The notes: generated by a model from the letters alone, not told the origin. A DNA stretch of 64,000 nucleotides from Macrostomum hystrix (GCA_950097015.1 CATNEN010000001.1:23994001-24058000), one strand, 5' to 3'; positions 1 to 64,000 are shown, counted from the stretch's first letter. Made by a program: numbers and translations.

Positions 1-2347
1 CTAATCATGCTTCATGATGCGATTCTAATCATGCTTCCAGCTGCGATTCTGATCATGCTTCCAGCTGCGATTCTGATCATGCTTCCAGCTGCGATTCTAA
101 TCATGCTTCATGATGCGATTCTAATCATGCTTCCAGCTGCGATTCTGATCATGCTTCCAGCTGCGATTCTGATCATGCTTCCAGCTGCGATTCTAATCAT
201 GCTTCATGATGCGATTCTAATCATGCTTCCAGCTGCGATTCTGATCATGCTTCCAGCTGCGATTCTGATCATGCTTCCAGCTGCGATTCTAATCATGCTT
301 CCAGCTGCGATTCTAATCATGCTTCCAGCTGCGATTCTAATCATGCTTCCAGCTGCGATTCTAATCATGCTTCCAGCTGCGATTCTAATCATGCTTCCAG
401 CTGCGATTCTGATCATGCTTCCAGCTGCGATTCTAATCATGCTTCCAGCTGCGATTCTAATCATGCTTCCAGCTGCGATTCTGATCATGCTTCCAGCTGC
501 GATTCTGATCATGCTTCCAGCTGCGATTCTGATCATGCTTCCAGCTGCGATTCTAATCATGCTTCCAGCTGCGATTCTAATCATGCTTCCAGCTGCGATT
601 CTAATCATGCTTCCAGCTGCGATTCTAATCATGCTTCCAGCTGCGATTCTAATCATGCTTCCAGCTGCGATTCTAATCATGCTTCCAGCTGCGATTCTAA
701 TCATGCTTCCAGCTGCGATTCTAATCATGCTTCCAGCTGCGATTCTAATCATGCTTCATGATGCGATTCTAATCATGCTTCCAGCTGCGATTCTGATCAT
801 GCTTCCAGCTGCGATTCTGATCATGCTTCCAGCTGCGATTCTAATCATGCTTCATGATGCGATTCTAATCATGCTTCCAGCTGCGATTCTGATCATGCTT
901 CCAGCTGCGATTCTGATCATGCTTCCAGCTGCGATTCTAATCATGCTTCATGATGCGATTCTAATCATGCTTCCAGCTGCGATTCTGATCATGCTTCCAG
1001 CTGCGATTCTGATCATGCTTCCAGCTGCGATTCTAATCATGCTTCATGATGCGATTCTAATCATGCTTCCAGCTGCGATTCTGATCATGCTTCCAGCTGC
1101 GATTCTGATCATGCTTCCAGCTGCGATTCTAATCATGCTTCATGATGCGATTCTAATCATGCTTCCAGCTGCGATTCTGATCATGCTTCCAGCTGCGATT
1201 CTGATCATGCTTCCAGCTGCGATTCTAATCATGCTTCCAGCTGCGATTCTAATCATGCTTCCAGCTGCGATTCTAATCATGCTTCCAGCTGCGATTCTAA
1301 TCATGCTTCCAGCTGCGATTCTAATCATGCTTCCAGCTGCGATTCTGATCATGCTTCCAGCTGCGATTCTGATCATGCTTCCAGCTGCGATTCTGATCAT
1401 GCTTCCAGCTGCGATTCTGATCATGCTTCCAGCTGCGATTCTGATCATGCTTCCAGCTGCGATTCTGATCATGCTTCCAGCTGCGATTCTAATCATGCTT
1501 CCAGCTGCGATTCTAATCATGCTTCCAGCTGCGATTCTAATCATGCTTCCAGCTGCGATTCTAATCATGCTTCCAGCTGCGATTCTAATCATGCTTCCAG
1601 CTGCGATTCTAATCATGCTTCCAGCTGCGATTCTAATCATGCTTCCAGCTGCGATTCTAATCATGCTTCCAGCTGCGATTCTAATCATGCTTCCAGCCGC
1701 GATTCTGATCATGCTTCCAGCTGCGATTCTGATCATGCTTCCAGCTGCGATTCTAATCATGCTTCCAGCTGCGATTCTAATCATGCTTCCAGCTGCGATT
1801 CTAATCATGCTTCCAGCTGCGATTCTAATCATGCTTCCAGCTGCGATTCTAATCATGCTTCCAGCTGCGATTCTAATCATGCTTCCAGCTGCGATTCTAA
1901 TCATGCTTCCAGCTGCGATTCTAATCATGCTTCCAGCTGCGATTCTAATCATGCTTCCAGCTGCGATTCTAATCATGCTTCCAGCTGCGATTCTAATCAT
2001 GCTTCCAGCTGCGATTCTAATCATGCTTCCAGCTGCGATTCTAATCATGCTTCCAGCTGCGATTCTAATCATGCTTCCAGCTGCGATTCTAATCATGCTT
2101 CCAGCTGCGATTCTAATCATGCTTCCAGCTGCGATTCTAATCATGCTTCCAGCTGCGATTCTAATCATGCTTCCAGCTGCGATTCTAATCATGCTTCCAG
2201 CTGCGATTCTAATCATGCTTCCAGCTGCGATTCTAATCATGCTTCCAGCTGCGATTCTAATCATGCTTCCAGCTGCGATTCTAATCATGCTTCCAGCTGC
2301 GATTCTAATCATGCTTCCAGCTGCGATTCTAATCATGCTTCCAGCTG
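1..2347. repeat. 24-bp minisatellite (ctaatcatgcttccagctgcgatt)n, probably in intron 1 of Rel-like gene C
   Basis: About 97 near-identical units; a catgat variant recurs every 96 bp in parts of the array. The MLPAAILI and MIRIAAGS ORFs are repeat translations. Confidence 0.97.
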
Positions 2348-2398
2348 AGTATAATTTGAGTAGCACACTGATGAGGCAGTGCATAACGCTTCACAAAC

Positions 2399-2694
2399 CC
2401 AAATTGCAGCTCGTTTTCTCCGCCAAGAGAGTCCAAATCCTTTTTTAACTGAAAAACACCGTCGCTGCAGTTCAAGCCGCGCAAGAAGAATGGATGCGGG
2501 TACAGCTCAGCGCTGACTGTTCCGCCTATCACAATCAGGGACTTGTTGGCTAGATCGATATTACTGATGCGCAATCTCACGAAGTGATTTTTGTCGCCTT
2601 GGCTGTACAGGACTCCGCCAGGGTCGTAGCGAAATCTGTGATATGCGACCGGCTGGTCTAAAACCTGAATTGTGGGACTCGATGCACTTGACAT
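2399..2694 (-). CDS. Rel/NF-kB-like gene C, first coding exon (N-terminal Rel homology domain); remainder lies beyond the window start
   Basis: MSSASSPTIQVLDQPVAYHRFRYDPGGVLY...YPHPFFLRGLNCSDGVFQLKKD...ELQFG aligns with exon 1 of genes A and B. A phase-2 donor (TTTGG|GTTTGT at 2398) sits at the same position as in the paralogues. Confidence 0.8.
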
Positions 2695-3946
2695 TTATCT
2701 ATTTGAGCGAACGCCGAGTGCTGCAATGATTGCGAACAGGTCAATGGGTCAGGTAGGTGAGTGGATTAGCTGGGTGATCTGGGTGGTGAGTGGGTCAGGG
2801 AGACGAGTGTGTCAGGGAGGTGAGTGGGTCAGGGAGGTGAGTGGGTCAGGGAGGCGAGTGGGTCAGGGAGGTGAGTGGGTCAGGGAGGTGAGTGGGTCAG
2901 GGAGGTGTGTGGGTCAGCAAAGTGATCAGGGAGGCGAGTGGGTCAGGGAGGTAAGTGGGTCAGGGAGGCGAGTGGGTCAGGGAGGTGAGTGGGTCAGAGA
3001 GGTGAGTGGGTCAGGGAGGTGAGTGGGTCAGGGAGGCGAGTGGGTCCGGGAGGTGAGTGGGTCAGGGATTTGAGTGGGTCAGGGAGGTGTGTGGGTCAGG
3101 GAGGTGAGTGGGTCAGGGAGGTGTGTGGGTCAGGGAGGTGTTTGGGTCAGCTAGGTGATCAGGGAGGCGAGTGGGTCAGGGAGGTGAGTGGGTCAGGGAG
3201 GTGAGTGGGTCAGGGAGGTGTGTGGGTCAGCTAGGTGATCAGGGAGGCGAGTGGGTCAGGAAGGTGAGTGGGTCAGGGAGGTGAGTGGGTCAGGGAGGCG
3301 AGTGGGTCAGGGAGGTGAGTGGGTCAGGGAGGTGAGTGGGTCAGGGAGGTGTGTGGGTCAGCTAGGTGATCAGGGAGGCGAGTGAGTCAGGAAGGTGAGT
3401 GGGTCAGGGAGGTGAGTGGGTCAGGGAGGTGAGTGGGTCAGGGAGGTGAGTGGGTCAGGGAGGTGAGTGGGTTAGCTGGGTGATCAGGTAGGTGAGTGGG
3501 TCAGGGAGGCGGATGTGTCAGCTGGGTGACCAGGGATGTGAGTGGGTCAGGGATTTGAGTGGGTCAGGGAGGTGAGTGGGTCAGGGAGGTGTGTGGGTCA
3601 GCTGGGCGATCAGGGAGGCGTTTAAGAAAATAAAAACCCAAAAGCCACAGCGAGAAGCAGATAATAAGGAAGTACATATCTACATGCTGTAAGAATCGAT
3701 GCACTTGACATTTATCTATTTGAGCGAACGCCGAGTGCTGCAATGATTGCGAACAGGTCAATGGGTCAGGTAGGTGAGTGGATTAGCTGGGTGATCTGGG
3801 TGGTGAGTGGGTCAGGGAGACGAGTGTGTCAGGGAGGTGAGTGGGTCAGGGAGGCGAGAAAGAAAATAAATAAGAAAATAAAAACCCAAAAGCCACAGCG
3901 AGAAGCAGATAATGAGGAAGTACATATCTACATGCTGTAAGAATCG
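2679..3946. repeat. Tandem duplication (2679-3695 and 3696-3946) containing a G-rich gagtgggtcagggaggt minisatellite
   Basis: tcgatgcacttgacattt...ggtcaatggg starts at both 2679 and 3696. aagaaaataaaaaccc...gaatcg occurs at both about 3624 and about 3872. The array is expanded only in the first copy. Confidence 0.9.
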
Positions 3947-4205
3947 TGTTTGTTAGATAGTAGAAATACTAGATACACGTGGGGCAGGACTCACCGCAAG
4001 CATCAAAATTGTAAAAAATAAGCGTTTATCTGGATAGGATGGCAGTCCTAGTTTAAAAATGTAATAGTGATCAAAGTCACTGGCGCTATCTACCAGCTAG
4101 AGGCACAATAAGAATTTTACAATGCCTACTCATGCCAACGGCTAAAAGCACTTTGGCACATAACAGTAATAAAAATCAACTCAATCAGCTGCACTGCAGC
4201 TGGAA

Positions 4206-4263
4206 TTATAACACGCTGGGACCGAACGCAGCCAAAGAGGGTACTAAGTTGGACTCAATCTGC

Positions 4264-4352
<89 letters not shown>

Positions 4353-7300
4353 GTGGTGGTGGTGCTGCTGCTGCTGTTGCCGCTCAACTGGAGCAGTCAA
4401 TCTTTGTCGCCTGGCAGAAGGCGGCTGCGCCAGGTTGTCTAAAACTATAATTAAAAATAACTAATTGGCCACTTAGCTTGCTACTGCTGCGATTCTGGAT
4501 TAGGCTACTGCTGCGATTCTGGATTAGGCTACTGCTGCGATTCTGGATTAGGCTACTGCTGCGATTCTGGATTAGGCCACTGCTGCGATTCTGGATTAGG
4601 CTACTGCTGCGATTCTGGATTAGGCTACTGCTGCGATTCTGGATTAGGCTACTGCTGCGATTCTGGATTAGGCCACTGCTGCGATTCTGGATTAGGCCAC
4701 TGCTGCGATTCTGGATTAGGCTACTGCTGCGATTCTGGATTAGGCTACTGCTGCGATTCTGGATTAGGCCACTGCTGCGATTCTGGATTAGGCTACTGCT
4801 GCGATTCTGGATTAGGCTACTGCTGCGATTCTGGATTAGGCCACTGCTGCGATTCTGGATTAGGCCACTGCTGCGATTCTGGATTAGGCTACTGCTGCGA
4901 TTCTGGATTAGGCCACTGCTGCGATTCTGGATTAGGCCACTGCTGCGATTCTGGATTCTGGATTAGGCTACTGCTGCGATTCTGGGTTATAATTCAAAAG
5001 CAACATACAATTTCTAGGAAACTGCCACAAAGTTGAAAAATCACATTAACTTACAACCATCTAGAAGGCCTTCAAGTGAATTGATTTCATCGAAAATCAG
5101 TGGCTGAGGATTCTTTAGAATGAAGGTTCGCCTATCACAGATATTATTTTTTGTATCACAGACATTCAGATGACATTTGATCTGCTCATTAACATCATTG
5201 GCTAGTTGATGTGACAAATCCTTCTTGGTGGCCACAATCAGGTGCTGCAAAGGTTCCATTTTTCATAGTCTTGATTTTATGAAAAGAGATATTTAAAAAC
5301 AATGTCCCGAATGTTACCCACCTTTCGAACCATTTTAATATCCAGTTCAGCTAGCTTTATTGGCGAGGCATTCGCGGCCTCGTCAGGATCCGACGAGTCC
5401 GCCAAGCTAAGGAACAATGAGAACTGGCTGGGGTCGACGTCTGGAGTGAAATGAAAGCATTTAAAGGTAACATGAGACAGGTTGAAAGCGACAACAAAGG
5501 AGAAAGCAAGCTGCATCGAACTCACGCGGCAGTTGGTTCTCAAAGTACAGCCACAAATCGTGACTCCCAGACACAAACGAAGTATCCGGGTGCGAGCCGT
5601 ACAGGCCGAGTCTGGGCTGCTGCTCTGCGGATGAGAACAGGGTGGAAACCTCGAAGTAGCACCTCGAACCTGTTGCGAATCTGGCTGCGGTTCTAGCTCA
5701 GGATCCTGCTGCAATTCTAGCTCAGGATCCTGCTGCGATTCTAGCTCAGGATCCTGCTGCGATTCTAGCTCAGGATCCTGCTGCGATTCTAGCTCAGGAT
5801 CCTGCTGCGATTCTAGCTCAGGATCCTGCTGCGATTCTAGCTCAGGATCCTGCTGCGATTCTGAATCAGGATCCTGCTGCGATTCTAGCTCAGGATCCTG
5901 CTGCGATTCTGAATCAGGATCCTGCTGCGATTCTGAATCAGGATCCTGCTGCGATTCTAGCTCAGGATCCTGCTGCGATTCTAACTCTGGATCCTGCTGC
6001 GATTCTAGCTCAGGATCCTGCTGCGATTCTAACTAAGGATCCTGCTGCGATTCTAGCTCAGGATCCTGCTGCGATTCTAACTCAGGATCCTTCTGCGATT
6101 CAAAATCAGGATCCTGATGCGATTCTGAATCAGGAACCTGCTGCGATTCTAACTCTGGATCCTGCTGCGATTCTACGTCAGGATCCTGCTGCGATTCTGA
6201 ATCAGGATCCTGCTGCGATTCTGAATCAGGAACCTGCTGCGATTCTAACTCTGGATCCTGCTGCGATTCTACGTCAGGATCCTGCTGCGATTCTGAATCA
6301 GGAACCTGCTGCGATTCCAAATCAGGATCCTGCTGCGATTCTGAATCAGGATCCTGCTGCGATTCTGAATCAGGAACCTGCTGCGATTCTAACTCTGGAT
6401 CCTGCTGCGATTCTACGTCAGGATCCTGCTGCGATTCTGAATCAGGAACCTGCTGCGATTCCAAATCAGGATCCTGCTGCGATTCTGAATCAGGAACCTG
6501 CTGCGATTCCAAATCAGGATCCTGCTGCGATTCTGAATCAGGATCCTGCTGCGATTCTGAATCAGGATCCTGCTGCGATTCTGAATCAGGAACCTGCTGC
6601 GATTCTAACTCTGGATCCTGCTGCGATTCTACGTCAGGATCCTGCTGCGATTCTGAATCAGGATCCTGCTGCGATTCTGAATCAGGAACCTGCTGCGATT
6701 CTAACTCTGGATCCTGCTGCGATTCTACGTCAGGATCCTGCTGCGATTCTGAATCAGGAACCTGCTGCGATTCCAAATCAGGATCCTGCTGCGATTCTGA
6801 ATCAGGATCCTGCTGCGATTCTGAATCAGGATCCTGCTGCGATTCTGAATCAGGATCCTGCTGCGATTCTAGCTCAGGATACTGCAGCGATTCCAAATCA
6901 GGATCCTGCTGCGATTCTGAATCAGGATCCTGCTGCGATTCTAGCTCAGGATCCTGCTGCGATTCTAACTCGGGATCCTGCTGCGATTCTAGCTCAGGAT
7001 CCTGCTGCGATTCTAACTCAGGATCCCGCTGCGATTCTAACTCGGGATCCTGCTGTGATTCTAACTCGGGATCCTGCTGTGATTCTAACTCGGGATCCTG
7101 CTGTGATTCTAAGTCAGGACCCTGCTGCGATTCTTAACCAGGATCCTTCTGCGATTCAAAATCAGGATCCTGCTGCGATTCTTAACCAGGATCCTGCTGC
7201 GATTCTTAACCAGGATCCTTCTGCGATTCAAAATCAGGATCCTGCTGCGATTCTTAACCAGGATCCTGCTGCGATTCTTAACCAGGATCCTGCTGCGATT

Positions 7301-8395
7301 CTTAACCAGGATCCTGCTTGATTTCAAAGCTCATTCCTGAAGCTCAGCAAGCCATACTATTTAAGCAATGCGTCTAACGCACTGTGGTCGTGAATTTCCT
7401 CGGAAGCCACAACAGCGTCAGTTGCCACAGTAACATCGTCGTGACCAGTGACGTAGACACTGAAAGCCAGACGCACTGGCTTCACGTTTCTAGAATTGTA
7501 CCTTTGAGATAGATCAGTCAGATCCTCTGCAAGCAAATTGAATGACGTCTTCAGTTGTATGGCTAAATGCTATCAGCATAGTATCAATAATTCTTCCTTC
7601 ACTCACTGCTAAATGGGTTGTAGTTCATTTCGATTCGCTTCTTAACAGCATCAGCCAGCTTCTCGGGTGGGCGCAGCAGAACGCACACCAAGGATAGCCG
7701 CTCCAGGCTGACGGTAACACAATGGGGGGAGAAAGACAGATAGGTGGGGGGAGAAAGACAGATAGGTGGGGGGAGAAAGACAGATAGGTGGGGGGAGAAA
7801 GACAGATAAGTAGGGGAGAAAGACAGCTGACTGTAGGGAGAAAGGCAGATGGCGGAAGAAAGACAGCTGACTGTGGGGAGAAAGACAGATCGGGGAAGAA
7901 AGACAGCTGACTGTGGGGAGAAAGACAGATCGGGGAAGAAAGCTACGTAGGGAGAAAGACAGTTCAATGGGTAAATAAAGACATCTGAATAGGGGAGAAA
8001 GACGGATGGGGGAGAGCGCTGCGTGGGGGAGCAAGACAGCTGACTGGTAAAAGAAAGACAGCTTATAGGGGAAGAAAAACTTACGAAATGTCGAACTGTG
8101 AGCTGGCGCCCAGTGCAGACACATCCTTCTTCAACTGGAAGGCTCCGTTGCTGCAGTTGTCGCCAACCATAAAGAACGGATGCGGGTACAGGTCCGAGCT
8201 GACGGTGGATCCAATGACCGTCAGGGTCTTGTGCGTCAGTGGATCGATGCCGCTGACCCGAAGCCGGACGCAGCTCTGGTTGCCACCGCGGCCATATAGA
8301 ATGCCGCCGAGTCGGCCGTTCTGAATCTCCTTCTCGTACCGAAACCTGTGGTACTCGGTCGGCTGCTCCATGATTTCTATTCTCAGCTGGGCCAT
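4206..8395 (-). CDS. Rel/NF-kB-like transcription factor gene B (7 exons, about 398 aa): RHD + IPT/TIG + basic NLS-like motif + poly-Q/H tail
   Basis: Exons 8395-8085, 7707-7607, 7526-7383, 5624-5526, 5440-5322, 5244-5055 and 4438-4206. All introns are GT-AG, phases 2,1,1,1,0,1, giving an open 1197-nt frame. Motifs IEIMEQP..HRFRYEKE, YPHPFFMVGDNCSNG, LERLSLVCV..AVKKRIEMNYNPF and VRLAFSVYV..SEEIHD parallel the RelA RHD. Tail is PSARRQRL followed by poly-Q/H. Confidence 0.88.
4476..4985. repeat. 24-bp minisatellite (ctactgctgcgattctggattagg)n in intron 6 of gene B
   Basis: About 21 units sharing the ctgcgattct core with neighbouring arrays. Confidence 0.95.
5690..7320. repeat. 24-bp minisatellite (caggatcctgctgcgattctgaat)n in intron 3 of gene B
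   Basis: About 68 units. The minus strand reads ESQQDPDS but has in-frame stops at 6033 and in the GGTTAA units. Confidence 0.95.
7720..8078. repeat. Purine-rich degenerate repeat (ggggagaaagacagataggt) in intron 1 of gene B
   Basis: Visible reiteration of gggagaaagacag. Confidence 0.85.
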
Positions 8396-8445
8396 CCGGC
8401 TCAGTAATAATGCTGAAGGCGTTGATTGCGGATGTTACCGAATAT

Positions 8446-9025
8446 GAGATGCCAGCCAATGAGATTCCCACCAATGAGATGCCCGCCAATGAGATTCCCA
8501 CCAATGAGATGCCCGCCAATGAGATTCCCACCAATGAGATTCCCACCAAGATTGACATGAGATCTATACCAAGATTAAAATGAGATCTATACCAAGATTA
8601 ACATGAGATCTATACCAAGATTAACATGAGATCTACTCCAAGATTAACATCAGATCTATACCAAGATTGACATGAGATCTATACCAAGATTGACATGAGA
8701 TCTATACCAAGATTGACATGAGATCTATACCAAGATTGACATGAGATCTATACCAAGATTAAAATGAGATCTATACCAAGATTAACATGAGATCTATACC
8801 AAGATTGACATGAGATCTATACCAAGATTAAAATGAGATCTATACCAAGATTAACATGAGATCTATACCAAGATTAACATGAGATCTACTCCAAGATTAA
8901 CATGAGATCTACTCCAAGATTGACATGAGATCTATACAAAGATTGACATGAGATCTACTCCAAGATTGACATGAGATCTACTACAAGATTGACATGAGAT
9001 CTATACAAAGATTGACATGAGATCT
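8446..9025. repeat. 15-bp (gagattcccaccaat) array grading into a 23-bp (ccaagattgacatgagatctata) array, just upstream of gene B
   Basis: Direct tandem periodicity. Confidence 0.93.
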
Positions 9026-9537
9026 ACAGTTATCATTTCAGATTATTCATCTTAAGACCGTCTTTGATTAATACTATGAAATCTACACTGAATAATAGCT
9101 CGTATTGTTTTTATATGTTTTAGACTTTGCGAAAAAAAACAAAGACACAGAATTCGTGCGTTAATTTTATCTTTTTAAGAGTTATTCCGCTTTTTTAACA
9201 TAAAATTTCCATAACTTATGCACAGGTAGCATTACAGTAACTTATTACATTACAAAAAGTAAAAATTACATACACTAGACATAAAAAAGTGCAACGATAC
9301 ACATTTGCCTTTATTAGTCTAATTAAATGGATTTTATAAATTTAATCGTAATTATTGAAATTTAGATGAATTATTATCATCAGAAACAAAAGCGAGCATT
9401 GACAGTAATTTTAGAGCAAACAATTATGTGCAAAAACAGCTAGCTCTTGATTGTTAAGCAGTGGTGCTGACTTAAACACAAACAACAATATGATTATCAT
9501 TAAAGGACCAAATAACCTATTACCTATTGATTTTCAT

Positions 9538-10040
9538 AACCTTTGAAGGGCCACAACACCAGCTTTCTTTGAAGGGCCACAACACCCGCTTTCTTTGAAG
9601 GGCCACAACACCCGTTATCTTTGAAGGGCCACAACACCCACTTTCTTTGAAGGGCCACAACACCCACTTTCTTTGAAGGGCCACAACACCCGTTATCTTT
9701 TAATGGCCACAACACCCGCTTTCTTTGAAGGGCCACAACACCTGTTATCTTTGAAGGGCCACAGCACCCGCTTTCTTTGAAGGGCCACAACACCTGTTAT
9801 CTTTGAAGGGCCACAGCACCCGCTTTCTTTGAAGGGCCACAACACCGTTATCTTTTAAGGGCCACAACACCCGCTATCTTTGAAGGGCCACAACACCCGC
9901 TTTCTTTTAAGGGCCACAACACCCGCTATCTTTGAAGGGCCACAACACCCGTTATCTTTTAAGGGCCACAACACCCGTTATCTTTGAAGTGCCACAACAC
10001 CCGCTTTCTTTGAAGGGCCTCAACACCAGTTTTCTTTCGA
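9538..10040. repeat. 26-bp minisatellite (ctttgaagggccacaacacccgttat)n
   Basis: About 19 units. Confidence 0.93.
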
Positions 10041-10693
10041 TGGTCAAAACCCTCGCTATAGTTAAGGAGCTATATCAAACAATAGACCTTGCCATTTGTT
10101 TACTAATTCTGGACTACACCACTGCTTAGTGCATAGCAATCAAGACGGTCTATTGTACTTTAGCGCAACAAAGACAGGCGTAGAAAATAATGAAATCAAA
10201 TAATACAAACAATTTGACAGGATCGAGCAACCAATAAAAAACGTATAACTTATATTATACTAGTACTGAAGTACTTAGCACTAACTGTACGTAGTACTTA
10301 GCATTTTGTTTTACAGCGTAAACAAGTTTTTTAGGCTTAAAATGCCAAAACTGTATTATTTTTAATAACTATTTTCAAGCGATTTATGGACTTTTGTATT
10401 TTTAAAGTAACAACTCGAACTAGCGCTACGAAATAAAGTATAAATTACTTTTAATATATAAACATCTGACGACAAATAGGATTCTTAATGAAATTGTAAA
10501 AAAATATTTTCAAGCAAAGCACAAAGACTGCAGGAAGAATGAAAAAGTGCTATTGTCTCCTTCCAAAAAATGTTAAATACTTACGTTCAATATCATTGCC
10601 TAAATAAAATTTCACTTACCCACACAAAATCAATTGAACCAAACTTAATATTGAGCTATTTAATAATCCGACATGGATAAGATATTTTTGACA

Positions 10694-10876
10694 GCTGCGG
10701 ATCCTGCTTCGATTCTGAATTCGGATCCTGCTTCGATTCTGACTGCGGATCCTGCTTCGATTCTGACTGCGGATCCTGCTTCGATTTTGACTGCGGATCC
10801 TGCTTCGATTCTGACTGCGGATCCTGCTTCGATTCTGACTGCGGATCCTGCTTCGATTCTGACTGCGGATCCTGCT
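10694..10876. repeat. 24-bp minisatellite (gcggatcctgcttcgattctgact)n downstream of the gene A stop
   Basis: About 7.5 units; same family as the 5690-7320 array. Confidence 0.9.
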
Positions 10877-11074
10877 ACATTTTTATTTAGCTATATAGCT
10901 TAACATGATACGAAATTAAAATAATAGGTAAATATATTTTTACACCTAACTCCCAAGAACTTGGATGCACGAATTGCCTAAGGTAACTAATGCTAGCTGA
11001 AAATTGCGTTCTCAAAGAGTTATTTAAAATCATTGTACCAGAGTCTCGACAATATCGACGCAATTGTTTACAAA

Positions 11075-14000
11075 TTAAAGAGATGAAATTTTTACATCAG
11101 GCAAGCTGATCGCTTTTGAGTCGCTTTGAGCTTTGAGCACTTTTGAGTCGCTCACAGGTTCTTCATCATCAGCTGACGCTGCTTCCTTTGTTGCTAGCAG
11201 CAAGTCGAAGCTGGCAGTGGTGGCCCCAGCGCCTTTGGAATTTCGGCTGCGTTTGGCCGGCGGAGAGGCTGGATGGCGTTGTGCGACTGGATTGATTTCT
11301 AAGAAACGGATTTGAGCATCATTATATAGACATAATAAATGTTGTTTTACAGAATTTTAAAGTTTCAGGAATTCGAAGATTCTTTAGTTGGGATTCTTAG
11401 AATAGGAATTTAAAGTTGAGATTCTTAGAATAGGATCATTTAGTTGGGATTCTTAGAATAGGAATTTAAAGTTGAGATTCTTAGAATAGGATTCTTTAGT
11501 TGGGATTCTTAGAATAGGATTCTTTAGTTGGGATTCTTAGAATAGGATTATTTAGTTGGTATTCTTAGAATAGGATTCTTTAGTTGGTATTCTTAGAATA
11601 GGATTCTTTAGTTGGAATTCTTAGAATATGATTCTTTAGTTGGTATTCTTAGAATAGGATTCTTTAGTTGGGATTCTTAGAATAGGATTATTTAGTTGGG
11701 ATTCTTAGAATAGGATTATTTAGCTGGGATTCTTAGAATAGGATTCTTTAGTTGGGATTCTTAGAATAGGAATTTAAAGTTGAGATTCTTAGAATAGGAT
11801 TATTTAGTTGGGATTCTTAGAATAGGAATTTAAAGTTGAGATTCTTAGAATAGGAATTTAAAGTTGAGATTCTTAGAATAGGATTATTTAGTTGGGATTC
11901 TTAGAATAGGAATTTAAAGTTGAGATTCTTAGAATAGGATTCTTTAGTTGGTATTCTTAGAATAGGATTATTTAGTTGGGATTTTTAGAATAGGAATTTA
12001 AAGTTGAGATTCTTAGAATAGGATTCTTTAGTTGGGATTCTTAGAATAGGATTATTTAGCTGGGATTCTTAGAATAGGAATTTAAAGTTGAGATTCTTAG
12101 AATAGGATTATTTAGTTGGGATTCTTAGAATAGGATTCTTTAGTTGGGATTCTTAGAATAGGATTATTTAGTTGAGATTCTTGGAATAGGATTATTTAGT
12201 TGGAATTCTTAGAATAGGATTCTTTAGTTGGTATTCTTAGAATAGGATTCTTTAGTTGGAATTCTTAGAATATGATTCTTTAGCCCGGTTGCCAAAAAAA
12301 GTTGAATGGGCCACATTTTTTGGCCCACTAGTGGGCCAAAGTTTGGTTCTGAGCGGCCCACAGAAAGCCCACATTGACCCACGCTGACCCAGAAAGTGTT
12401 TAATGGCAGACACCGGGTCACACGGCGGCTCATACGGAGGCCCGTACAGGCCCGTACACGGCGGCCCACACAGGCCCATAAACGGCGGCCCTTACAGGCC
12501 CATACACGGCGGCCCATACAGGCCCGTACACGGCGGCCCATACAGGCCCATACACGGCGGCCCATTTTGGCTTGTATACACTGGCCCTTGATGGCCCATA
12601 TTGGCCCACAAATACTGCCACATATACCGGCCCACATTGGCCCACACATACTGGCCCATATTGGCCCACATATACTGCCACATATACTGGCCCATATTGG
12701 CCCACATATACTGGCCCATATTGGCCCACATATGCTGCCACATATACTGGCCCAAATTGGCCCACATATACTGGCCCATATTGGCCCACATATACTGGCC
12801 CATATTGGCCCACATACGCTGGTTCATATTGGCCCACATATACTGGCCCATATTGGCCCACATATGCTGGCCCATATTGGCTCACATATACTGGCCCATA
12901 TTGGCCCACATATACTGGCCCATATTGGCCCACATATACTGACCCATATACTGGCCCATATTGGCCCACATATACTGGCCCATATACTGGCCCATATTGG
13001 CCCACATATGCTGCCACATATACTGGCCCATATTGGCCCACATATACTGGCCCATATTGGCCCACATATGCTGCCACATATACTGGCCCATATTGGCCCA
13101 CATATGCTGCCACATATACTGGCCCATATTGGCCCACATATACTGGCCCATATTGGCCCACATATGCTGCCACATATACTGGCCCATATTGGCTCACATA
13201 TGCTGGCCCATATTGGCTCACATATGCTGGCCCATATTGGCTCACATATACTGGCCCATATTGGCTCACATATGCTGGCCCATATTGGCTCACATATGCT
13301 GGCCCATATTGGCTCACATATACTGGCCCATATTGGCTCACATATGCTGGCCCATATTGGCCCACATATACTGACCCATATACTGGCCCATATTGGCCCA
13401 CATATACTGGCCCATATTGGCTCACATATACTGGCCCATATACTGGCCCATATACTGGCCCATATTGGCCCACATATACTGGCCCATATTGGCCCACATA
13501 TGCTGGCCCATATTGGCTCACATATACTGGCCCATATTGGCCCACATATACTGGCCCATATTGGCCCACATATGCTGCCACATATACTGGCCCATATTGG
13601 CCCACATATACTGGCCCATATTGGCTCACATATGCTGGCCCATATTGGCTCACATATGCTGGCCCATATTGGCTCACATATACTGGCCCATATTGGCTCA
13701 CATATGCTGGCCCATATTGGCTCACATATGCTGGCCCATATTGGCTCACATATACTGGCCCATATTGGCTCACATATGCTGGCCCATATTGGCCCACATA
13801 TACTGACCCATATACTGGCCCATATTGGCCCACATATACTGGCCCATATTGGCTCACATATACTGGCCCATATACTGGCCCATATACTGGCCCATATTGG
13901 CCCACATATACTGGCCCATATTGGCCCACATATGCTGGCCCATATTGGCTCACATATACTGGCCCATATTGGCCCACATATACTGGCCCATATTGGCCCA

Positions 14001-17000
14001 CATATGCTGCCACATATACTGGCCCATATTGGCCCACATATACTGGCCCATATTGGCTCACATATGCTGGCCCATATTGGCTCACATATGCTGGCCCATA
14101 TTGGCTCACATATACTGGCCCATATTGGCTCACATATGCTGGCCCATATTGGCTCACATATGCTGGCCCATATTGGCTCACATATACTGGCCCATATTGG
14201 CTCACATATGCTGGCCCATATTGGCCCACATATACTGACCCATATACTGGCCCATATTGGCCCACATATACTGGCCCATATTGGCTCACATATACTGGCC
14301 CATATACTGGCCCATATACTGGCCCATATTGGCCCACATATACTGGCCCATATTGGCCCACATATGCTGGCCCATATTGGCTCACATATACTGGCCCATA
14401 TTGGCCCACATATACTGGCCCATATTGGCCCACATATGCTGCCACATATACTGGCCCATATTGGCCCACATACGCTGGTTCATATTGGCCCACATATACT
14501 GGCCCATATTGGCCCACATATGCTGGCCCATATTGGCCCACATATACTGGCCCATATTGGCTCACATATGCTGGCCCATATTGGCCCACATATGCTGGCC
14601 CATATTGGCCCACATACGCTGGTTCATATTGGCCCACATATACTGGCCCATATTGGCCCACATATGCTGGCCCATATTGGCCCACATATACTGGCCCATA
14701 TTGGCTCACATATGCTGGCCCATATTGGCTCACATATGCTGGCCCATATTGGCTCACATATGCTGGCCCATATTGGCCCACATATACTGGCCCATATTGG
14801 CCCACATATGCTGGCCCATATTGGCCCACATATACTGGCCCATATTGGCTCACATATGCTGGCCCATATTGGCCCACATATACTGACCCATATTGGCCCA
14901 TATTGGCCCACATATCCCAGCCTATATTGGCCTACATATACTGGCCCATATTGGCCCACATACGCTGGCCCATATTGGCTGGTCCATATATTATAGCGCA
15001 TGGGGCCAAAGTAATTACTAATTACTATAAAAAACAAGTACCTATTTCTCTTTAATACGGCTTGCCTCTTAAATATTTACTTGCCATGTAACTAATTGTG
15101 AATGGATTGTGAATGAGCAATGCTTGTATTGCGCAAAACTTGCACAGCAACATGTGTAGGATACAAGTAGGAAACAAATTAATAGAAAGATTGTAACGCA
15201 TGGATTGATTGGTTGACTGAAAGGTTCAGTCATGTAGGACACATTTGGTTTTCATAACCACATACTCTCCGCTGCATCTATAGTCTAGGTTTTCTTCTTC
15301 GCTTCAGCAGCTGACAGATCCCGCAATGGCCGCTTACGACGAGGCAACGACTTCATAGCTTCGATAGGCGCTTCAGGGGGTGTAGGGGGCATCTCGATTG
15401 CCCAAAACTGGGCAATAAACACGGCAAAATGAATGGACAGGTTATATTTCATTGTGATATTAAACAAAGTTACATCATTTGCGCTGTGCAACTTGGACTT
15501 TAAAGTCATAAAAAACGTATTCGAATGCTAGTGAAAAAACAATCCATTTATCTAGCCATTGACAAGCATACGCATTGGCTATTTAAATCCTTTTGCATGA
15601 GCCAATATGGGCCAGTATATGTGGGCCAATATGGGCCAGCATATGTGAGCCAATATGGGCCAGTATATGTGGGCCAATATGGGCCAGCGTATGTGGGCCA
15701 ATATAGGCCAGTATATGTGGGCCAATATGGGCCAGTATATGTGAGCCAATATGGGCCAGTATATGTGGGCCAATATGGGCCAGTATATGTGGGCCAATAT
15801 GGGCCAGTATATGTGGGCCAATATGGGCCAGCATGTGAGCCAATATGGGCCAGTATATGTGAGCCAATATGGGCCAGTATATGTGGGCCAATATGGGCCA
15901 GCGTATGTGGGCCAATATGAGCCAGTATATGTGGGCCAATATGGGCCAGTATATGTGGCACTATATGTGGGCCAATATGGGCCAGTATATGTGGCAGTAT
16001 ATGTGGGCCAATATGGGCCAGTATATGTGGGCCAATATGGGCCAGTATATGTGGCAGTATATGTGGGCCAATATGGGCCAGTATATGGGCCAGTATATGT
16101 GGGCCAATATGGGCCAGTATATGTGAGCCAATCTGGGTCAGCATATGTGGGCCAATATGGGCCAGCGCATGTGGGCCAATATGGGCCAGCATTCTTGGGT
16201 CACAATAGTGGGCCGAAAGTGGGCTGAATTGGACATTCGGCTCGTTATATGGGCCAATTATTAATGGGCTCTTAATGGGCCTATGTGGGCCACTTGTTGG
16301 CCCATCTATATGTGGGCCGAAACTGGGCAAAAAGCCCGCAAATTGGGCTAAAAGGCACTGGCCCACTGTTGGCCCACTGAAAAGCCCATACTTGCATGAA
16401 AAAAGCCCTTTGGTTTGGCAACCGGGTAGTTGGTATTCTTAGAATAGGATTCTTTAGTTGGGATTCTTAGAATAGGATTCTTTAGTTGGGATTCTTAGAA
16501 TAGGATTATTTAGCTGGGATTCTTAGAATAGGAATTTAAAGTTGAGATTCTTAGAATAGGATTATTTAGTTGGGATTCTTAGAATAGGAATTTAAAGTTG
16601 AGATTCTTAGAATAGGAATTTAAAGTTGAGATTCTTAGAATAGGATTATTTAGTTGGGATTCTTAGAATAGGAATTTAAAGTTGAGATTCTTAGAATAGG
16701 AATTTAAAGTTTAGATTCTTAGAATAGGATTATTTAGTTGGGATTCTTAGAATAGGAATTTAAAGTTGAGATTCTTAGAATAGGATTATTTAGTTGGGAT
16801 TCTTAGAATAGGATTATTTAGTTGGGATTTTTAGAATAGGATTATTTAGTTGGGATTTTTAGAATAGGATTATTTAGTTGGGATTTTTAGAATAGGAATT
16901 TAAAGTTGAGATTCTTAGAATAGGATTATTTAGTTGGGATTCTTAGAATAGGAATTTAAAGTTGAGATTCTTAGAATAGGAATTTAAATTTGAGATTCTT

Positions 17001-20000
17001 AGAATAGGAATTTAAAGTTGAGATTCTTAGAATAGGATTATTTAGTTGGGATTCTTAGAATAGGAATTTAAAGTTGAGATTCTTAGAATAGGATTATTTA
17101 GTTGAGATTCTTAGAATAGGATTATTTAGTTGAGATTCTTAGAATAGGATTATTTAGTTGGGATTTTTAGAATAGGAATTTAAAGTTGAGATTCTTAGAA
17201 TAGGATTATTTAGCTGGGATTCTTAGAATAGGATTATTTAGCTGGGATTCTTAGAATAGGAATTTAAAGTTGAGATTCTTAGAATAGGATTATTTAGTTG
17301 GGATTCTTAGAATAGGATTATTTAGTTGGGATTCTTAGAATAGGATTATTTAGTTGGGATTCTTAGAATAGGATTATTTAGCTGGGATTCTTAGAATAGG
17401 ATTATTTAGTTGAGATTCTTAGAATAGGATTATTTAGTTGGGATTTTTAGAATAGGAATTTAAAGTTGAGATTCTTAGAATAGGAATTTAAAGTTGAGAT
17501 TCTTAGAATAGGAATTTAAAGTTGAGATTCTTAGAATAGGAATTTAAAGTTGAGATTCTTAGAATAGGATTATTTAGTTGGGATTCTTAGAATAGGAATT
17601 TAAAGTTGAGATTCTTAGAATAGGATTATTTAGTTGAGATTCTTAGAATAGGATTATTTAGTTGAGATTCTTAGAATAGGATTATTTAGTTGGGATTTTT
17701 AGAATAGGAATTTAAAGTTGAGATTCTTAGAATAGGATTATTTAGTTGGGATTCTTAGAATAGGATTATTTAGCTGAAATTCTTAGAATAGGATTATTTA
17801 GCTGGGATTCTTAGAATAGGATTATTTAGTTGGGATTCTTAGAATAGGATTATTTAGTTGAGATTCTTAGAATAGGATTATTTAGTTGGGATTTTTAGAA
17901 TAGGAATTTAAAGTTGAGATTCTTAGAATAGGATTATTTAGTTGGGATTCTTAGAATAGGATTATTTAGTTGGGATTCTTAGAATAGGATTATTTAGTTG
18001 GGATTCTTAGAATAGGATTATTTAGCTGGGATTCTTAGAATAGGAATTTAAAGTTGAGATTCTTAGAATAGGATTATTTAGTTGGGATTCTTAGAATAGG
18101 AATTTAAAGTTGAGATTCTTAGAATAGGAATTTAAAGTTGAGATTCTTAGAATAGGATTATTTAGTTGGAATTCTTAGAATATGATTCTTTAGTTGGTAT
18201 TCTTAGAATAGGATTCTTTAGTTGGGATTCTTAGAATAAGAATTTAATTTGAGATTCTTAGAATAGGATTCTTTTGTTGGGATTCTTAGAATGGGATTTT
18301 TTGGCGTGGATCATCGGAATGGGATTTCTTGGCGTGGATTATTAGAATGGGATTTTTACTTGTGATTATTTATATGTTGCAATTAATTCTCCTGTTGGCA
18401 TTTTAAATATGGAATTCGATTTTTGGGATTATCAGGATGCCAGACTCAGTGCTCTGTACAATATGAACTCAAACTCACCATCAGGCAGTCGGCGCACACC
18501 TGATGTGTTTCTGTCGCTGCCGCGGCCGCAGACGCCGCAGACTACGGACAGGACGAAGTCGCACTCGGCCGTGACTCGGCTCTTCAAGTCCACAACCCGG
18601 AGACAGCACTTCAGCCGCTCGATCTGCTGCTGTCTTCGATGAAATTCAGGCGGCAAGTTTGAGTTGTCGATGCGTGGTACGCTCACCGACATCAGTTGCT
18701 GCGCGAGGCGGGTTAGGATAGACAGTTTTTGATTGACTGGTTAACAGCAGAACTACCAAGGGGGATTTCCCCCTGATAATTTTAGCGCTGCACCCGAACG
18801 GAGCAGCGCAAGCACACGAAACTCAAGAACACTGCCCAAATTTTTGTTGCGCATCTTCTGATAAAATAATCAAGTCGCCAGCTCTTCAGACCGTCGAGAT
18901 ATTCAATGGTTCTGGCCGAAGGGCAGATTTTCCCCATAAGCGCTAGTGTATTTCATACACCCAAATACACAAATTACTAGGGGTGTCCCAAAAGTTCCCG
19001 GAATGTCCGAGGTAGCTCTTCAACGGAGCCATGAAATTTCATGCCCATTGTGTCAAATGAAAGGAAATTTTGTCACAAAGAAAACAAAGTTAAAATCATG
19101 TTCATATCCGTTGAAGAGCTACCTTGGACATTCCGGGAACTTTTGGGACACCCCTCGTAGCACTGCGCCTCAGTGCGGCCTTGCCAGGCCTTCAAACTTT
19201 ATCAGCACGTCAGCCGAATGTTCCTGCATCATCTCCGTCTTCGGTGGTCACCTACCTTCAGTGGCTACAACAGATGGAACTAGGCCATTATGGACACCCT
19301 GACGCGAATTTCTCTAATTTCACTGATCGCATTCGAGCGTTGCCAAATGCCATAATAAAAATAACGCGGGCCCATCATTTGGTGACACTCCTGAGCACAC
19401 ACTCACACAGGTGTGTACATCTGCCCTGACTTTTTCATCGTCAGGCAGTGTACACTCTCACTGTGCCTTGGAGGTTGGCCCTCAAGGGCGTGAATTGCAC
19501 GACAAGCCCCCAAAGCCTTCTCTCCGCGGCTGCGCCCCCAAATGTGGCCTCGCCGGGGAATCGAACTCAGGGATCTTGGAACTTGGACCCCAATAACACC
19601 AATGATTTGGTTGCTTGACAAATTTTGATAAATTTAGGTTTAACTGACGAAAAAGCTACGTACTGATTGAGGATACACTTAAAATACATTCTAGCTTCAG
19701 AAGATAACCTTAACGCGTTAAAAAATGTAACATTTGAGCAACCTTTTTCATCCAGAGAACGTGGCAACGAGCTATTTCGGCACCCTCGAAGTCCAGCACT
19801 GCGCCATATTGCGACTGGTCGAAATCTGAAATCATTATCGATTATTGACAATTCAAAACAACATCGTTACAAATGATTCATTTTGAAGTCGCGCACTTAC
19901 GAGGCAATGTGTCTTTAAACAGCAGCCAGACCTCCTGTTCATTGGCTTCAATCAGGCCTTCATTGGGATGAATTTCTTCTATCTCGAGTTTCGTTTGGAA

Positions 20001-22053
20001 TTCTGAAATTTCAGGAAGACATCTAGAATGATTTGTTTAAGGCCCTTAAGCAATGAAACAGTTTTATGAATACTCACTTATATCCGATATTATATCGGTC
20101 TGTGCTATGGCGCCCTTGCAAGTCACCGTTTTACCGTTCATGTCCACATAGTAGGCTTGGAATACAAGGCGCAGTTCACGAGCATTCCTGGGCGTGTACT
20201 TCACTTCTGAGGATTTCTCTGCGGATTGGAGACACAATGGTCAAATCGAGTCGGTAGTTTAATTTCAGGACTGCTCAAATACAGTCAGTCAGGAGCACTT
20301 CAGAAGTGCTCAAATTGAGTCAGTCAACTTCAGGAGTGCTCAAATTGAGTCAGTCAACTTCAGGAGTGCTCAAATCGAGTCAGTTAACTTCAGGTATGCT
20401 CAACTTCAGGAGTGCTCAAATCGAGTCAGTTAACTTCAGGTATGCTCAACTTCAGGAGTGCTCAAATCGAGTCAGTTAACTTCAGGTATGCTCAACTTCA
20501 GGAGTGCTCAAATTGAGACAGTTAACTTCAGGTATGCTCAACTTCAGGAGTGCTCAAATCGAGTCAGTTAACTTCAGGTATGCTAAACTTCAGGAGTGCT
20601 CAAATCGAGTCAGTTAACTTCAGGTATGCTCAACTTCAGGAGTGCTCAAATCGAGTCAGTTAACTTCAGGTATGCTCAACTTTAGGAGTGCTCAAATTGA
20701 GACAGTCAACTTTAGGAGTGCTCAAATTCAGACAGTCAACTTTAGGAGTGCTCAAATTGAGACAGTCAACTTCAGGAGTGCTCAAATTGAGACAGTCAAC
20801 TTTAGGAGTGCTCAAATTGAGACAGTCAACTTTAGGAGTGCTCAAATTGAGCCAGTCAACTTCAGGAGTGCTCAAATTGAGACAGTCAACTTTAGGAGTG
20901 CTCAAATTGAGACAGTCAACTTTAGGAGTGCTCAAATTGAGTTGCCATATATTAGCCAATTACACTTAACATCTATCAACTAAGTGTGAGAAGTATAATA
21001 AAGTGTTAAACTCACTGTTAAACGGATTAAACTGTATTGCTTCACGTCGTTTCACAGCCTCTTTGAGTCGGTCGCCAACTTGAGGCACACAGACGAGGGA
21101 CACTTTCTCCAGGCTGGAAATGTAAGGACGAGATTAATGAAAAATGAAGTGAGGGTAAACATGAGAGAGACAGTGAGCCTAGAGACAGTGAGGTCAGAGT
21201 CAGTGAGGTCAGGGACAGTGAGGTCAGAGACAGTGAGGTCAGGGACAGTGAGGTCAGAGACAGTGAGGTCAGGGACAGTGAGGTCAGAGACAGTGAGTTC
21301 AGAGACAGTGAGGTCAGAGACAGTGAGGTCAGGGACAGTGAGGTCAGGGACAGTGAGGTCAGGGACAGTGAGGTCAGGGACAGTGAGGTCAGGGACAGTG
21401 AGGTCAGGGACAGTGAGGTCAGGGACAGTGAGGTCAGAGACAGTGAGGTCAGAGACAGTGAGGTCAGGGACAGTGAGGTCAGAGACAGTGAGTTCAGAGA
21501 CAGTGAGTTCAGAGACAGTGAGGTCAGGGACAGTGAGGTCAGGGACAGTGAGTTCAGAGACAGTGAGTTCAGAGACAGTGAGGTCAGGGACAGTGAGGTC
21601 AGGGACAGTGAGGTCAGGGACAGTGAGGTCAGGGACAGTGAGGTCAGGGACAGTGAGGTCAGGGACAGTGAGGTCAGAGACAGTAAGAGTAGAGATGGGG
21701 AAGACGGTAAGGTTGAAGATTGGCCCAGCAAGTTCGTGAGCTCACGCAATCTCAAACTCGGCCCTGCCCTTATCAGCAGGTGTGAGATCTTTGCGCCACT
21801 GGAAGGCGCCACTTTCGCAGGATTCGCCGTGCATGTAGAAGGGGTGGGGATAGCCGTCCGGGCTGACCGTGCCGCCGATGACAATGACGCTGCGGTGCAC
21901 GGAGACATCGGCGCCGCTGAGGACCAGGCGTACGCAGCTTTTGCTGCCTGATCGGCCGTACAGAAGCCCTCCAAGCTTGCCGCCAGCAATCTCGGTCTCG
22001 TAGCGAAACCGGTGATACTGAGCTGGCTGCTCAACTATTCGAAGGGTCAGCAT
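11075..22053 (-). CDS. Rel/NF-kB-like transcription factor gene A (7 exons, about 391 aa): RHD + IPT/TIG + NLS-like PPAKRSR
   Basis: Exons 22053-21746, 21113-21016, 20218-20078, 20002-19901, 19825-19743, 18698-18479 and 11298-11075. All introns are GT-AG with phases 2,1,1,1,0,1, identical to gene B, giving an open 1176-nt frame. Motifs: LRIVEQPAQYHRFRYETE, YPHPFYMHGESCESG, LEKVSLVCV..AVKRREAIQFNPF, LRLVFQAY, TDIISD, and IPT-like LEIEEIHPNEG..EVWLLF. Confidence 0.88.
11378..18355. repeat. 28-bp (2 x 14-bp) minisatellite (gggattcttagaataggattatttagtt)n in intron 6 of gene A, split by a DNA transposon
   Basis: Arrays at about 11378-12283 and 16427-18355 rejoin in register once the insert is removed. 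Confidence 0.95.
12284..16426. mobile_element. Non-autonomous foldback-like DNA transposon (probably CMC/CACTA-EnSpm-like), 4143 bp
   Basis: 13-bp perfect TIRs CCCGGTTGCCAAA...TTTGGCAACCGGG. 3-bp TSD TAG at 12281-83 and 16427-29. Inverted subterminal arrays of ggcccatattggcccacatatact at about 12590-14990 (+) and 15597-16190 (-). No transposase ORF. Confidence 0.88.
18977..19157. mobile_element. Tc1/mariner-type MITE, 181 bp, in intron 5 of gene A
   Basis: About 50-bp TIRs C(T/G)AGGGGTGTCCCAAAAGTTCCCGGAATGTCC..GGTAGCTCTTCAACGGA, with TA on both sides (18975-76 and 19158-59). Confidence 0.9.
19374..19590 (-). mobile_element. Partial copy of tRNA-derived SINE family 1
   Basis: Matches 27846-28189 and 39822-40170 (gtgtacatctgccctgac..., aagccttctctccgcggctgcgcc). 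Confidence 0.8.
20262..20942. repeat. 30-bp and 47-bp minisatellite (gtcaactttaggagtgctcaaattgagaca) in intron 2 of gene A
   Basis: Direct tandem periodicity. Confidence 0.93.
21165..21684. repeat. 15-bp minisatellite (gacagtgaggtcagR)n in intron 1 of gene A
   Basis: About 34 units; source of the SLSLT and TVRSG ORFs. Confidence 0.95.
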
Positions 22054-22319
22054 GGCTGAGGTCCTGGCTTTGAACCAGAAATGCAACACTAGTGTGCTAT
22101 GATCAGAGACGAATGATTAGATATACTTGGCAGCATTGGAGCTGAAATATGGGAAAATGTAAGACAAGTTGGTTTTAATCTTGTATGGGGATTCCATTTC
22201 AATCCCTAACACATTTATGGGGGCTTAGTTATCGAGGCAGCGAATAGATTATTGGATTCTGCGGATTAGTGATGCTGAATGATAAATCCCAGGGTTCTGG
22301 GGATTAGATAGGCAGCTAA

Positions 22320-23720
22320 TAAATCATGGTTCTAGGGGTTTATTTAGACAGGCTGCTAATAACCCATGGTTCTAGGAGTTTATTTAGACAGGCTGCTAAT
22401 AACCCATGGTTCTAGGAGTTTATTTAGACAGGCTGCTAATAACCCATGGTTCTAGGAGTTTATTTAGACAGGCTGCTAATAACCCATGGTTCTAGGAGTT
22501 TATTTAGACAGGCTGCTAATAACCCATGGTTCTAGGGGTTTATTTAGACAGGCTGCTAATAACCCATGGTTCTAGGAGTTTATTTAGACAGGCTGCTAAT
22601 AACCCATGGTTCTAGGAGTTTATTTAGACAGGCTGCTAATAACCCATGGTTCTAGGAGTTTATTTAGACAGGCTGCTAATAACCCATGGTTCTAGGAGTT
22701 TATTTAGACAGGCTGCTAATAACCCATGGTTCTAGGAGTTTATTTAGACAGGCTGCTAATAACCCATGGTTCTAGGGGTTTATATAGACAGGCTGCTAAT
22801 AACCCATGGTTCTAGGAGTTTATTTAGACAGGCTGCTAATAACCCATGGTTCTAGGAGTTTATTTAGACAGGCTGCTAATAACCCATGGTTCTAGGGGTT
22901 TATTTAGACAGGCTGCTAATAACCCATGGTTCTAGGAGTTTATTTAGACAGGCTGCTAATAACCCATGGTTCTAGGAGTTTATTTAGACAGGCTGCTAAT
23001 AACCCATGGTTCTAGGAGTTTATTTAGACAGGCTGCTAATAACCCATGGTTCTAGGAGTTTATTTAGACAGGCTGCTAATAACCCATGGTTCTAGGAGTT
23101 TATTTAGACAGGCTGCTAATAACCCATGGTTCTAGGGGTTTATATAGACAGGCTGCTAATAACCCATGGTTCTAGGAGTTTATTTAGACAGGCTGCTAAT
23201 AACCCATGGTTCTAGGAGTTTATTTAGACAGGCTGCTAATAACCCATGGTTCTAGGAGTTTATTTAGACAGGCTGCTAATAACCCATGGTTCTAGGGGTT
23301 TATTTAGACAGGCTGCTAATATCCCATGGTTCTAGGGGTTTATTTAGACAGGCTGCTAATAACCCATGGTTCTAGGAGTTTATTTAGACAGGCTGCTAAT
23401 AACCCGTGGTTCTAGGAGTTTATTTAGACAGGCTGCTAATAACCCATGGTTCTAGGAGTTTCTTTAGACAGGCTGCTAATAACCCATGGTTCTAGGGGTT
23501 TATTTAGACAGGCTGCTAATATCCCATGGTTCTAGGGGTTTATTTAGACAGGCTGCTAATAACCCATGGTTCTAGGGGTTTATATAGACAGGCTGCTAAT
23601 AACCCATGGTTCTAGGGGTTTATTTAGACAGGCTGCTAATAACCCATGGTTCTAGGGGTTTATTTAGACAGGCTGCTAATAACCCATGATTCTATGGGTT
23701 TATTTAGACAGGCCGCTAAC
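22320..23720. repeat. 40-bp minisatellite (tatttagacaggctgctaataacccatggttctaggagtt)n upstream of gene A
   Basis: About 35 near-identical units. Confidence 0.96.
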
Positions 23721-25714
23721 AAACAGTAAGTTTTTATTAAGTAACAACACGGATATAAAATGAAATCAAAGATGTCAGCATGTAATTAATATAACTTATA
23801 TGCAAAAACCAAAATCAAATACTAGTTTTATTCCGTCTCATTTCCACATTAGCTAAATTTCGCATGCTGCTATGTAATGGCATTGCGTTTGTGTTAAGTG
23901 GCCTAGGCAAATCTTGGATAGCAGATAAATTGACAAGATAAAAACGATAGGCAGACATTTTAAACAAGGCTGCTATGTACTAATAATGCCATTAAAATAT
24001 AGATGAGAAAGTGAAATAAAACGAAAGCCAACTCTCCAATAGTTTAGAACATGCTGAGGAGAAAAAAATGTTTAAATATCAAACTTGCTTTCTAAAAAAA
24101 TGTAAAGCCAAAAACTAATTTACACAGGCGTAACAAAAAGTTATTTAAAAATAATTCAACTGGGCTTTTGGAGTTGCAACAAAAAGATTTGCCACTAAAG
24201 CACAATCACTCAGCAACAGTTAGCAGCAGTAGCAGAAGCAGAATTTTTTTAAGCAAGCAATAAATTCAAGTTATTCAAATTCATAATTCGGAAGACAAAA
24301 ATACCTAAGACATCATAATTCAATGAGTTAAAAAGTAATTGAGATACACTTATAAAGCTATTCGTTTAGGAGATTACTGACGGTAGTCTTAACGTCGAGA
24401 AAACATTGCCGATATGTATTGAAAAACGAAATCAATGAATGTTTAGTTTTTAATACTTTTTAGTTTATCTTCAACAAATTCATAATAATCAATAAATTGA
24501 TCATTAATAACTGTTTGCAAGGAATTCTATAAAATGGTTAGAGAGCAGAATGTGCTTTAATTCGATGCTAAATTTAATGCTTACCGTTATAAATAATAGA
24601 AAAATATATGCAGACAGAGATTAAGAGCAGAAGAAAAAATAAAAAAAAATGAGGATATATGCATTGGAAAACCCTATTGCAGCTGACACACTGGGCTTAT
24701 GAATAGATTCATTGTTTATGGATAATCAACATAATTATTTTATATATTGTTTTTAATGCAAGGTGTTCAACACGCCGGTAGAAGAGAAAAAAAATATTCG
24801 GATGTTTAGAAACAATTTTCAGCATTTGTGTACATTAGCAACAATTCTGGCTGACTAGACACAGAAATATGTGCATGTCTATTCAACTAATGTAGTAGGC
24901 CTGCCACAAAAAGAAAAATTAGAAAGAGTTTATTCGACTAGCACAGATTTTTGTGACGGCCATAAGTAACAAAAGCTATAATATAATAATATCTGGCACC
25001 AGAGTTTCAAACAACATCACTTCGCAACTGAAAACAATAGTACATACTTAATTCTAATGATAAACATCGTTGTAGAACAATTTCGATTCAATTCAGACTA
25101 CTTCCAGGGGTATCATACGGAAATTTCCTATTTAAATAAACCTAAATGAGGAAGACGGGTTCAAAATAGTTATTAAAGACAATAAAATTGTCTATAGTTG
25201 AGAGTACATTGTCATGCGTATTGCAATTTTTGTGAAAATTTGAGTAAAAAATGTGAGTATCATTTAAACTGCGTGCCTTCCGGTGAGCAGCAGAGGAAAG
25301 AACACTCATTACAGCATTACAGACAGCATTACAGACAGCATTACAGACAGCATTACAGTGGATTGTCGGGCAACATATTACACAAGCCTAATTAAATATG
25401 ATCTAGCAGTTTATAAATAAATTTGACTAAAACACGTTTAGTCTCCGATAAAATTCAGCACACCTGTTGTTTAGCTAGCAATTGAAGTGGTAAATAAATA
25501 ATGTAGCAATTTTCATGTCAAGAAGCCGAGAATAACTGATGAGATTTCACTGAAATTCTCAAACAAATCTTTAAGAGTCCTTTAACTCAAGTTTTTACAA
25601 AACTTATGGATTAGGACATGTAGGGATTTTTAAATTAAGGGATTTTATTTTCATTTTATTTTATTTAACGATAATGAAAATTAAGCACTACGATATTGTG
25701 ATTTTTTAGTTAAG

Positions 25715-26070
25715 GATCTGTGAAATTTCGGAATTGTGAAATTTAGGGATTATGAAATTCAAGGATTGTGAAATTAAGGTTCTGTGAAATTTAGGGATTA
25801 TGAAATTCAGGGATCGTGAAATTTAGGGATTATGAAATTCAGGGATCGTGAAATTTAGGGATTATGAAATTCAGGGATTGTGAAATTTAGGGATTGTGAA
25901 ACTTAGGGATTGTAAAATTTAGGGATTATTAAATTTAGGGATTATGAAATTCAGGGATTATGAAATTTAGGGATTGTGAAATTTAGGGATTGTGAGATTT
26001 AGGGATTGTGAAATTTAGGGATTATGAAATTTAGGGATTATGAAATTTAGGGATTATAAAACTCAGGGAT
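25715..26070. repeat. 16-bp degenerate minisatellite (atttagggattgtgaa)n just 3' of the Abl stop
   Basis: Direct tandem periodicity. Confidence 0.85.
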
Positions 26071-26130
26071 AAGGAAAAGCAAAAAACGGTGCTCATAAAA
26101 ATTTAAGGGACTTTATTAAAATTCCAAATA

Positions 26131-26751
26131 TCACCGCTTCAAAATCTGCTGCAGCTCAGTGAAGTCCGCGCGAAGACATTCCAGCATCGACGGCACCTGG
26201 GCGTCTTCGGGTGAGTCGCCACCCAGACGACGAAACTCGGCCAGGCGCGAAGGCAGGCTGTCGGGGCTGCCGTCGCATGAGCCGCGAAATCCGCAGGCCG
26301 TCATCAACCGGCTGAGCCAATCCGATGCGGCCTCCTGCGACTGCTGCTGCTGCTGCTGTCTGACAAACTGGCCTAGCAACCTGAGTCCCGTATCAGCTTG
26401 GTCACACAGGTCCTGAACATCGGACTGGGTGAGCGGGAACAGGCCCAGAAGGAAGTCGCAGCCGCAGATGAGCTCGTTGATTGCTGATAAAACTTCTTCT
26501 CGACTGGGCGACGTACGGTGAGGCGACTGCTGAGGCTTCAGCTGCTGCTGCTGAGAATTTGAGAGCCGGAGCGGCTGCCGATCAATCGACGAGGAGGCTG
26601 AAGAAGATGAAGCTCGCTGCTGCTGCTGCTGGCGACTCCTCCTGCTGCGAGATTTGCCGTTTCCGGTGCTGGTACAGGCTGTCCAGGACTTCCTCTGCTG
26701 CTGCTGCTGCTGTTGGTGATTGACAAAGTCTTCAGTTAGAGACTGCCGCAA

Positions 26752-26787
<36 letters not shown>

Positions 26788-29700
26788 AGAGGCAACGCGG
26801 CGCATTCCAACAGGCGGGCTGGACTGACAGGCGACCGCAGTCTTCAGGGCAGGCGGAGGCGGCGGATGCAGGGACTCGCGCGAGGAAGTGTTGGACTCCG
26901 AGCTGCCACCAGTGTCGCTAGGCGTGGTGGCAGCATCGCCGCCAGCCAGCTGGTGTCGACGATGCCGACGATGTCGATGCTTTCTAGCCGGAAGTAGGCC
27001 AGGTCGACTGGCTAGTCGCAGCTGCTGCTGTTGCTGCAGCCATGACGAGGCGGAAGCGGCGTCGCTGTCGTTGGTTCCATTGTTGACATCGCTGACATTG
27101 GCAGGCAGGGCGGCCTCGGCCGGAGTGCTGACACTGCGGCTGTGGGCCACGACTGCAGAGGAAGCGACTCCGACGACTTGCTCGGCGACTGCAGCCTGGT
27201 TGGCGCTGCTCAATGAGGTTTTCATCCTGCCGGGATGCTGTAAGCCAGCCGGCACCGCCGCCAGGGAGCTCTGCGGCTGCTGGCGCTTGCTGACACCTGT
27301 CATCGAGATATTAATGATGGCGATTTTTAAGTCGAGAATATCCCACCGATATGTATTGAAACACTTGAAAATGAAGTGCTTTATAAGTATTTTCGCGTGA
27401 GACGCTCTTCTGTTCCCCTTTGCTAAGAAAGCAACAACAGGTAACAATGTACAGGTAACCTGAACCTGAACCTGTCTCACCTGGACAGGTAACAATGGAG
27501 GTCTGCTGCACAGGGCCAACGCCTCTTCTTCTACGAGTTGGCGCCGAGTTTGGATGCTGGCCGGATCCGGTGGAACTCATGTCTGGCGGCTCTTCGTCAA
27601 CAGCGATCGGAGTTCTGCGGTGCTGCTGCTGCTGATGCTGCTGCTGATGCCGGCTTATGTGACTACGGCTGGAGCTGGTTGAGCCGCTGTGATGACTGGC
27701 GAGATCATCCGGATTGCTAGCCAAGCCTGAGGCGACTGAAGCGACCGCTGCGATTGACCGGGTGGTTGATGAGGGAGAGCTGGGTTCAAGGCTTCGATCA
27801 GTAAATATCAGGAGAACAAGCAATACCAATTTATATATATAATAGTTGCAGGAGGGCTGCGGGCAGTGGCAAATCATTTGGTGATACTAGACCCGCAGCC
27901 AGCGAGGAGGCAATTCTGCCCATTTCGCTGACTCCTGAGCACACACGCACACAGATACTGTACGCAGGCACACGCTCACACAGGTGTGTACATCTGCCCT
28001 GACTTTCTCATCGTCAGGCAGTGTACACTTCACTGTGGTTAGCCCTCAAGGGCGTGTAAATTGCACGACAAGCCCCCAAAGCCTTCTCTCCGCGGCTGCG
28101 CCTCAAATAAATGTGGCCTCGCCGTGGAATCGAACTTAAGGACCTTGGCGCGAGAGGCAACGCGATAACCGCTCTGCCACCGACCCCCCATCAATACCAA
28201 TTATAAATAGTTAATATTAATACTATTATGGGTCAGTTCTAGCAAGCTAACAGTTGCAACGCTAGTAACGTACATAGTATTGAATTTTCTTTCAGACATC
28301 TAAACATCAATAGTTCAATATTCAATAGGAAACTAAGTTCACCTAAATTTAGTATTTGGAAACTAAGTTCACCTAAATTTAGTATTTGGAAACTAAGGTC
28401 ACCTAAAATTAGTATTTGGAAACTAAGTTCACCTAAATTTAGTATTTGGAAACTAAGTTCACCTAAATTTAGTATTTGGAAACTAAGGTCACCTAAAATT
28501 AGTATTTGGAAACTAAGTTCACCTAAAATTAGTATTTGGAAACTAAGGTCACCTAAAATTAGTGTTTATAAACGTTTTTTGAATCGTTTTGTTCTCGTTC
28601 TCCTAGAATCGTACAGCTTAAATAGATTAATTCTCGACCAAAGCTACGTGACAACAGAATATTATGGTATGGCTGGTTAACTTGAGGATAAAAAGCAGAA
28701 TGAGAAATATTACAATAGCAATAATATTTTCAATAGGAAATTATGACAACAGAAAGTTCTAAGCGAAAATAAATCTAAAGCTTGCATAAGGCAATGCACT
28801 ACAACAGAATTTAAACTGTACTGGACAATGGCGCAGCGCGGGCCCCGCTGCTGCACAGGTACATTGCTGAGGGCGCGTCTGTCTGCATGCAGCAGCTGAC
28901 TTTGCTGACTTCCGCTGCATCTGCTAGTCCAGCCTCAGCAATGCCCTGCTGCTGCTGCTGCTGCTGCTGCAAGTCTAGAGCTGCCATTTCTGGAACATTT
29001 TTATATCAAGCATGGGAAAAATGCTTAAAAAATTTCAGAGAAATAATTTAAATTATTGATTAAACCTGCCACAATTCGGCCAGAAGATTTCCACAACGTG
29101 AGTATCATGCTGAGATCTTAATGCTAAATCATAAAAAATCCCTAAATCGATGATTCTGCCAAGATATTTTAATCCTAAAAATCCTAAATCCCAGAACGTG
29201 GCGATCACGATTTAGGATTTGCTAACCTAATCGTATCAAATCCGAAAAATTGAGGATAATCTGCCATGCGATTTTAATCTCGGTACTCTAAAATCATGAA
29301 ACTTTAAGATCCGGATGTCGGGCCTCAATCCAAAGTAGCCCAAATCCCAAAAAAACTTGATTTTGTTGAAGGATTTTAGCCAGATTCGTCTAAAATTTAG
29401 GGATCTGAAAAAGTAATTATTATTCTCTAAACGTGAGGAAACGGATAAAAAAAGCAGAAAGACACACCGCCAAAGTCGTCTCTCATGCCGCTGGCACCAG
29501 AGCCTTGCTGCTGCTGCAGGCAGCCCTGATTGCACAGCGCGGTGAGTTCATCGTGCAACTGGCCGAACGAGGGCCGCCGCTCCGGCTCCCAGAGCCAGCA
29601 GAGACGCATCAGCTGATAAACGGAGTCCGGACAGCCTGTCGGCTTGTCCATTCTGTAGCCACTCTCTAGCAGCTGATAGACCTGAGATAGTATGTGCTTG

Positions 29701-32700
29701 TTATGTATATTTTTTTTATCATTGATTATCACTGGCATTGCAGGCTTTTCGAGACAACTAATGATAAGCCATTTTGTATTAAAAATTTGACTAGCAAAGC
29801 AGCCCCTTACAGCGTATACTGAGTGATGTATTCTTTCGATTATATAAAGAGAAAAATAGTATACTAGACTAGCACAGCAGCCCCCTTACAGCGCGAACTG
29901 TCTGATACATTTTCTAGATTATATAAAAAGAGAAAAATTACTAGAATAGCAAAGCAGTTCCCTTATAGATTATACTTATAGATATAGTCTTTAGATAACA
30001 TAAAGAGAAAAATTGTATACTAGACTAGCAAAGCACCCCCTTACAGCGTATACTAAGTGAAATATTATTTTGATAATTTAAAAAGAAAAATATTATACTA
30101 GCCTAGCATACGAGCCCACCATATAGCATGCACTTTAGGTATTTTAAGGTATTTTAGAAAAAAGTTTAGGTAAAAAATACGTATTAAAAAACTCACACTT
30201 AACAGAAAGACAATTTTATATATACGATAGACATTTTACTCGAAGCGCCATTAAAATTGTAAATAGTGACTAGGTGTTAATTTTATTGGTACGACTACTC
30301 ACCTGCGTGAGCTCAATATTAGGGTAAGGCGAGCATCCGTAGGTGGCAATTTCCCACAACAGCACACCAAATGACCAAACGTCCGACTGGCTATTGAATC
30401 GATTGAAAGCCATGCTCTCAGGGGCCGTCCATTTAATAGGGAACTTAGCGCCCGGCCTAGCAATGTAGACTCCGGCTTCGCCATCCAGGCCGCGAGTCAG
30501 ACCAAAGTCGGCGACCTTCACCACCCAACCGTCGCTGACAAGGCAATTGCGGGCAGCCAGGTCGCGATGAACAAAATGATGCTGCTCCAGGTAGGTCATA
30601 CCGCTGGCCACTTGGCTGGCCATGTATAACAGCACAAACGGGCGAAGTTCTAGGCGGCGAGTGCGAAGAAAGTCTAGCAGGTTGCCGTGGGGCATGAACT
30701 CGGCGATGATGTAATAGGGCGTCTCTCTGGTGCAGACACCTGCAAAAGTTCATGCCATTTAGGTAAAGAAAACTGCAGCCAGAACAGTTACACAGAGGTT
30801 TTCTGTGCGCAACCAGACAACAAGAGCTGAAATCAAACTCACCAAACAGTTGTACAAGATTCTCGTGATGCAATTGTTTCATAACTTGCGCCTCGGCGAG
30901 AAACTCGTTCACCTTGGAGATCATCTCCTCCTGAAATTCAAGGTAAAGTTCAAAAGCAAGATAGGATCATTTTCTGATACGGAATATCATAACACTGTCT
31001 AAAGGTAACTGACTCACTATATTGGTACGGTCTACCTGTAGTAAGCAAGGTCAGCAAGGTCAGGGGGTTGCAGCCTTGTGGTTAGAGCGTCGGACTCACG
31101 ACTTGAAGGTCATGGGTTCGCTCCCTGACTCCATTTGAATGATTTGTGACCTTGAGCAAGACTTATCTCTCTTACTTATCATCATTAGTAAGCAAGGGAA
31201 AATCTTTTTTCATTCCCTTTGCTTATCTTCCTCGGAATGGGGTCGAGTCCCTGAGCTCGAATCTGCAGCGAGAACATTTTAATAATGAGGCGCAGCCGCG
31301 GAGAGAAGGCTAGCTTTGGGGATTGGGAAAACGCACGCCTAGTGACTGTGCATTGCTTAGTGTTAAAATATTAAAATAAATCATAATTCATACACTGCAG
31401 TCAGCACACAAACAAGCTACTGGACCAAACAGTGAATCGATGGGTAAGGAAAAAAGAAAACGATAAGAACAAAGTGCAGAAGAAAGCTGGCTGCAGGGCT
31501 AGAGAAACTGAGGGTCAAATATGCTAATGTGTATAGCAGTTGGGACAAGCAGGCAACACAGATGTTATAGGCCCAAAGGAAATCAGTTTGCATTGGCAGC
31601 CAATGCTTGGACGCATCAAATCGAATTGTGCCGGTGGACTGACGGGTGGATTGTAAGGAACTTCTTTTTTGCTAGGGCCGATGCTTAGTGCATGCGGTAT
31701 AGGGGGCGGAGGGCTGAAGGTCACATGGATTCGCTGGGGTTGCGATGACTCATACCCTTCGCTGGCTGCTGCTAAATATAAATAAATATATATGCATATC
31801 AACTAGACTAGTGGAACTTGTTGCCCAGTGCTAAACGATTCGGTCCTCTGACCGAGAACTCGTGAGTTCGAATCTTAGCCCAAAAGAAAATACAGCAATA
31901 AAGAACCTTACGAATTAACCATGACCCGATGAGAATGACTCCTGACCATTAAGCATGAGCCTTGACCCTATGAGAATGACTCCTGACCATTAAGCATGAG
32001 CCTTGACCCTATGAGAATGACTCCTGACCATTAAGCATGAGCCTTGACCCTATGAGAATGACTCCTGACCATTAAGCATGAGCCTTGACCCTATGAGAAT
32101 GACTCTTGACCATTAAGCATGAGCCTTGACGCTATGAGAATGACTCCTGACCATTAAGCATGAGCCTTGACCCTATGAGAATGACTCCTGACCATTAAGC
32201 ATGAGCCTTGACCCTATGAGAATGACTCCTGACCATTAAGCATGAGCCTTGACCCTATGAGAATGACTCCTGACCATTAAGCATGAGCCTTGACCCTATG
32301 AGAATGACTCCTGACCATTAAGCATGAGCCTTGACCCTATGAGAATGACTCCTGACCATTAAGCATGAGCCTTGACCCTATGAGAATGACTCCTGACCAT
32401 TAAGCATGAGCCTTGACCCTATGAGAATGACTCCTGACCATTAAGCATGAGCCTTGACCCTATGAGAATGACTCTTGACCATTAAGCATGAGCCTTGACC
32501 CTATGAGAATGACTCCTGACCATTAAGCATGAGCCTTGACCCTATGAGAATGACTCCTGACCATTAAGCATGAGCCTTGACCCTATGAGAATGACTCCTG
32601 ACCATTAAGCATGAGCCTTGACCCTATGAGAATGACTCCTGACCATTAAGCATGAGCCTTGACCCTATGAGAATGACTCCTGACCATTAAGCATGAGCCT

Positions 32701-35700
32701 TGACCCTATGAGAATGACTCCTGACCATTAAGCATGAGCCTTGACCCTATGAGAATGACTCCTGACCATTAAGCATGAGCCTTGACCCTATGAGAATGAC
32801 TCTTGACCATTAAGCATGAGCCTTGACCCTATGAGAATGACTCCTGACCATTAAGCATGAGCCTTGACCCTATGAGAATGACTCCTGACCATTAAGCATG
32901 AGCCTTGACCCTATGAGAATGACTCCTGACCATTAAGCATGAGCCTTGACCCTATGAGAATGACTCCTGACCATTAAGCATGAGCCTTGACCCTATGAGA
33001 ATGACTCTTGACCATTAAGCATGAGCCTTGACCCTATGAGAATGACTCCTGACCATTAAGCATGAGCCTTGACCCTATGAGAATGACTCCTGACCATTAA
33101 GCATGAGCCTTGACCCTATGAGAATGACTCTTGACCATTAAGCATGAGCCTTGACCCTATGAGAATGACTCTTGACCCGCTGAGCATGACTCTTGACCCT
33201 CTAAGTATGATTCTTGATCCTTTGAGCATGACTATTGACCACTTTTGGGATGACTAAGTCTCTAAACCCTTGAGCATGACCCTCTGATGCTTAACACTCA
33301 CCCGGACAGTCTTGACCGCCACCATCTGGTTGCCCCATCGTTTCCAGACAGCCTGATAGACATCGCCGTATTGGCCAGCGCCCAGCTTGTTGTGCAGCAG
33401 CAGCTCTGTGCGGTCAACCTCCCACAGGTCCTCCTGCTGGCTGCGGCAGGCTGTGCGCTGCCTCTTGGGCGCCGGGTAGAGCAGGGCGCACATCAGGCCG
33501 TCGGCCCGCTGCGAATGGTGCTGCACCAGCTGGCACACGGTGGGGAAAGCGTGCTCGGAGATCACAAAGTACAAATCGCCATTGTTTGTTTCCGACCTGC
33601 TGATCCGATAGTGAAACACCTGCGATTTGTGGGGGCCGGACACTCATATGTTACAGATGGCGCATTCACCCTGAATTCTGGGTAGAATCTTGACCCATTG
33701 AGCCTGCTTTCCTCACCGACTGAAACTTTTCTCCATGGCTGAGAGTCGAGCTCCAGACCTATAAGTTAGGAGTCCAAAGCTACAAGCTCCACAGTGACAC
33801 CCAGCTTCTGAATTGACTCAAGCAGCCCCTGGCTCCTTTCTAATATTGAGTCCCAAGTCAATCTCTATACTGTAGCTTGTCTCCCCAGCCTCATCACTCA
33901 CCAGTCTCATCTCTCCCTTGTCTTATCCCTCCCCAGTCTCATCTCCACAGTCTCATCTCCCCAGTCTCATCTCTCCAGTCTAATCTCTTTCCAGTCTCAT
34001 CTCTCCCCAGTCTCATCTCTCCCCAGTCTCATCTCTCCTTAGTCTCATCTCTCCACAGTCTCATCTCTCCCCAGTCTCATCTCTCCAGTCTCATCTCTCC
34101 CCAGTCTTATCTCTTCTCTGTCAGTCTCTCTTCCCACTGTCTCCTCTTTTGGATTCTCTCTGTCGCCTTTTTTCAAAGATAACTTTGCCGACTCCATTAA
34201 AAAAATTCTGAATACTTTGAGCTACTCATTTTCAGTGTGAAAAATGAGTCAACTGAGACAGACTCCAGAAAGTCAGTTGAATATCTTAAAAGGTCAAACA
34301 TAAATGCCATTGACTAATCTCCAAAGGCCCGGCAACCAACGGCAGGTGCGGTGGCGGCACCCCCATCCAACCCCATTAGAGAAAGTAAGTCACAGATGGA
34401 CAGCGCGGACCTTGCTGTTGTAGCGCACACTGATGCTCATCTGGCCAGGCTCTGATTCGCTGTCCCGCACCAGGTAGCTGCCGTTGATGCCGGAGCTCAG
34501 CAGGTACTCGGCCTTGCGCCTGCCAACCTGGCCGTGATACCAGGCGAACAGATTCAGATTTCTAGGCGGGGCCACGTAGCTGGAGGGAACCCAACCTCGG
34601 CAGCCAGTCAGCTTATTGTCCACCTCCATCCAATGTCCAACCGAGCTGTTCAGGCCGCGGAAAGCCAGCTGTTCTCCACGGCGAATAGTCAGCTGAGACG
34701 GCTTGGTGGCAACAAAGTCGTACAGGGCAACTAGGGGCTCCCCCTCTGCTAGGCTGCCTGGCGGGTATGGCGCTGCTTGAGCTAGAATTGAGTCCGAGGA
34801 CTGCTGCTGCTGCTGTGATAGAGGCGAAACTCCAGGAAAGTTAACTGATCCTGCTGCTGCTGCTGCTGCTGCGGCTGCCAAATTCGCTGACAAGCCATCT
34901 AAGATTTGAAGAATAATAAAAAATGTAGCTTAAAGAAAGAGACTTAAAAAACACTTTTATAATTAACTTCGGTTTTGGGATCAACATTAGGTTTAACTTT
35001 TCATATGGCATTCATAAGTATTTAGGCTTGCAAACAGAAAATGTCTATTGGTGCAAAATATCTTCTTCTTAAGCTATTTGAAACTTCTAACAATTTTGTA
35101 AGTTCTCAGTTGCTTAGTTATGCTTATGCCAAAATGTGTAACAATGGTTAACAAAAATACTAGATTTAAAAGTCAATTCTCCAAAATATCTACAGCCAGT
35201 TTAAATATATAATTCTTTAACTATCAATTTAAACATATATTTTAAATTGTCTTTTTAAGTAAAATAAAAGAAAAATAATAATAAGATTGTTAATTAGGTC
35301 AATAAGGATTCAAAATAAACCAGCAATGAAGTTGGAACTCTTGAGTAAATGTATGTAACATTTCTTAAATTGCTAATTATTGGTAAACTTACTGAAAAAA
35401 TAGTTTAGTGTTATATATTAAAACACATCATGATCTCTAAAAGTTTTCTGCTTAGCTAGCATACATGCGCAACACCCAGCCGACCCAGCCGAACCGACCG
35501 GGTGAAACAAGGGCCAAGCAAGGTAAGTTGCAAAAACCAATCAACCAAGCGCAAAAAAATCAAAGGGGGACCAAGGGACAAAAAAGGAAGGCGTGAAGAA
35601 AAGGAAAAGGGGAGAGAAAAAGAGAGCAAATGAGAGCAAACTAGGTCGTAAATAGAGCACTGAAACGAACTAAGTCGCAAATGAGAGCAAAAACTAAGTC

Positions 35701-37808
35701 GCACTGCTCGCTAAGATTTGGGAGGTTGCGCATGTATGTTAGCTAGCATACATACCTTAAATGCATTATGTCAATAATATATAATTTTGGTCATTATAAT
35801 GAATTGAAAATATAATACATTTACTATTAGCTATTATTTTTATTTTCAGGGTGGCTATGGACACAGGCATATCATTTGCTGATACTAGATCCACAGCCAG
35901 TATGGAGGCAATTCTGCCCATTCCACAGACTAATAAGCATGCACAGAATTTGTATACAGTTACACAGGTGGGTACATCTGCCCTGACTTTCTCATTGTCA
36001 GGCATATATATGCACTTTTACTGAGCCTTGAAGGTTGGCCCAAAATAGCATAAATTGTAATAATAAGCCACTGAGCTTTTAGCTCAATAGCTTCACTCTA
36101 ACCAAATGAATAGGGCCCCACAATGGAATTGAGCCATAGTCAGAAAGGTGTGAAAGTGTGCATAGGAATAAATTTTGTCAAAAATGAAGTGCTGTCTGCT
36201 GCAACAACAATCTAATTTGTGCACTAGTATGTGCTAAATTAAGGCTCTAGGTAAACATCTTTGCAAAAATAAACAACATTTCAGGAATTTTCATTCTTTT
36301 GTACTGTAGCTGTACTTCCTATTTTTCTATCTAGATTGCAATAATAAAGATATTAAAATAATTGATTACACTGGCCAGCTGCAGCTCTTGCACAGCCAAA
36401 GCTATTGTGTGGTGCATCTAAAGGCTGCATAGTCTTTGGACTGGGGGGGACACCATACCCACCCTCAATTGCCCCAGCTGATGCTAGTACCAAATTAACA
36501 GTGGGTGAATTGAAGCAATGTAGAGTTAAGAGTTTTGCTGAAGGACACAAATTGTTCTAGTAGAGTCAGGTCAAAGGTTGAACCCTGACCTTCAAGCTGA
36601 GTCCACTGCACTAACCACTAGGCTACAACACCCAACTATATTTACTTTAACGTAATATATTTTAGTAATAAAGAAGAGATCAATTCTTTTCTAAGGGAAA
36701 AGTAGTGGACATCCACATACATGCGCAACACCCGGCCAACCTGGCCGAACTGGCTGGGTGAAACGAGGGCCAAGCAAGGTAAGTCACAAAAACCAATTGA
36801 CCAAGTACAAAAAATCAAAGGGGGGACCAAGGGACAAAAAAGGAAGGTGTGAAGAAGAGGAAAAAGGGGAGAGAAAAATAGAGCAAATGAGACCAAACTA
36901 AGTCGTAAATAGAGCAATGAAATGAACTAAGTTGCAACTGAGAGCAAACTAAGTCGTAAATAGAGCAAAAACTAAGTTGCACGGCTGGCTAAGATATGGG
37001 AGGTTGCACATGTATGGACATCCATATACACCAAACTTGTGTTCCATGGGAATCAAAGACCTTACTATGCAGAAGTTGTGCAACAAGTTTGCTAAGTATC
37101 CATTTGTATATACTGGTCAGAGCTTTCCATTGCAAAGGCTGCTTTCTTAACTTAAGTATAGGAATACCTTCAAGCAATAGAAAAATCATGTATTTGACGA
37201 CTCTGCAACACACCCATACATATATGATACATAACTTTATTAATATTACAAATTAGCCTTAGCCTGCCAAAGTAAAGATTTGAACTATACTTTGAGCTGT
37301 AAAGGGTAAGCAATAAGTTATTAACTAGCAATAAAAGCTTAAGGGAAGTTTAGCCTAGTAGGCCTTAACTTAAATAACAGCCTTGGTTTGAGAGTTGAAA
37401 ATTAATTAACTTTGGATTCTAAAGACAAAGTTGGGGTTGTTAGAATTTTAATAGAAACTAGGTTTTTTAATAAAGCAGCAAGAGTGCTGCAAAGAATAAA
37501 TTATAATAAAAATTTGTAAAAATATGTATTTATAGTTATATAATAGGGGGCCTACTGTCACAATTTATTTTTGTTTAGGCCCTATTTTACAAAAAAATGG
37601 CAAGTAAAAAATTGAGGGTCAATACATTTTAGAACAGGTGCTGCAACTGTATATATTTACCTTCACTGCTACTAGCACTTTTAACAATGCTACTTCCTTG
37701 GCTTGAATTGGATATTGCATTTCCGATTCCAGGTACATAGTTGTTTGTAACAAACTGCCTTTTTTCCTTCTTGGCTGATCCATCAGCCTTAGTATTCTGG
37801 GCTCCCAT
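26131..37808 (-). CDS. abl: Abl-family non-receptor tyrosine kinase (myristoylation start, SH3, SH2, kinase, low-complexity linker, C-terminal F-actin-binding-like helical domain)
   Basis: Exons 37808-37661 (MGAQNTK), 34898-34411 (SH3 [13 protein letters not shown]; SH2 [30 protein letters not shown]), 33619-33302 ([14 protein letters not shown]), 30930-30843, 30739-30303 ([23 protein letters not shown]), 29681-29468, about 28989-28822, about 27790-27481, and 27296-26131 (ends ELQQILKR). Boundaries of the two linker exons are uncertain. Confidence 0.93.
27846..28189 (-). mobile_element. tRNA-derived SINE family 1, full-length copy
   Basis: Minus-strand head GGTCGGTGGCAGAGCGG (A box)...GTTCGATTCC (B box), AT-rich tail, and caataccaatt repeated on both flanks (TSD-like). 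Confidence 0.85.
28328..28565. repeat. 30-bp minisatellite (ggaaactaagttcacctaaatttagtattt)n
   Basis: About 8 units in an Abl intron. Confidence 0.92.
31063..31165 (+). mobile_element. tRNA-derived SINE-like head, family 2
   Basis: A box (agccttgtggttagagcg), B-box-like ggttcgctccc, then gtgaccttgagcaag. A related inverted copy lies at about 36565-36635. Confidence 0.55.
31915..33285. repeat. Approximately 40-bp (two related halves) minisatellite (tgaccattaagcatgagccttgaccctatgagaatgactcc)n in an Abl intron
   Basis: About 30 units, degenerating toward the donor site at 33301. Confidence 0.96.
33880..34125. repeat. Pyrimidine-rich repeat (cagtctcatctctccc)n
   Basis: Visible tandem reiteration. 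Confidence 0.85.
35460..35738. mobile_element. MITE with 8-bp TSD (hAT- or P-like), copy 1
   Basis: TIR CATACATGCGCAAC...GTTGCGCATGTATG; TSD ttagctag at 35452-59 and 35739-46. Confidence 0.9.
35850..36140 (-). mobile_element. Degenerate copy of SINE family 1
   Basis: Shares gaggcaattctgcccatt and gtacatctgccctgactttctcat with the full copies. Confidence 0.65.
36716..37016. mobile_element. MITE with 8-bp TSD (hAT- or P-like), copy 2
   Basis: Same TIRs and body as copy 1; different TSD, gacatcca, at 36708-15 and 37017-24. Confidence 0.9.
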
Positions 37809-39821
37809 TAAAAGATTGAACCAGCATTAACAATGAATTAAATAAACAATTCATTACTATATAAAAACATATATCCTTAAGTCATAAAGGCTTGACTTAT
37901 TGCTATCTGTATAAGTAAAATCTGTTAAATATTGTAGCAGTTATTGGATACTTATAGTCTTTTTCGTATTTTTAATAAATAAAAAGTACAGCACCACTTT
38001 AGCGTCAAATTTCAATAGTAATTTGTTACTTGCGCTTAAAAGTGCTATCAGTATTATTGAGTACTAAATGTTTCTAGTTATATTACTTAATCATTGTCTT
38101 AACTATGTAGTATTTGTCGTCGGTTAATTTTACGATTAAAAAACAAGTCACAGTGTGAATTCCGAATTCCGATACATAGTTGTTTACCGAGTTAGTTGTT
38201 TCTTAATTCATTCTTTTTTTACCTACTTTAAGTATATTGCACAAATAATGTTTTTATTCATTAAAAAATTTACAAAAAATAATTTTATCTGGTAGTGTTT
38301 CTGAAGTACCATGAAAAGCTTTTCTTTAATAATAACTTTCAAACAATTTGTTTAAACGCCCTAATGCGATAATATATAAATGTTTTTATTAGCTTGAATT
38401 GCACTCTGTCTGATGCAGGCGCTCTAAATCCGTTACTCTAAATCGTTGACTCAACATTTTTTGGTGTATTAATTATGATTCTCAAATATTTCAAGCTAAG
38501 TTAATCAACTCACAGATCCAGTTATTGCTTCAAGCAATTCTCCCTGATCTAAACAAATAAATTATGAAGAACCAAATTCGATAGACGTAATTTATCATGC
38601 TTGGTTCCTCACGCGTGATTAAACTTAAAGATGTTAGAAGTCAATGTAAAAAAGTTAATAGAAACAAATACAACACTCAAAAACATTTTCATAATTTTTT
38701 TCGGTTGCAAAAGAGCTAAACTTTATTTTCTAATATTTGTATATGGTTATTACTTTAAGTAATATCGAAATATCAATCGCTATAGGTTAAAGGTTATTTA
38801 GAGAGAGCTATTCAGCGCATTGCTCTTAGAAATTTTCTGCTCAAGTCCACTAACACATGTTCTCCCCTTACTATGATATAATGCGTGTGAAAAGAAAACT
38901 AATTATGATGATTTGGTCTGCAATGAATAGTAAAGATGTTGCCTGAAATACGTTGATTCAAACATAAACGTCAGCTCACAGCTCAGTGGGGTCCTTGTAA
39001 CTAGTGCGCCTTACGGGCCAGTTACCACCATGTTAAATAGATTCCATAATTGCTTGTACAGAGCAGCGGGGGCGCTGAGACAGCAAATTCCCCACGCAGT
39101 GCATTGGTTGTTGTTACGAAAATGTTCTTGTTTTTGTCAATTTGAAGTTGAGTATAGAGAGCTTCTTGCGCGCATGAGAATTTCTCAAGCGAGCCTGAAA
39201 AAGAGATTCGCCATTTTCTTTAGTCTATCAAAAACCGCTGGCCGAGCCGCGCTGCTAAAACTTGTAAAGCGCGAGTGTTTTGGCGCCAGCGGACCAACTC
39301 AAGGGTCGCTTTGATGGCCTGCAGGCGGCGGCTTGTTGGACAGACAAAAGCGGAGCACTAAATATGTGTGCTCAGGGTCCGAGTCTGTCAGACAGCACCG
39401 TGACAGGTTCACATCACTCAGTCAGGTTAGCAAAGAGGTGGGAGAGAGAGAGTCGAGTGGGTCTCGGCGCCGCTCCCAGTCAGTCAGTCTTGTCATCTCC
39501 ATGGCACATCTACAAGTCTCCTGCAGGTTTTTTTGTCGCGTCCTCCATTGAGTTCGGTACTTGAAAGTGTCAAAATAATGGCCTGAATAGCAGGAGCTAC
39601 GGTGACAGTGTCTGAATGGTAGTCATGCCCGCAGGCTGTTGCAGTTGCAGATGGACACAGCTGATATTGCAGCTCGCTGATGCCGCTAAAGATATTGCTC
39701 AAGGTCTCGTCGGCTGGCACAGAAATACAAGATTTCTAACACTGATTGAAGTCATCAACACTCACATTAGATTAGATCGATTAGATTAGAAAATGGCACG
39801 GATCCTAAATAATAATAATTA

Positions 39822-40170
39822 TTGCAGGAGGGCTGCGGGCAGTAGCACATCATTTGGTAACTCTAGCTAGGCCCGCAGCCATGCAGCGAGGAGATAATTT
39901 TGCCAATTTTGCTGACTCCTGAGCACACAAATACCGTATCCAGGCACACGCTCACGCAGGTGTGTACATCTGCTCTGACTTTCCCATCGTCAGGCAGTGT
40001 ACACTTCACTGTGCCTTGAAGGTTTGCCCTCAAGGGCATGCAAATTGCACGACAAGCCCCCAAGCCCTCTCTCCGTGGCTGCGCCCCATATAAATGTGGC
40101 CTCGCCGTGGCATCGAACTTAAGGACCTTGGTGCGAGAGGCAAACGCGTTAACCGCTCTGCCACCGGCCC
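39822..40170 (-). mobile_element. tRNA-derived SINE family 1, full-length copy
   Basis: A and B boxes, (ATT)n-type tail, high similarity to 27846-28189. Confidence 0.85.
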
Positions 40171-41164
40171 TCTCTAAGCAAGGATCCTTTGTCGAGCACT
40201 TTTTTTCACCAGTGGAACCTCCGAAAGCAGAATGGTTGAAGTAATCGGATGAACCGAAAGCCAAGCAGAGCTTCCACCTGAGCCGCATGGAATGTGAGAG
40301 CTAAATTGGTTCGCAGGTCTAATATATCTTCTATAAAGAAATGAAATTTGAGACCAATACTAGGCGCGAGTCCCTCATGCTGGCTTCCATGGCCTAATAG
40401 ACGCGGCAGATAATCATAGGTTTGGAGCCTGCATGGCAGTCAGTTTCACACACTGGCATTGTGAAATTGGACCGGCAGCCCCTGCTCCATCACCGATGCC
40501 ATCCCAGCCTTTGTCCAGACTCTCTCATCCATGACGCACTCATCCCACACTCTCCACCTAGCTGGGCTATAGCAGTGCTGTGAGACGATTTGAGTTCCCA
40601 TCACGGGAATTTCAGAGCCGGCGCGGGAGACCCCCTGGAGGGAGGCACGGCGACACCCCGGCGAGGCAGGGCCGCACCGGGACTGGCGAGCCTCTCAACT
40701 TCTTCGGCATGTGGCGGAACAAACAGCCAAAGAGAGAATTTGTTTTATCGGCTTCCGTTGCTGCAGCTAAGATAACAGCACTAAAGTGTGCTCAAAGCGT
40801 TGCTTGACACGCAAACTCGGCGGGCGGTCTGGCTTTGACCGATCGTTTGGAAAGCATTGCGGCTGCGGAATCTGCGAGGTGAAAGCCAAACCAAATTAAG
40901 AGCCTGCTTGGCTTCATATGCGGCTGCGTGACTGTCAAATTAAATTATTTGTGCTGGTGCAAATCTTTAGATAGACACATTTTCAGTTGCCTAGCGGGCT
41001 TCCAGGTGTGATGTGAGTTGTGACGGAGTTTATCTGTGACATCCTGTGGGTCAGAGGGTTTTAACTTTCGAATTTGTTTAGTTTGTTTTCCTTTGTGCCT
41101 GGTTATTACAGCAGATTTCGACTCCCTTTTTATATTGTTCTGTTTCGAGAGACATTTATCATGT

Positions 41165-41465
41165 CTCCCTGTACATCTAACCTGTCTCCCTCTCTGCCTA
41201 CCCTGTCTCCCTCTCTGCCTACCCTGTCTCCCTCTCTGCCTACCGTGACTCCCTCTCTGCCTACCGTGTGCTCCCTCTCTGCCTACCGTGTCTCCCTCAC
41301 TACCTACCCTGTCTCCCTGTCTAACTACCCTTTCTACCTCTCTACCTGCCCTTTATCCCTCTCTACCTGCCCTTTATCCCTCTCTACCTACCCTGTCTCC
41401 CTCATTAAATGCCCTGTCTCGCTCTCTACCTACTCTGCCCCTTTTAGCCTACTGTGTCTCCCTCT
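41165..41465. repeat. Pyrimidine-rich repeat (cctaccctgtctccctctctg)n
   Basis: Visible tandem reiteration. Confidence 0.8.
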
Positions 41466-42095
41466 CATCATACCCTACCCAGGATGTTAGAATTATCAAT
41501 AATGACAATTCGTATGTCATTAAAAATTGTCAATCTTGCAAAAATATTTTGCACGCAAAGGAGCCGAAATATTTCTATTATTTCCTTAGGACAGTGTGTC
41601 ATTCTTGCTGTGTTTGTCATGCGTGTCAATAATCTAACTCGACAACAAACTTCTAAAATTGAGTTGTTGCAAAGCTTGCTTGTCAAAACTGTTTTTGTCT
41701 TCTGCAGTCTTCGAAAAAAATTATTTAACAAGAAACGCTTGACACGCTTTGCTAAAATTTGTGCAAAAACTGTGCGGAGGCGCAAAACTATTCTTCTTAT
41801 CAAACTGTATCTCCGTTACCATAGCAACCAATCTTGTGGGAGGCGAAAAACTGTAGACATGTAGATAGGTGATGAAGCACTGATGTTTCAGTCGCTAAAT
41901 ATTGCTAATTGATTGTGAGAATTAGTCTGCTAGCTGAGCAACCTTTTTGCTCTGTGATGTTGGCGAGAATTTTAACAAATGGAACCACGGTTATCTGATT
42001 ATCTACTTCAAGATTAAAGATGACTTATTGACTGAGAAGCTTTAGAATATTGACTGTTTGATAACTGCAAATTTTGAATATTTAAAAGAGCAACT

Positions 42096-42129
<34 letters not shown>

Positions 42130-42458
42130 CACTTACTTACTTACTTACTTACCTACTTACTTACTCAGTTACTTACTTACTCACTTACTTACTTACTTAC
42201 TTACTTACTGACTTACCTACTTACTTACTTACTTACTTACCTACTTACTTACTTACTTACTTACCTACTTACTTACTCAGTTACTTACCTACTTACTTAC
42301 TCACTTACTTACTTACTTACTTACCTACTTACTTACTTACTTACTTACCTACTTACTTACTCAGTTACTTACCTACTTACTTACTCACTTACTTACTTAC
42401 TTACTTACCTACTTACTTACTTACTTACTTACCTACTTACTTACTTACTTACTTACTC

Positions 42459-42489
<31 letters not shown>

Positions 42490-42521
42490 GACTTACCTAC
42501 TTACTTACTTACTTACTTACC

Positions 42522-42615
<94 letters not shown>
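42096..42615. repeat. (ACTT)n microsatellite
   Basis: About 130 tetramer units. Confidence 0.97.
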
Positions 42616-43189
42616 ATCACAAAGTTACCGCCTTTTGCAAAAAAGCAATTTAGAAGTCGCTCAATTTAAGGCTTTCGCTACAATTTCACTTGACAACAAG
42701 ACAAGTCGCGAATAAACAAATGAGTATTTATGTATTTAGCAAGGCTAAACAGATTAATGAAAAAATAACTAAACATACATGGCACAAGCACATGTCTTTA
42801 TTAACACTGCATACACACAATCTGCATTTTTGGCTGTAAGAAAATCACATTTATCGATGGTTTAAATTAACAAGAAAATATTCACTGGTTGCTAAGGTAC
42901 AAAATGTCATCCCTTAAGTCCAGGGAGTCGTCTCAGACTGTTATTCTACATCAGCAGATAAGGTGTGATTGAAGCAAAGTAATGAAATCTACAACGCATT
43001 TCATGAGCACAATTATCCAACGATTGAGCAGAAAAAGCACCAGCGAGGACATTGTGGGAGACATGTTATCATTGGCAAGCGAGTCAGATGATTAATGCAA
43101 ACTGATTTATTGACTGACGAACCATTGTAGATTGTTAAGAAGTGACTACGGGAATATTAAACAATATTGTCTCTTAGGCAAGATTCTTC

Positions 43190-44829
43190 TGATGGGTCAG
43201 ACGAAAATATCTGGGCTCAGCAGGGAATGTCAAAATGGGTCAGACAGGGAATGTCAGGATGGGTCAGACAGGGAATGTCAAGATGGGTCAGACAGGGAAT
43301 GTCAGGATGGCTCAGACAGGGAATGTCAAAATGGGTCAGACAGGGAATGTCAGGATGGGTCAGACAGGGAATGTCAGGGTGGGTCAGACAGGGAATGTCA
43401 GGATGGGTCAGACAGGGATTGTCAGGATGGGTCAGACAGGGAATGTCAGGATGGGTCAGACAGGGAGTGTCAGGATGGCTCAGCAGGGAATGTCAAAATG
43501 GGTCAGACAGGGAATGTCAGGATGGGTCAGACAGGGAATGTCAGGGTGGGTCAGACAGGGAATGTCAGGATGGGTCAGACAGGGATTGTCAGGATGGGTC
43601 AGACAGGGAATGTCAGGATGGGTCAGACAGGGAGTGTCAAGATGGGTCAGACAGGGAATGTCAAGATGGGTCAGACAGGGAATGTCAGGATGGGTCAGAC
43701 AGGGAATGTCAGGGTGGGTCAGACAGGGAATGTCAGGATGGGTCAGACAGGGATTGTCAGGATGGGTCAGACAGGGAATGGCAGGATGGGTCAGACAGGG
43801 AGTGTCAAGATGGGTCAGACAGGGAATGTCAAGATGGGTCAGACAGGGAATATCAAGATGGGTCAGACAGGGAATGTCAGGGTGGGTCAGACAGGGAATG
43901 TCAGGATGGGTCAGACAGGGATTGTCAGGATGGGTCAGACAGGGAATGTCAGGATGGGTCAGACAGGGAGTGTCAAGATGGGTCAGACAGGGAATGTCAG
44001 GATGGGTCAGACAGGGAATGTCAGGGTGGGTCAGACAGGGAATGTCAGGATGGGTCAGACAGGGATTGTCAGGATGGGTCAGACAGGGAATGTCAGGATG
44101 GGTCAGACAGGGAGTGTCAAGATGGGTCAGACAGGGAATGTCAAAATGGGTCAGACAGGGAATGTCAGGATGGGTCAGACAGGGAATGTCAGGGTGGGTC
44201 AGACAGGGAATGTCAGGATGGGTCAGACAGGGATTGTCAGGATGGGTCAGACAGGGAATGTCAGGATGGGTCAGACAGGGAGTGTCAAGATGGGTCAGAC
44301 AGGGAATGTCAAGATGGGTCAGACAGGGAATATCAAGATGGGTCAGACAGGGAATGTCAGGGTGGGTCAGACAGGGAATGTCAGGATGGGTCAGACAGGG
44401 AATGTCAGGGTGGGTCAGACAGGGAATGTCAGGGTGGGTCAGACAGGGAATGTCAGGATGGGTCAGACAGGGAATGTCAGGGTGGGTCAGACAGGGAATG
44501 TCAGGGTGGGTCAGACAGGGAATGTCAAGATGGGTCAGACAGGGAATGTCAGGATGGGTCAGACAGGGAATGTCAAGATGGGTCAGACAGGGAATGTCAG
44601 GGTGGGTCAGACAGGGAATGTCAGGATGGGTCAGACAGGGAATGTCAGAGTGGGTCTGACAGGGAATGTCAGGATGGGTCAGACAGGGAATGTCAGGATG
44701 GGTCAGACAGGGAATGTCAGGATGGGTCAGACAGGGAATGTCAGGATGGGTCAGACAGGGAATGTCAGGATGGGTCAGACAGGGATTGTCAGGATGGTTC
44801 AGACAGGGAATGTCAGAGTGGGTCTGACG
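43190..44829. repeat. 24-bp minisatellite (gggtcagacagggaatgtcaggat)n immediately 3' of the Sp gene stop
   Basis: About 68 units; source of the ECQDGSDR, GQTGNVRM and THPDIPCL ORFs. Confidence 0.96.
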
Positions 44830-44837
44830 AGTACACG

Positions 44838-47800
44838 TTAAAGCGAGTTGGCCTCGCCGACTTCGTCCACATCGACAGACGCAGAGTGGGCGCCCTCGGC
44901 GTGTGTCTTGGAGTGCTTGGTGAGGTGGTCGGAGCGCATGAACCGCTTGCCGCAGACTGAGCATACGAAGCGTTTCTCGCCAGTGTGGGTGCGCACATGC
45001 CGCTGTAGCTCGTCCGATCGGGTGAAACGTCGGCCGCAGTTGGCCAGGCTGCACACAAAAGGCCGCTCGCCCGTGTGCCACCTCAGGTGCGCCTTCAGGT
45101 GCGAAGTCTTGTTATAGACCTTGCCGCAGCCGGGTACATGACAGTTGTGGAGGCCACCGCCAAGTCGCAGCCGTGTCTGCGCAGACGCGGCTGGGCCCAG
45201 ACGTTCGGCTTCGCGACAGTTCGGGCAGTCGCAGGTGGCCCGGCTGGTGGCGGAGGAGTTCGGCTGCTTCGACGACTTCACGGCGGATGAATGATGCCGC
45301 TGCTGCTGCTGCTGCTGCTGTTGCTGAGTTTGGGCCGGCAGCTGCGGAGGTGGCTGCGGCAGCGACGGAGGCTGCAATGGCACGTGCTGACTGGATCCAA
45401 AGTAGGCTTGGTGATGAGGATGCTGCTGCTGCTGTTGCTGCTGAAAATAGTGCTGATAAGGATGAGGCGTTGAGTTAGTCTGGTGCAGCTGCTGCTGCTG
45501 CTGCTGCTGCTGCTGCGTGTTGTAGATGCCTGATGCTCCATTGCCGGCAGTGGCATTGTAGGCAGCGGCATGGTAGGTGTAGGCGGATGTTGGCAGGTCC
45601 CACGGCAGGTAGGACTGCGGCAGCCACGCAGCCGGGTGGTGGTGGCAAAGAGCGGCCGCCGCAGCCGCTGCAGCCGCAAAATCGGACGTTTTTGTTGACG
45701 CTTCAGGATCTCGACGGCGCTGCTGCTGCTGCTGATGTTGAGGATGATGAAGAGACTGCTGAGGCTGCTGAAGCGGCTGGTGTTGCAGCTGCTGATGCTG
45801 ATGCTGCTGATTGTACTGATGCTGATGCACGTTCGAAGCAGTTGGATAGAAGTAGGGCGCCAGTGAAACGGCTGCGGCTGCGGCTGCCGCGGAGGCGTCC
45901 TTGTAGCTGTCCGGTGACGGCTTCAAAGGCGAAGCGATCGGGCTACCGCTGCTGTCAGCGGGGGCAGCTCCGGGCACCTCCGGTGGGCTGCCGTGAGACT
46001 TCACCACCCCCATGGCCAGCTGCTGATGCTGGAGGTGATGTTCTACGGCAGTGATGTTTGGCGAATGGGACGGCGGCAGCTGTTGGTGCTGAAGCTGCAC
46101 AGAGTCCTGGGGAAACCGAATGGAAATGTCTTCCATTAGGATTAAGGCTCAGAATTTTTTAAATACGAAGCATACAAAATGAGTGCAGCTGAGTTAAATC
46201 TAAGGCAGCAATCTCGGCATTCAGCCATGCCGATCAAAGAGGTCCCTAAACTGGTCCAACCTCAGATCTTTATCTGATCTTTGTTAAAATCACGAATGCG
46301 AAGTGAAGCGACCCGTTGCGGGCGCAAATGTCAGTGAGCACAGTCCCCGCAAAAATCCCTCGAGGGGGGAATTATTTTTCGAGGTTAGAAAGCTTTGTTG
46401 GGTCATCTAACTGGAGATTTGAGGGTGAGCGCTTGTCACAACGAATTTGACCGACAGGTTGTCTGAACTGCTCACTCTGCTGTTAATTTCGCTTATTCAC
46501 AAAGACTCTCGGATAGAAAGGGCTTGACTTTCTGCGAAATTTTTCACACCATTGAGTACTAGGATACATAAATTACTGAGTTGATACTATAATTAAATAC
46601 AATAGAATTGCTGGACTCAGAAAATTAAAAAATATTATCTTCACGATAGGTGCCTTTCGAATTCCAAGACTTTAACTGGGATCTTTTCAGTTTGGATCTG
46701 CAGAACTTCAGTTGGGATCTTTCAAGACTTCAGTTGGGATCTTTCAAGACTTCAGTTGGGATCTTTCAAGACTTCAGTTGGGATCTTTCAAGACTTCAGC
46801 TGGGATCTTTCAAGACTTCAATTGGGATCTTTCAAGACTTCAATTGGGATCTTTCAAGACTTCAATTGGGATCTTTCAAGACTTCAATTGGGATCTTTCA
46901 AGACTTCAATTGGGATCTTTCAAGACTTCAATTGGGATCTTTCAAGACTTCAATTGGGATCTTTCAAGACTTCAATTGGGATCTTTCAAGACTTCAATTG
47001 GGATCTTTCAAGACTTCAATTGGGATCTTTCAAGACTTCAATTGGGATCTTTCAAGACTTCAATTGGGATCTTTCAAGACTTCAATTGGGATCTTTCAAG
47101 ACTTCAATTGGGATCTTTCAAGACTTCAATTGGGATCTTTCAAGACTTCAATTGGGATCCTTCAAGACTTCAATTGAGATCTTTCAAGACTTCAATTGAG
47201 ATCTTTCAAGACTTCAATTGGGACAAGCTTTCAGCTCTGGCCAGTCTGGTCTGCTTGCTAGAATTATCGGTGTCACTTGAAATGAAATGCAAGTAAACTT
47301 TTAATCGGTCACGTAGTGTCCATATCAAATAAGTTGCGGACTCAAATAGCTTGAGCACACCTCATTGTGAGCAGGGCTAGTCACACATTCCGATGCGCAT
47401 GCAAACTTATTATTAAGAGGCTATAGTCTAAGCAATGTCAATAACACAAACTATCTAAAGTATATTAAGTAAGCTCAACGCAGAGCAGATGATGATAATT
47501 ATAGCATATACTCAAACTCCACAATATCACAGGCTCAGCATCGAATTGTCAGGTCCAGATGTTTGCTAAGTTTGTACACATCATGAGGGCATGACATTGT
47601 GACAGAGATGGATTTGATATCAATTTGGAGACTGTGCTTCTACTGAATATGCCTGAATTAAGGTGCGTTTCAACTGCAACATGGCTGCAACATCTGCCAT
47701 CTCCCTCACTTCCCCCCTGCCCCTCTTACTTCCCCTCTGCCTCCATCGCTTCCCCACTGCCCCTCTCGCTTCCCCTCTGCCTCCATCGCTTCCCCACTGT

Positions 47801-48604
47801 CCCTGTCGCTTCCCCTCTGCTCCTCTCGCTTCCCCTCTGCCCCTCTCGCTTCCCCTCTGCCCCTCTCGCTTCCCCTCTGCCTCCATCGCTTCCCCACTGT
47901 CCCTGTCGCTTCCCCACTGCCCCTCTCGCTTCCCATCTGCCCCTCTCGCTTCCCCTCTGCTCCTCTCGCTTCCCCTCTGCCCCTCTTACTTCCCCACTGC
48001 CTCCATCGCTTCCCCACTGCCCCTCTCGCTTCCCCACTGCCCCTCTCGCTTCCCCACTGCCCCTCTCGCTTCCCCTCTTCCCCTCTCGCTTCCCCTCTGC
48101 CTCCATCGCTTCCCCACTGCCCCTCTCGCTTCCCCTCTGCCTCCATCGCTTCCCCACTGCCCCTCTCTCTTCCCCTCTGCCCCTCTCGCTTCCCCTCTGC
48201 CCCTCTCGCTTCCCCTCTGCCCCTCTCGCTTCCCCTCTGCCCGTATCGCTTCCCCTCTGTCCCTCTTACTTCCCCACTGCCTCCATCGCTTCCCAACTGC
48301 CCCTCTCGCTTCCCCTCTGCCCCTCTCGCTTCCCCTCTGCCTCCCTCACTTCCCCTCTGTCCCTCCCGCTTCCCCTCTCCCCCTCTAACTTCCCCTCTGC
48401 CACTCTCACTTCCCTTCTGCTATCTCCCTCACTTCCCCACTGCCCCTGTCCCTGATTTCTCAGTACCTGCCCTGCTAATCAGTCTCATTTCAAGCCTCAA
48501 AATCAGGAAGCTCAAAGCCCAGCTGATGCAGGCAAATAATCAATAATTAAGCAAAATAAACAAAGACTTACCTGGTGAAAGCAGAAGCTTGTCGGATTGT
48601 ACAT
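44838..48604 (-). CDS. sp6-9: Sp6-9/buttonhead-family C2H2 zinc-finger transcription factor
   Basis: Btd box [17 protein letters not shown] followed by three Sp-type fingers ([29 protein letters not shown]..., [20 protein letters not shown]). Main exon is 46106-44838 (or ATG at 46136). A likely 33-nt first exon 48604-48572 ([11 protein letters not shown]|GTAAG) splices in phase 0. Confidence 0.92.
46665..47223. repeat. 22-bp minisatellite (ttgggatctttcaagacttcaa)n
   Basis: About 24 units. Confidence 0.95.
47700..48452. repeat. 20-bp pyrimidine minisatellite (ccctctcgcttcccctctgc)n
   Basis: About 37 units. Confidence 0.95.
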
Positions 48605-49080
48605 TGATTGGCCCAGCAACTGTGGCTAGTAAATCTGATATATACGATTATTTTTTTGCTGAACAATTAAAATGTGTAGCAACACTGACGGCTCGATAAG
48701 CTGACAATTATGCTAATAATTGACAGCGGTGGGCGGCAACCGAGAATGCCAACAATTACAGCCTTGGCTTGGTCTGAGAAGGCGTGGTCAGTTGAAAATT
48801 GCAATGCAAAAGCAAGAAGTCTGGTTGGAAGGAGAGGCTCACAGAAGCAAATAGACAGCGAGGTGGGCGGAGCTCGATTTTACAAGGAAATATCTACTTA
48901 CGCGGGCCGGTGGGGGCCCGGCCGATGGTGGGTTCGAGGTCGCGATAGCTGGCAGGGTCTGGCGGACTCCGTGGGGTTGGCGGCCGATTCTCATTGGCTG
49001 GGCCGGGGCGCGTCAACCAGCCCAGCGGCTGCGTGTGGAAACTGACAGCTGCAAGCTCAACTGCCATTGGCTGGGAGGGC
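48605..49080 (-). promoter_or_regulatory. Putative 5' UTR/promoter of the Sp gene
   Basis: GC-rich island with GC boxes (gggcgg near 48731 and 48865) and CCAAT boxes on the minus strand (attgg near 48994 and 49066), upstream of the predicted first exon. Confidence 0.45.
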
Positions 49081-49789
49081 CTCCTAAACTAGAAATCCGA
49101 TTTCATTATGATTTCATTCGATGAATTCGGACAGTAGAGAAAAAATCCGGGCTAAAACAAAAGCCGCATGCTTTTAGACAATCGCTGTTTGAACCGCAAA
49201 GGTTCTCATTTACTCAGCTGGAGGCATTCCTGAGTCATTGCTGTCGCGCTCTGACGAAGGGTCAAGTGCTGGACCATGCAGTCTCTAGCCATGGACAATT
49301 ATAGACAGCTTCATCAACTCTTGAAAGCCCATGTTTTATCGGCAACTTGAAGAAATGCAACCATGCTACCTCTCTATTCTATAGTCACTGTTGCATTTCA
49401 TTAGCACATTGGGAGCAGCAATGCGACCTGGGATGGGGGATTTCTCACCTTTGGCCACCGCTGCAGTTTTAGTGCACTCTCTCTAACTGTGCTCCAATCT
49501 AAAGTTGAAAATTGGTCTCAAAGTGACAAGTGTGTAAAGTCGTGTGATTTCACACCTGACACCTATGCGGCTTGCTTTTGAAAGATGAGGAAGAAAACCT
49601 CAAGTTGTGAGGTGGGAATTGAGTGGTGAAATGAACGTTGGCATTGAAAACTTATCCAGGAGAGTATGTTATAATTGATAACCCTAAAATAGCATGATGT
49701 AAGTCAATGTGAGAATTAAAGCCGGAATAGATTTACCAAAAGTGAAATAACAATGACCCTGATTGATGAAGCAAGGAAAATGCAAATTG

Positions 49790-50556
49790 AGTGACAGGAC
49801 AAGAGTGACAGAAAAATAGTGACAGAAAAATAGTGACAGAAAAATAGTGACAGAAAAATAGTGACAGAAAAATAGTGACAGAAAAATAGTGACAGAAAAA
49901 TAGTGACAGAAAAATAGTGACAGAAAAATAGTGACAGGACAAGAGTGACAGGACAAGAGTGACAGAAAAATAGTGACAGAAAAATAGTGACAGGATAAGA
50001 GTGACAGGATAAGAGTGACAGGATAAGAGTGACAGGATAAGAGTGACAGGATAAGAGTGACAGGATAAGAGTGACAGGATAAGAGTGACAGGATAAGAGT
50101 GACAGGATAAGAGTGACAGGATAAGAGTGACAGGATAAGAGTGACAGGATAAGAGTGACAGGATAAGAGTGACAGGATAAGAGTGACAGGATAAGAGTGA
50201 CAGGATAAGAGTGACAGGATAAGAGTGACAGGATAAGAGTGACAGGATAAGAGTGACAGGATAAGAGTGACAGGATAAGAGTGACAGGATAAGAGTGACA
50301 GGATAAGAGTGACAGGATAAGAGTGACAGGATAAGAGTGACAGGATAAGAGTGACAGGATAAGAGTGACAGGATAAGAGTGACAGGATAAGAGTGACAGG
50401 ATAAGAGTGACAGGATAAGAGTGACAGGATAAGAGTGACAGGATAAGAGTGACAGGATAAGAGTGACAGGATAAGAGTGACAGGATAAGAGTGACAGGAT
50501 AAGAGTGACAGGATAAGAGTGACAGGATAAGAGTGACAGGATAAGAGTGACAGGAC
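49790..50556. repeat. 14-bp minisatellite (gtgacagaaaaata)n changing to (gtgacaggataaga)n
   Basis: About 54 units in two variant blocks. Confidence 0.96.
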
Positions 50557-52056
50557 TTGTATCTACGGCAATACCTAAAGAGCTGGTCAAACTTCATTCT
50601 AATGAACGATCATTATTCATCCTTTTGAAATACCAATTTCGAGGTCTAAGCATCAATACATTGAGAATGATCTCACACAGTCTGCTCTATTTGAATGAGT
50701 TCGGACAATGATTGACTAATTAATAATAGGTGTTATTAATAGACAGCATTGCAAGAGAAAATTATGCAGGATTGCCTTAGCAACTGGCGAGCAAAACTGG
50801 CTTTACAGATCCAGTAGTGTCAAATCGAGGCTGTGAAATCTGCTTCAATGATCAATTTTTACTTTCTCCTCAGCCAATTCTGATCCCACAGTAGAATCAT
50901 ATGGCAACACAGACTTTGCAAAGTCTAAAATAGTCGCAAAATGCAGCTCTTATCGTGCTCAATGAAGTGTGCTCATAGCCTTCACATTCATAATGGAGTC
51001 ATAATACACCCGATTCCCAACCCCCATAGTGATCTGGCCATTGTCCTGGGCTGTTGTATTATTTGTCGAATCCAAGCCTATTTATAGTCATGTGATTATT
51101 GAGCATAGGTTTCTGAGTATATCTGAGACTTAAGCGGCATGCATGGCTGCACTCTATTGGGGTGTCGATCTCAAGAATTTAAGTTACTCAACTGCATAAA
51201 AATATACTTTGGCGTGAAAAACTTGGTTGCCATGATGGCATGCGTGTCATGATCCCCCTCTCACGTTAAAAATCCCCACAGGCAGGGAATATAGTGCGTC
51301 AAGTGACGCGTGTACTGACTGACACAGACACAAACACAGCCTAATTAACCTGTATAAATAAAATCTCATTTTTTTAGTATACAAAGTCTTTGTTTTGGCT
51401 TTCATCTTTGATCCGTTTTTGGTTTATTAACGAGCTCATTGGGAAATTCAAAGAAAGAAACGTATCATTTTCCAGCCTTCCAAAAACTTTCTCCCACATT
51501 TTGTCGGCATGGCATGACACGACATTTTGTAGAAGAATTCAGACCAGACCACACTCAGGCCTTCAATTAACTTTGCTGTTTCTTATGCCCTGGTGCAAAA
51601 AATATTTGAAATGTCACATCGAGTTATAAGAATCACTGGAACAGACTGAGAGAAAAGAACTGTCACGATAATTACTGGGTTTAGAGACGACCCGCTAAAA
51701 ATGTCTCTAATCCTCTATTTTTATCCCAATTTCTTATTTTTTCCTCTGTTAAGGATTTCTCCCCAAAGCGAAATGCGCAACCAAAGATGAAATGTCCCAA
51801 CTTAAAGCCGAGGCTGCACCGATTGACAAATTACTGGTGTGAAAAATAATTTCAAAACGGATTACTCTGACTAAATGAATATACTAGTCGATAATTGGGC
51901 GAAACGAATTTAATTAGATCGAGTGCTGTAATCCAATCTCCACCTTATTGGATTATGTGCTCATGCTGAGGGTCTGGCAGACGTTCACAACATAAAAGGG
52001 ACTATTATTGTGGGAGAGGCTGCATGAATGTTCGCGCATTGTTCAACGGAACTTCA

Positions 52057-53022
52057 GGGAAGATGGGAGAAGGGGAGAGGAACATGGGAAGGGAGAAGGT
52101 GAGAGGAACTAGGGATGGAAGAAGGGGAGAGGAGCTTGAGATGGGAGAATGGGAGAAGGGGAGAGGAACTAGCGATGGCAGAAGGGGTGAGGATCTAAGG
52201 ATGGGAGAAGGGGAGAGGATCTAAGAATGGGAGAAGGGGAGAGGATCTAAGGATGGGAGAAGAAGAGAGGAACATGGGATGGGAGAAGGTGAGAGGAACT
52301 AGGGATGGAAGAAGGGGAGAGGAGCTTGATATGGGAGAAGGGGAGAGGATCTAAGAATGGGAGAAGGGGAGAGGATCTAAGAATGGGAGAAGGGGAGAGG
52401 AGCTTGAGATGGGAGAAGGGGAGAGGATCTAAGAATGGGAGAAGGGGAGAGGATCTAAGGATGGGAGAAGAAGAGAGGAACTAGGGATGGAAGAAGGGGA
52501 GAGGAGCTTGAGATGGGAGAAGGGGAGAGGAGCTTGAGATGGGAGAAGGGGAGAGGATCTAAGAATGGGAGAAGGGGAGAGGAGCTTGAGATGGGAGAAT
52601 GGGAGAGGATCTAAGAATGGGAGAAGGGGAGAGGATCTAAGGATGGGAGAAGAAGAGAGGAACATGGGATGGGAGAAGGTGAGAGGAACTAGGGATGGAA
52701 GAAGGGGAGAGGAGCTTGACATGGGAGAAGGGGAGAGGATCTAAGAATGGGAGAAGGGGAGAGGATCTAAGGATGGGAGAAGAAGAGAGGAACATGGGAT
52801 GGGAGAAGGTGAGAGTAACTAGGGATGGAAGAAGGGGAGAGGAGCTTGAGATGGGAGAAGGGGAGAGGATCTAAGGATGGGAGAAGAAGAGAGGAACTAG
52901 GGATGGAAGAAGGGGAGAGGAGCTTGAGATGGGAGAAGGGGAGAGGAACTAGCGATGGCAGAAGGGGTGAGGATCTAAGGATGGGAGAAGGGGAGAGGAT
53001 CTAAGAATGGGAGAAAGGGAGA
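52057..53022. repeat. Purine-rich minisatellite (atgggagaaggggagaggatctaag..)n
   Basis: Degenerate tandem units. Confidence 0.9.
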
Positions 53023-54066
53023 GTAAAAGCAAGGACAACTAGTAGTTAGCTAGTAGTCCTTACCTAGCAGTCTACTTTATTAGTATTTGGGGAGAAGGGG
53101 GGAGGAATTAAAGATGCATGGGAGAAGGAGAGACAAACGTGTGGGAGAAGAGGAGAGGTATCTAAAAACCGCCCGTTTGAAGAGAAAGGATTGTATAAAT
53201 GGAAGATTAGAATATTTAAACCCCCAGCCTGCTTAGTGCACGACCCCGAATTTTTCACAAAAGAAGGCAAAATATTGCTAAAAAATACTTTACTACTCGC
53301 AATAGTAGCATGTTGCTGCAAATTTACAAGAGTTTAAAACTTTTAGCAAAACAAAATTAGCAAAAAAAATAAAAAAATCAACCAGATCAGAAGAATGTGC
53401 TCTGTTCAAACTTCTATCTAAAAAACTGCAAAAAACGAAGAACAAGCTATTACTCGAAACTTGATACTGGGGCACTGTAACAGTGTTACAGTAGGGCAAA
53501 CAAATTGTCACAGAACTTGTCTTAATTCCTCTTCAAAATAAAACGCATAGCCTAAGATCAGCCCAGCTATTTTGCCGGGGTTAGGGCAGGGGGTTGTCGT
53601 ATTCGTACATTAACTTTGGGTCGACGGCGCTGGAATGAAAAATTAGACTTTCTACTCTTGTCTTGTCCTGCTAGGGGCATGTACATTCTATAAATCAATG
53701 TACATTGCCGACCAACCCAACCCCCACCCCACTCCAGACAGAGAAGGTTCCTAGTAGTGCACGTTTCTTATTGATAAGTGAATTTTCGTTTTCCAGCTTT
53801 GCAGTTTTAAAGTCATTTATAATTGCTTGCTTGTGTATTTGAATCTTTTATTATAATAAGGATTTTAATATAGCTTTTCTTGAAATACGAGTAAAAATCC
53901 AGAATAAGTTGTTACAGTTACAGTTGTTACATAAGCCTAAGGTAAGATTTGAAGATTTGAATACTTTAAAACCGATTAACATTCAAATCCTTATTACTTT
54001 CATTTGAAGAAGTATATAATTCGAATGCCAATTTTTTTAATGTCAAGCATTTCTAGTCTCGTCGCC

Positions 54067-55703
54067 ATGGCAACAGCTCAGGACGTCGACGCCGCTTGTC
54101 CGATCTGCCTGGGCCAAATCCGGCACCCAGTGATAAGTCGCTGCTGTAGGCAGAGATTTTGCGAGTCCTGCGTCAGAGGTGTGCGCTCTGGAGAGGACGG
54201 ACGGCTGCGGTGAGTTTCTTGCGCTTCAAACTTAACCACATTTAATTCGAATCTAATCCTTGGTTTCGAAATATTGATCTCCAATCACACTCTCCAGGTG
54301 CCCATTCTGCCGCAATGAGAATTGCGCATTCGATAAAGTCGCAGCCCCTGCGCCATGGCCGCAGCCGCGCCACCGTCAGCACCGCTGCCAGGCTCCCGGT
54401 TGCCGATTCGCCGGCGAGGATGACGACTTCCTGGCCCACCTGGCGTCAAGTCACAGACGTCAGCTGCTTGAGAACCATCACTTGCTGTTTCCAAGGCCGC
54501 CAAATCACCTGCTGCCGCAGGAGTCAGCTGAGGATCAGCTGCGCGAACATCAGCGGCAGCGAGAGTTGCGCCGGCAGCAGCGCCAGCAGCGGCAGCAGCA
54601 GCAGCAGCAGCGGCAGCAGCAGCAGCAGCAGCGGCACCAAGAGGCGGGCAACAGAGTGCAGCTGCTGGCTGACAATGGTAAAACCTACTGTGGTGGATTG
54701 CTGAATGGCCCGCCATGTGGCTGCTGCAACGGCATCTGCGGACCACTGGTTCGGCTTACCTGACAATTTGAGCTGTTTTCTCTCCTCTCCTCCCCTTCCT
54801 CTCCTCTCCTCCCCTTCCTCTCCTCTCCTCCCCTTCCTCTCCTCTCCTCCCCTTCCTCTCCTCTCCTCCCCTTCCTCTCCTCTCCTCCCCTTCCTCTCCT
54901 CTCCTCCCCTTCCTCTCCTCTCCCCCTTTCCTCTTCTCCCTCCCTTTCCTCTTCTTCCTCCTTTTCCTCTCCTACCCTTTCCTCTCCTCTCCTACCCTTT
55001 CCTCTCCTCTCCCCCTTTCCTCTTCTCCCTCCCTTTCCTCCTCTTCCTCCCTTTCCTCTCCTACCCTTTCCTCTCCTCTCCTACCCTTTCCACTCCTCTC
55101 CTACCCTTTCCACTCCTCTCCTACCCTTTCCTCTCCTCTCCTACCCTTTCCTGTCCTCTCCTCCCCTTTCCTCTCCCCTCTCCCCTTCCTCTTCTCTCCC
55201 CCCTTTCCTCTTATTCCTCCCTTTCCTCTTCTTCCTCCCTCTCCTCTCCTACCTTTTCCTGTCCTCTCCTCCCCTTTCCTCTCCCCTCTCCCCTTCCTCT
55301 TCTCTCCCCCTTTCCTCTTCTCCCTCCCTTTCCTCTCCTACAATTTCCTCTCCTCCCCTTTCCTCTCCTCTTCTATCCTTTCCTCTCCTCTCCTCTGCTC
55401 TCCTATCCTATCCTCTCCGTCTACTCCCCTGTCCATTGCCCGCAGAGCGGGTGCAACTGCGTCAACTGCATGATCATCGACCTGGCGAACTACAGCGTCA
55501 CTCACAGCAACACTCTGGTGAACAAATTCGGCCGCGTTGCCTCGCGCAGCTCGGAGACCGGCCGCTTCTACTGCCTCGGCATCATCGATGTGGACGAAAT
55601 CCGCGACGTCATTGAGTACTGCGGACCGGTCGATGGCCCCAACTGCGAAGCTTGCTGTTGCTTGGACGAGCAGAGCTCAGGCCGTTATGCCAGCCTCATG
55701 TGA
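54067..55703 (+). CDS. RING-finger protein (about 283 aa): RING, C2H2 (SIAH/TRAF-like) finger, Q/R-rich coil, two Cys-rich YC..CGP..G.NC..C modules; putative E3 ligase
   Basis: Exons 54067-54209, 54298-54748 and 55446-55703, GT-AG, phases 2 and 0, 852 nt open. CPIC..CCRQRFCESC..RCPFCR; CQAPGC..FLAHLASSH. Confidence 0.82.
54778..55430. repeat. CT-rich low-complexity tract in intron 2 of the RING gene
   Basis: Almost pure pyrimidine. Confidence 0.9.
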
Positions 55704-55888
55704 GCACAGCTCATGCCGTTATGCCAGCCTCATGTGAGCACAGCTCAGGCCGTTGTGGCAGCCTCATGTGAGCACTGCTCAGGCCGTTATGCCAGCCTCA
55801 TGTGAGCACTGCTCAGGCCGTTATGCCAGCCTCATGTGAGCACTGCTCATGCCGTTATGCCAGCCTCATGTGAGCACTGCTCATGCCG
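55668..55888 (+). repeat. 34-bp tandem repeat overlapping the RING gene stop codon
   Basis: About 6.5 copies of gctcaggccgttatgccagcctcatgtgagcac(a/t). Confidence 0.9.
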
Positions 55889-55947
55889 GGCTTGCTTCTT
55901 GTGCATTGATAGTCACACAATTATTATTATTTTAGGTCAGATATCTT

Positions 55948-56178
55948 TGATTCCCTCATCCCTTATCCCTGATCCTCTCTTAATTATCCCAAATTCCCTC
56001 ATCCCTTATCCCTTATCCCTGATTCCCTCTCCCTCATCCCTGATTCCCTCATCCCTTATCCCTTATCCCTGATTCCCTCTCCCTCATCCCTCATCCCTGA
56101 TTCTCTCTCCCTCATCCCTCATCCCTGATTCCCTCATCCCTTATCCCTGATTCCCTCTCCCTCATCCCTTATCCCATC
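55948..56178. repeat. (ccctcat/cccttat) short-period repeat
   Basis: Visible reiteration. Confidence 0.8.
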
Positions 56179-57034
56179 CATTAACAAAGTATTATTCTGG
56201 AAAATGATTAGTCCGGTATCTGAATGCTTTTCTCAGTTTTATGTACAACGAGTACTACTCAAAAGTCTCTATTGCTAGTAGTAAAGTTAGTAAAGGTTCT
56301 CCATAATTGTGTATTGTTGCCATTCGTTATTTTACCGACTCTTCTCATGTTAGCATAAAAATTTTTAAAAAATAAAACTAAACAGCGATTGTGTTTCGTT
56401 ATGTTGATAAATATGTAAAGAATATTTGAAACGAGTGCCTACAAATCTCAGGTGTCTTCATGACTAACAGCTCGCAATAATTTGCGATCTGTACTGCAAC
56501 TTCTATCCCCAGTCCCTACCAATGCCCTGCTAGGTGTACGAGTAATCTCTGCGAAAGAAAGCGGCCGTGCCACCTCAGAACTTGGAACACGGCGAAGTTA
56601 TTCTTTCGCTTCCATAGTAGATTAGGCAAGTTCGTCTTGACCGGCCCCTACAACTAAGAGATAAGTGTTCCGGCTAATTATGCACTGCCCAGGTCCTTCC
56701 CATCACCAATGCCCTCCATCATTAGGGGAAGCTGGGTGATAAAGTATGGAGAGGCCGTATAAGGTAATAGAATAACTTCACACCAGGACACGACCGAGAG
56801 ACAGAATTACAACTTCAGCGGGCCTCGGTATCTCCTGGCTGAAATCTTGCAGCTGGGAAGTGCCTGATTATTTTGTTTGTTAAAAAACTGCCCTCTGTTA
56901 GCAAAAAAGACTAGGAGGTCTCCAGGTGAATATTACTTGAAAGCTGCAACTTCACACAGAGTGCTAAACAGCAGCACAAGTGGGAAGGCAAAGTCTCATT
57001 TAAACTGGGCTGTTAGCGCGGTACACTAATTTAT

Positions 57035-58300
57035 TCACGGTCTCTCAAGAGGCCACAAATATCGCAACTCTCTGTTGACATTGGATACCGCAGCTCCGGC
57101 GGTTGTCGTTCTAGCTGATATCGACGGTGATGAAGTCACCCCGCAGAGCCGCATGTGCTGCTGCTGCTGCTGCTGCTGCTGAGTCGGCGAATAGGGCGGC
57201 GGTGGCAGCAGAAAGATCGGGGACAGCTCGCTGCCAGGTGTGAGGGTGGTGGAGCAGACAGTCGGGCTAAACCGCTGCCATCGAGGCGAATCGCAAAGGT
57301 GACACGGCCGCTGCTGCTGCTGCTGCTGCTTTTGCTGGTTTCCGGAGCAGCAGTATTGCGCAGAAAGTGAAGTGGGACATCTGTCAGGGGATCTGGATGG
57401 GATCAAGATGGGATCAAGGTTTTCGATGCTGATTTGGGGACAGAAATCCGACTAAAATAACAAAGTAGCAACACACCGTGGCAGATGCTGCTGCTGCAGC
57501 TGCTGCATCAGTGGCGTACTCGGATAAGACCTGATCTGATCCTGATAGAAGACGGCGGCTGCAGCTGAGCAGGACGGCCCGACAGGCGTCTGAGCCGAGA
57601 CCGCAGCCGCCCCGACGGCATCCTCGTTGCCGTGTCGAACGCAGCTTCCAGACGCTGACGATGAGCTCCGCGATCGTGTATAGCGCCGCCTGAGCCGCAG
57701 GGCGTAGCACGCAGCGCAGAGGACCAGAGCGAAGGAGACGAATGAGGCCGCGCAGACACCGAGCACCAGACGCCTCCACGCAGGTCGCAGGAACTCAGCG
57801 AACGACATCGTGTCACCGATTCTGTCGCCGACGGGTTTTACCATTCCCATTGTTGATGCCGTGATTGTTACTTCAGTCGGTGTTGAAAACAAGACGCCGA
57901 TGCCGTCGCGTCGTTGGGGTGGTCGGCGATTTTCCGGCAACGTTGAACTTGTCGAAGGCGGCATTTTCAGGCGTACGGTAGCGCTGACGACCTGGTTCTC
58001 TGATCTATTCCGACTGTGAAGATTCACGGAGCATGTGTACAGTCCGATCATTTCGGGCCGCATGTGAGCAAGGCTGAGACCAATCACATTGTAATGATTT
58101 CGCTCCATGAGGTGCCTCAGTGACAGCTGCGGTGGCGGCTGCCGCGGTTGCATCTGGTTTTCCGGGAGGTCGTCTAGACGGCTTTCACTGCAAATTGTCA
58201 TTGTGGGCAATGATTGATGCAATCTATTTGGTTCCAACCCGCCCCAACACCGCTAAGTCTACATATGAGGTCCCCGATTCTCCCAGGCTGCCAGCTTGGC
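57035..58300 (-). CDS. 3' exons of an Ig-domain single-pass membrane protein with a cytoplasmic PPPPY motif
   Basis: Ig E-F strand pattern LSLAHMRPEMIGLYTCSV; TM segment LVLGVCAASFVSFALVLCAACYAL then RLRRR. Phase-2 intron 57476-57381 joins the last exon (RCPTS...LPPPPYSP...). 5' exon boundaries are unresolved. Confidence 0.65.
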
Positions 58301-58639
58301 CTTAAAGATTCAGTCAGCGATGATTCAGCAGCAATTTGAAGCGAATCTGCGCATTGCAAAAGAGTCAAATGATTAATTACGGCCTTCTGCGGAGCTAATC
58401 ATTCACTCTCAGGCACTGGCAAAGCCTCGGCAAAACAAGTAAGTGTTTTGCTTTCCAAACTTCCAAATAGCACACTGGCTTGAACAATGTGCACAATCTG
58501 TGTTAGCTCAGCCTAACCTGCTGGCCTGATAGAGTCTGCCGCAGCCTTTGTCGGCTCAATGATTGATGCTCAGACTGCTGAAACATTCTTGAGCCTAACT
58601 GTCTGCTTTTCCTGTCCTTATATCCATTGTGTCTTTCAA

Positions 58640-58940
58640 TTGTGTCTGTCTGTTCTGTCTGTCTGTTCTGTCTGTCTGTTCTGTCTGTCTGTTCTGTCTG
58701 TCTGTTCTGTCTGTCTGTTCTGTCTGTCTGTTCTGTCTGTCTGTTCTGTCTGTCTGTTCTGTCTGTCTGTTCTGTCTGTCTGTTCTGTCTGTCTGTTCTG
58801 TCTGTCTGTTCTGTCTGTCTGTTCTGTCTGTTCTGTCTGTCTGTTCTGTCTGTCTGTTCTGTCTGTCTGTCTGTTCTGTCTGTTCTGTCTGTTCTGTCTG
58901 TCTGTCTGTTCTGTCTGTCTGTCTGCCTGTTCTGTCTGTT
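58640..58940. repeat. (ctgt)n / (ctgtt) microsatellite
   Basis: Direct periodicity. Confidence 0.95.
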
Positions 58941-59201
58941 ATTCCATCCCGTTATTTATAAATGCTTGCTAGATTTACTGAATCGAATTTTCGCGAGACG
59001 ACAGCACTGTCTTCTTTTACAAACAAGTGTGGATTTTCCCCAGAAATTAACATCAAATTGCTACTTGCAGAACCGTTTAATGCCAAACTGATGCAAAAAT
59101 GATCTAAATGCACGCAGCAAATATATTGTTTATTGCGCAGTAACCACGACAGCAAGAGATTAGTCAACAGAGTTGGTGAGAGAGAAGACGAGAGAGAAGG
59201 C

Positions 59202-62200
59202 TGTTGTGAATGGCCTATGTGCACATCTGCTCATAGTGTACCCATATAATCGATGTACATGTGACGTTCCAGAATATATAAACACGGCTCTCGCTACGCG
59301 AGAGAGCACCCTCTCCTTTGGTTAACTTGACTCAGCCTCGTCTCGCTTATTTGGCTAGCGGCCACAACACTGGCATCGCAAGCAGGGGTTAGAGCAAACC
59401 CCCCCCAAACCAGCGCAGTCCAGCCAATCAACTCACGGCAGCCAGGTCCACTAAGCGACTTTCGCACTCACACGGCACTCACAACTGCAAGCCAGCCAGT
59501 TTGAGCCAATCGAAATGGGTAGCACTGAGAACGCCACAGCGCCAGCACTACGCCTGAACCTCAGAGAACCCCCCACCATTTCTGGACAACCCAGGAACAC
59601 CTGCAGTTTCGTGGGAAATCTGGGCCGCTGAGTTTGACACCTGCCTGCTAGCATCCGGAATCGACAGCCTGCAAGAAGCCAGGAAGATTGTGCTGCTCAC
59701 CCACTGCCTTGGGCGCGAAGGAGTACGAATCTACCGGACTCTCTCGGATGATCAGGAAACGGCTCCGACAACACTAGCAGCGGCATGCGATCTCCTGAAG
59801 CAGCACTTCCAGCCAGCAGTGAGCGTGTATGCCAAGAGGCACGAATTCCGGAAGTGCGTCCAGCGAAGCGCCGAAGGCGTGCAAGCCTTCGTGGCAAATC
59901 TGCGCCATGCCGCCAAGGACTGCCAGTTCGGAGTCCTCCATGACGACCTCATCCTGGACCAGCTGATCTTTGGCACCTCGTCCTCAAAGGTGCGCGAAAG
60001 ATTTCTACTTGAGAAGGAGCTCACGCTGGGCGGGGCAATCCAAATTGCAGCCCAGGTGGAAATGGCTGCCCAGAGTGAGAAGTCGCTGACTGGCAAGACA
60101 GCAGCCGACGACAGCATCAAGAAGATCAACTTTAAGAGAGCTTCTTATGACGCCAAGCAGCGCCAGACGGGTCCAGCAGAACCAGTTCTGCTGCTCGCAC
60201 TGCGGCCAGCGAGGCCACCGCACAGGCAGTGATCCACGCTGTGCGGCACGAGGGAAGGCGTGCACGAAGTGCGGGAGGTTCAACCACTTCGCGAAGGTGT
60301 GCAAGAGCAGCACGACGGCACCGACCTCAGGCCACAAGAAGATTCAAGGCGTCGAGATAGACAGCTCCAAACAGCAGAGTATCTTCGCTGTCGAGTCGAG
60401 CCACAAAGGCCAATACAAGAGGGCCAGCATAAGAATCAACGGTCACAGCATCCCGTTACTGGTGGACACAGCCGCCAAAGTCTCCATCCTCAGCGTGGAG
60501 ACGAGCCGCAAAATCTTCGGATCTAAAATCCCTCTGCGCCCGTGAGAGAAGAAGCTGCTTCTCTACAACGGCTCCAGCATCAGCGTCGCCGGTGAGATCG
60601 ATGCCAGGGTCGAGTTCGACGGCGTTCAGCTTCCGTTGTTCACCTTCACAATTGTGATGGACGGCGACGACCTGATGGGCATCGACCTGGTGAACAAACT
60701 CGACTGCAAGGTCCTCGGACCTTCCGGCCATCAAATCTTCACTATTAGCTCGGGTACCGAGGCTTCAGGTATGCCACCTATGCCAGATTGGATTCCTGCC
60801 AAGTACCACACTTTAGGCACCGGTCTCGGCGAGATCAAGGGCTTCTGCCACCGCCCAGGGTGGACCAGACCGTGCCGCCAGTAGCCCAGCGGATGCGCCG
60901 GCTGCCGCTCGCTCTTCGCCAAGAGTGTGCTGCGGAGATCCAGCGCTGGAAGGAAGAAGGCATCATCGAGCGAGCTGACGGCGACGTTCCTGATTGGCAA
61001 TCGAATGTCACCTGCGCCAGGAAGTCTGACGGGAAGCTTCGCCTCTGCGTCGATCTGCGCAGCGTCAACAAGGCGATTGTCCCAGACTCGATGTCACTGC
61101 CAACATTCGCCGACCTAGTTACCGAGTTTGCCAACTCCAAGTTGTTCTCGCGGATTGATCTCAACCAGTCGTACCTGCAACTGCCGCTGCACGAAGACGC
61201 CAAGAACCTGACCTGCTTCCACACAGAATCCGGCCTATACCGATTCAAGCGAATGCCGTTCGGAATCAGCTCAGCTCCGGCGGCCTTCCAGAAGGTCGTC
61301 GGCAAGATCCTGGAAGGCATCGACGGCGTCATGCACTATCAAGATGACATCGCGGTGCACGCGGCAACGGAAGCCGAGCATGACAAACGCCTTCTCCGAG
61401 TCCTGGACAAGCTGCTGCAGCACCGAGTCACCATCAACCTCAAGAAGTGCGTTTTCAAGGTTCCGGAGATCGAGTTCGTCGGACATCGGATCAGCGCCGC
61501 TGGCATCCAGCCGCTTCAGTCCCACGCTGAGTCAGTAGAGCAACTCAAGGCACCGACGAACGCGTCGGAGCTCGCTTCCTTCCTCGGCTTCGCAAAGTTT
61601 CTCCAGTTCTACACCAAGAACCTGTCGCATGTCGCCGAGCCGCTGACAGCACTCCTGCGCAAGGATGTGCCCTGGAACTGGGACAAGAAGTGCGAGGCAG
61701 CCTTCAGTGAGGTCAAGCGGCTCATCTCATCCGCGCCGTGCCTAAAATTCTTCGATCAGAGCCACGAAACAGTCGTCTCGTGTGACAGCAGCGACGTCGC
61801 CCTGGGCGCTACTCTGGGCCAAATTGACGAGCGTGGACAACTTCGTCCAGTCGCCTTCGCCTCACGCGCTCTGTCCGACACCGAGCGCCGTTACTCCGCG
61901 ACGGAGAAGGAGGCCCTGGCCTGCGTCTGGAGCTGCGAGCACTGGCAACTTCTGCTGTACGGCCGGAAGTTCAAGCTGCTGACCGACCACCAGGCTCTGA
62001 CCACCCTGCTATCAGCACGCGGAGGCGGCCAGCGGCCTCTTCGACTTCAACGCTGGTGTGAGCGACTCTTCGTCTACGATTTCGACATCGAGTATGTTCC
62101 TGGTAAGCTAAACGTGCAACCTGACTTTCTGTCCCGCTACGGCTACGATCGTAAAAAGATCGGCCAAGAATCGATTGATCAACGTCAACCTGAGTCAGAC

Positions 62201-63119
62201 ATCAACCTAGTGCTTGCCAGGAGCTCCGAGCCTATTTCAGTTGCTCAGCTCGCCGAGGCCACAGCTAGCGATGACCAACTGCAGCGAGTCGTTCAGTTCG
62301 TGCTCAACGGATGGCCCAACGAGACTCCTAGCGACCTGAAGGGTTTCCATCAGTTGCAGCACGAGCTCTGCCTGTGGAACGACGGGCGCTGTCTGGCGAG
62401 AGGCAGCCGAGCGGTCATCCCAGCCTCACTCCGCGACCTGGTGTTGACGGAGGCGCATCAAGGGCATGTCGGCGTGGCGAAGGTCAAGGCGCGATGCCGC
62501 GAAACTGTTTGGTGGCCGCGCATTGACAGCGACGTGGAGACATTCGTGAGGAACTGCAGTGCCTGCATTCTGTCGGAGAAGGCGTTCAAGCCGATCAAAG
62601 TGCCCTGGTCAACCACGGAACTTCCAGCCGGCCCGTGGAGACAGCTCCAAGTCGACATCGTCGGAGAGCTCCCGGCAACCGAAGCGTCAAATTCGCACAG
62701 ATTCCTCATCGTTGTCCACGACCTCTACTCCAAGTGGCCCGAGATCATCGCGTCTTCATCGGTAACCTCTACTGCCTGCGTCGAGGCCCTTCGCAGCCTG
62801 TTCGTCCGCTGGGGCCTGCCAGACGAGATCACAACTGACAACGGGCCACAATTCGTATCGAGCGAGTTCACGGACTTCCTCAGCTCACTTGGCATCAAGC
62901 ACCGCCGGACTCCATTCTATTGTCCGCAGCAGAACGGCGGAGTCGAAAGGTTCAACGGCTTCATCAAGTCTTCTCTACGAGCCCTGCTGGCCGACGGCGT
63001 GGCCATGAAGCAAGCTGTGCAGGAACTCCTGCTAGCGTATCGATCGGCAGAACACGCGCTGACCAAGAAGACCCCGGCTGAGCTGATGCTAGGGCGGAAG
63101 CTTCGCCTGCATCTTGACC
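59202..63119 (+). mobile_element. Ty3/Gypsy LTR retrotransposon, Mag-like, with frameshifts and a 3' truncation
   Basis: 5' LTR 59202-59369 (TGTTGTG...CACAACA). PBS TGGCATCGCAAGCAGG at 59371 resembles tRNA-Ser-type sites. gag ATG at about 59515; two CCHC knuckles; protease LVDTAA; RT YQDD; RNase H; integrase HHCC + DDE. No 3' LTR. Confidence 0.93.
59515..63119 (+). pseudogene. gag-pol of the Gypsy element, broken by about four frameshifts
   Basis: ORF pieces 59690-60232 (Gag), 60147-60545 (knuckles/PR), 60636-60884 and 60788-63415 (RT-RH-IN) lie in shifting frames. Confidence 0.8.
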
Positions 63120-63517
63120 GGCGAGAGAGTAGGCGAGAGAGTAGGCGAGAGATTTGGCGAGAGAGTAGGCGAGAGAGTAGGCGAGAGATTTGGAGAGAGA
63201 GTGGGCGAGAGAGTAGGCGAGAGAGTAGGCGAGAGAGTAGGCGAGAGAGTAGGCGAGAGAGTAGGCGAGAGAGTAGGCGAGAGATTTGGAGAGAGAGTAG
63301 GCGAGAGATTTGGAGAGAGAGTGGGCTAGAGAGTAGGTTTTTTCTGAGATCAAGAGAATTCCAAGAATATATGAATGCAGTCATGGATCTAAGAGAGAAT
63401 TCCAAGAATATATGAATGCAGTCATGGATCTAAGAGAGAATTCCAAGAATATATGAATGCAGTCATGGATCTAAGAGAGAATTCCAAGAATATATGAATG
63501 CAGTCATGGATCTAAGA
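63119..63517. repeat. 12-bp (ggcgagagagta)n array followed by a 41-bp tandem repeat (about 4 copies)
   Basis: Arrays at 63119-63336 and about 63352-63517. Confidence 0.92.
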
Positions 63518-64000
63518 AAGTTTCGCATGACTTTAAAAGCGCATTTCTGGCCATGCGGCGAGTCCACAATGACCAGCGGATTTTAGAGAACGCTGGCCAT
63601 GTCCGTTGTGGTCGATTGCATTGGAGTTTATTTCCGTTTCAGTAAGTAAACATGCTGCATGGCTAGAGGCAGGCTGGTCCGGAACAGCACTGCAGGTGGG
63701 TTTGAGGGTTGTTGAAATGGAACTGCTGCTGCTGCTGCTGCTGTGGCTTCTGCTGCTGCAGAAATCTCTGCGATCATCAATATTAGAACTATGGTTTTTA
63801 AACAGCTGGTACTACAGGTAAACTAATGCAAAGCCACCGGCGCATAGATTGGGATTTTAGTGGGTAAGAAAGATTTCTTGTGTGCCGCGGGTTTTCCAGC
63901 CTGTCAAGGAATTTCTGGGGATAATAATCCTCCCAATCCGGGGGGTCATTGTTTGTTTACGCTTCAATTTTTGGGATTTTCAAGATTCTTTGGGTATTTC

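What the first reader, a model, noticed from the sequence alone, without database searches (positions are those of the whole stretch)
2399..22053. Hidden tandem cluster of three divergent Rel/NF-kB-like genes threaded through minisatellites
Seen: short minus-strand exons, which the ORF track shows only as fragments, splice into two complete 7-exon genes (A 22053-11075, B 8395-4206) with identical intron phases (2,1,1,1,0,1), plus exon 1 of a third (C, 2694-2399). Known: the motif order EQP..RFRY, PHP..G..C..G, L..CV..R...NPF, VRL.F, I.D, then an IPT domain and a basic NLS is the Rel homology region. No ankyrin repeats follow, so these are Rel-type rather than p105/Relish-type. Inference: this is an old, lineage-specific tandem expansion of highly diverged paralogues. 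If the host is a flatworm, this matters because NF-kB is generally regarded as absent from well-studied planarians and parasitic flatworms, so the cluster could be an unrecognised Rel-based immune or stress system.
Basis: partly seen in the sequence, partly recalled or inferred. Interest (0 to 1): 0.92.

Follow-up and report, generated by a model that had tools for sequence, protein, structure and literature searches.

The report
Tandem divergent Rel-like genes, flatworm
Three neighbouring genes in a Macrostomum-type flatworm genome, part of a six-gene array, encode very divergent Rel/NF-kB-type DNA-binding proteins; the genes are real, but the family is already listed, unstudied, in a sister species and was reported in planarians in 2026.

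Summary
Gene A (22053-11075, minus strand) has seven exons with intron phases 2,1,1,1,0,1. Spliced 1.4-kb transcript contigs with no mismatches, found in four public runs, confirm introns 2-5, the acceptor of intron 1 and the donor of intron 6.

Gene B (8395-4206) has the same seven-exon plan, with GT..AG at all introns, but I have no RNA for it. Gene C starts at 2694-2399 and is completed left of the window. Three more copies (D, E, F) lie further left, so the array has six genes.

Exon 1 of each gene matches Pfam RHD_DNA_bind. Every A exon, and B exons 1-4 and 6, match a profile of Macrostomum lignano relatives in order. The modelled M. lignano orthologue of A is a two-domain Rel-homology fold: Z about 19 to RelA, c-Rel and RelB, 17-18 to p50/p52, and 13-14 to NFAT. 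A basic nuclear-import motif follows, and there are no ankyrin repeats.

"Unrecognised" is overstated. UniProt already names the M. lignano orthologues "RHD domain-containing protein". A 2026 paper reports seven divergent RHD factors in Schmidtea. This scan had already found similar clusters elsewhere in this genome. The function, immune or otherwise, is untested.

The parts
21746..22053 (-). Gene A exon 1 (ATG at 22053; first half of the RHD N-terminal domain with recognition loop YHRFRYETE and PHPFYMHGESCESG)
   Evidence: Pfam RHD_DNA_bind 28.9 bits, E 1.3e-6, profile positions 1-81. It is 81% identical to M. lignano P0007. The donor GT is at 21745-21744. The exon is single-copy in the genome.
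21016..21113 (-). Gene A exon 2 (LEKVSLVCV...AIQFNPFN)
   Evidence: The transcript contigs cover 21016-21113 and join 21016 to 20218. The acceptor AG is at 21115-21114. The exon matches family profile positions 109-140, E 1e-10.
20078..20218 (-). Gene A exon 3 (end of the N-terminal domain, LRLVFQAYY...)
   Evidence: Contig pieces with 0 mismatches lie here in 4 runs, with joints on both sides. The exon matches profile positions 143-186, E 1.3e-12.
19901..20002 (-). Gene A exon 4 (linker and start of the IPT/dimerisation domain)
   Evidence: Contig pieces lie here with both joints. The exon matches profile positions 190-220.
19743..19825 (-). Gene A exon 5 (IPT domain, middle)
   Evidence: Joints 19825>19901 and 18698>19743 are present in all four runs. 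It is 65% identical to P0007 residues 222-247.
18479..18698 (-). Gene A exon 6 (IPT domain, end)
   Evidence: Contig pieces with 0 mismatches lie here. The exon is single-copy in the genome. It matches profile positions 260-303.
11075..11298 (-). Gene A exon 7 (basic motif PPAKRSRNSK, acidic tail, stop TAA at 11077-11075)
   Evidence: The acceptor AG is at 11300-11299 and the frame continues in phase 1. The contigs carry 333-372 further nt beyond 18479 (360-372 in three of the four), which fits this exon plus about 110-150 nt of 3' UTR.
8085..8395 (-). Gene B exon 1 (ATG at 8395; YHRFRYEKE, PHPFFMVGDNCSNG)
   Evidence: Pfam RHD_DNA_bind 26.8 bits, E 6e-6. The donor GTAAGT follows at 8084.
7607..7707 (-). 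Gene B exon 2
   Evidence: GT/AG sites, phase 2 in and phase 1 out. The exon matches profile positions 109-139, E 7e-10.
7383..7526 (-). Gene B exon 3 (VRLAFSVYV...)
   Evidence: Weak Pfam hit to RHD_DNA_bind positions 130-168. The exon matches family profile positions 147-186, E 1e-10.
5526..5624 (-). Gene B exon 4
   Evidence: Matches profile positions 189-220, E 2.5e-6. GT/AG sites.
5322..5440 (-). Gene B exon 5 (the weakest exon)
   Evidence: Rests on open frame, GT/AG sites, the correct phases and 15/38 identities to P0003 residues 220-252. There is no significant profile hit.
5055..5244 (-). Gene B exon 6
   Evidence: Matches profile positions 251-299, E 5e-9. The donor GTAAGT follows.
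4206..4444 (-). Gene B exon 7 (weak basic motif PPSARRQRL, long Gln/His run, stop at 4208-4206). The acceptor could also be 6 nt downstream, at 4438.
   Evidence: Open frame in phase 1 from either AG. There is no homology beyond the basic motif, and no RNA.
2399..2694 (-). Gene C exon 1 (recognition loop 8 residues shorter: YHRFRYDPGG)
   Evidence: Pfam RHD_DNA_bind 17.7 bits, E 0.004. The donor GT follows at 2398-2397, phase 2. Exons 2-7 lie at window -1530 to -2547, outside the window.

Best explanation
The stretch holds the right-hand half of a six-gene, same-strand tandem array on contig C1 of a Macrostomum-type flatworm. The array belongs to a fast-evolving RHD family seen here only in Macrostomum.

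Each gene has seven short exons separated by introns packed with minisatellites. Each encodes four parts:
- an N-terminal Rel-homology DNA-binding domain with the loop R-F-R-Y-x-x-E;
- an IPT-type dimerisation domain;
- a short basic nuclear-import motif directly after it;
- a short, variable tail: acidic in A, Gln/His-rich in B, none in C.

There are no ankyrin repeats.

Shown here:
- the gene structure, and for A its transcription and splicing;
- Rel homology by sequence and, on the M. lignano orthologue of A, by predicted fold;
- conservation of the array's genes, and of the order A-B-C, in M. lignano;
- purifying selection on exon 1.

Inferred: the proteins act like Rel/Dorsal-class factors. 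That means dimers that bind kappaB-like sites, with activity set by access to the nucleus, possibly held back by separate ankyrin proteins. Paralogues probably differ in DNA specificity or partner choice. A role in immunity or stress is plausible but untested.
For: **RHD domain**
- Pfam RHD_DNA_bind hits exon 1 of A, B and C.
- Full-length M. lignano relatives score 42-66 bits.
- The exons match the family profile in order.

**Transcription of A**
- Spliced contigs with no mismatches occur in 4 runs, with GT..AG joints.
- A's exons 1 and 6 are single-copy in the genome.

**Class**
- The family profile against the PDB gives RelB 7e-23, c-Rel 2e-21, p65 4e-20, p50 2e-12 and p52 about 1e-10 to 1e-9. 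No NFAT appears at E<=0.01.
- The AF2 model of orthologue P0007 has mean pLDDT 80.9.
- Foldseek gives RelA E 3.5e-17.
- VIA-align gives Z 19 for the Rel class, 17-18 for p50/p52 and 13-14 for NFAT. The C-terminal domain alone gives Z 11, rmsd 2.3-2.6 over 96-98 residues, against RelB, p50 and p65 dimerisation domains.

**Dimer**
- A homodimer model of the P0007 IPT domain scored 0.37 against a best control of 0.02. The mark was reached by 21 of 30 solved pairs and 0 of 23 single chains. Runs agreed in at least 92% of contacts, with partner pLDDT 82.

**Age and constraint**
- The tree gives a Macrostomum family clade at 100/99. Orthologue pairs are A-P0007 100/98, E-P0010 100/98, F-P0020 100/100 and C-P0009 90/91.
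- dN/dS is 0.17-0.38 with dS above 1.1.

**No ankyrin**
- A's stop comes 74 codons after the IPT exon, and its transcript is only about 1.4 kb.
Against: - Pfam RHD_dimer does not hit any family member.
- B and C have no expression evidence.
- B's basic motif (ARRQR) is weak.
- C lacks 8 loop residues, including the Glu at the place of p65 Glu39.
- The family lacks the redox Cys of the RFRYxCEG loop.
- The unrooted tree puts the family outside all canonical Rel and NF-kB proteins rather than inside the Rel class.
- The dimer pass may reflect the model's memory of solved Rel dimers.
- No DNA binding, localisation or phenotype data exist.
Confidence: 0.8

Rival explanations
1. The genes are NFAT/TonEBP-type rather than Rel/NF-kB-type RHD factors. 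The E-T-E after RFRY in the recognition loop is the NFAT pattern.
For: Loop sequence RFRYETE in A and D, compared with NFAT RAHYETEG. The model also aligns with NFAT1 and TonEBP over both domains, at Z 13-14.
Against: The Rel class scores 5 Z units higher. The family profile finds no NFAT chain at E<=0.01 but finds RelB at 7e-23. The genome has separate, well conserved NFAT5-like genes on C24, C38 and C26. The RFRY motif, with Arg at the second position, is the NF-kB form.
Confidence: 0.05
2. Some copies are not DNA-binding activators. They may be decaying duplicates or natural inhibitors that dimerise with their neighbours. Gene C is the main candidate, with its shortened recognition loop and an end directly after the basic motif. 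Gene B is a weaker one, with its weak import motif and polyGln tail.
For: C lacks 8 residues of loop L1, including the conserved Glu, and ends SKRTR-stop. B and C have no RNA evidence. An earlier scan note proposes a decoy paralogue in another array of this genome (s1-408133, not tested here).
Against: All exons of B and C are open with canonical splice sites and conserved phases. Exon-1 dN/dS is 0.17-0.38 for pairs with B or C. C has an M. lignano orthologue, P0009, at 90/91 support, whose loop is complete.
Confidence: 0.15
3. The family does not act in immunity or stress. It may serve development or cell-type specification, as Dorsal does in insect axis formation, or some other lineage-specific programme.
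For: No functional data link it to immunity. In Schmidtea, knock-down of the most Relish-like RHD gene caused rapid lethality and did not change the innate response to transgenes (PMC13563047).
Against: Tandem expansion with fast divergence is typical of defence-related gene families (general knowledge, not a test). TIR-domain genes exist in the genome. IkB/p105-like ankyrin-degron-death genes are reported there too (scan notes s1-270691 and s1-286179, untested). An ankyrin-caspase gene abuts the array.
Confidence: 0.4

Closest known systems
Vertebrate RelA (p65), c-Rel and RelB, and insect Dorsal/Dif (Gambif1)
   Same: Two-domain Rel homology region: Z 19 overall, N-domain rmsd 2.2-2.4 over 162-164 residues, C-domain Z 11. 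The loop carries R-F-R-Y-x-x-E. A basic import motif follows the IPT domain directly. There are no ankyrin repeats. A symmetric dimer through the IPT domain is predicted.
   Different: Only 18-25% identity. Pfam RHD_dimer does not detect the second domain. Cys38 of the loop is replaced by Thr, Lys or Ser. The tails are very short (about 75 residues or none). The family falls outside all canonical Rel and NF-kB proteins in the tree.
Macrostomum lignano 'RHD domain-containing proteins' (PAA91492-PAA91497, PAA90847-PAA90851; UniProt A0A267H1Q9 and others)
   Same: Direct orthologues or close relatives: A = P0007, E = P0010, F = P0020, C near P0009, and B/D near P0003/P0002. The gene order is the same.
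   Different: Identity with A falls from 81% in exon 1 to 42% in exon 6. The tails are unrelated apart from the basic motif. B/D are not one-to-one with the M. lignano copies. None has been studied (one search found no paper naming them).
Seven divergent RHD transcription factors of Schmidtea mediterranea (Development 2026, PMC13563047)
   Same: Flatworm RHD genes on long branches, with low similarity to NF-kB, alongside a well conserved NFAT5 homologue. The same pattern is seen here.
   Different: Kinship between the planarian genes and this Macrostomum family was not tested, because no planarian sequences were at hand. The paper reports no tandem arrays.
NF-kB class I (p105/p100, Relish)
   Same: RHD fold, Z 17-18.
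   Different: No ankyrin repeats, no death domain and no glycine-rich processing region. A's stop comes 74 codons after the IPT domain. Platyhelminthes are reported to lack p50/p105 (PMC11432056).
NFAT5/TonEBP
   Same: Glu-Thr-Glu follows the Tyr of the recognition loop in A and D. The fold is shared at Z 14.
   Different: The genome has separate, conserved NFAT5-like genes. The family profile does not reach NFAT chains.

Membership tests
Rel homology domain superfamily | N-terminal RHD DNA-binding domain (Pfam PF00554 at or above its 27-bit cut-off) | tested here: met
   A exon 1 alone scores 28.9 bits, B exon 1 26.8 and C exon 1 17.7, each covering only half of the profile. Full-length M. 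lignano orthologues score 42.7-66.4 bits over profile positions 1-168.
Rel homology domain superfamily | Recognition loop R-x-x-R-Y-x-x-E that reads the kappaB half-site | tested here: met
   A has HRFRYETE and B has HRFRYEKE. The profile alignment puts this on RelB RFRYECEG. Not met in C (RFRYDPGG, 8 residues shorter). F has RFRF. The Cys of xCEG is absent in all copies.
Rel homology domain superfamily | Second, IPT-type dimerisation domain directly after the first | tested here: met
   Pfam RHD_dimer gives no hit. The profile aligns with RelB through the first half of its dimerisation domain. Model residues 188-296 of orthologue P0007 match RelB, p50 and p65 dimerisation domains at Z 11, rmsd 2.3-2.6. 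The fold test was on the orthologue. A's own exons 4-6 map to it colinearly at 42-70% identity.
Rel homology domain superfamily | Dimer formation through the IPT domain | tested here: inconclusive
   The in-silico homodimer of P0007 residues 186-300 scored 0.37 against a best control of 0.02 and passed the mark (reached by 21 of 30 solved pairs, 0 of 23 single chains). Contacts agreed at 92% or more, with pLDDT 82. The pass may come from memory of solved Rel dimers.
Rel class (RelA/c-Rel/RelB/Dorsal) | No C-terminal ankyrin-repeat inhibitor; a basic nuclear-import motif at the end of the RHD | tested here: met
   A has PPAKRSRNSK and then a stop 74 codons after exon 6, with a transcript of about 1.4 kb. 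B has ARRQR and then a Gln/His tail and a stop. C has SKRTR-stop. No Ank hit appears in the family members scanned.
Rel class (RelA/c-Rel/RelB/Dorsal) | Phylogenetic placement inside the Rel/Dorsal clade | tested here: not met
   The careful ML tree separates the 15 Macrostomum rows from all 32 canonical rows, Rel-type and ankyrin-bearing alike, at 100/99. The tree is unrooted, has no NFAT outgroup, and warns of long branches.
Rel class (RelA/c-Rel/RelB/Dorsal) | C-terminal transactivation domain | not testable with these tools
   The acidic tail in A (ADDEEPVSDS) and the Gln/His run in B are suggestive only. C has no tail.
NF-kB class I (p105/p100/Relish) | C-terminal ankyrin repeats, with or without a death domain | tested here: not met
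   A, B and C all reach a stop codon in exon 7: 74 codons after exon 6 in A, about 80 in B and 8 in C. No Pfam Ank hit appears in the M. lignano orthologues.
NFAT/TonEBP | Closest sequence and fold relatives are NFAT; loop R-A-H-Y-E-T-E-G | tested here: not met
   No NFAT chain appears at E<=0.01. NFAT gives Z 13-14 against 19 for Rel. The loop has Arg, not His, at the second basic position.
NF-kB signalling module | Regulation by IkB-type ankyrin proteins and IKK | not tested
   The only leads are a weak IKK scaffold-domain hit on C11, scan notes on ankyrin-degron-death genes, and an ankyrin-caspase gene beside the array.

The most novel reading that the evidence does not exclude
The divergent RHD arrays may be the working NF-kB of macrostomid flatworms. 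In this reading, Rel-like dimers are held in check by free-standing ankyrin-degron-death proteins, and perhaps by the ankyrin-caspase gene that abuts this array. That would be a rebuilt Rel/IkB signalling module in a phylum usually described as lacking clear NF-kB, with paralogues diversified for different triggers or as built-in inhibitors.
Probability: 0.25. Interest if true: 0.7.

Novelty: new member of a known kind. Interest (0 to 1): 0.45.

Why it matters
Flatworms are widely treated as lacking clear NF-kB, and the transcription factors downstream of their innate immune kinases are unknown (PMC13563047). A conserved, expressed and expanded family of Rel-like factors in Macrostomum gives concrete candidates for that role. 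RNAi is already in use in Macrostomum (PMC12732829, abstract only), so they could be tested there.

The locus also shows how such genes escape ORF-based annotation. The exons are 83-311 nt long, and 58% of the finding's interval (2399-22053) is minisatellite.

The gain is incremental. The family is already in public databases for M. lignano, planarian counterparts were reported in 2026, and this scan had already met other arrays of the same family in this genome.

Tried and rejected
- **Joined models.** Exons were searched one by one by reference, and full-length M. lignano proteins served as proxies.
- **Read laying.** As the tool advised, I asked for the part beside it.
M. lignano synteny therefore rests on consecutive accession numbers and on read-through gene models.
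- **The search for homologous proteins** with the family alignment found only 13 proteins, nearly all from M. lignano. None was transcript-derived from this species.
- **Pfam on exons 2-7 taken singly** gave nothing, apart from a weak RHD hit for B exon 3.
- **Canonical NF-kB elsewhere in the genome.** I first suspected this from three RHD_dimer hits, then rejected it. Two of them (C24, C38) are NFAT5-like by PDB search, and the third (C26) has an NFAT-type recognition loop.
- **Bivalve kinship.** The bivalve proteins P0041 and P0057 share motifs with the flatworm family but do not group with it.
- **Literature.** Searches for the M. lignano locus tags found nothing.
- **Phylogeny.** No NFAT-rooted tree was built, because no full-length NFAT sequences were at hand.


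Full report
**What is there**

The window is G000:C1:23994001-24058000 of a 220-Mb, 42-contig eukaryotic assembly. The finding's interval is 58% tandem repeat: fourteen minisatellite arrays scoring 200 or more. Between the arrays, on the minus strand, lie short open segments.

Three of these segments begin with ATG and carry the motifs EQP..YHRFRY and PHPF..G..C..G. Their starts are at 22053, 8395 and 2694. Each matches the first half of Pfam RHD_DNA_bind: A scores 28.9 bits (E 1.3e-6), B 26.8 bits and C 17.7 bits.

**Gene A is real, spliced and transcribed**

Four public runs from one 2020 study held about 27% of the sampled words of 18300-22100.

In every run, one contig of 1395-1434 nt lies with no mismatches on these five blocks:
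- 18479-18698
- 19743-19825
- 19901-20002
- 20078-20218
- 21016-21113

The blocks are joined by skips whose ends read CT..AC on the plus strand, which is GT..AG on the minus strand. Unique intron sequence has no depth, so these runs hold processed RNA.

Exons 1 and 6 occur only once in the assembly, which rules out a retrocopy as the source.

Reading the flanks directly gives three more sites:
- the exon 1 donor at 21745-21744;
- the exon 2 acceptor at 21115-21114;
- an exon 7 acceptor at 11300-11299, in the right phase.

The result is seven exons, 1176 nt (391 codons plus stop) and intron phases 2,1,1,1,0,1. All six introns are GT..AG.

The parts of the contigs beyond the laid stretch are about 514 nt upstream and 333-372 nt downstream. 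They fit exon 2, exon 1 and about 110 nt of 5' UTR on one side, and exon 7 plus about 110-150 nt of 3' UTR on the other.

**Genes B and C**

B was delimited by homology and splice signals. Its exons are 8395-8085, 7707-7607, 7526-7383, 5624-5526, 5440-5322, 5244-5055 and 4444 (or 4438)-4206, which gives 1203 nt.
- It has the same phases as A.
- All introns are GT..AG.
- The split codons at introns 2-4 are the same as in A (K, K, H).
- Exon 5 is the weakest.
- No RNA evidence exists for B.

C's exon 1 ends at 2399 in phase 2. Its exons 2-7 lie at window -1530 to -2547. C ends SKRTR-stop, directly after its basic motif.

I did not build or submit joined proteins of A, B or C. Exons were handled one at a time, by reference.

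**The array is larger than the window shows**

Three more same-strand copies lie to the left:
- D, at about -4113 to -8863
- E, at about -11093 to -12795
- F, at about -15766 to -18134

There are none to the right of A. The same genome has further RHD clusters on contig C7, which earlier notes of this scan describe.

**What the proteins are**

A profile of exon-1 peptides, run against 1.8 billion representative proteins, found only 72 hits at E<=0.001. The top hits examined were Macrostomum proteins, and the weaker hits examined were canonical Rel, Dorsal and NF-kB proteins.

The M. lignano relatives are public. NCBI calls them hypothetical proteins, and UniProt calls them 'RHD domain-containing protein'. 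Their consecutive accession numbers (PAA91492-97) indicate the same array there. Read-through gene models P0004 and P0006 show the same order A-B-C.

Every A exon maps in order onto orthologue P0007 or onto the family profile. Identity of exons 1-6 with P0007 is 81, 71, 78, 70, 65 and 42%. The tail of exon 7 shares only its basic motif with the family.

Full-length relatives score 42-66 bits on RHD_DNA_bind, but nothing on RHD_dimer.

A profile of eight relatives, run against the PDB, gives these E-values:

| Target | E-value |
|---|---|
| RelB | 7e-23 |
| c-Rel | 2e-21 |
| p65 | 4e-20 |
| Gambif1 | 4e-16 |
| p50 | 2e-12 |
| p52 | about 1e-10 to 1e-9 |
| NFAT | none at E<=0.01 |

The RelB alignment runs into the dimerisation domain.

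An AlphaFold2 model of P0007 has mean pLDDT 80.9. It is disordered only after residue 300. The fold comparisons give:

| Comparison | Result |
|---|---|
| Foldseek, RelA | E 3.5e-17 |
| VIA-align, Rel class | Z about 19 |
| VIA-align, p50/p52 | Z 17-18 |
| VIA-align, NFAT | Z 13-14 |
| N-domain alone vs Gambif1 and p65 | rmsd 2.2-2.4 over 162-164 residues |
| C-domain alone vs RelB, p50 and p65 dimerisation domains | Z 11, rmsd 2.3-2.6 |

A homodimer model of the C-domain scored 0.37 against a best control of 0.02. The mark was reached by 21 of 30 solved pairs and 0 of 23 single chains. Contacts agreed at 92% or more, with partner pLDDT 82. This supports a Rel-like dimer but does not show it, and the pass may reflect memory of solved Rel dimers.

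**Class**

The architecture is Rel-type: RHD, then IPT domain, then basic motif, then a short tail, with no ankyrin repeats. The tails differ between copies: acidic in A, Gln/His-rich in B, absent in C.

The recognition loop is a hybrid. RFRY is the NF-kB form, followed by E-T/K/S-E as in NFAT. The redox cysteine is missing.

In a careful ML tree the 15 Macrostomum rows form one clade (100/99), set apart from all 32 canonical rows. The canonical rows include the ankyrin-bearing proteins and two motif-sharing bivalve proteins. The tree is unrooted and has long branches. It shows a distinct family but does not place it inside the Rel class.

The only Pfam-typical RHD_dimer genes in this genome are on C24, C38 and C26. 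C24 and C38 are NFAT5-like by PDB search, and C26 has an NFAT-type recognition loop. This matches what was reported for Schmidtea: seven long-branch RHD factors and a conserved NFAT5 (PMC13563047). A survey found no p50/p105 in Platyhelminthes (PMC11432056).

**Age and constraint**

A, E and F pair one-to-one with M. lignano proteins at 100/98 support or better, and C with P0009 at 90/91. So the duplications predate the split of the two species.

Between paralogues, exon-1 dS is saturated at 1.1-2.4. dN/dS is 0.17-0.38, including pairs with B and C. This argues for maintained coding function.

**Mechanism**

Shown:
- gene structure;
- transcription and splicing of A;
- Rel homology by sequence and by predicted fold;
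- conservation in M. lignano.

Inferred:
- dimeric binding to kappaB-like DNA;
- control by nuclear import;
- paralogue-specific specificity, with C a candidate for altered specificity or an inhibitor, given its shortened loop and missing tail;
- a possible link to IkB-like ankyrin proteins reported elsewhere in the genome (untested) and to the ankyrin-caspase gene that abuts gene F.

An immune role is plausible but untested. In Schmidtea, the one RHD gene tested was lethal on knock-down and did not affect the innate response assayed.

**Verdict**

The Rel reading is supported. The claim of novelty is weakened by public M. lignano entries, by the 2026 planarian report and by earlier finds of this scan on other DNA of this genome.

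Noticed in passing
L015:6629-9710 (+), = window -23371 to -20290, just left of gene F: A plus-strand gene with two blocks of ankyrin repeats (Ank_2, 65 and 82 bits) followed by a caspase domain (Peptidase_C14, 56 and 58 bits). It converges on the 3' end of the RHD array. Ankyrin repeats are what IkB uses to bind Rel proteins, and a caspase cleaves Relish in flies. The adjacency may mean something, or nothing.
   Followed up: partly
G000:C24:2419740-2420027, C38:8416266-8417353, C26:345950-346783: These are the only Pfam RHD_dimer hits in the genome. C24 and C38 are NFAT5/TonEBP-like (PDB 1imh at E about 1e-16), and C26 has an NFAT-type recognition loop. No canonical NF-kB or Rel gene was detected.
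   Followed up: partly
window 2600-2660 and window -2522 to -2547 (L014:7453-7478): Gene C's recognition loop is 8 residues shorter than in A, B, D and E (RFRYDPGG). It lacks the Glu at the place of p65 Glu39. The protein ends SKRTR-stop right after the basic motif. Its M. lignano orthologue, P0009, has the full loop.
   Followed up: partly
window 18783-19646 (intron 5 of gene A): Hundreds of contigs 90-99% alike cover this stretch at depths up to about 11,000 in the RNA runs, with many loose ends. It looks like a transcribed dispersed repeat or mobile element sitting in the intron.
   Followed up: no
window 11378-12283 and 16427-18302 (intron 6 of gene A): Two separate arrays of the same 28-bp unit, in different register, flank the large 24/48/432-bp array at 12592-14979 and the 24-bp array at 15601-16189. 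Intron 6 is 7.2 kb long and almost entirely minisatellite.
   Followed up: no
window about 4265-4375 (gene B exon 7): A long CAG/CAC run encodes about 45 Gln with 5 His in B's tail. Such runs are length-unstable, so the tail may vary between individuals.
   Followed up: no
proteins P0041 (Potamilus streckersoni) and P0057 (Mya arenaria): These uncharacterised bivalve proteins of 900-970 residues share HRFRY.SE and PHPF.L.GE.C with the flatworm family. In the tree they sit at the base of the canonical Rel/NF-kB side. They may be another divergent spiralian RHD lineage.
   Followed up: partly
G000:C38:8428677-8428889 and G000:C1:24171486-24171710: TIR-domain hits, out of seven in the genome. One lies about 11 kb from the NFAT5-like gene on C38. 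Another lies about 113 kb right of this window.
   Followed up: no
proteins P0004, P0006 (M. lignano UniProt models): These gene models fuse the end of one array gene to the start of the next (A-like to B-like, and B-like to C-like). They are mis-annotations, but they are useful as evidence of conserved gene order.
   Followed up: partly
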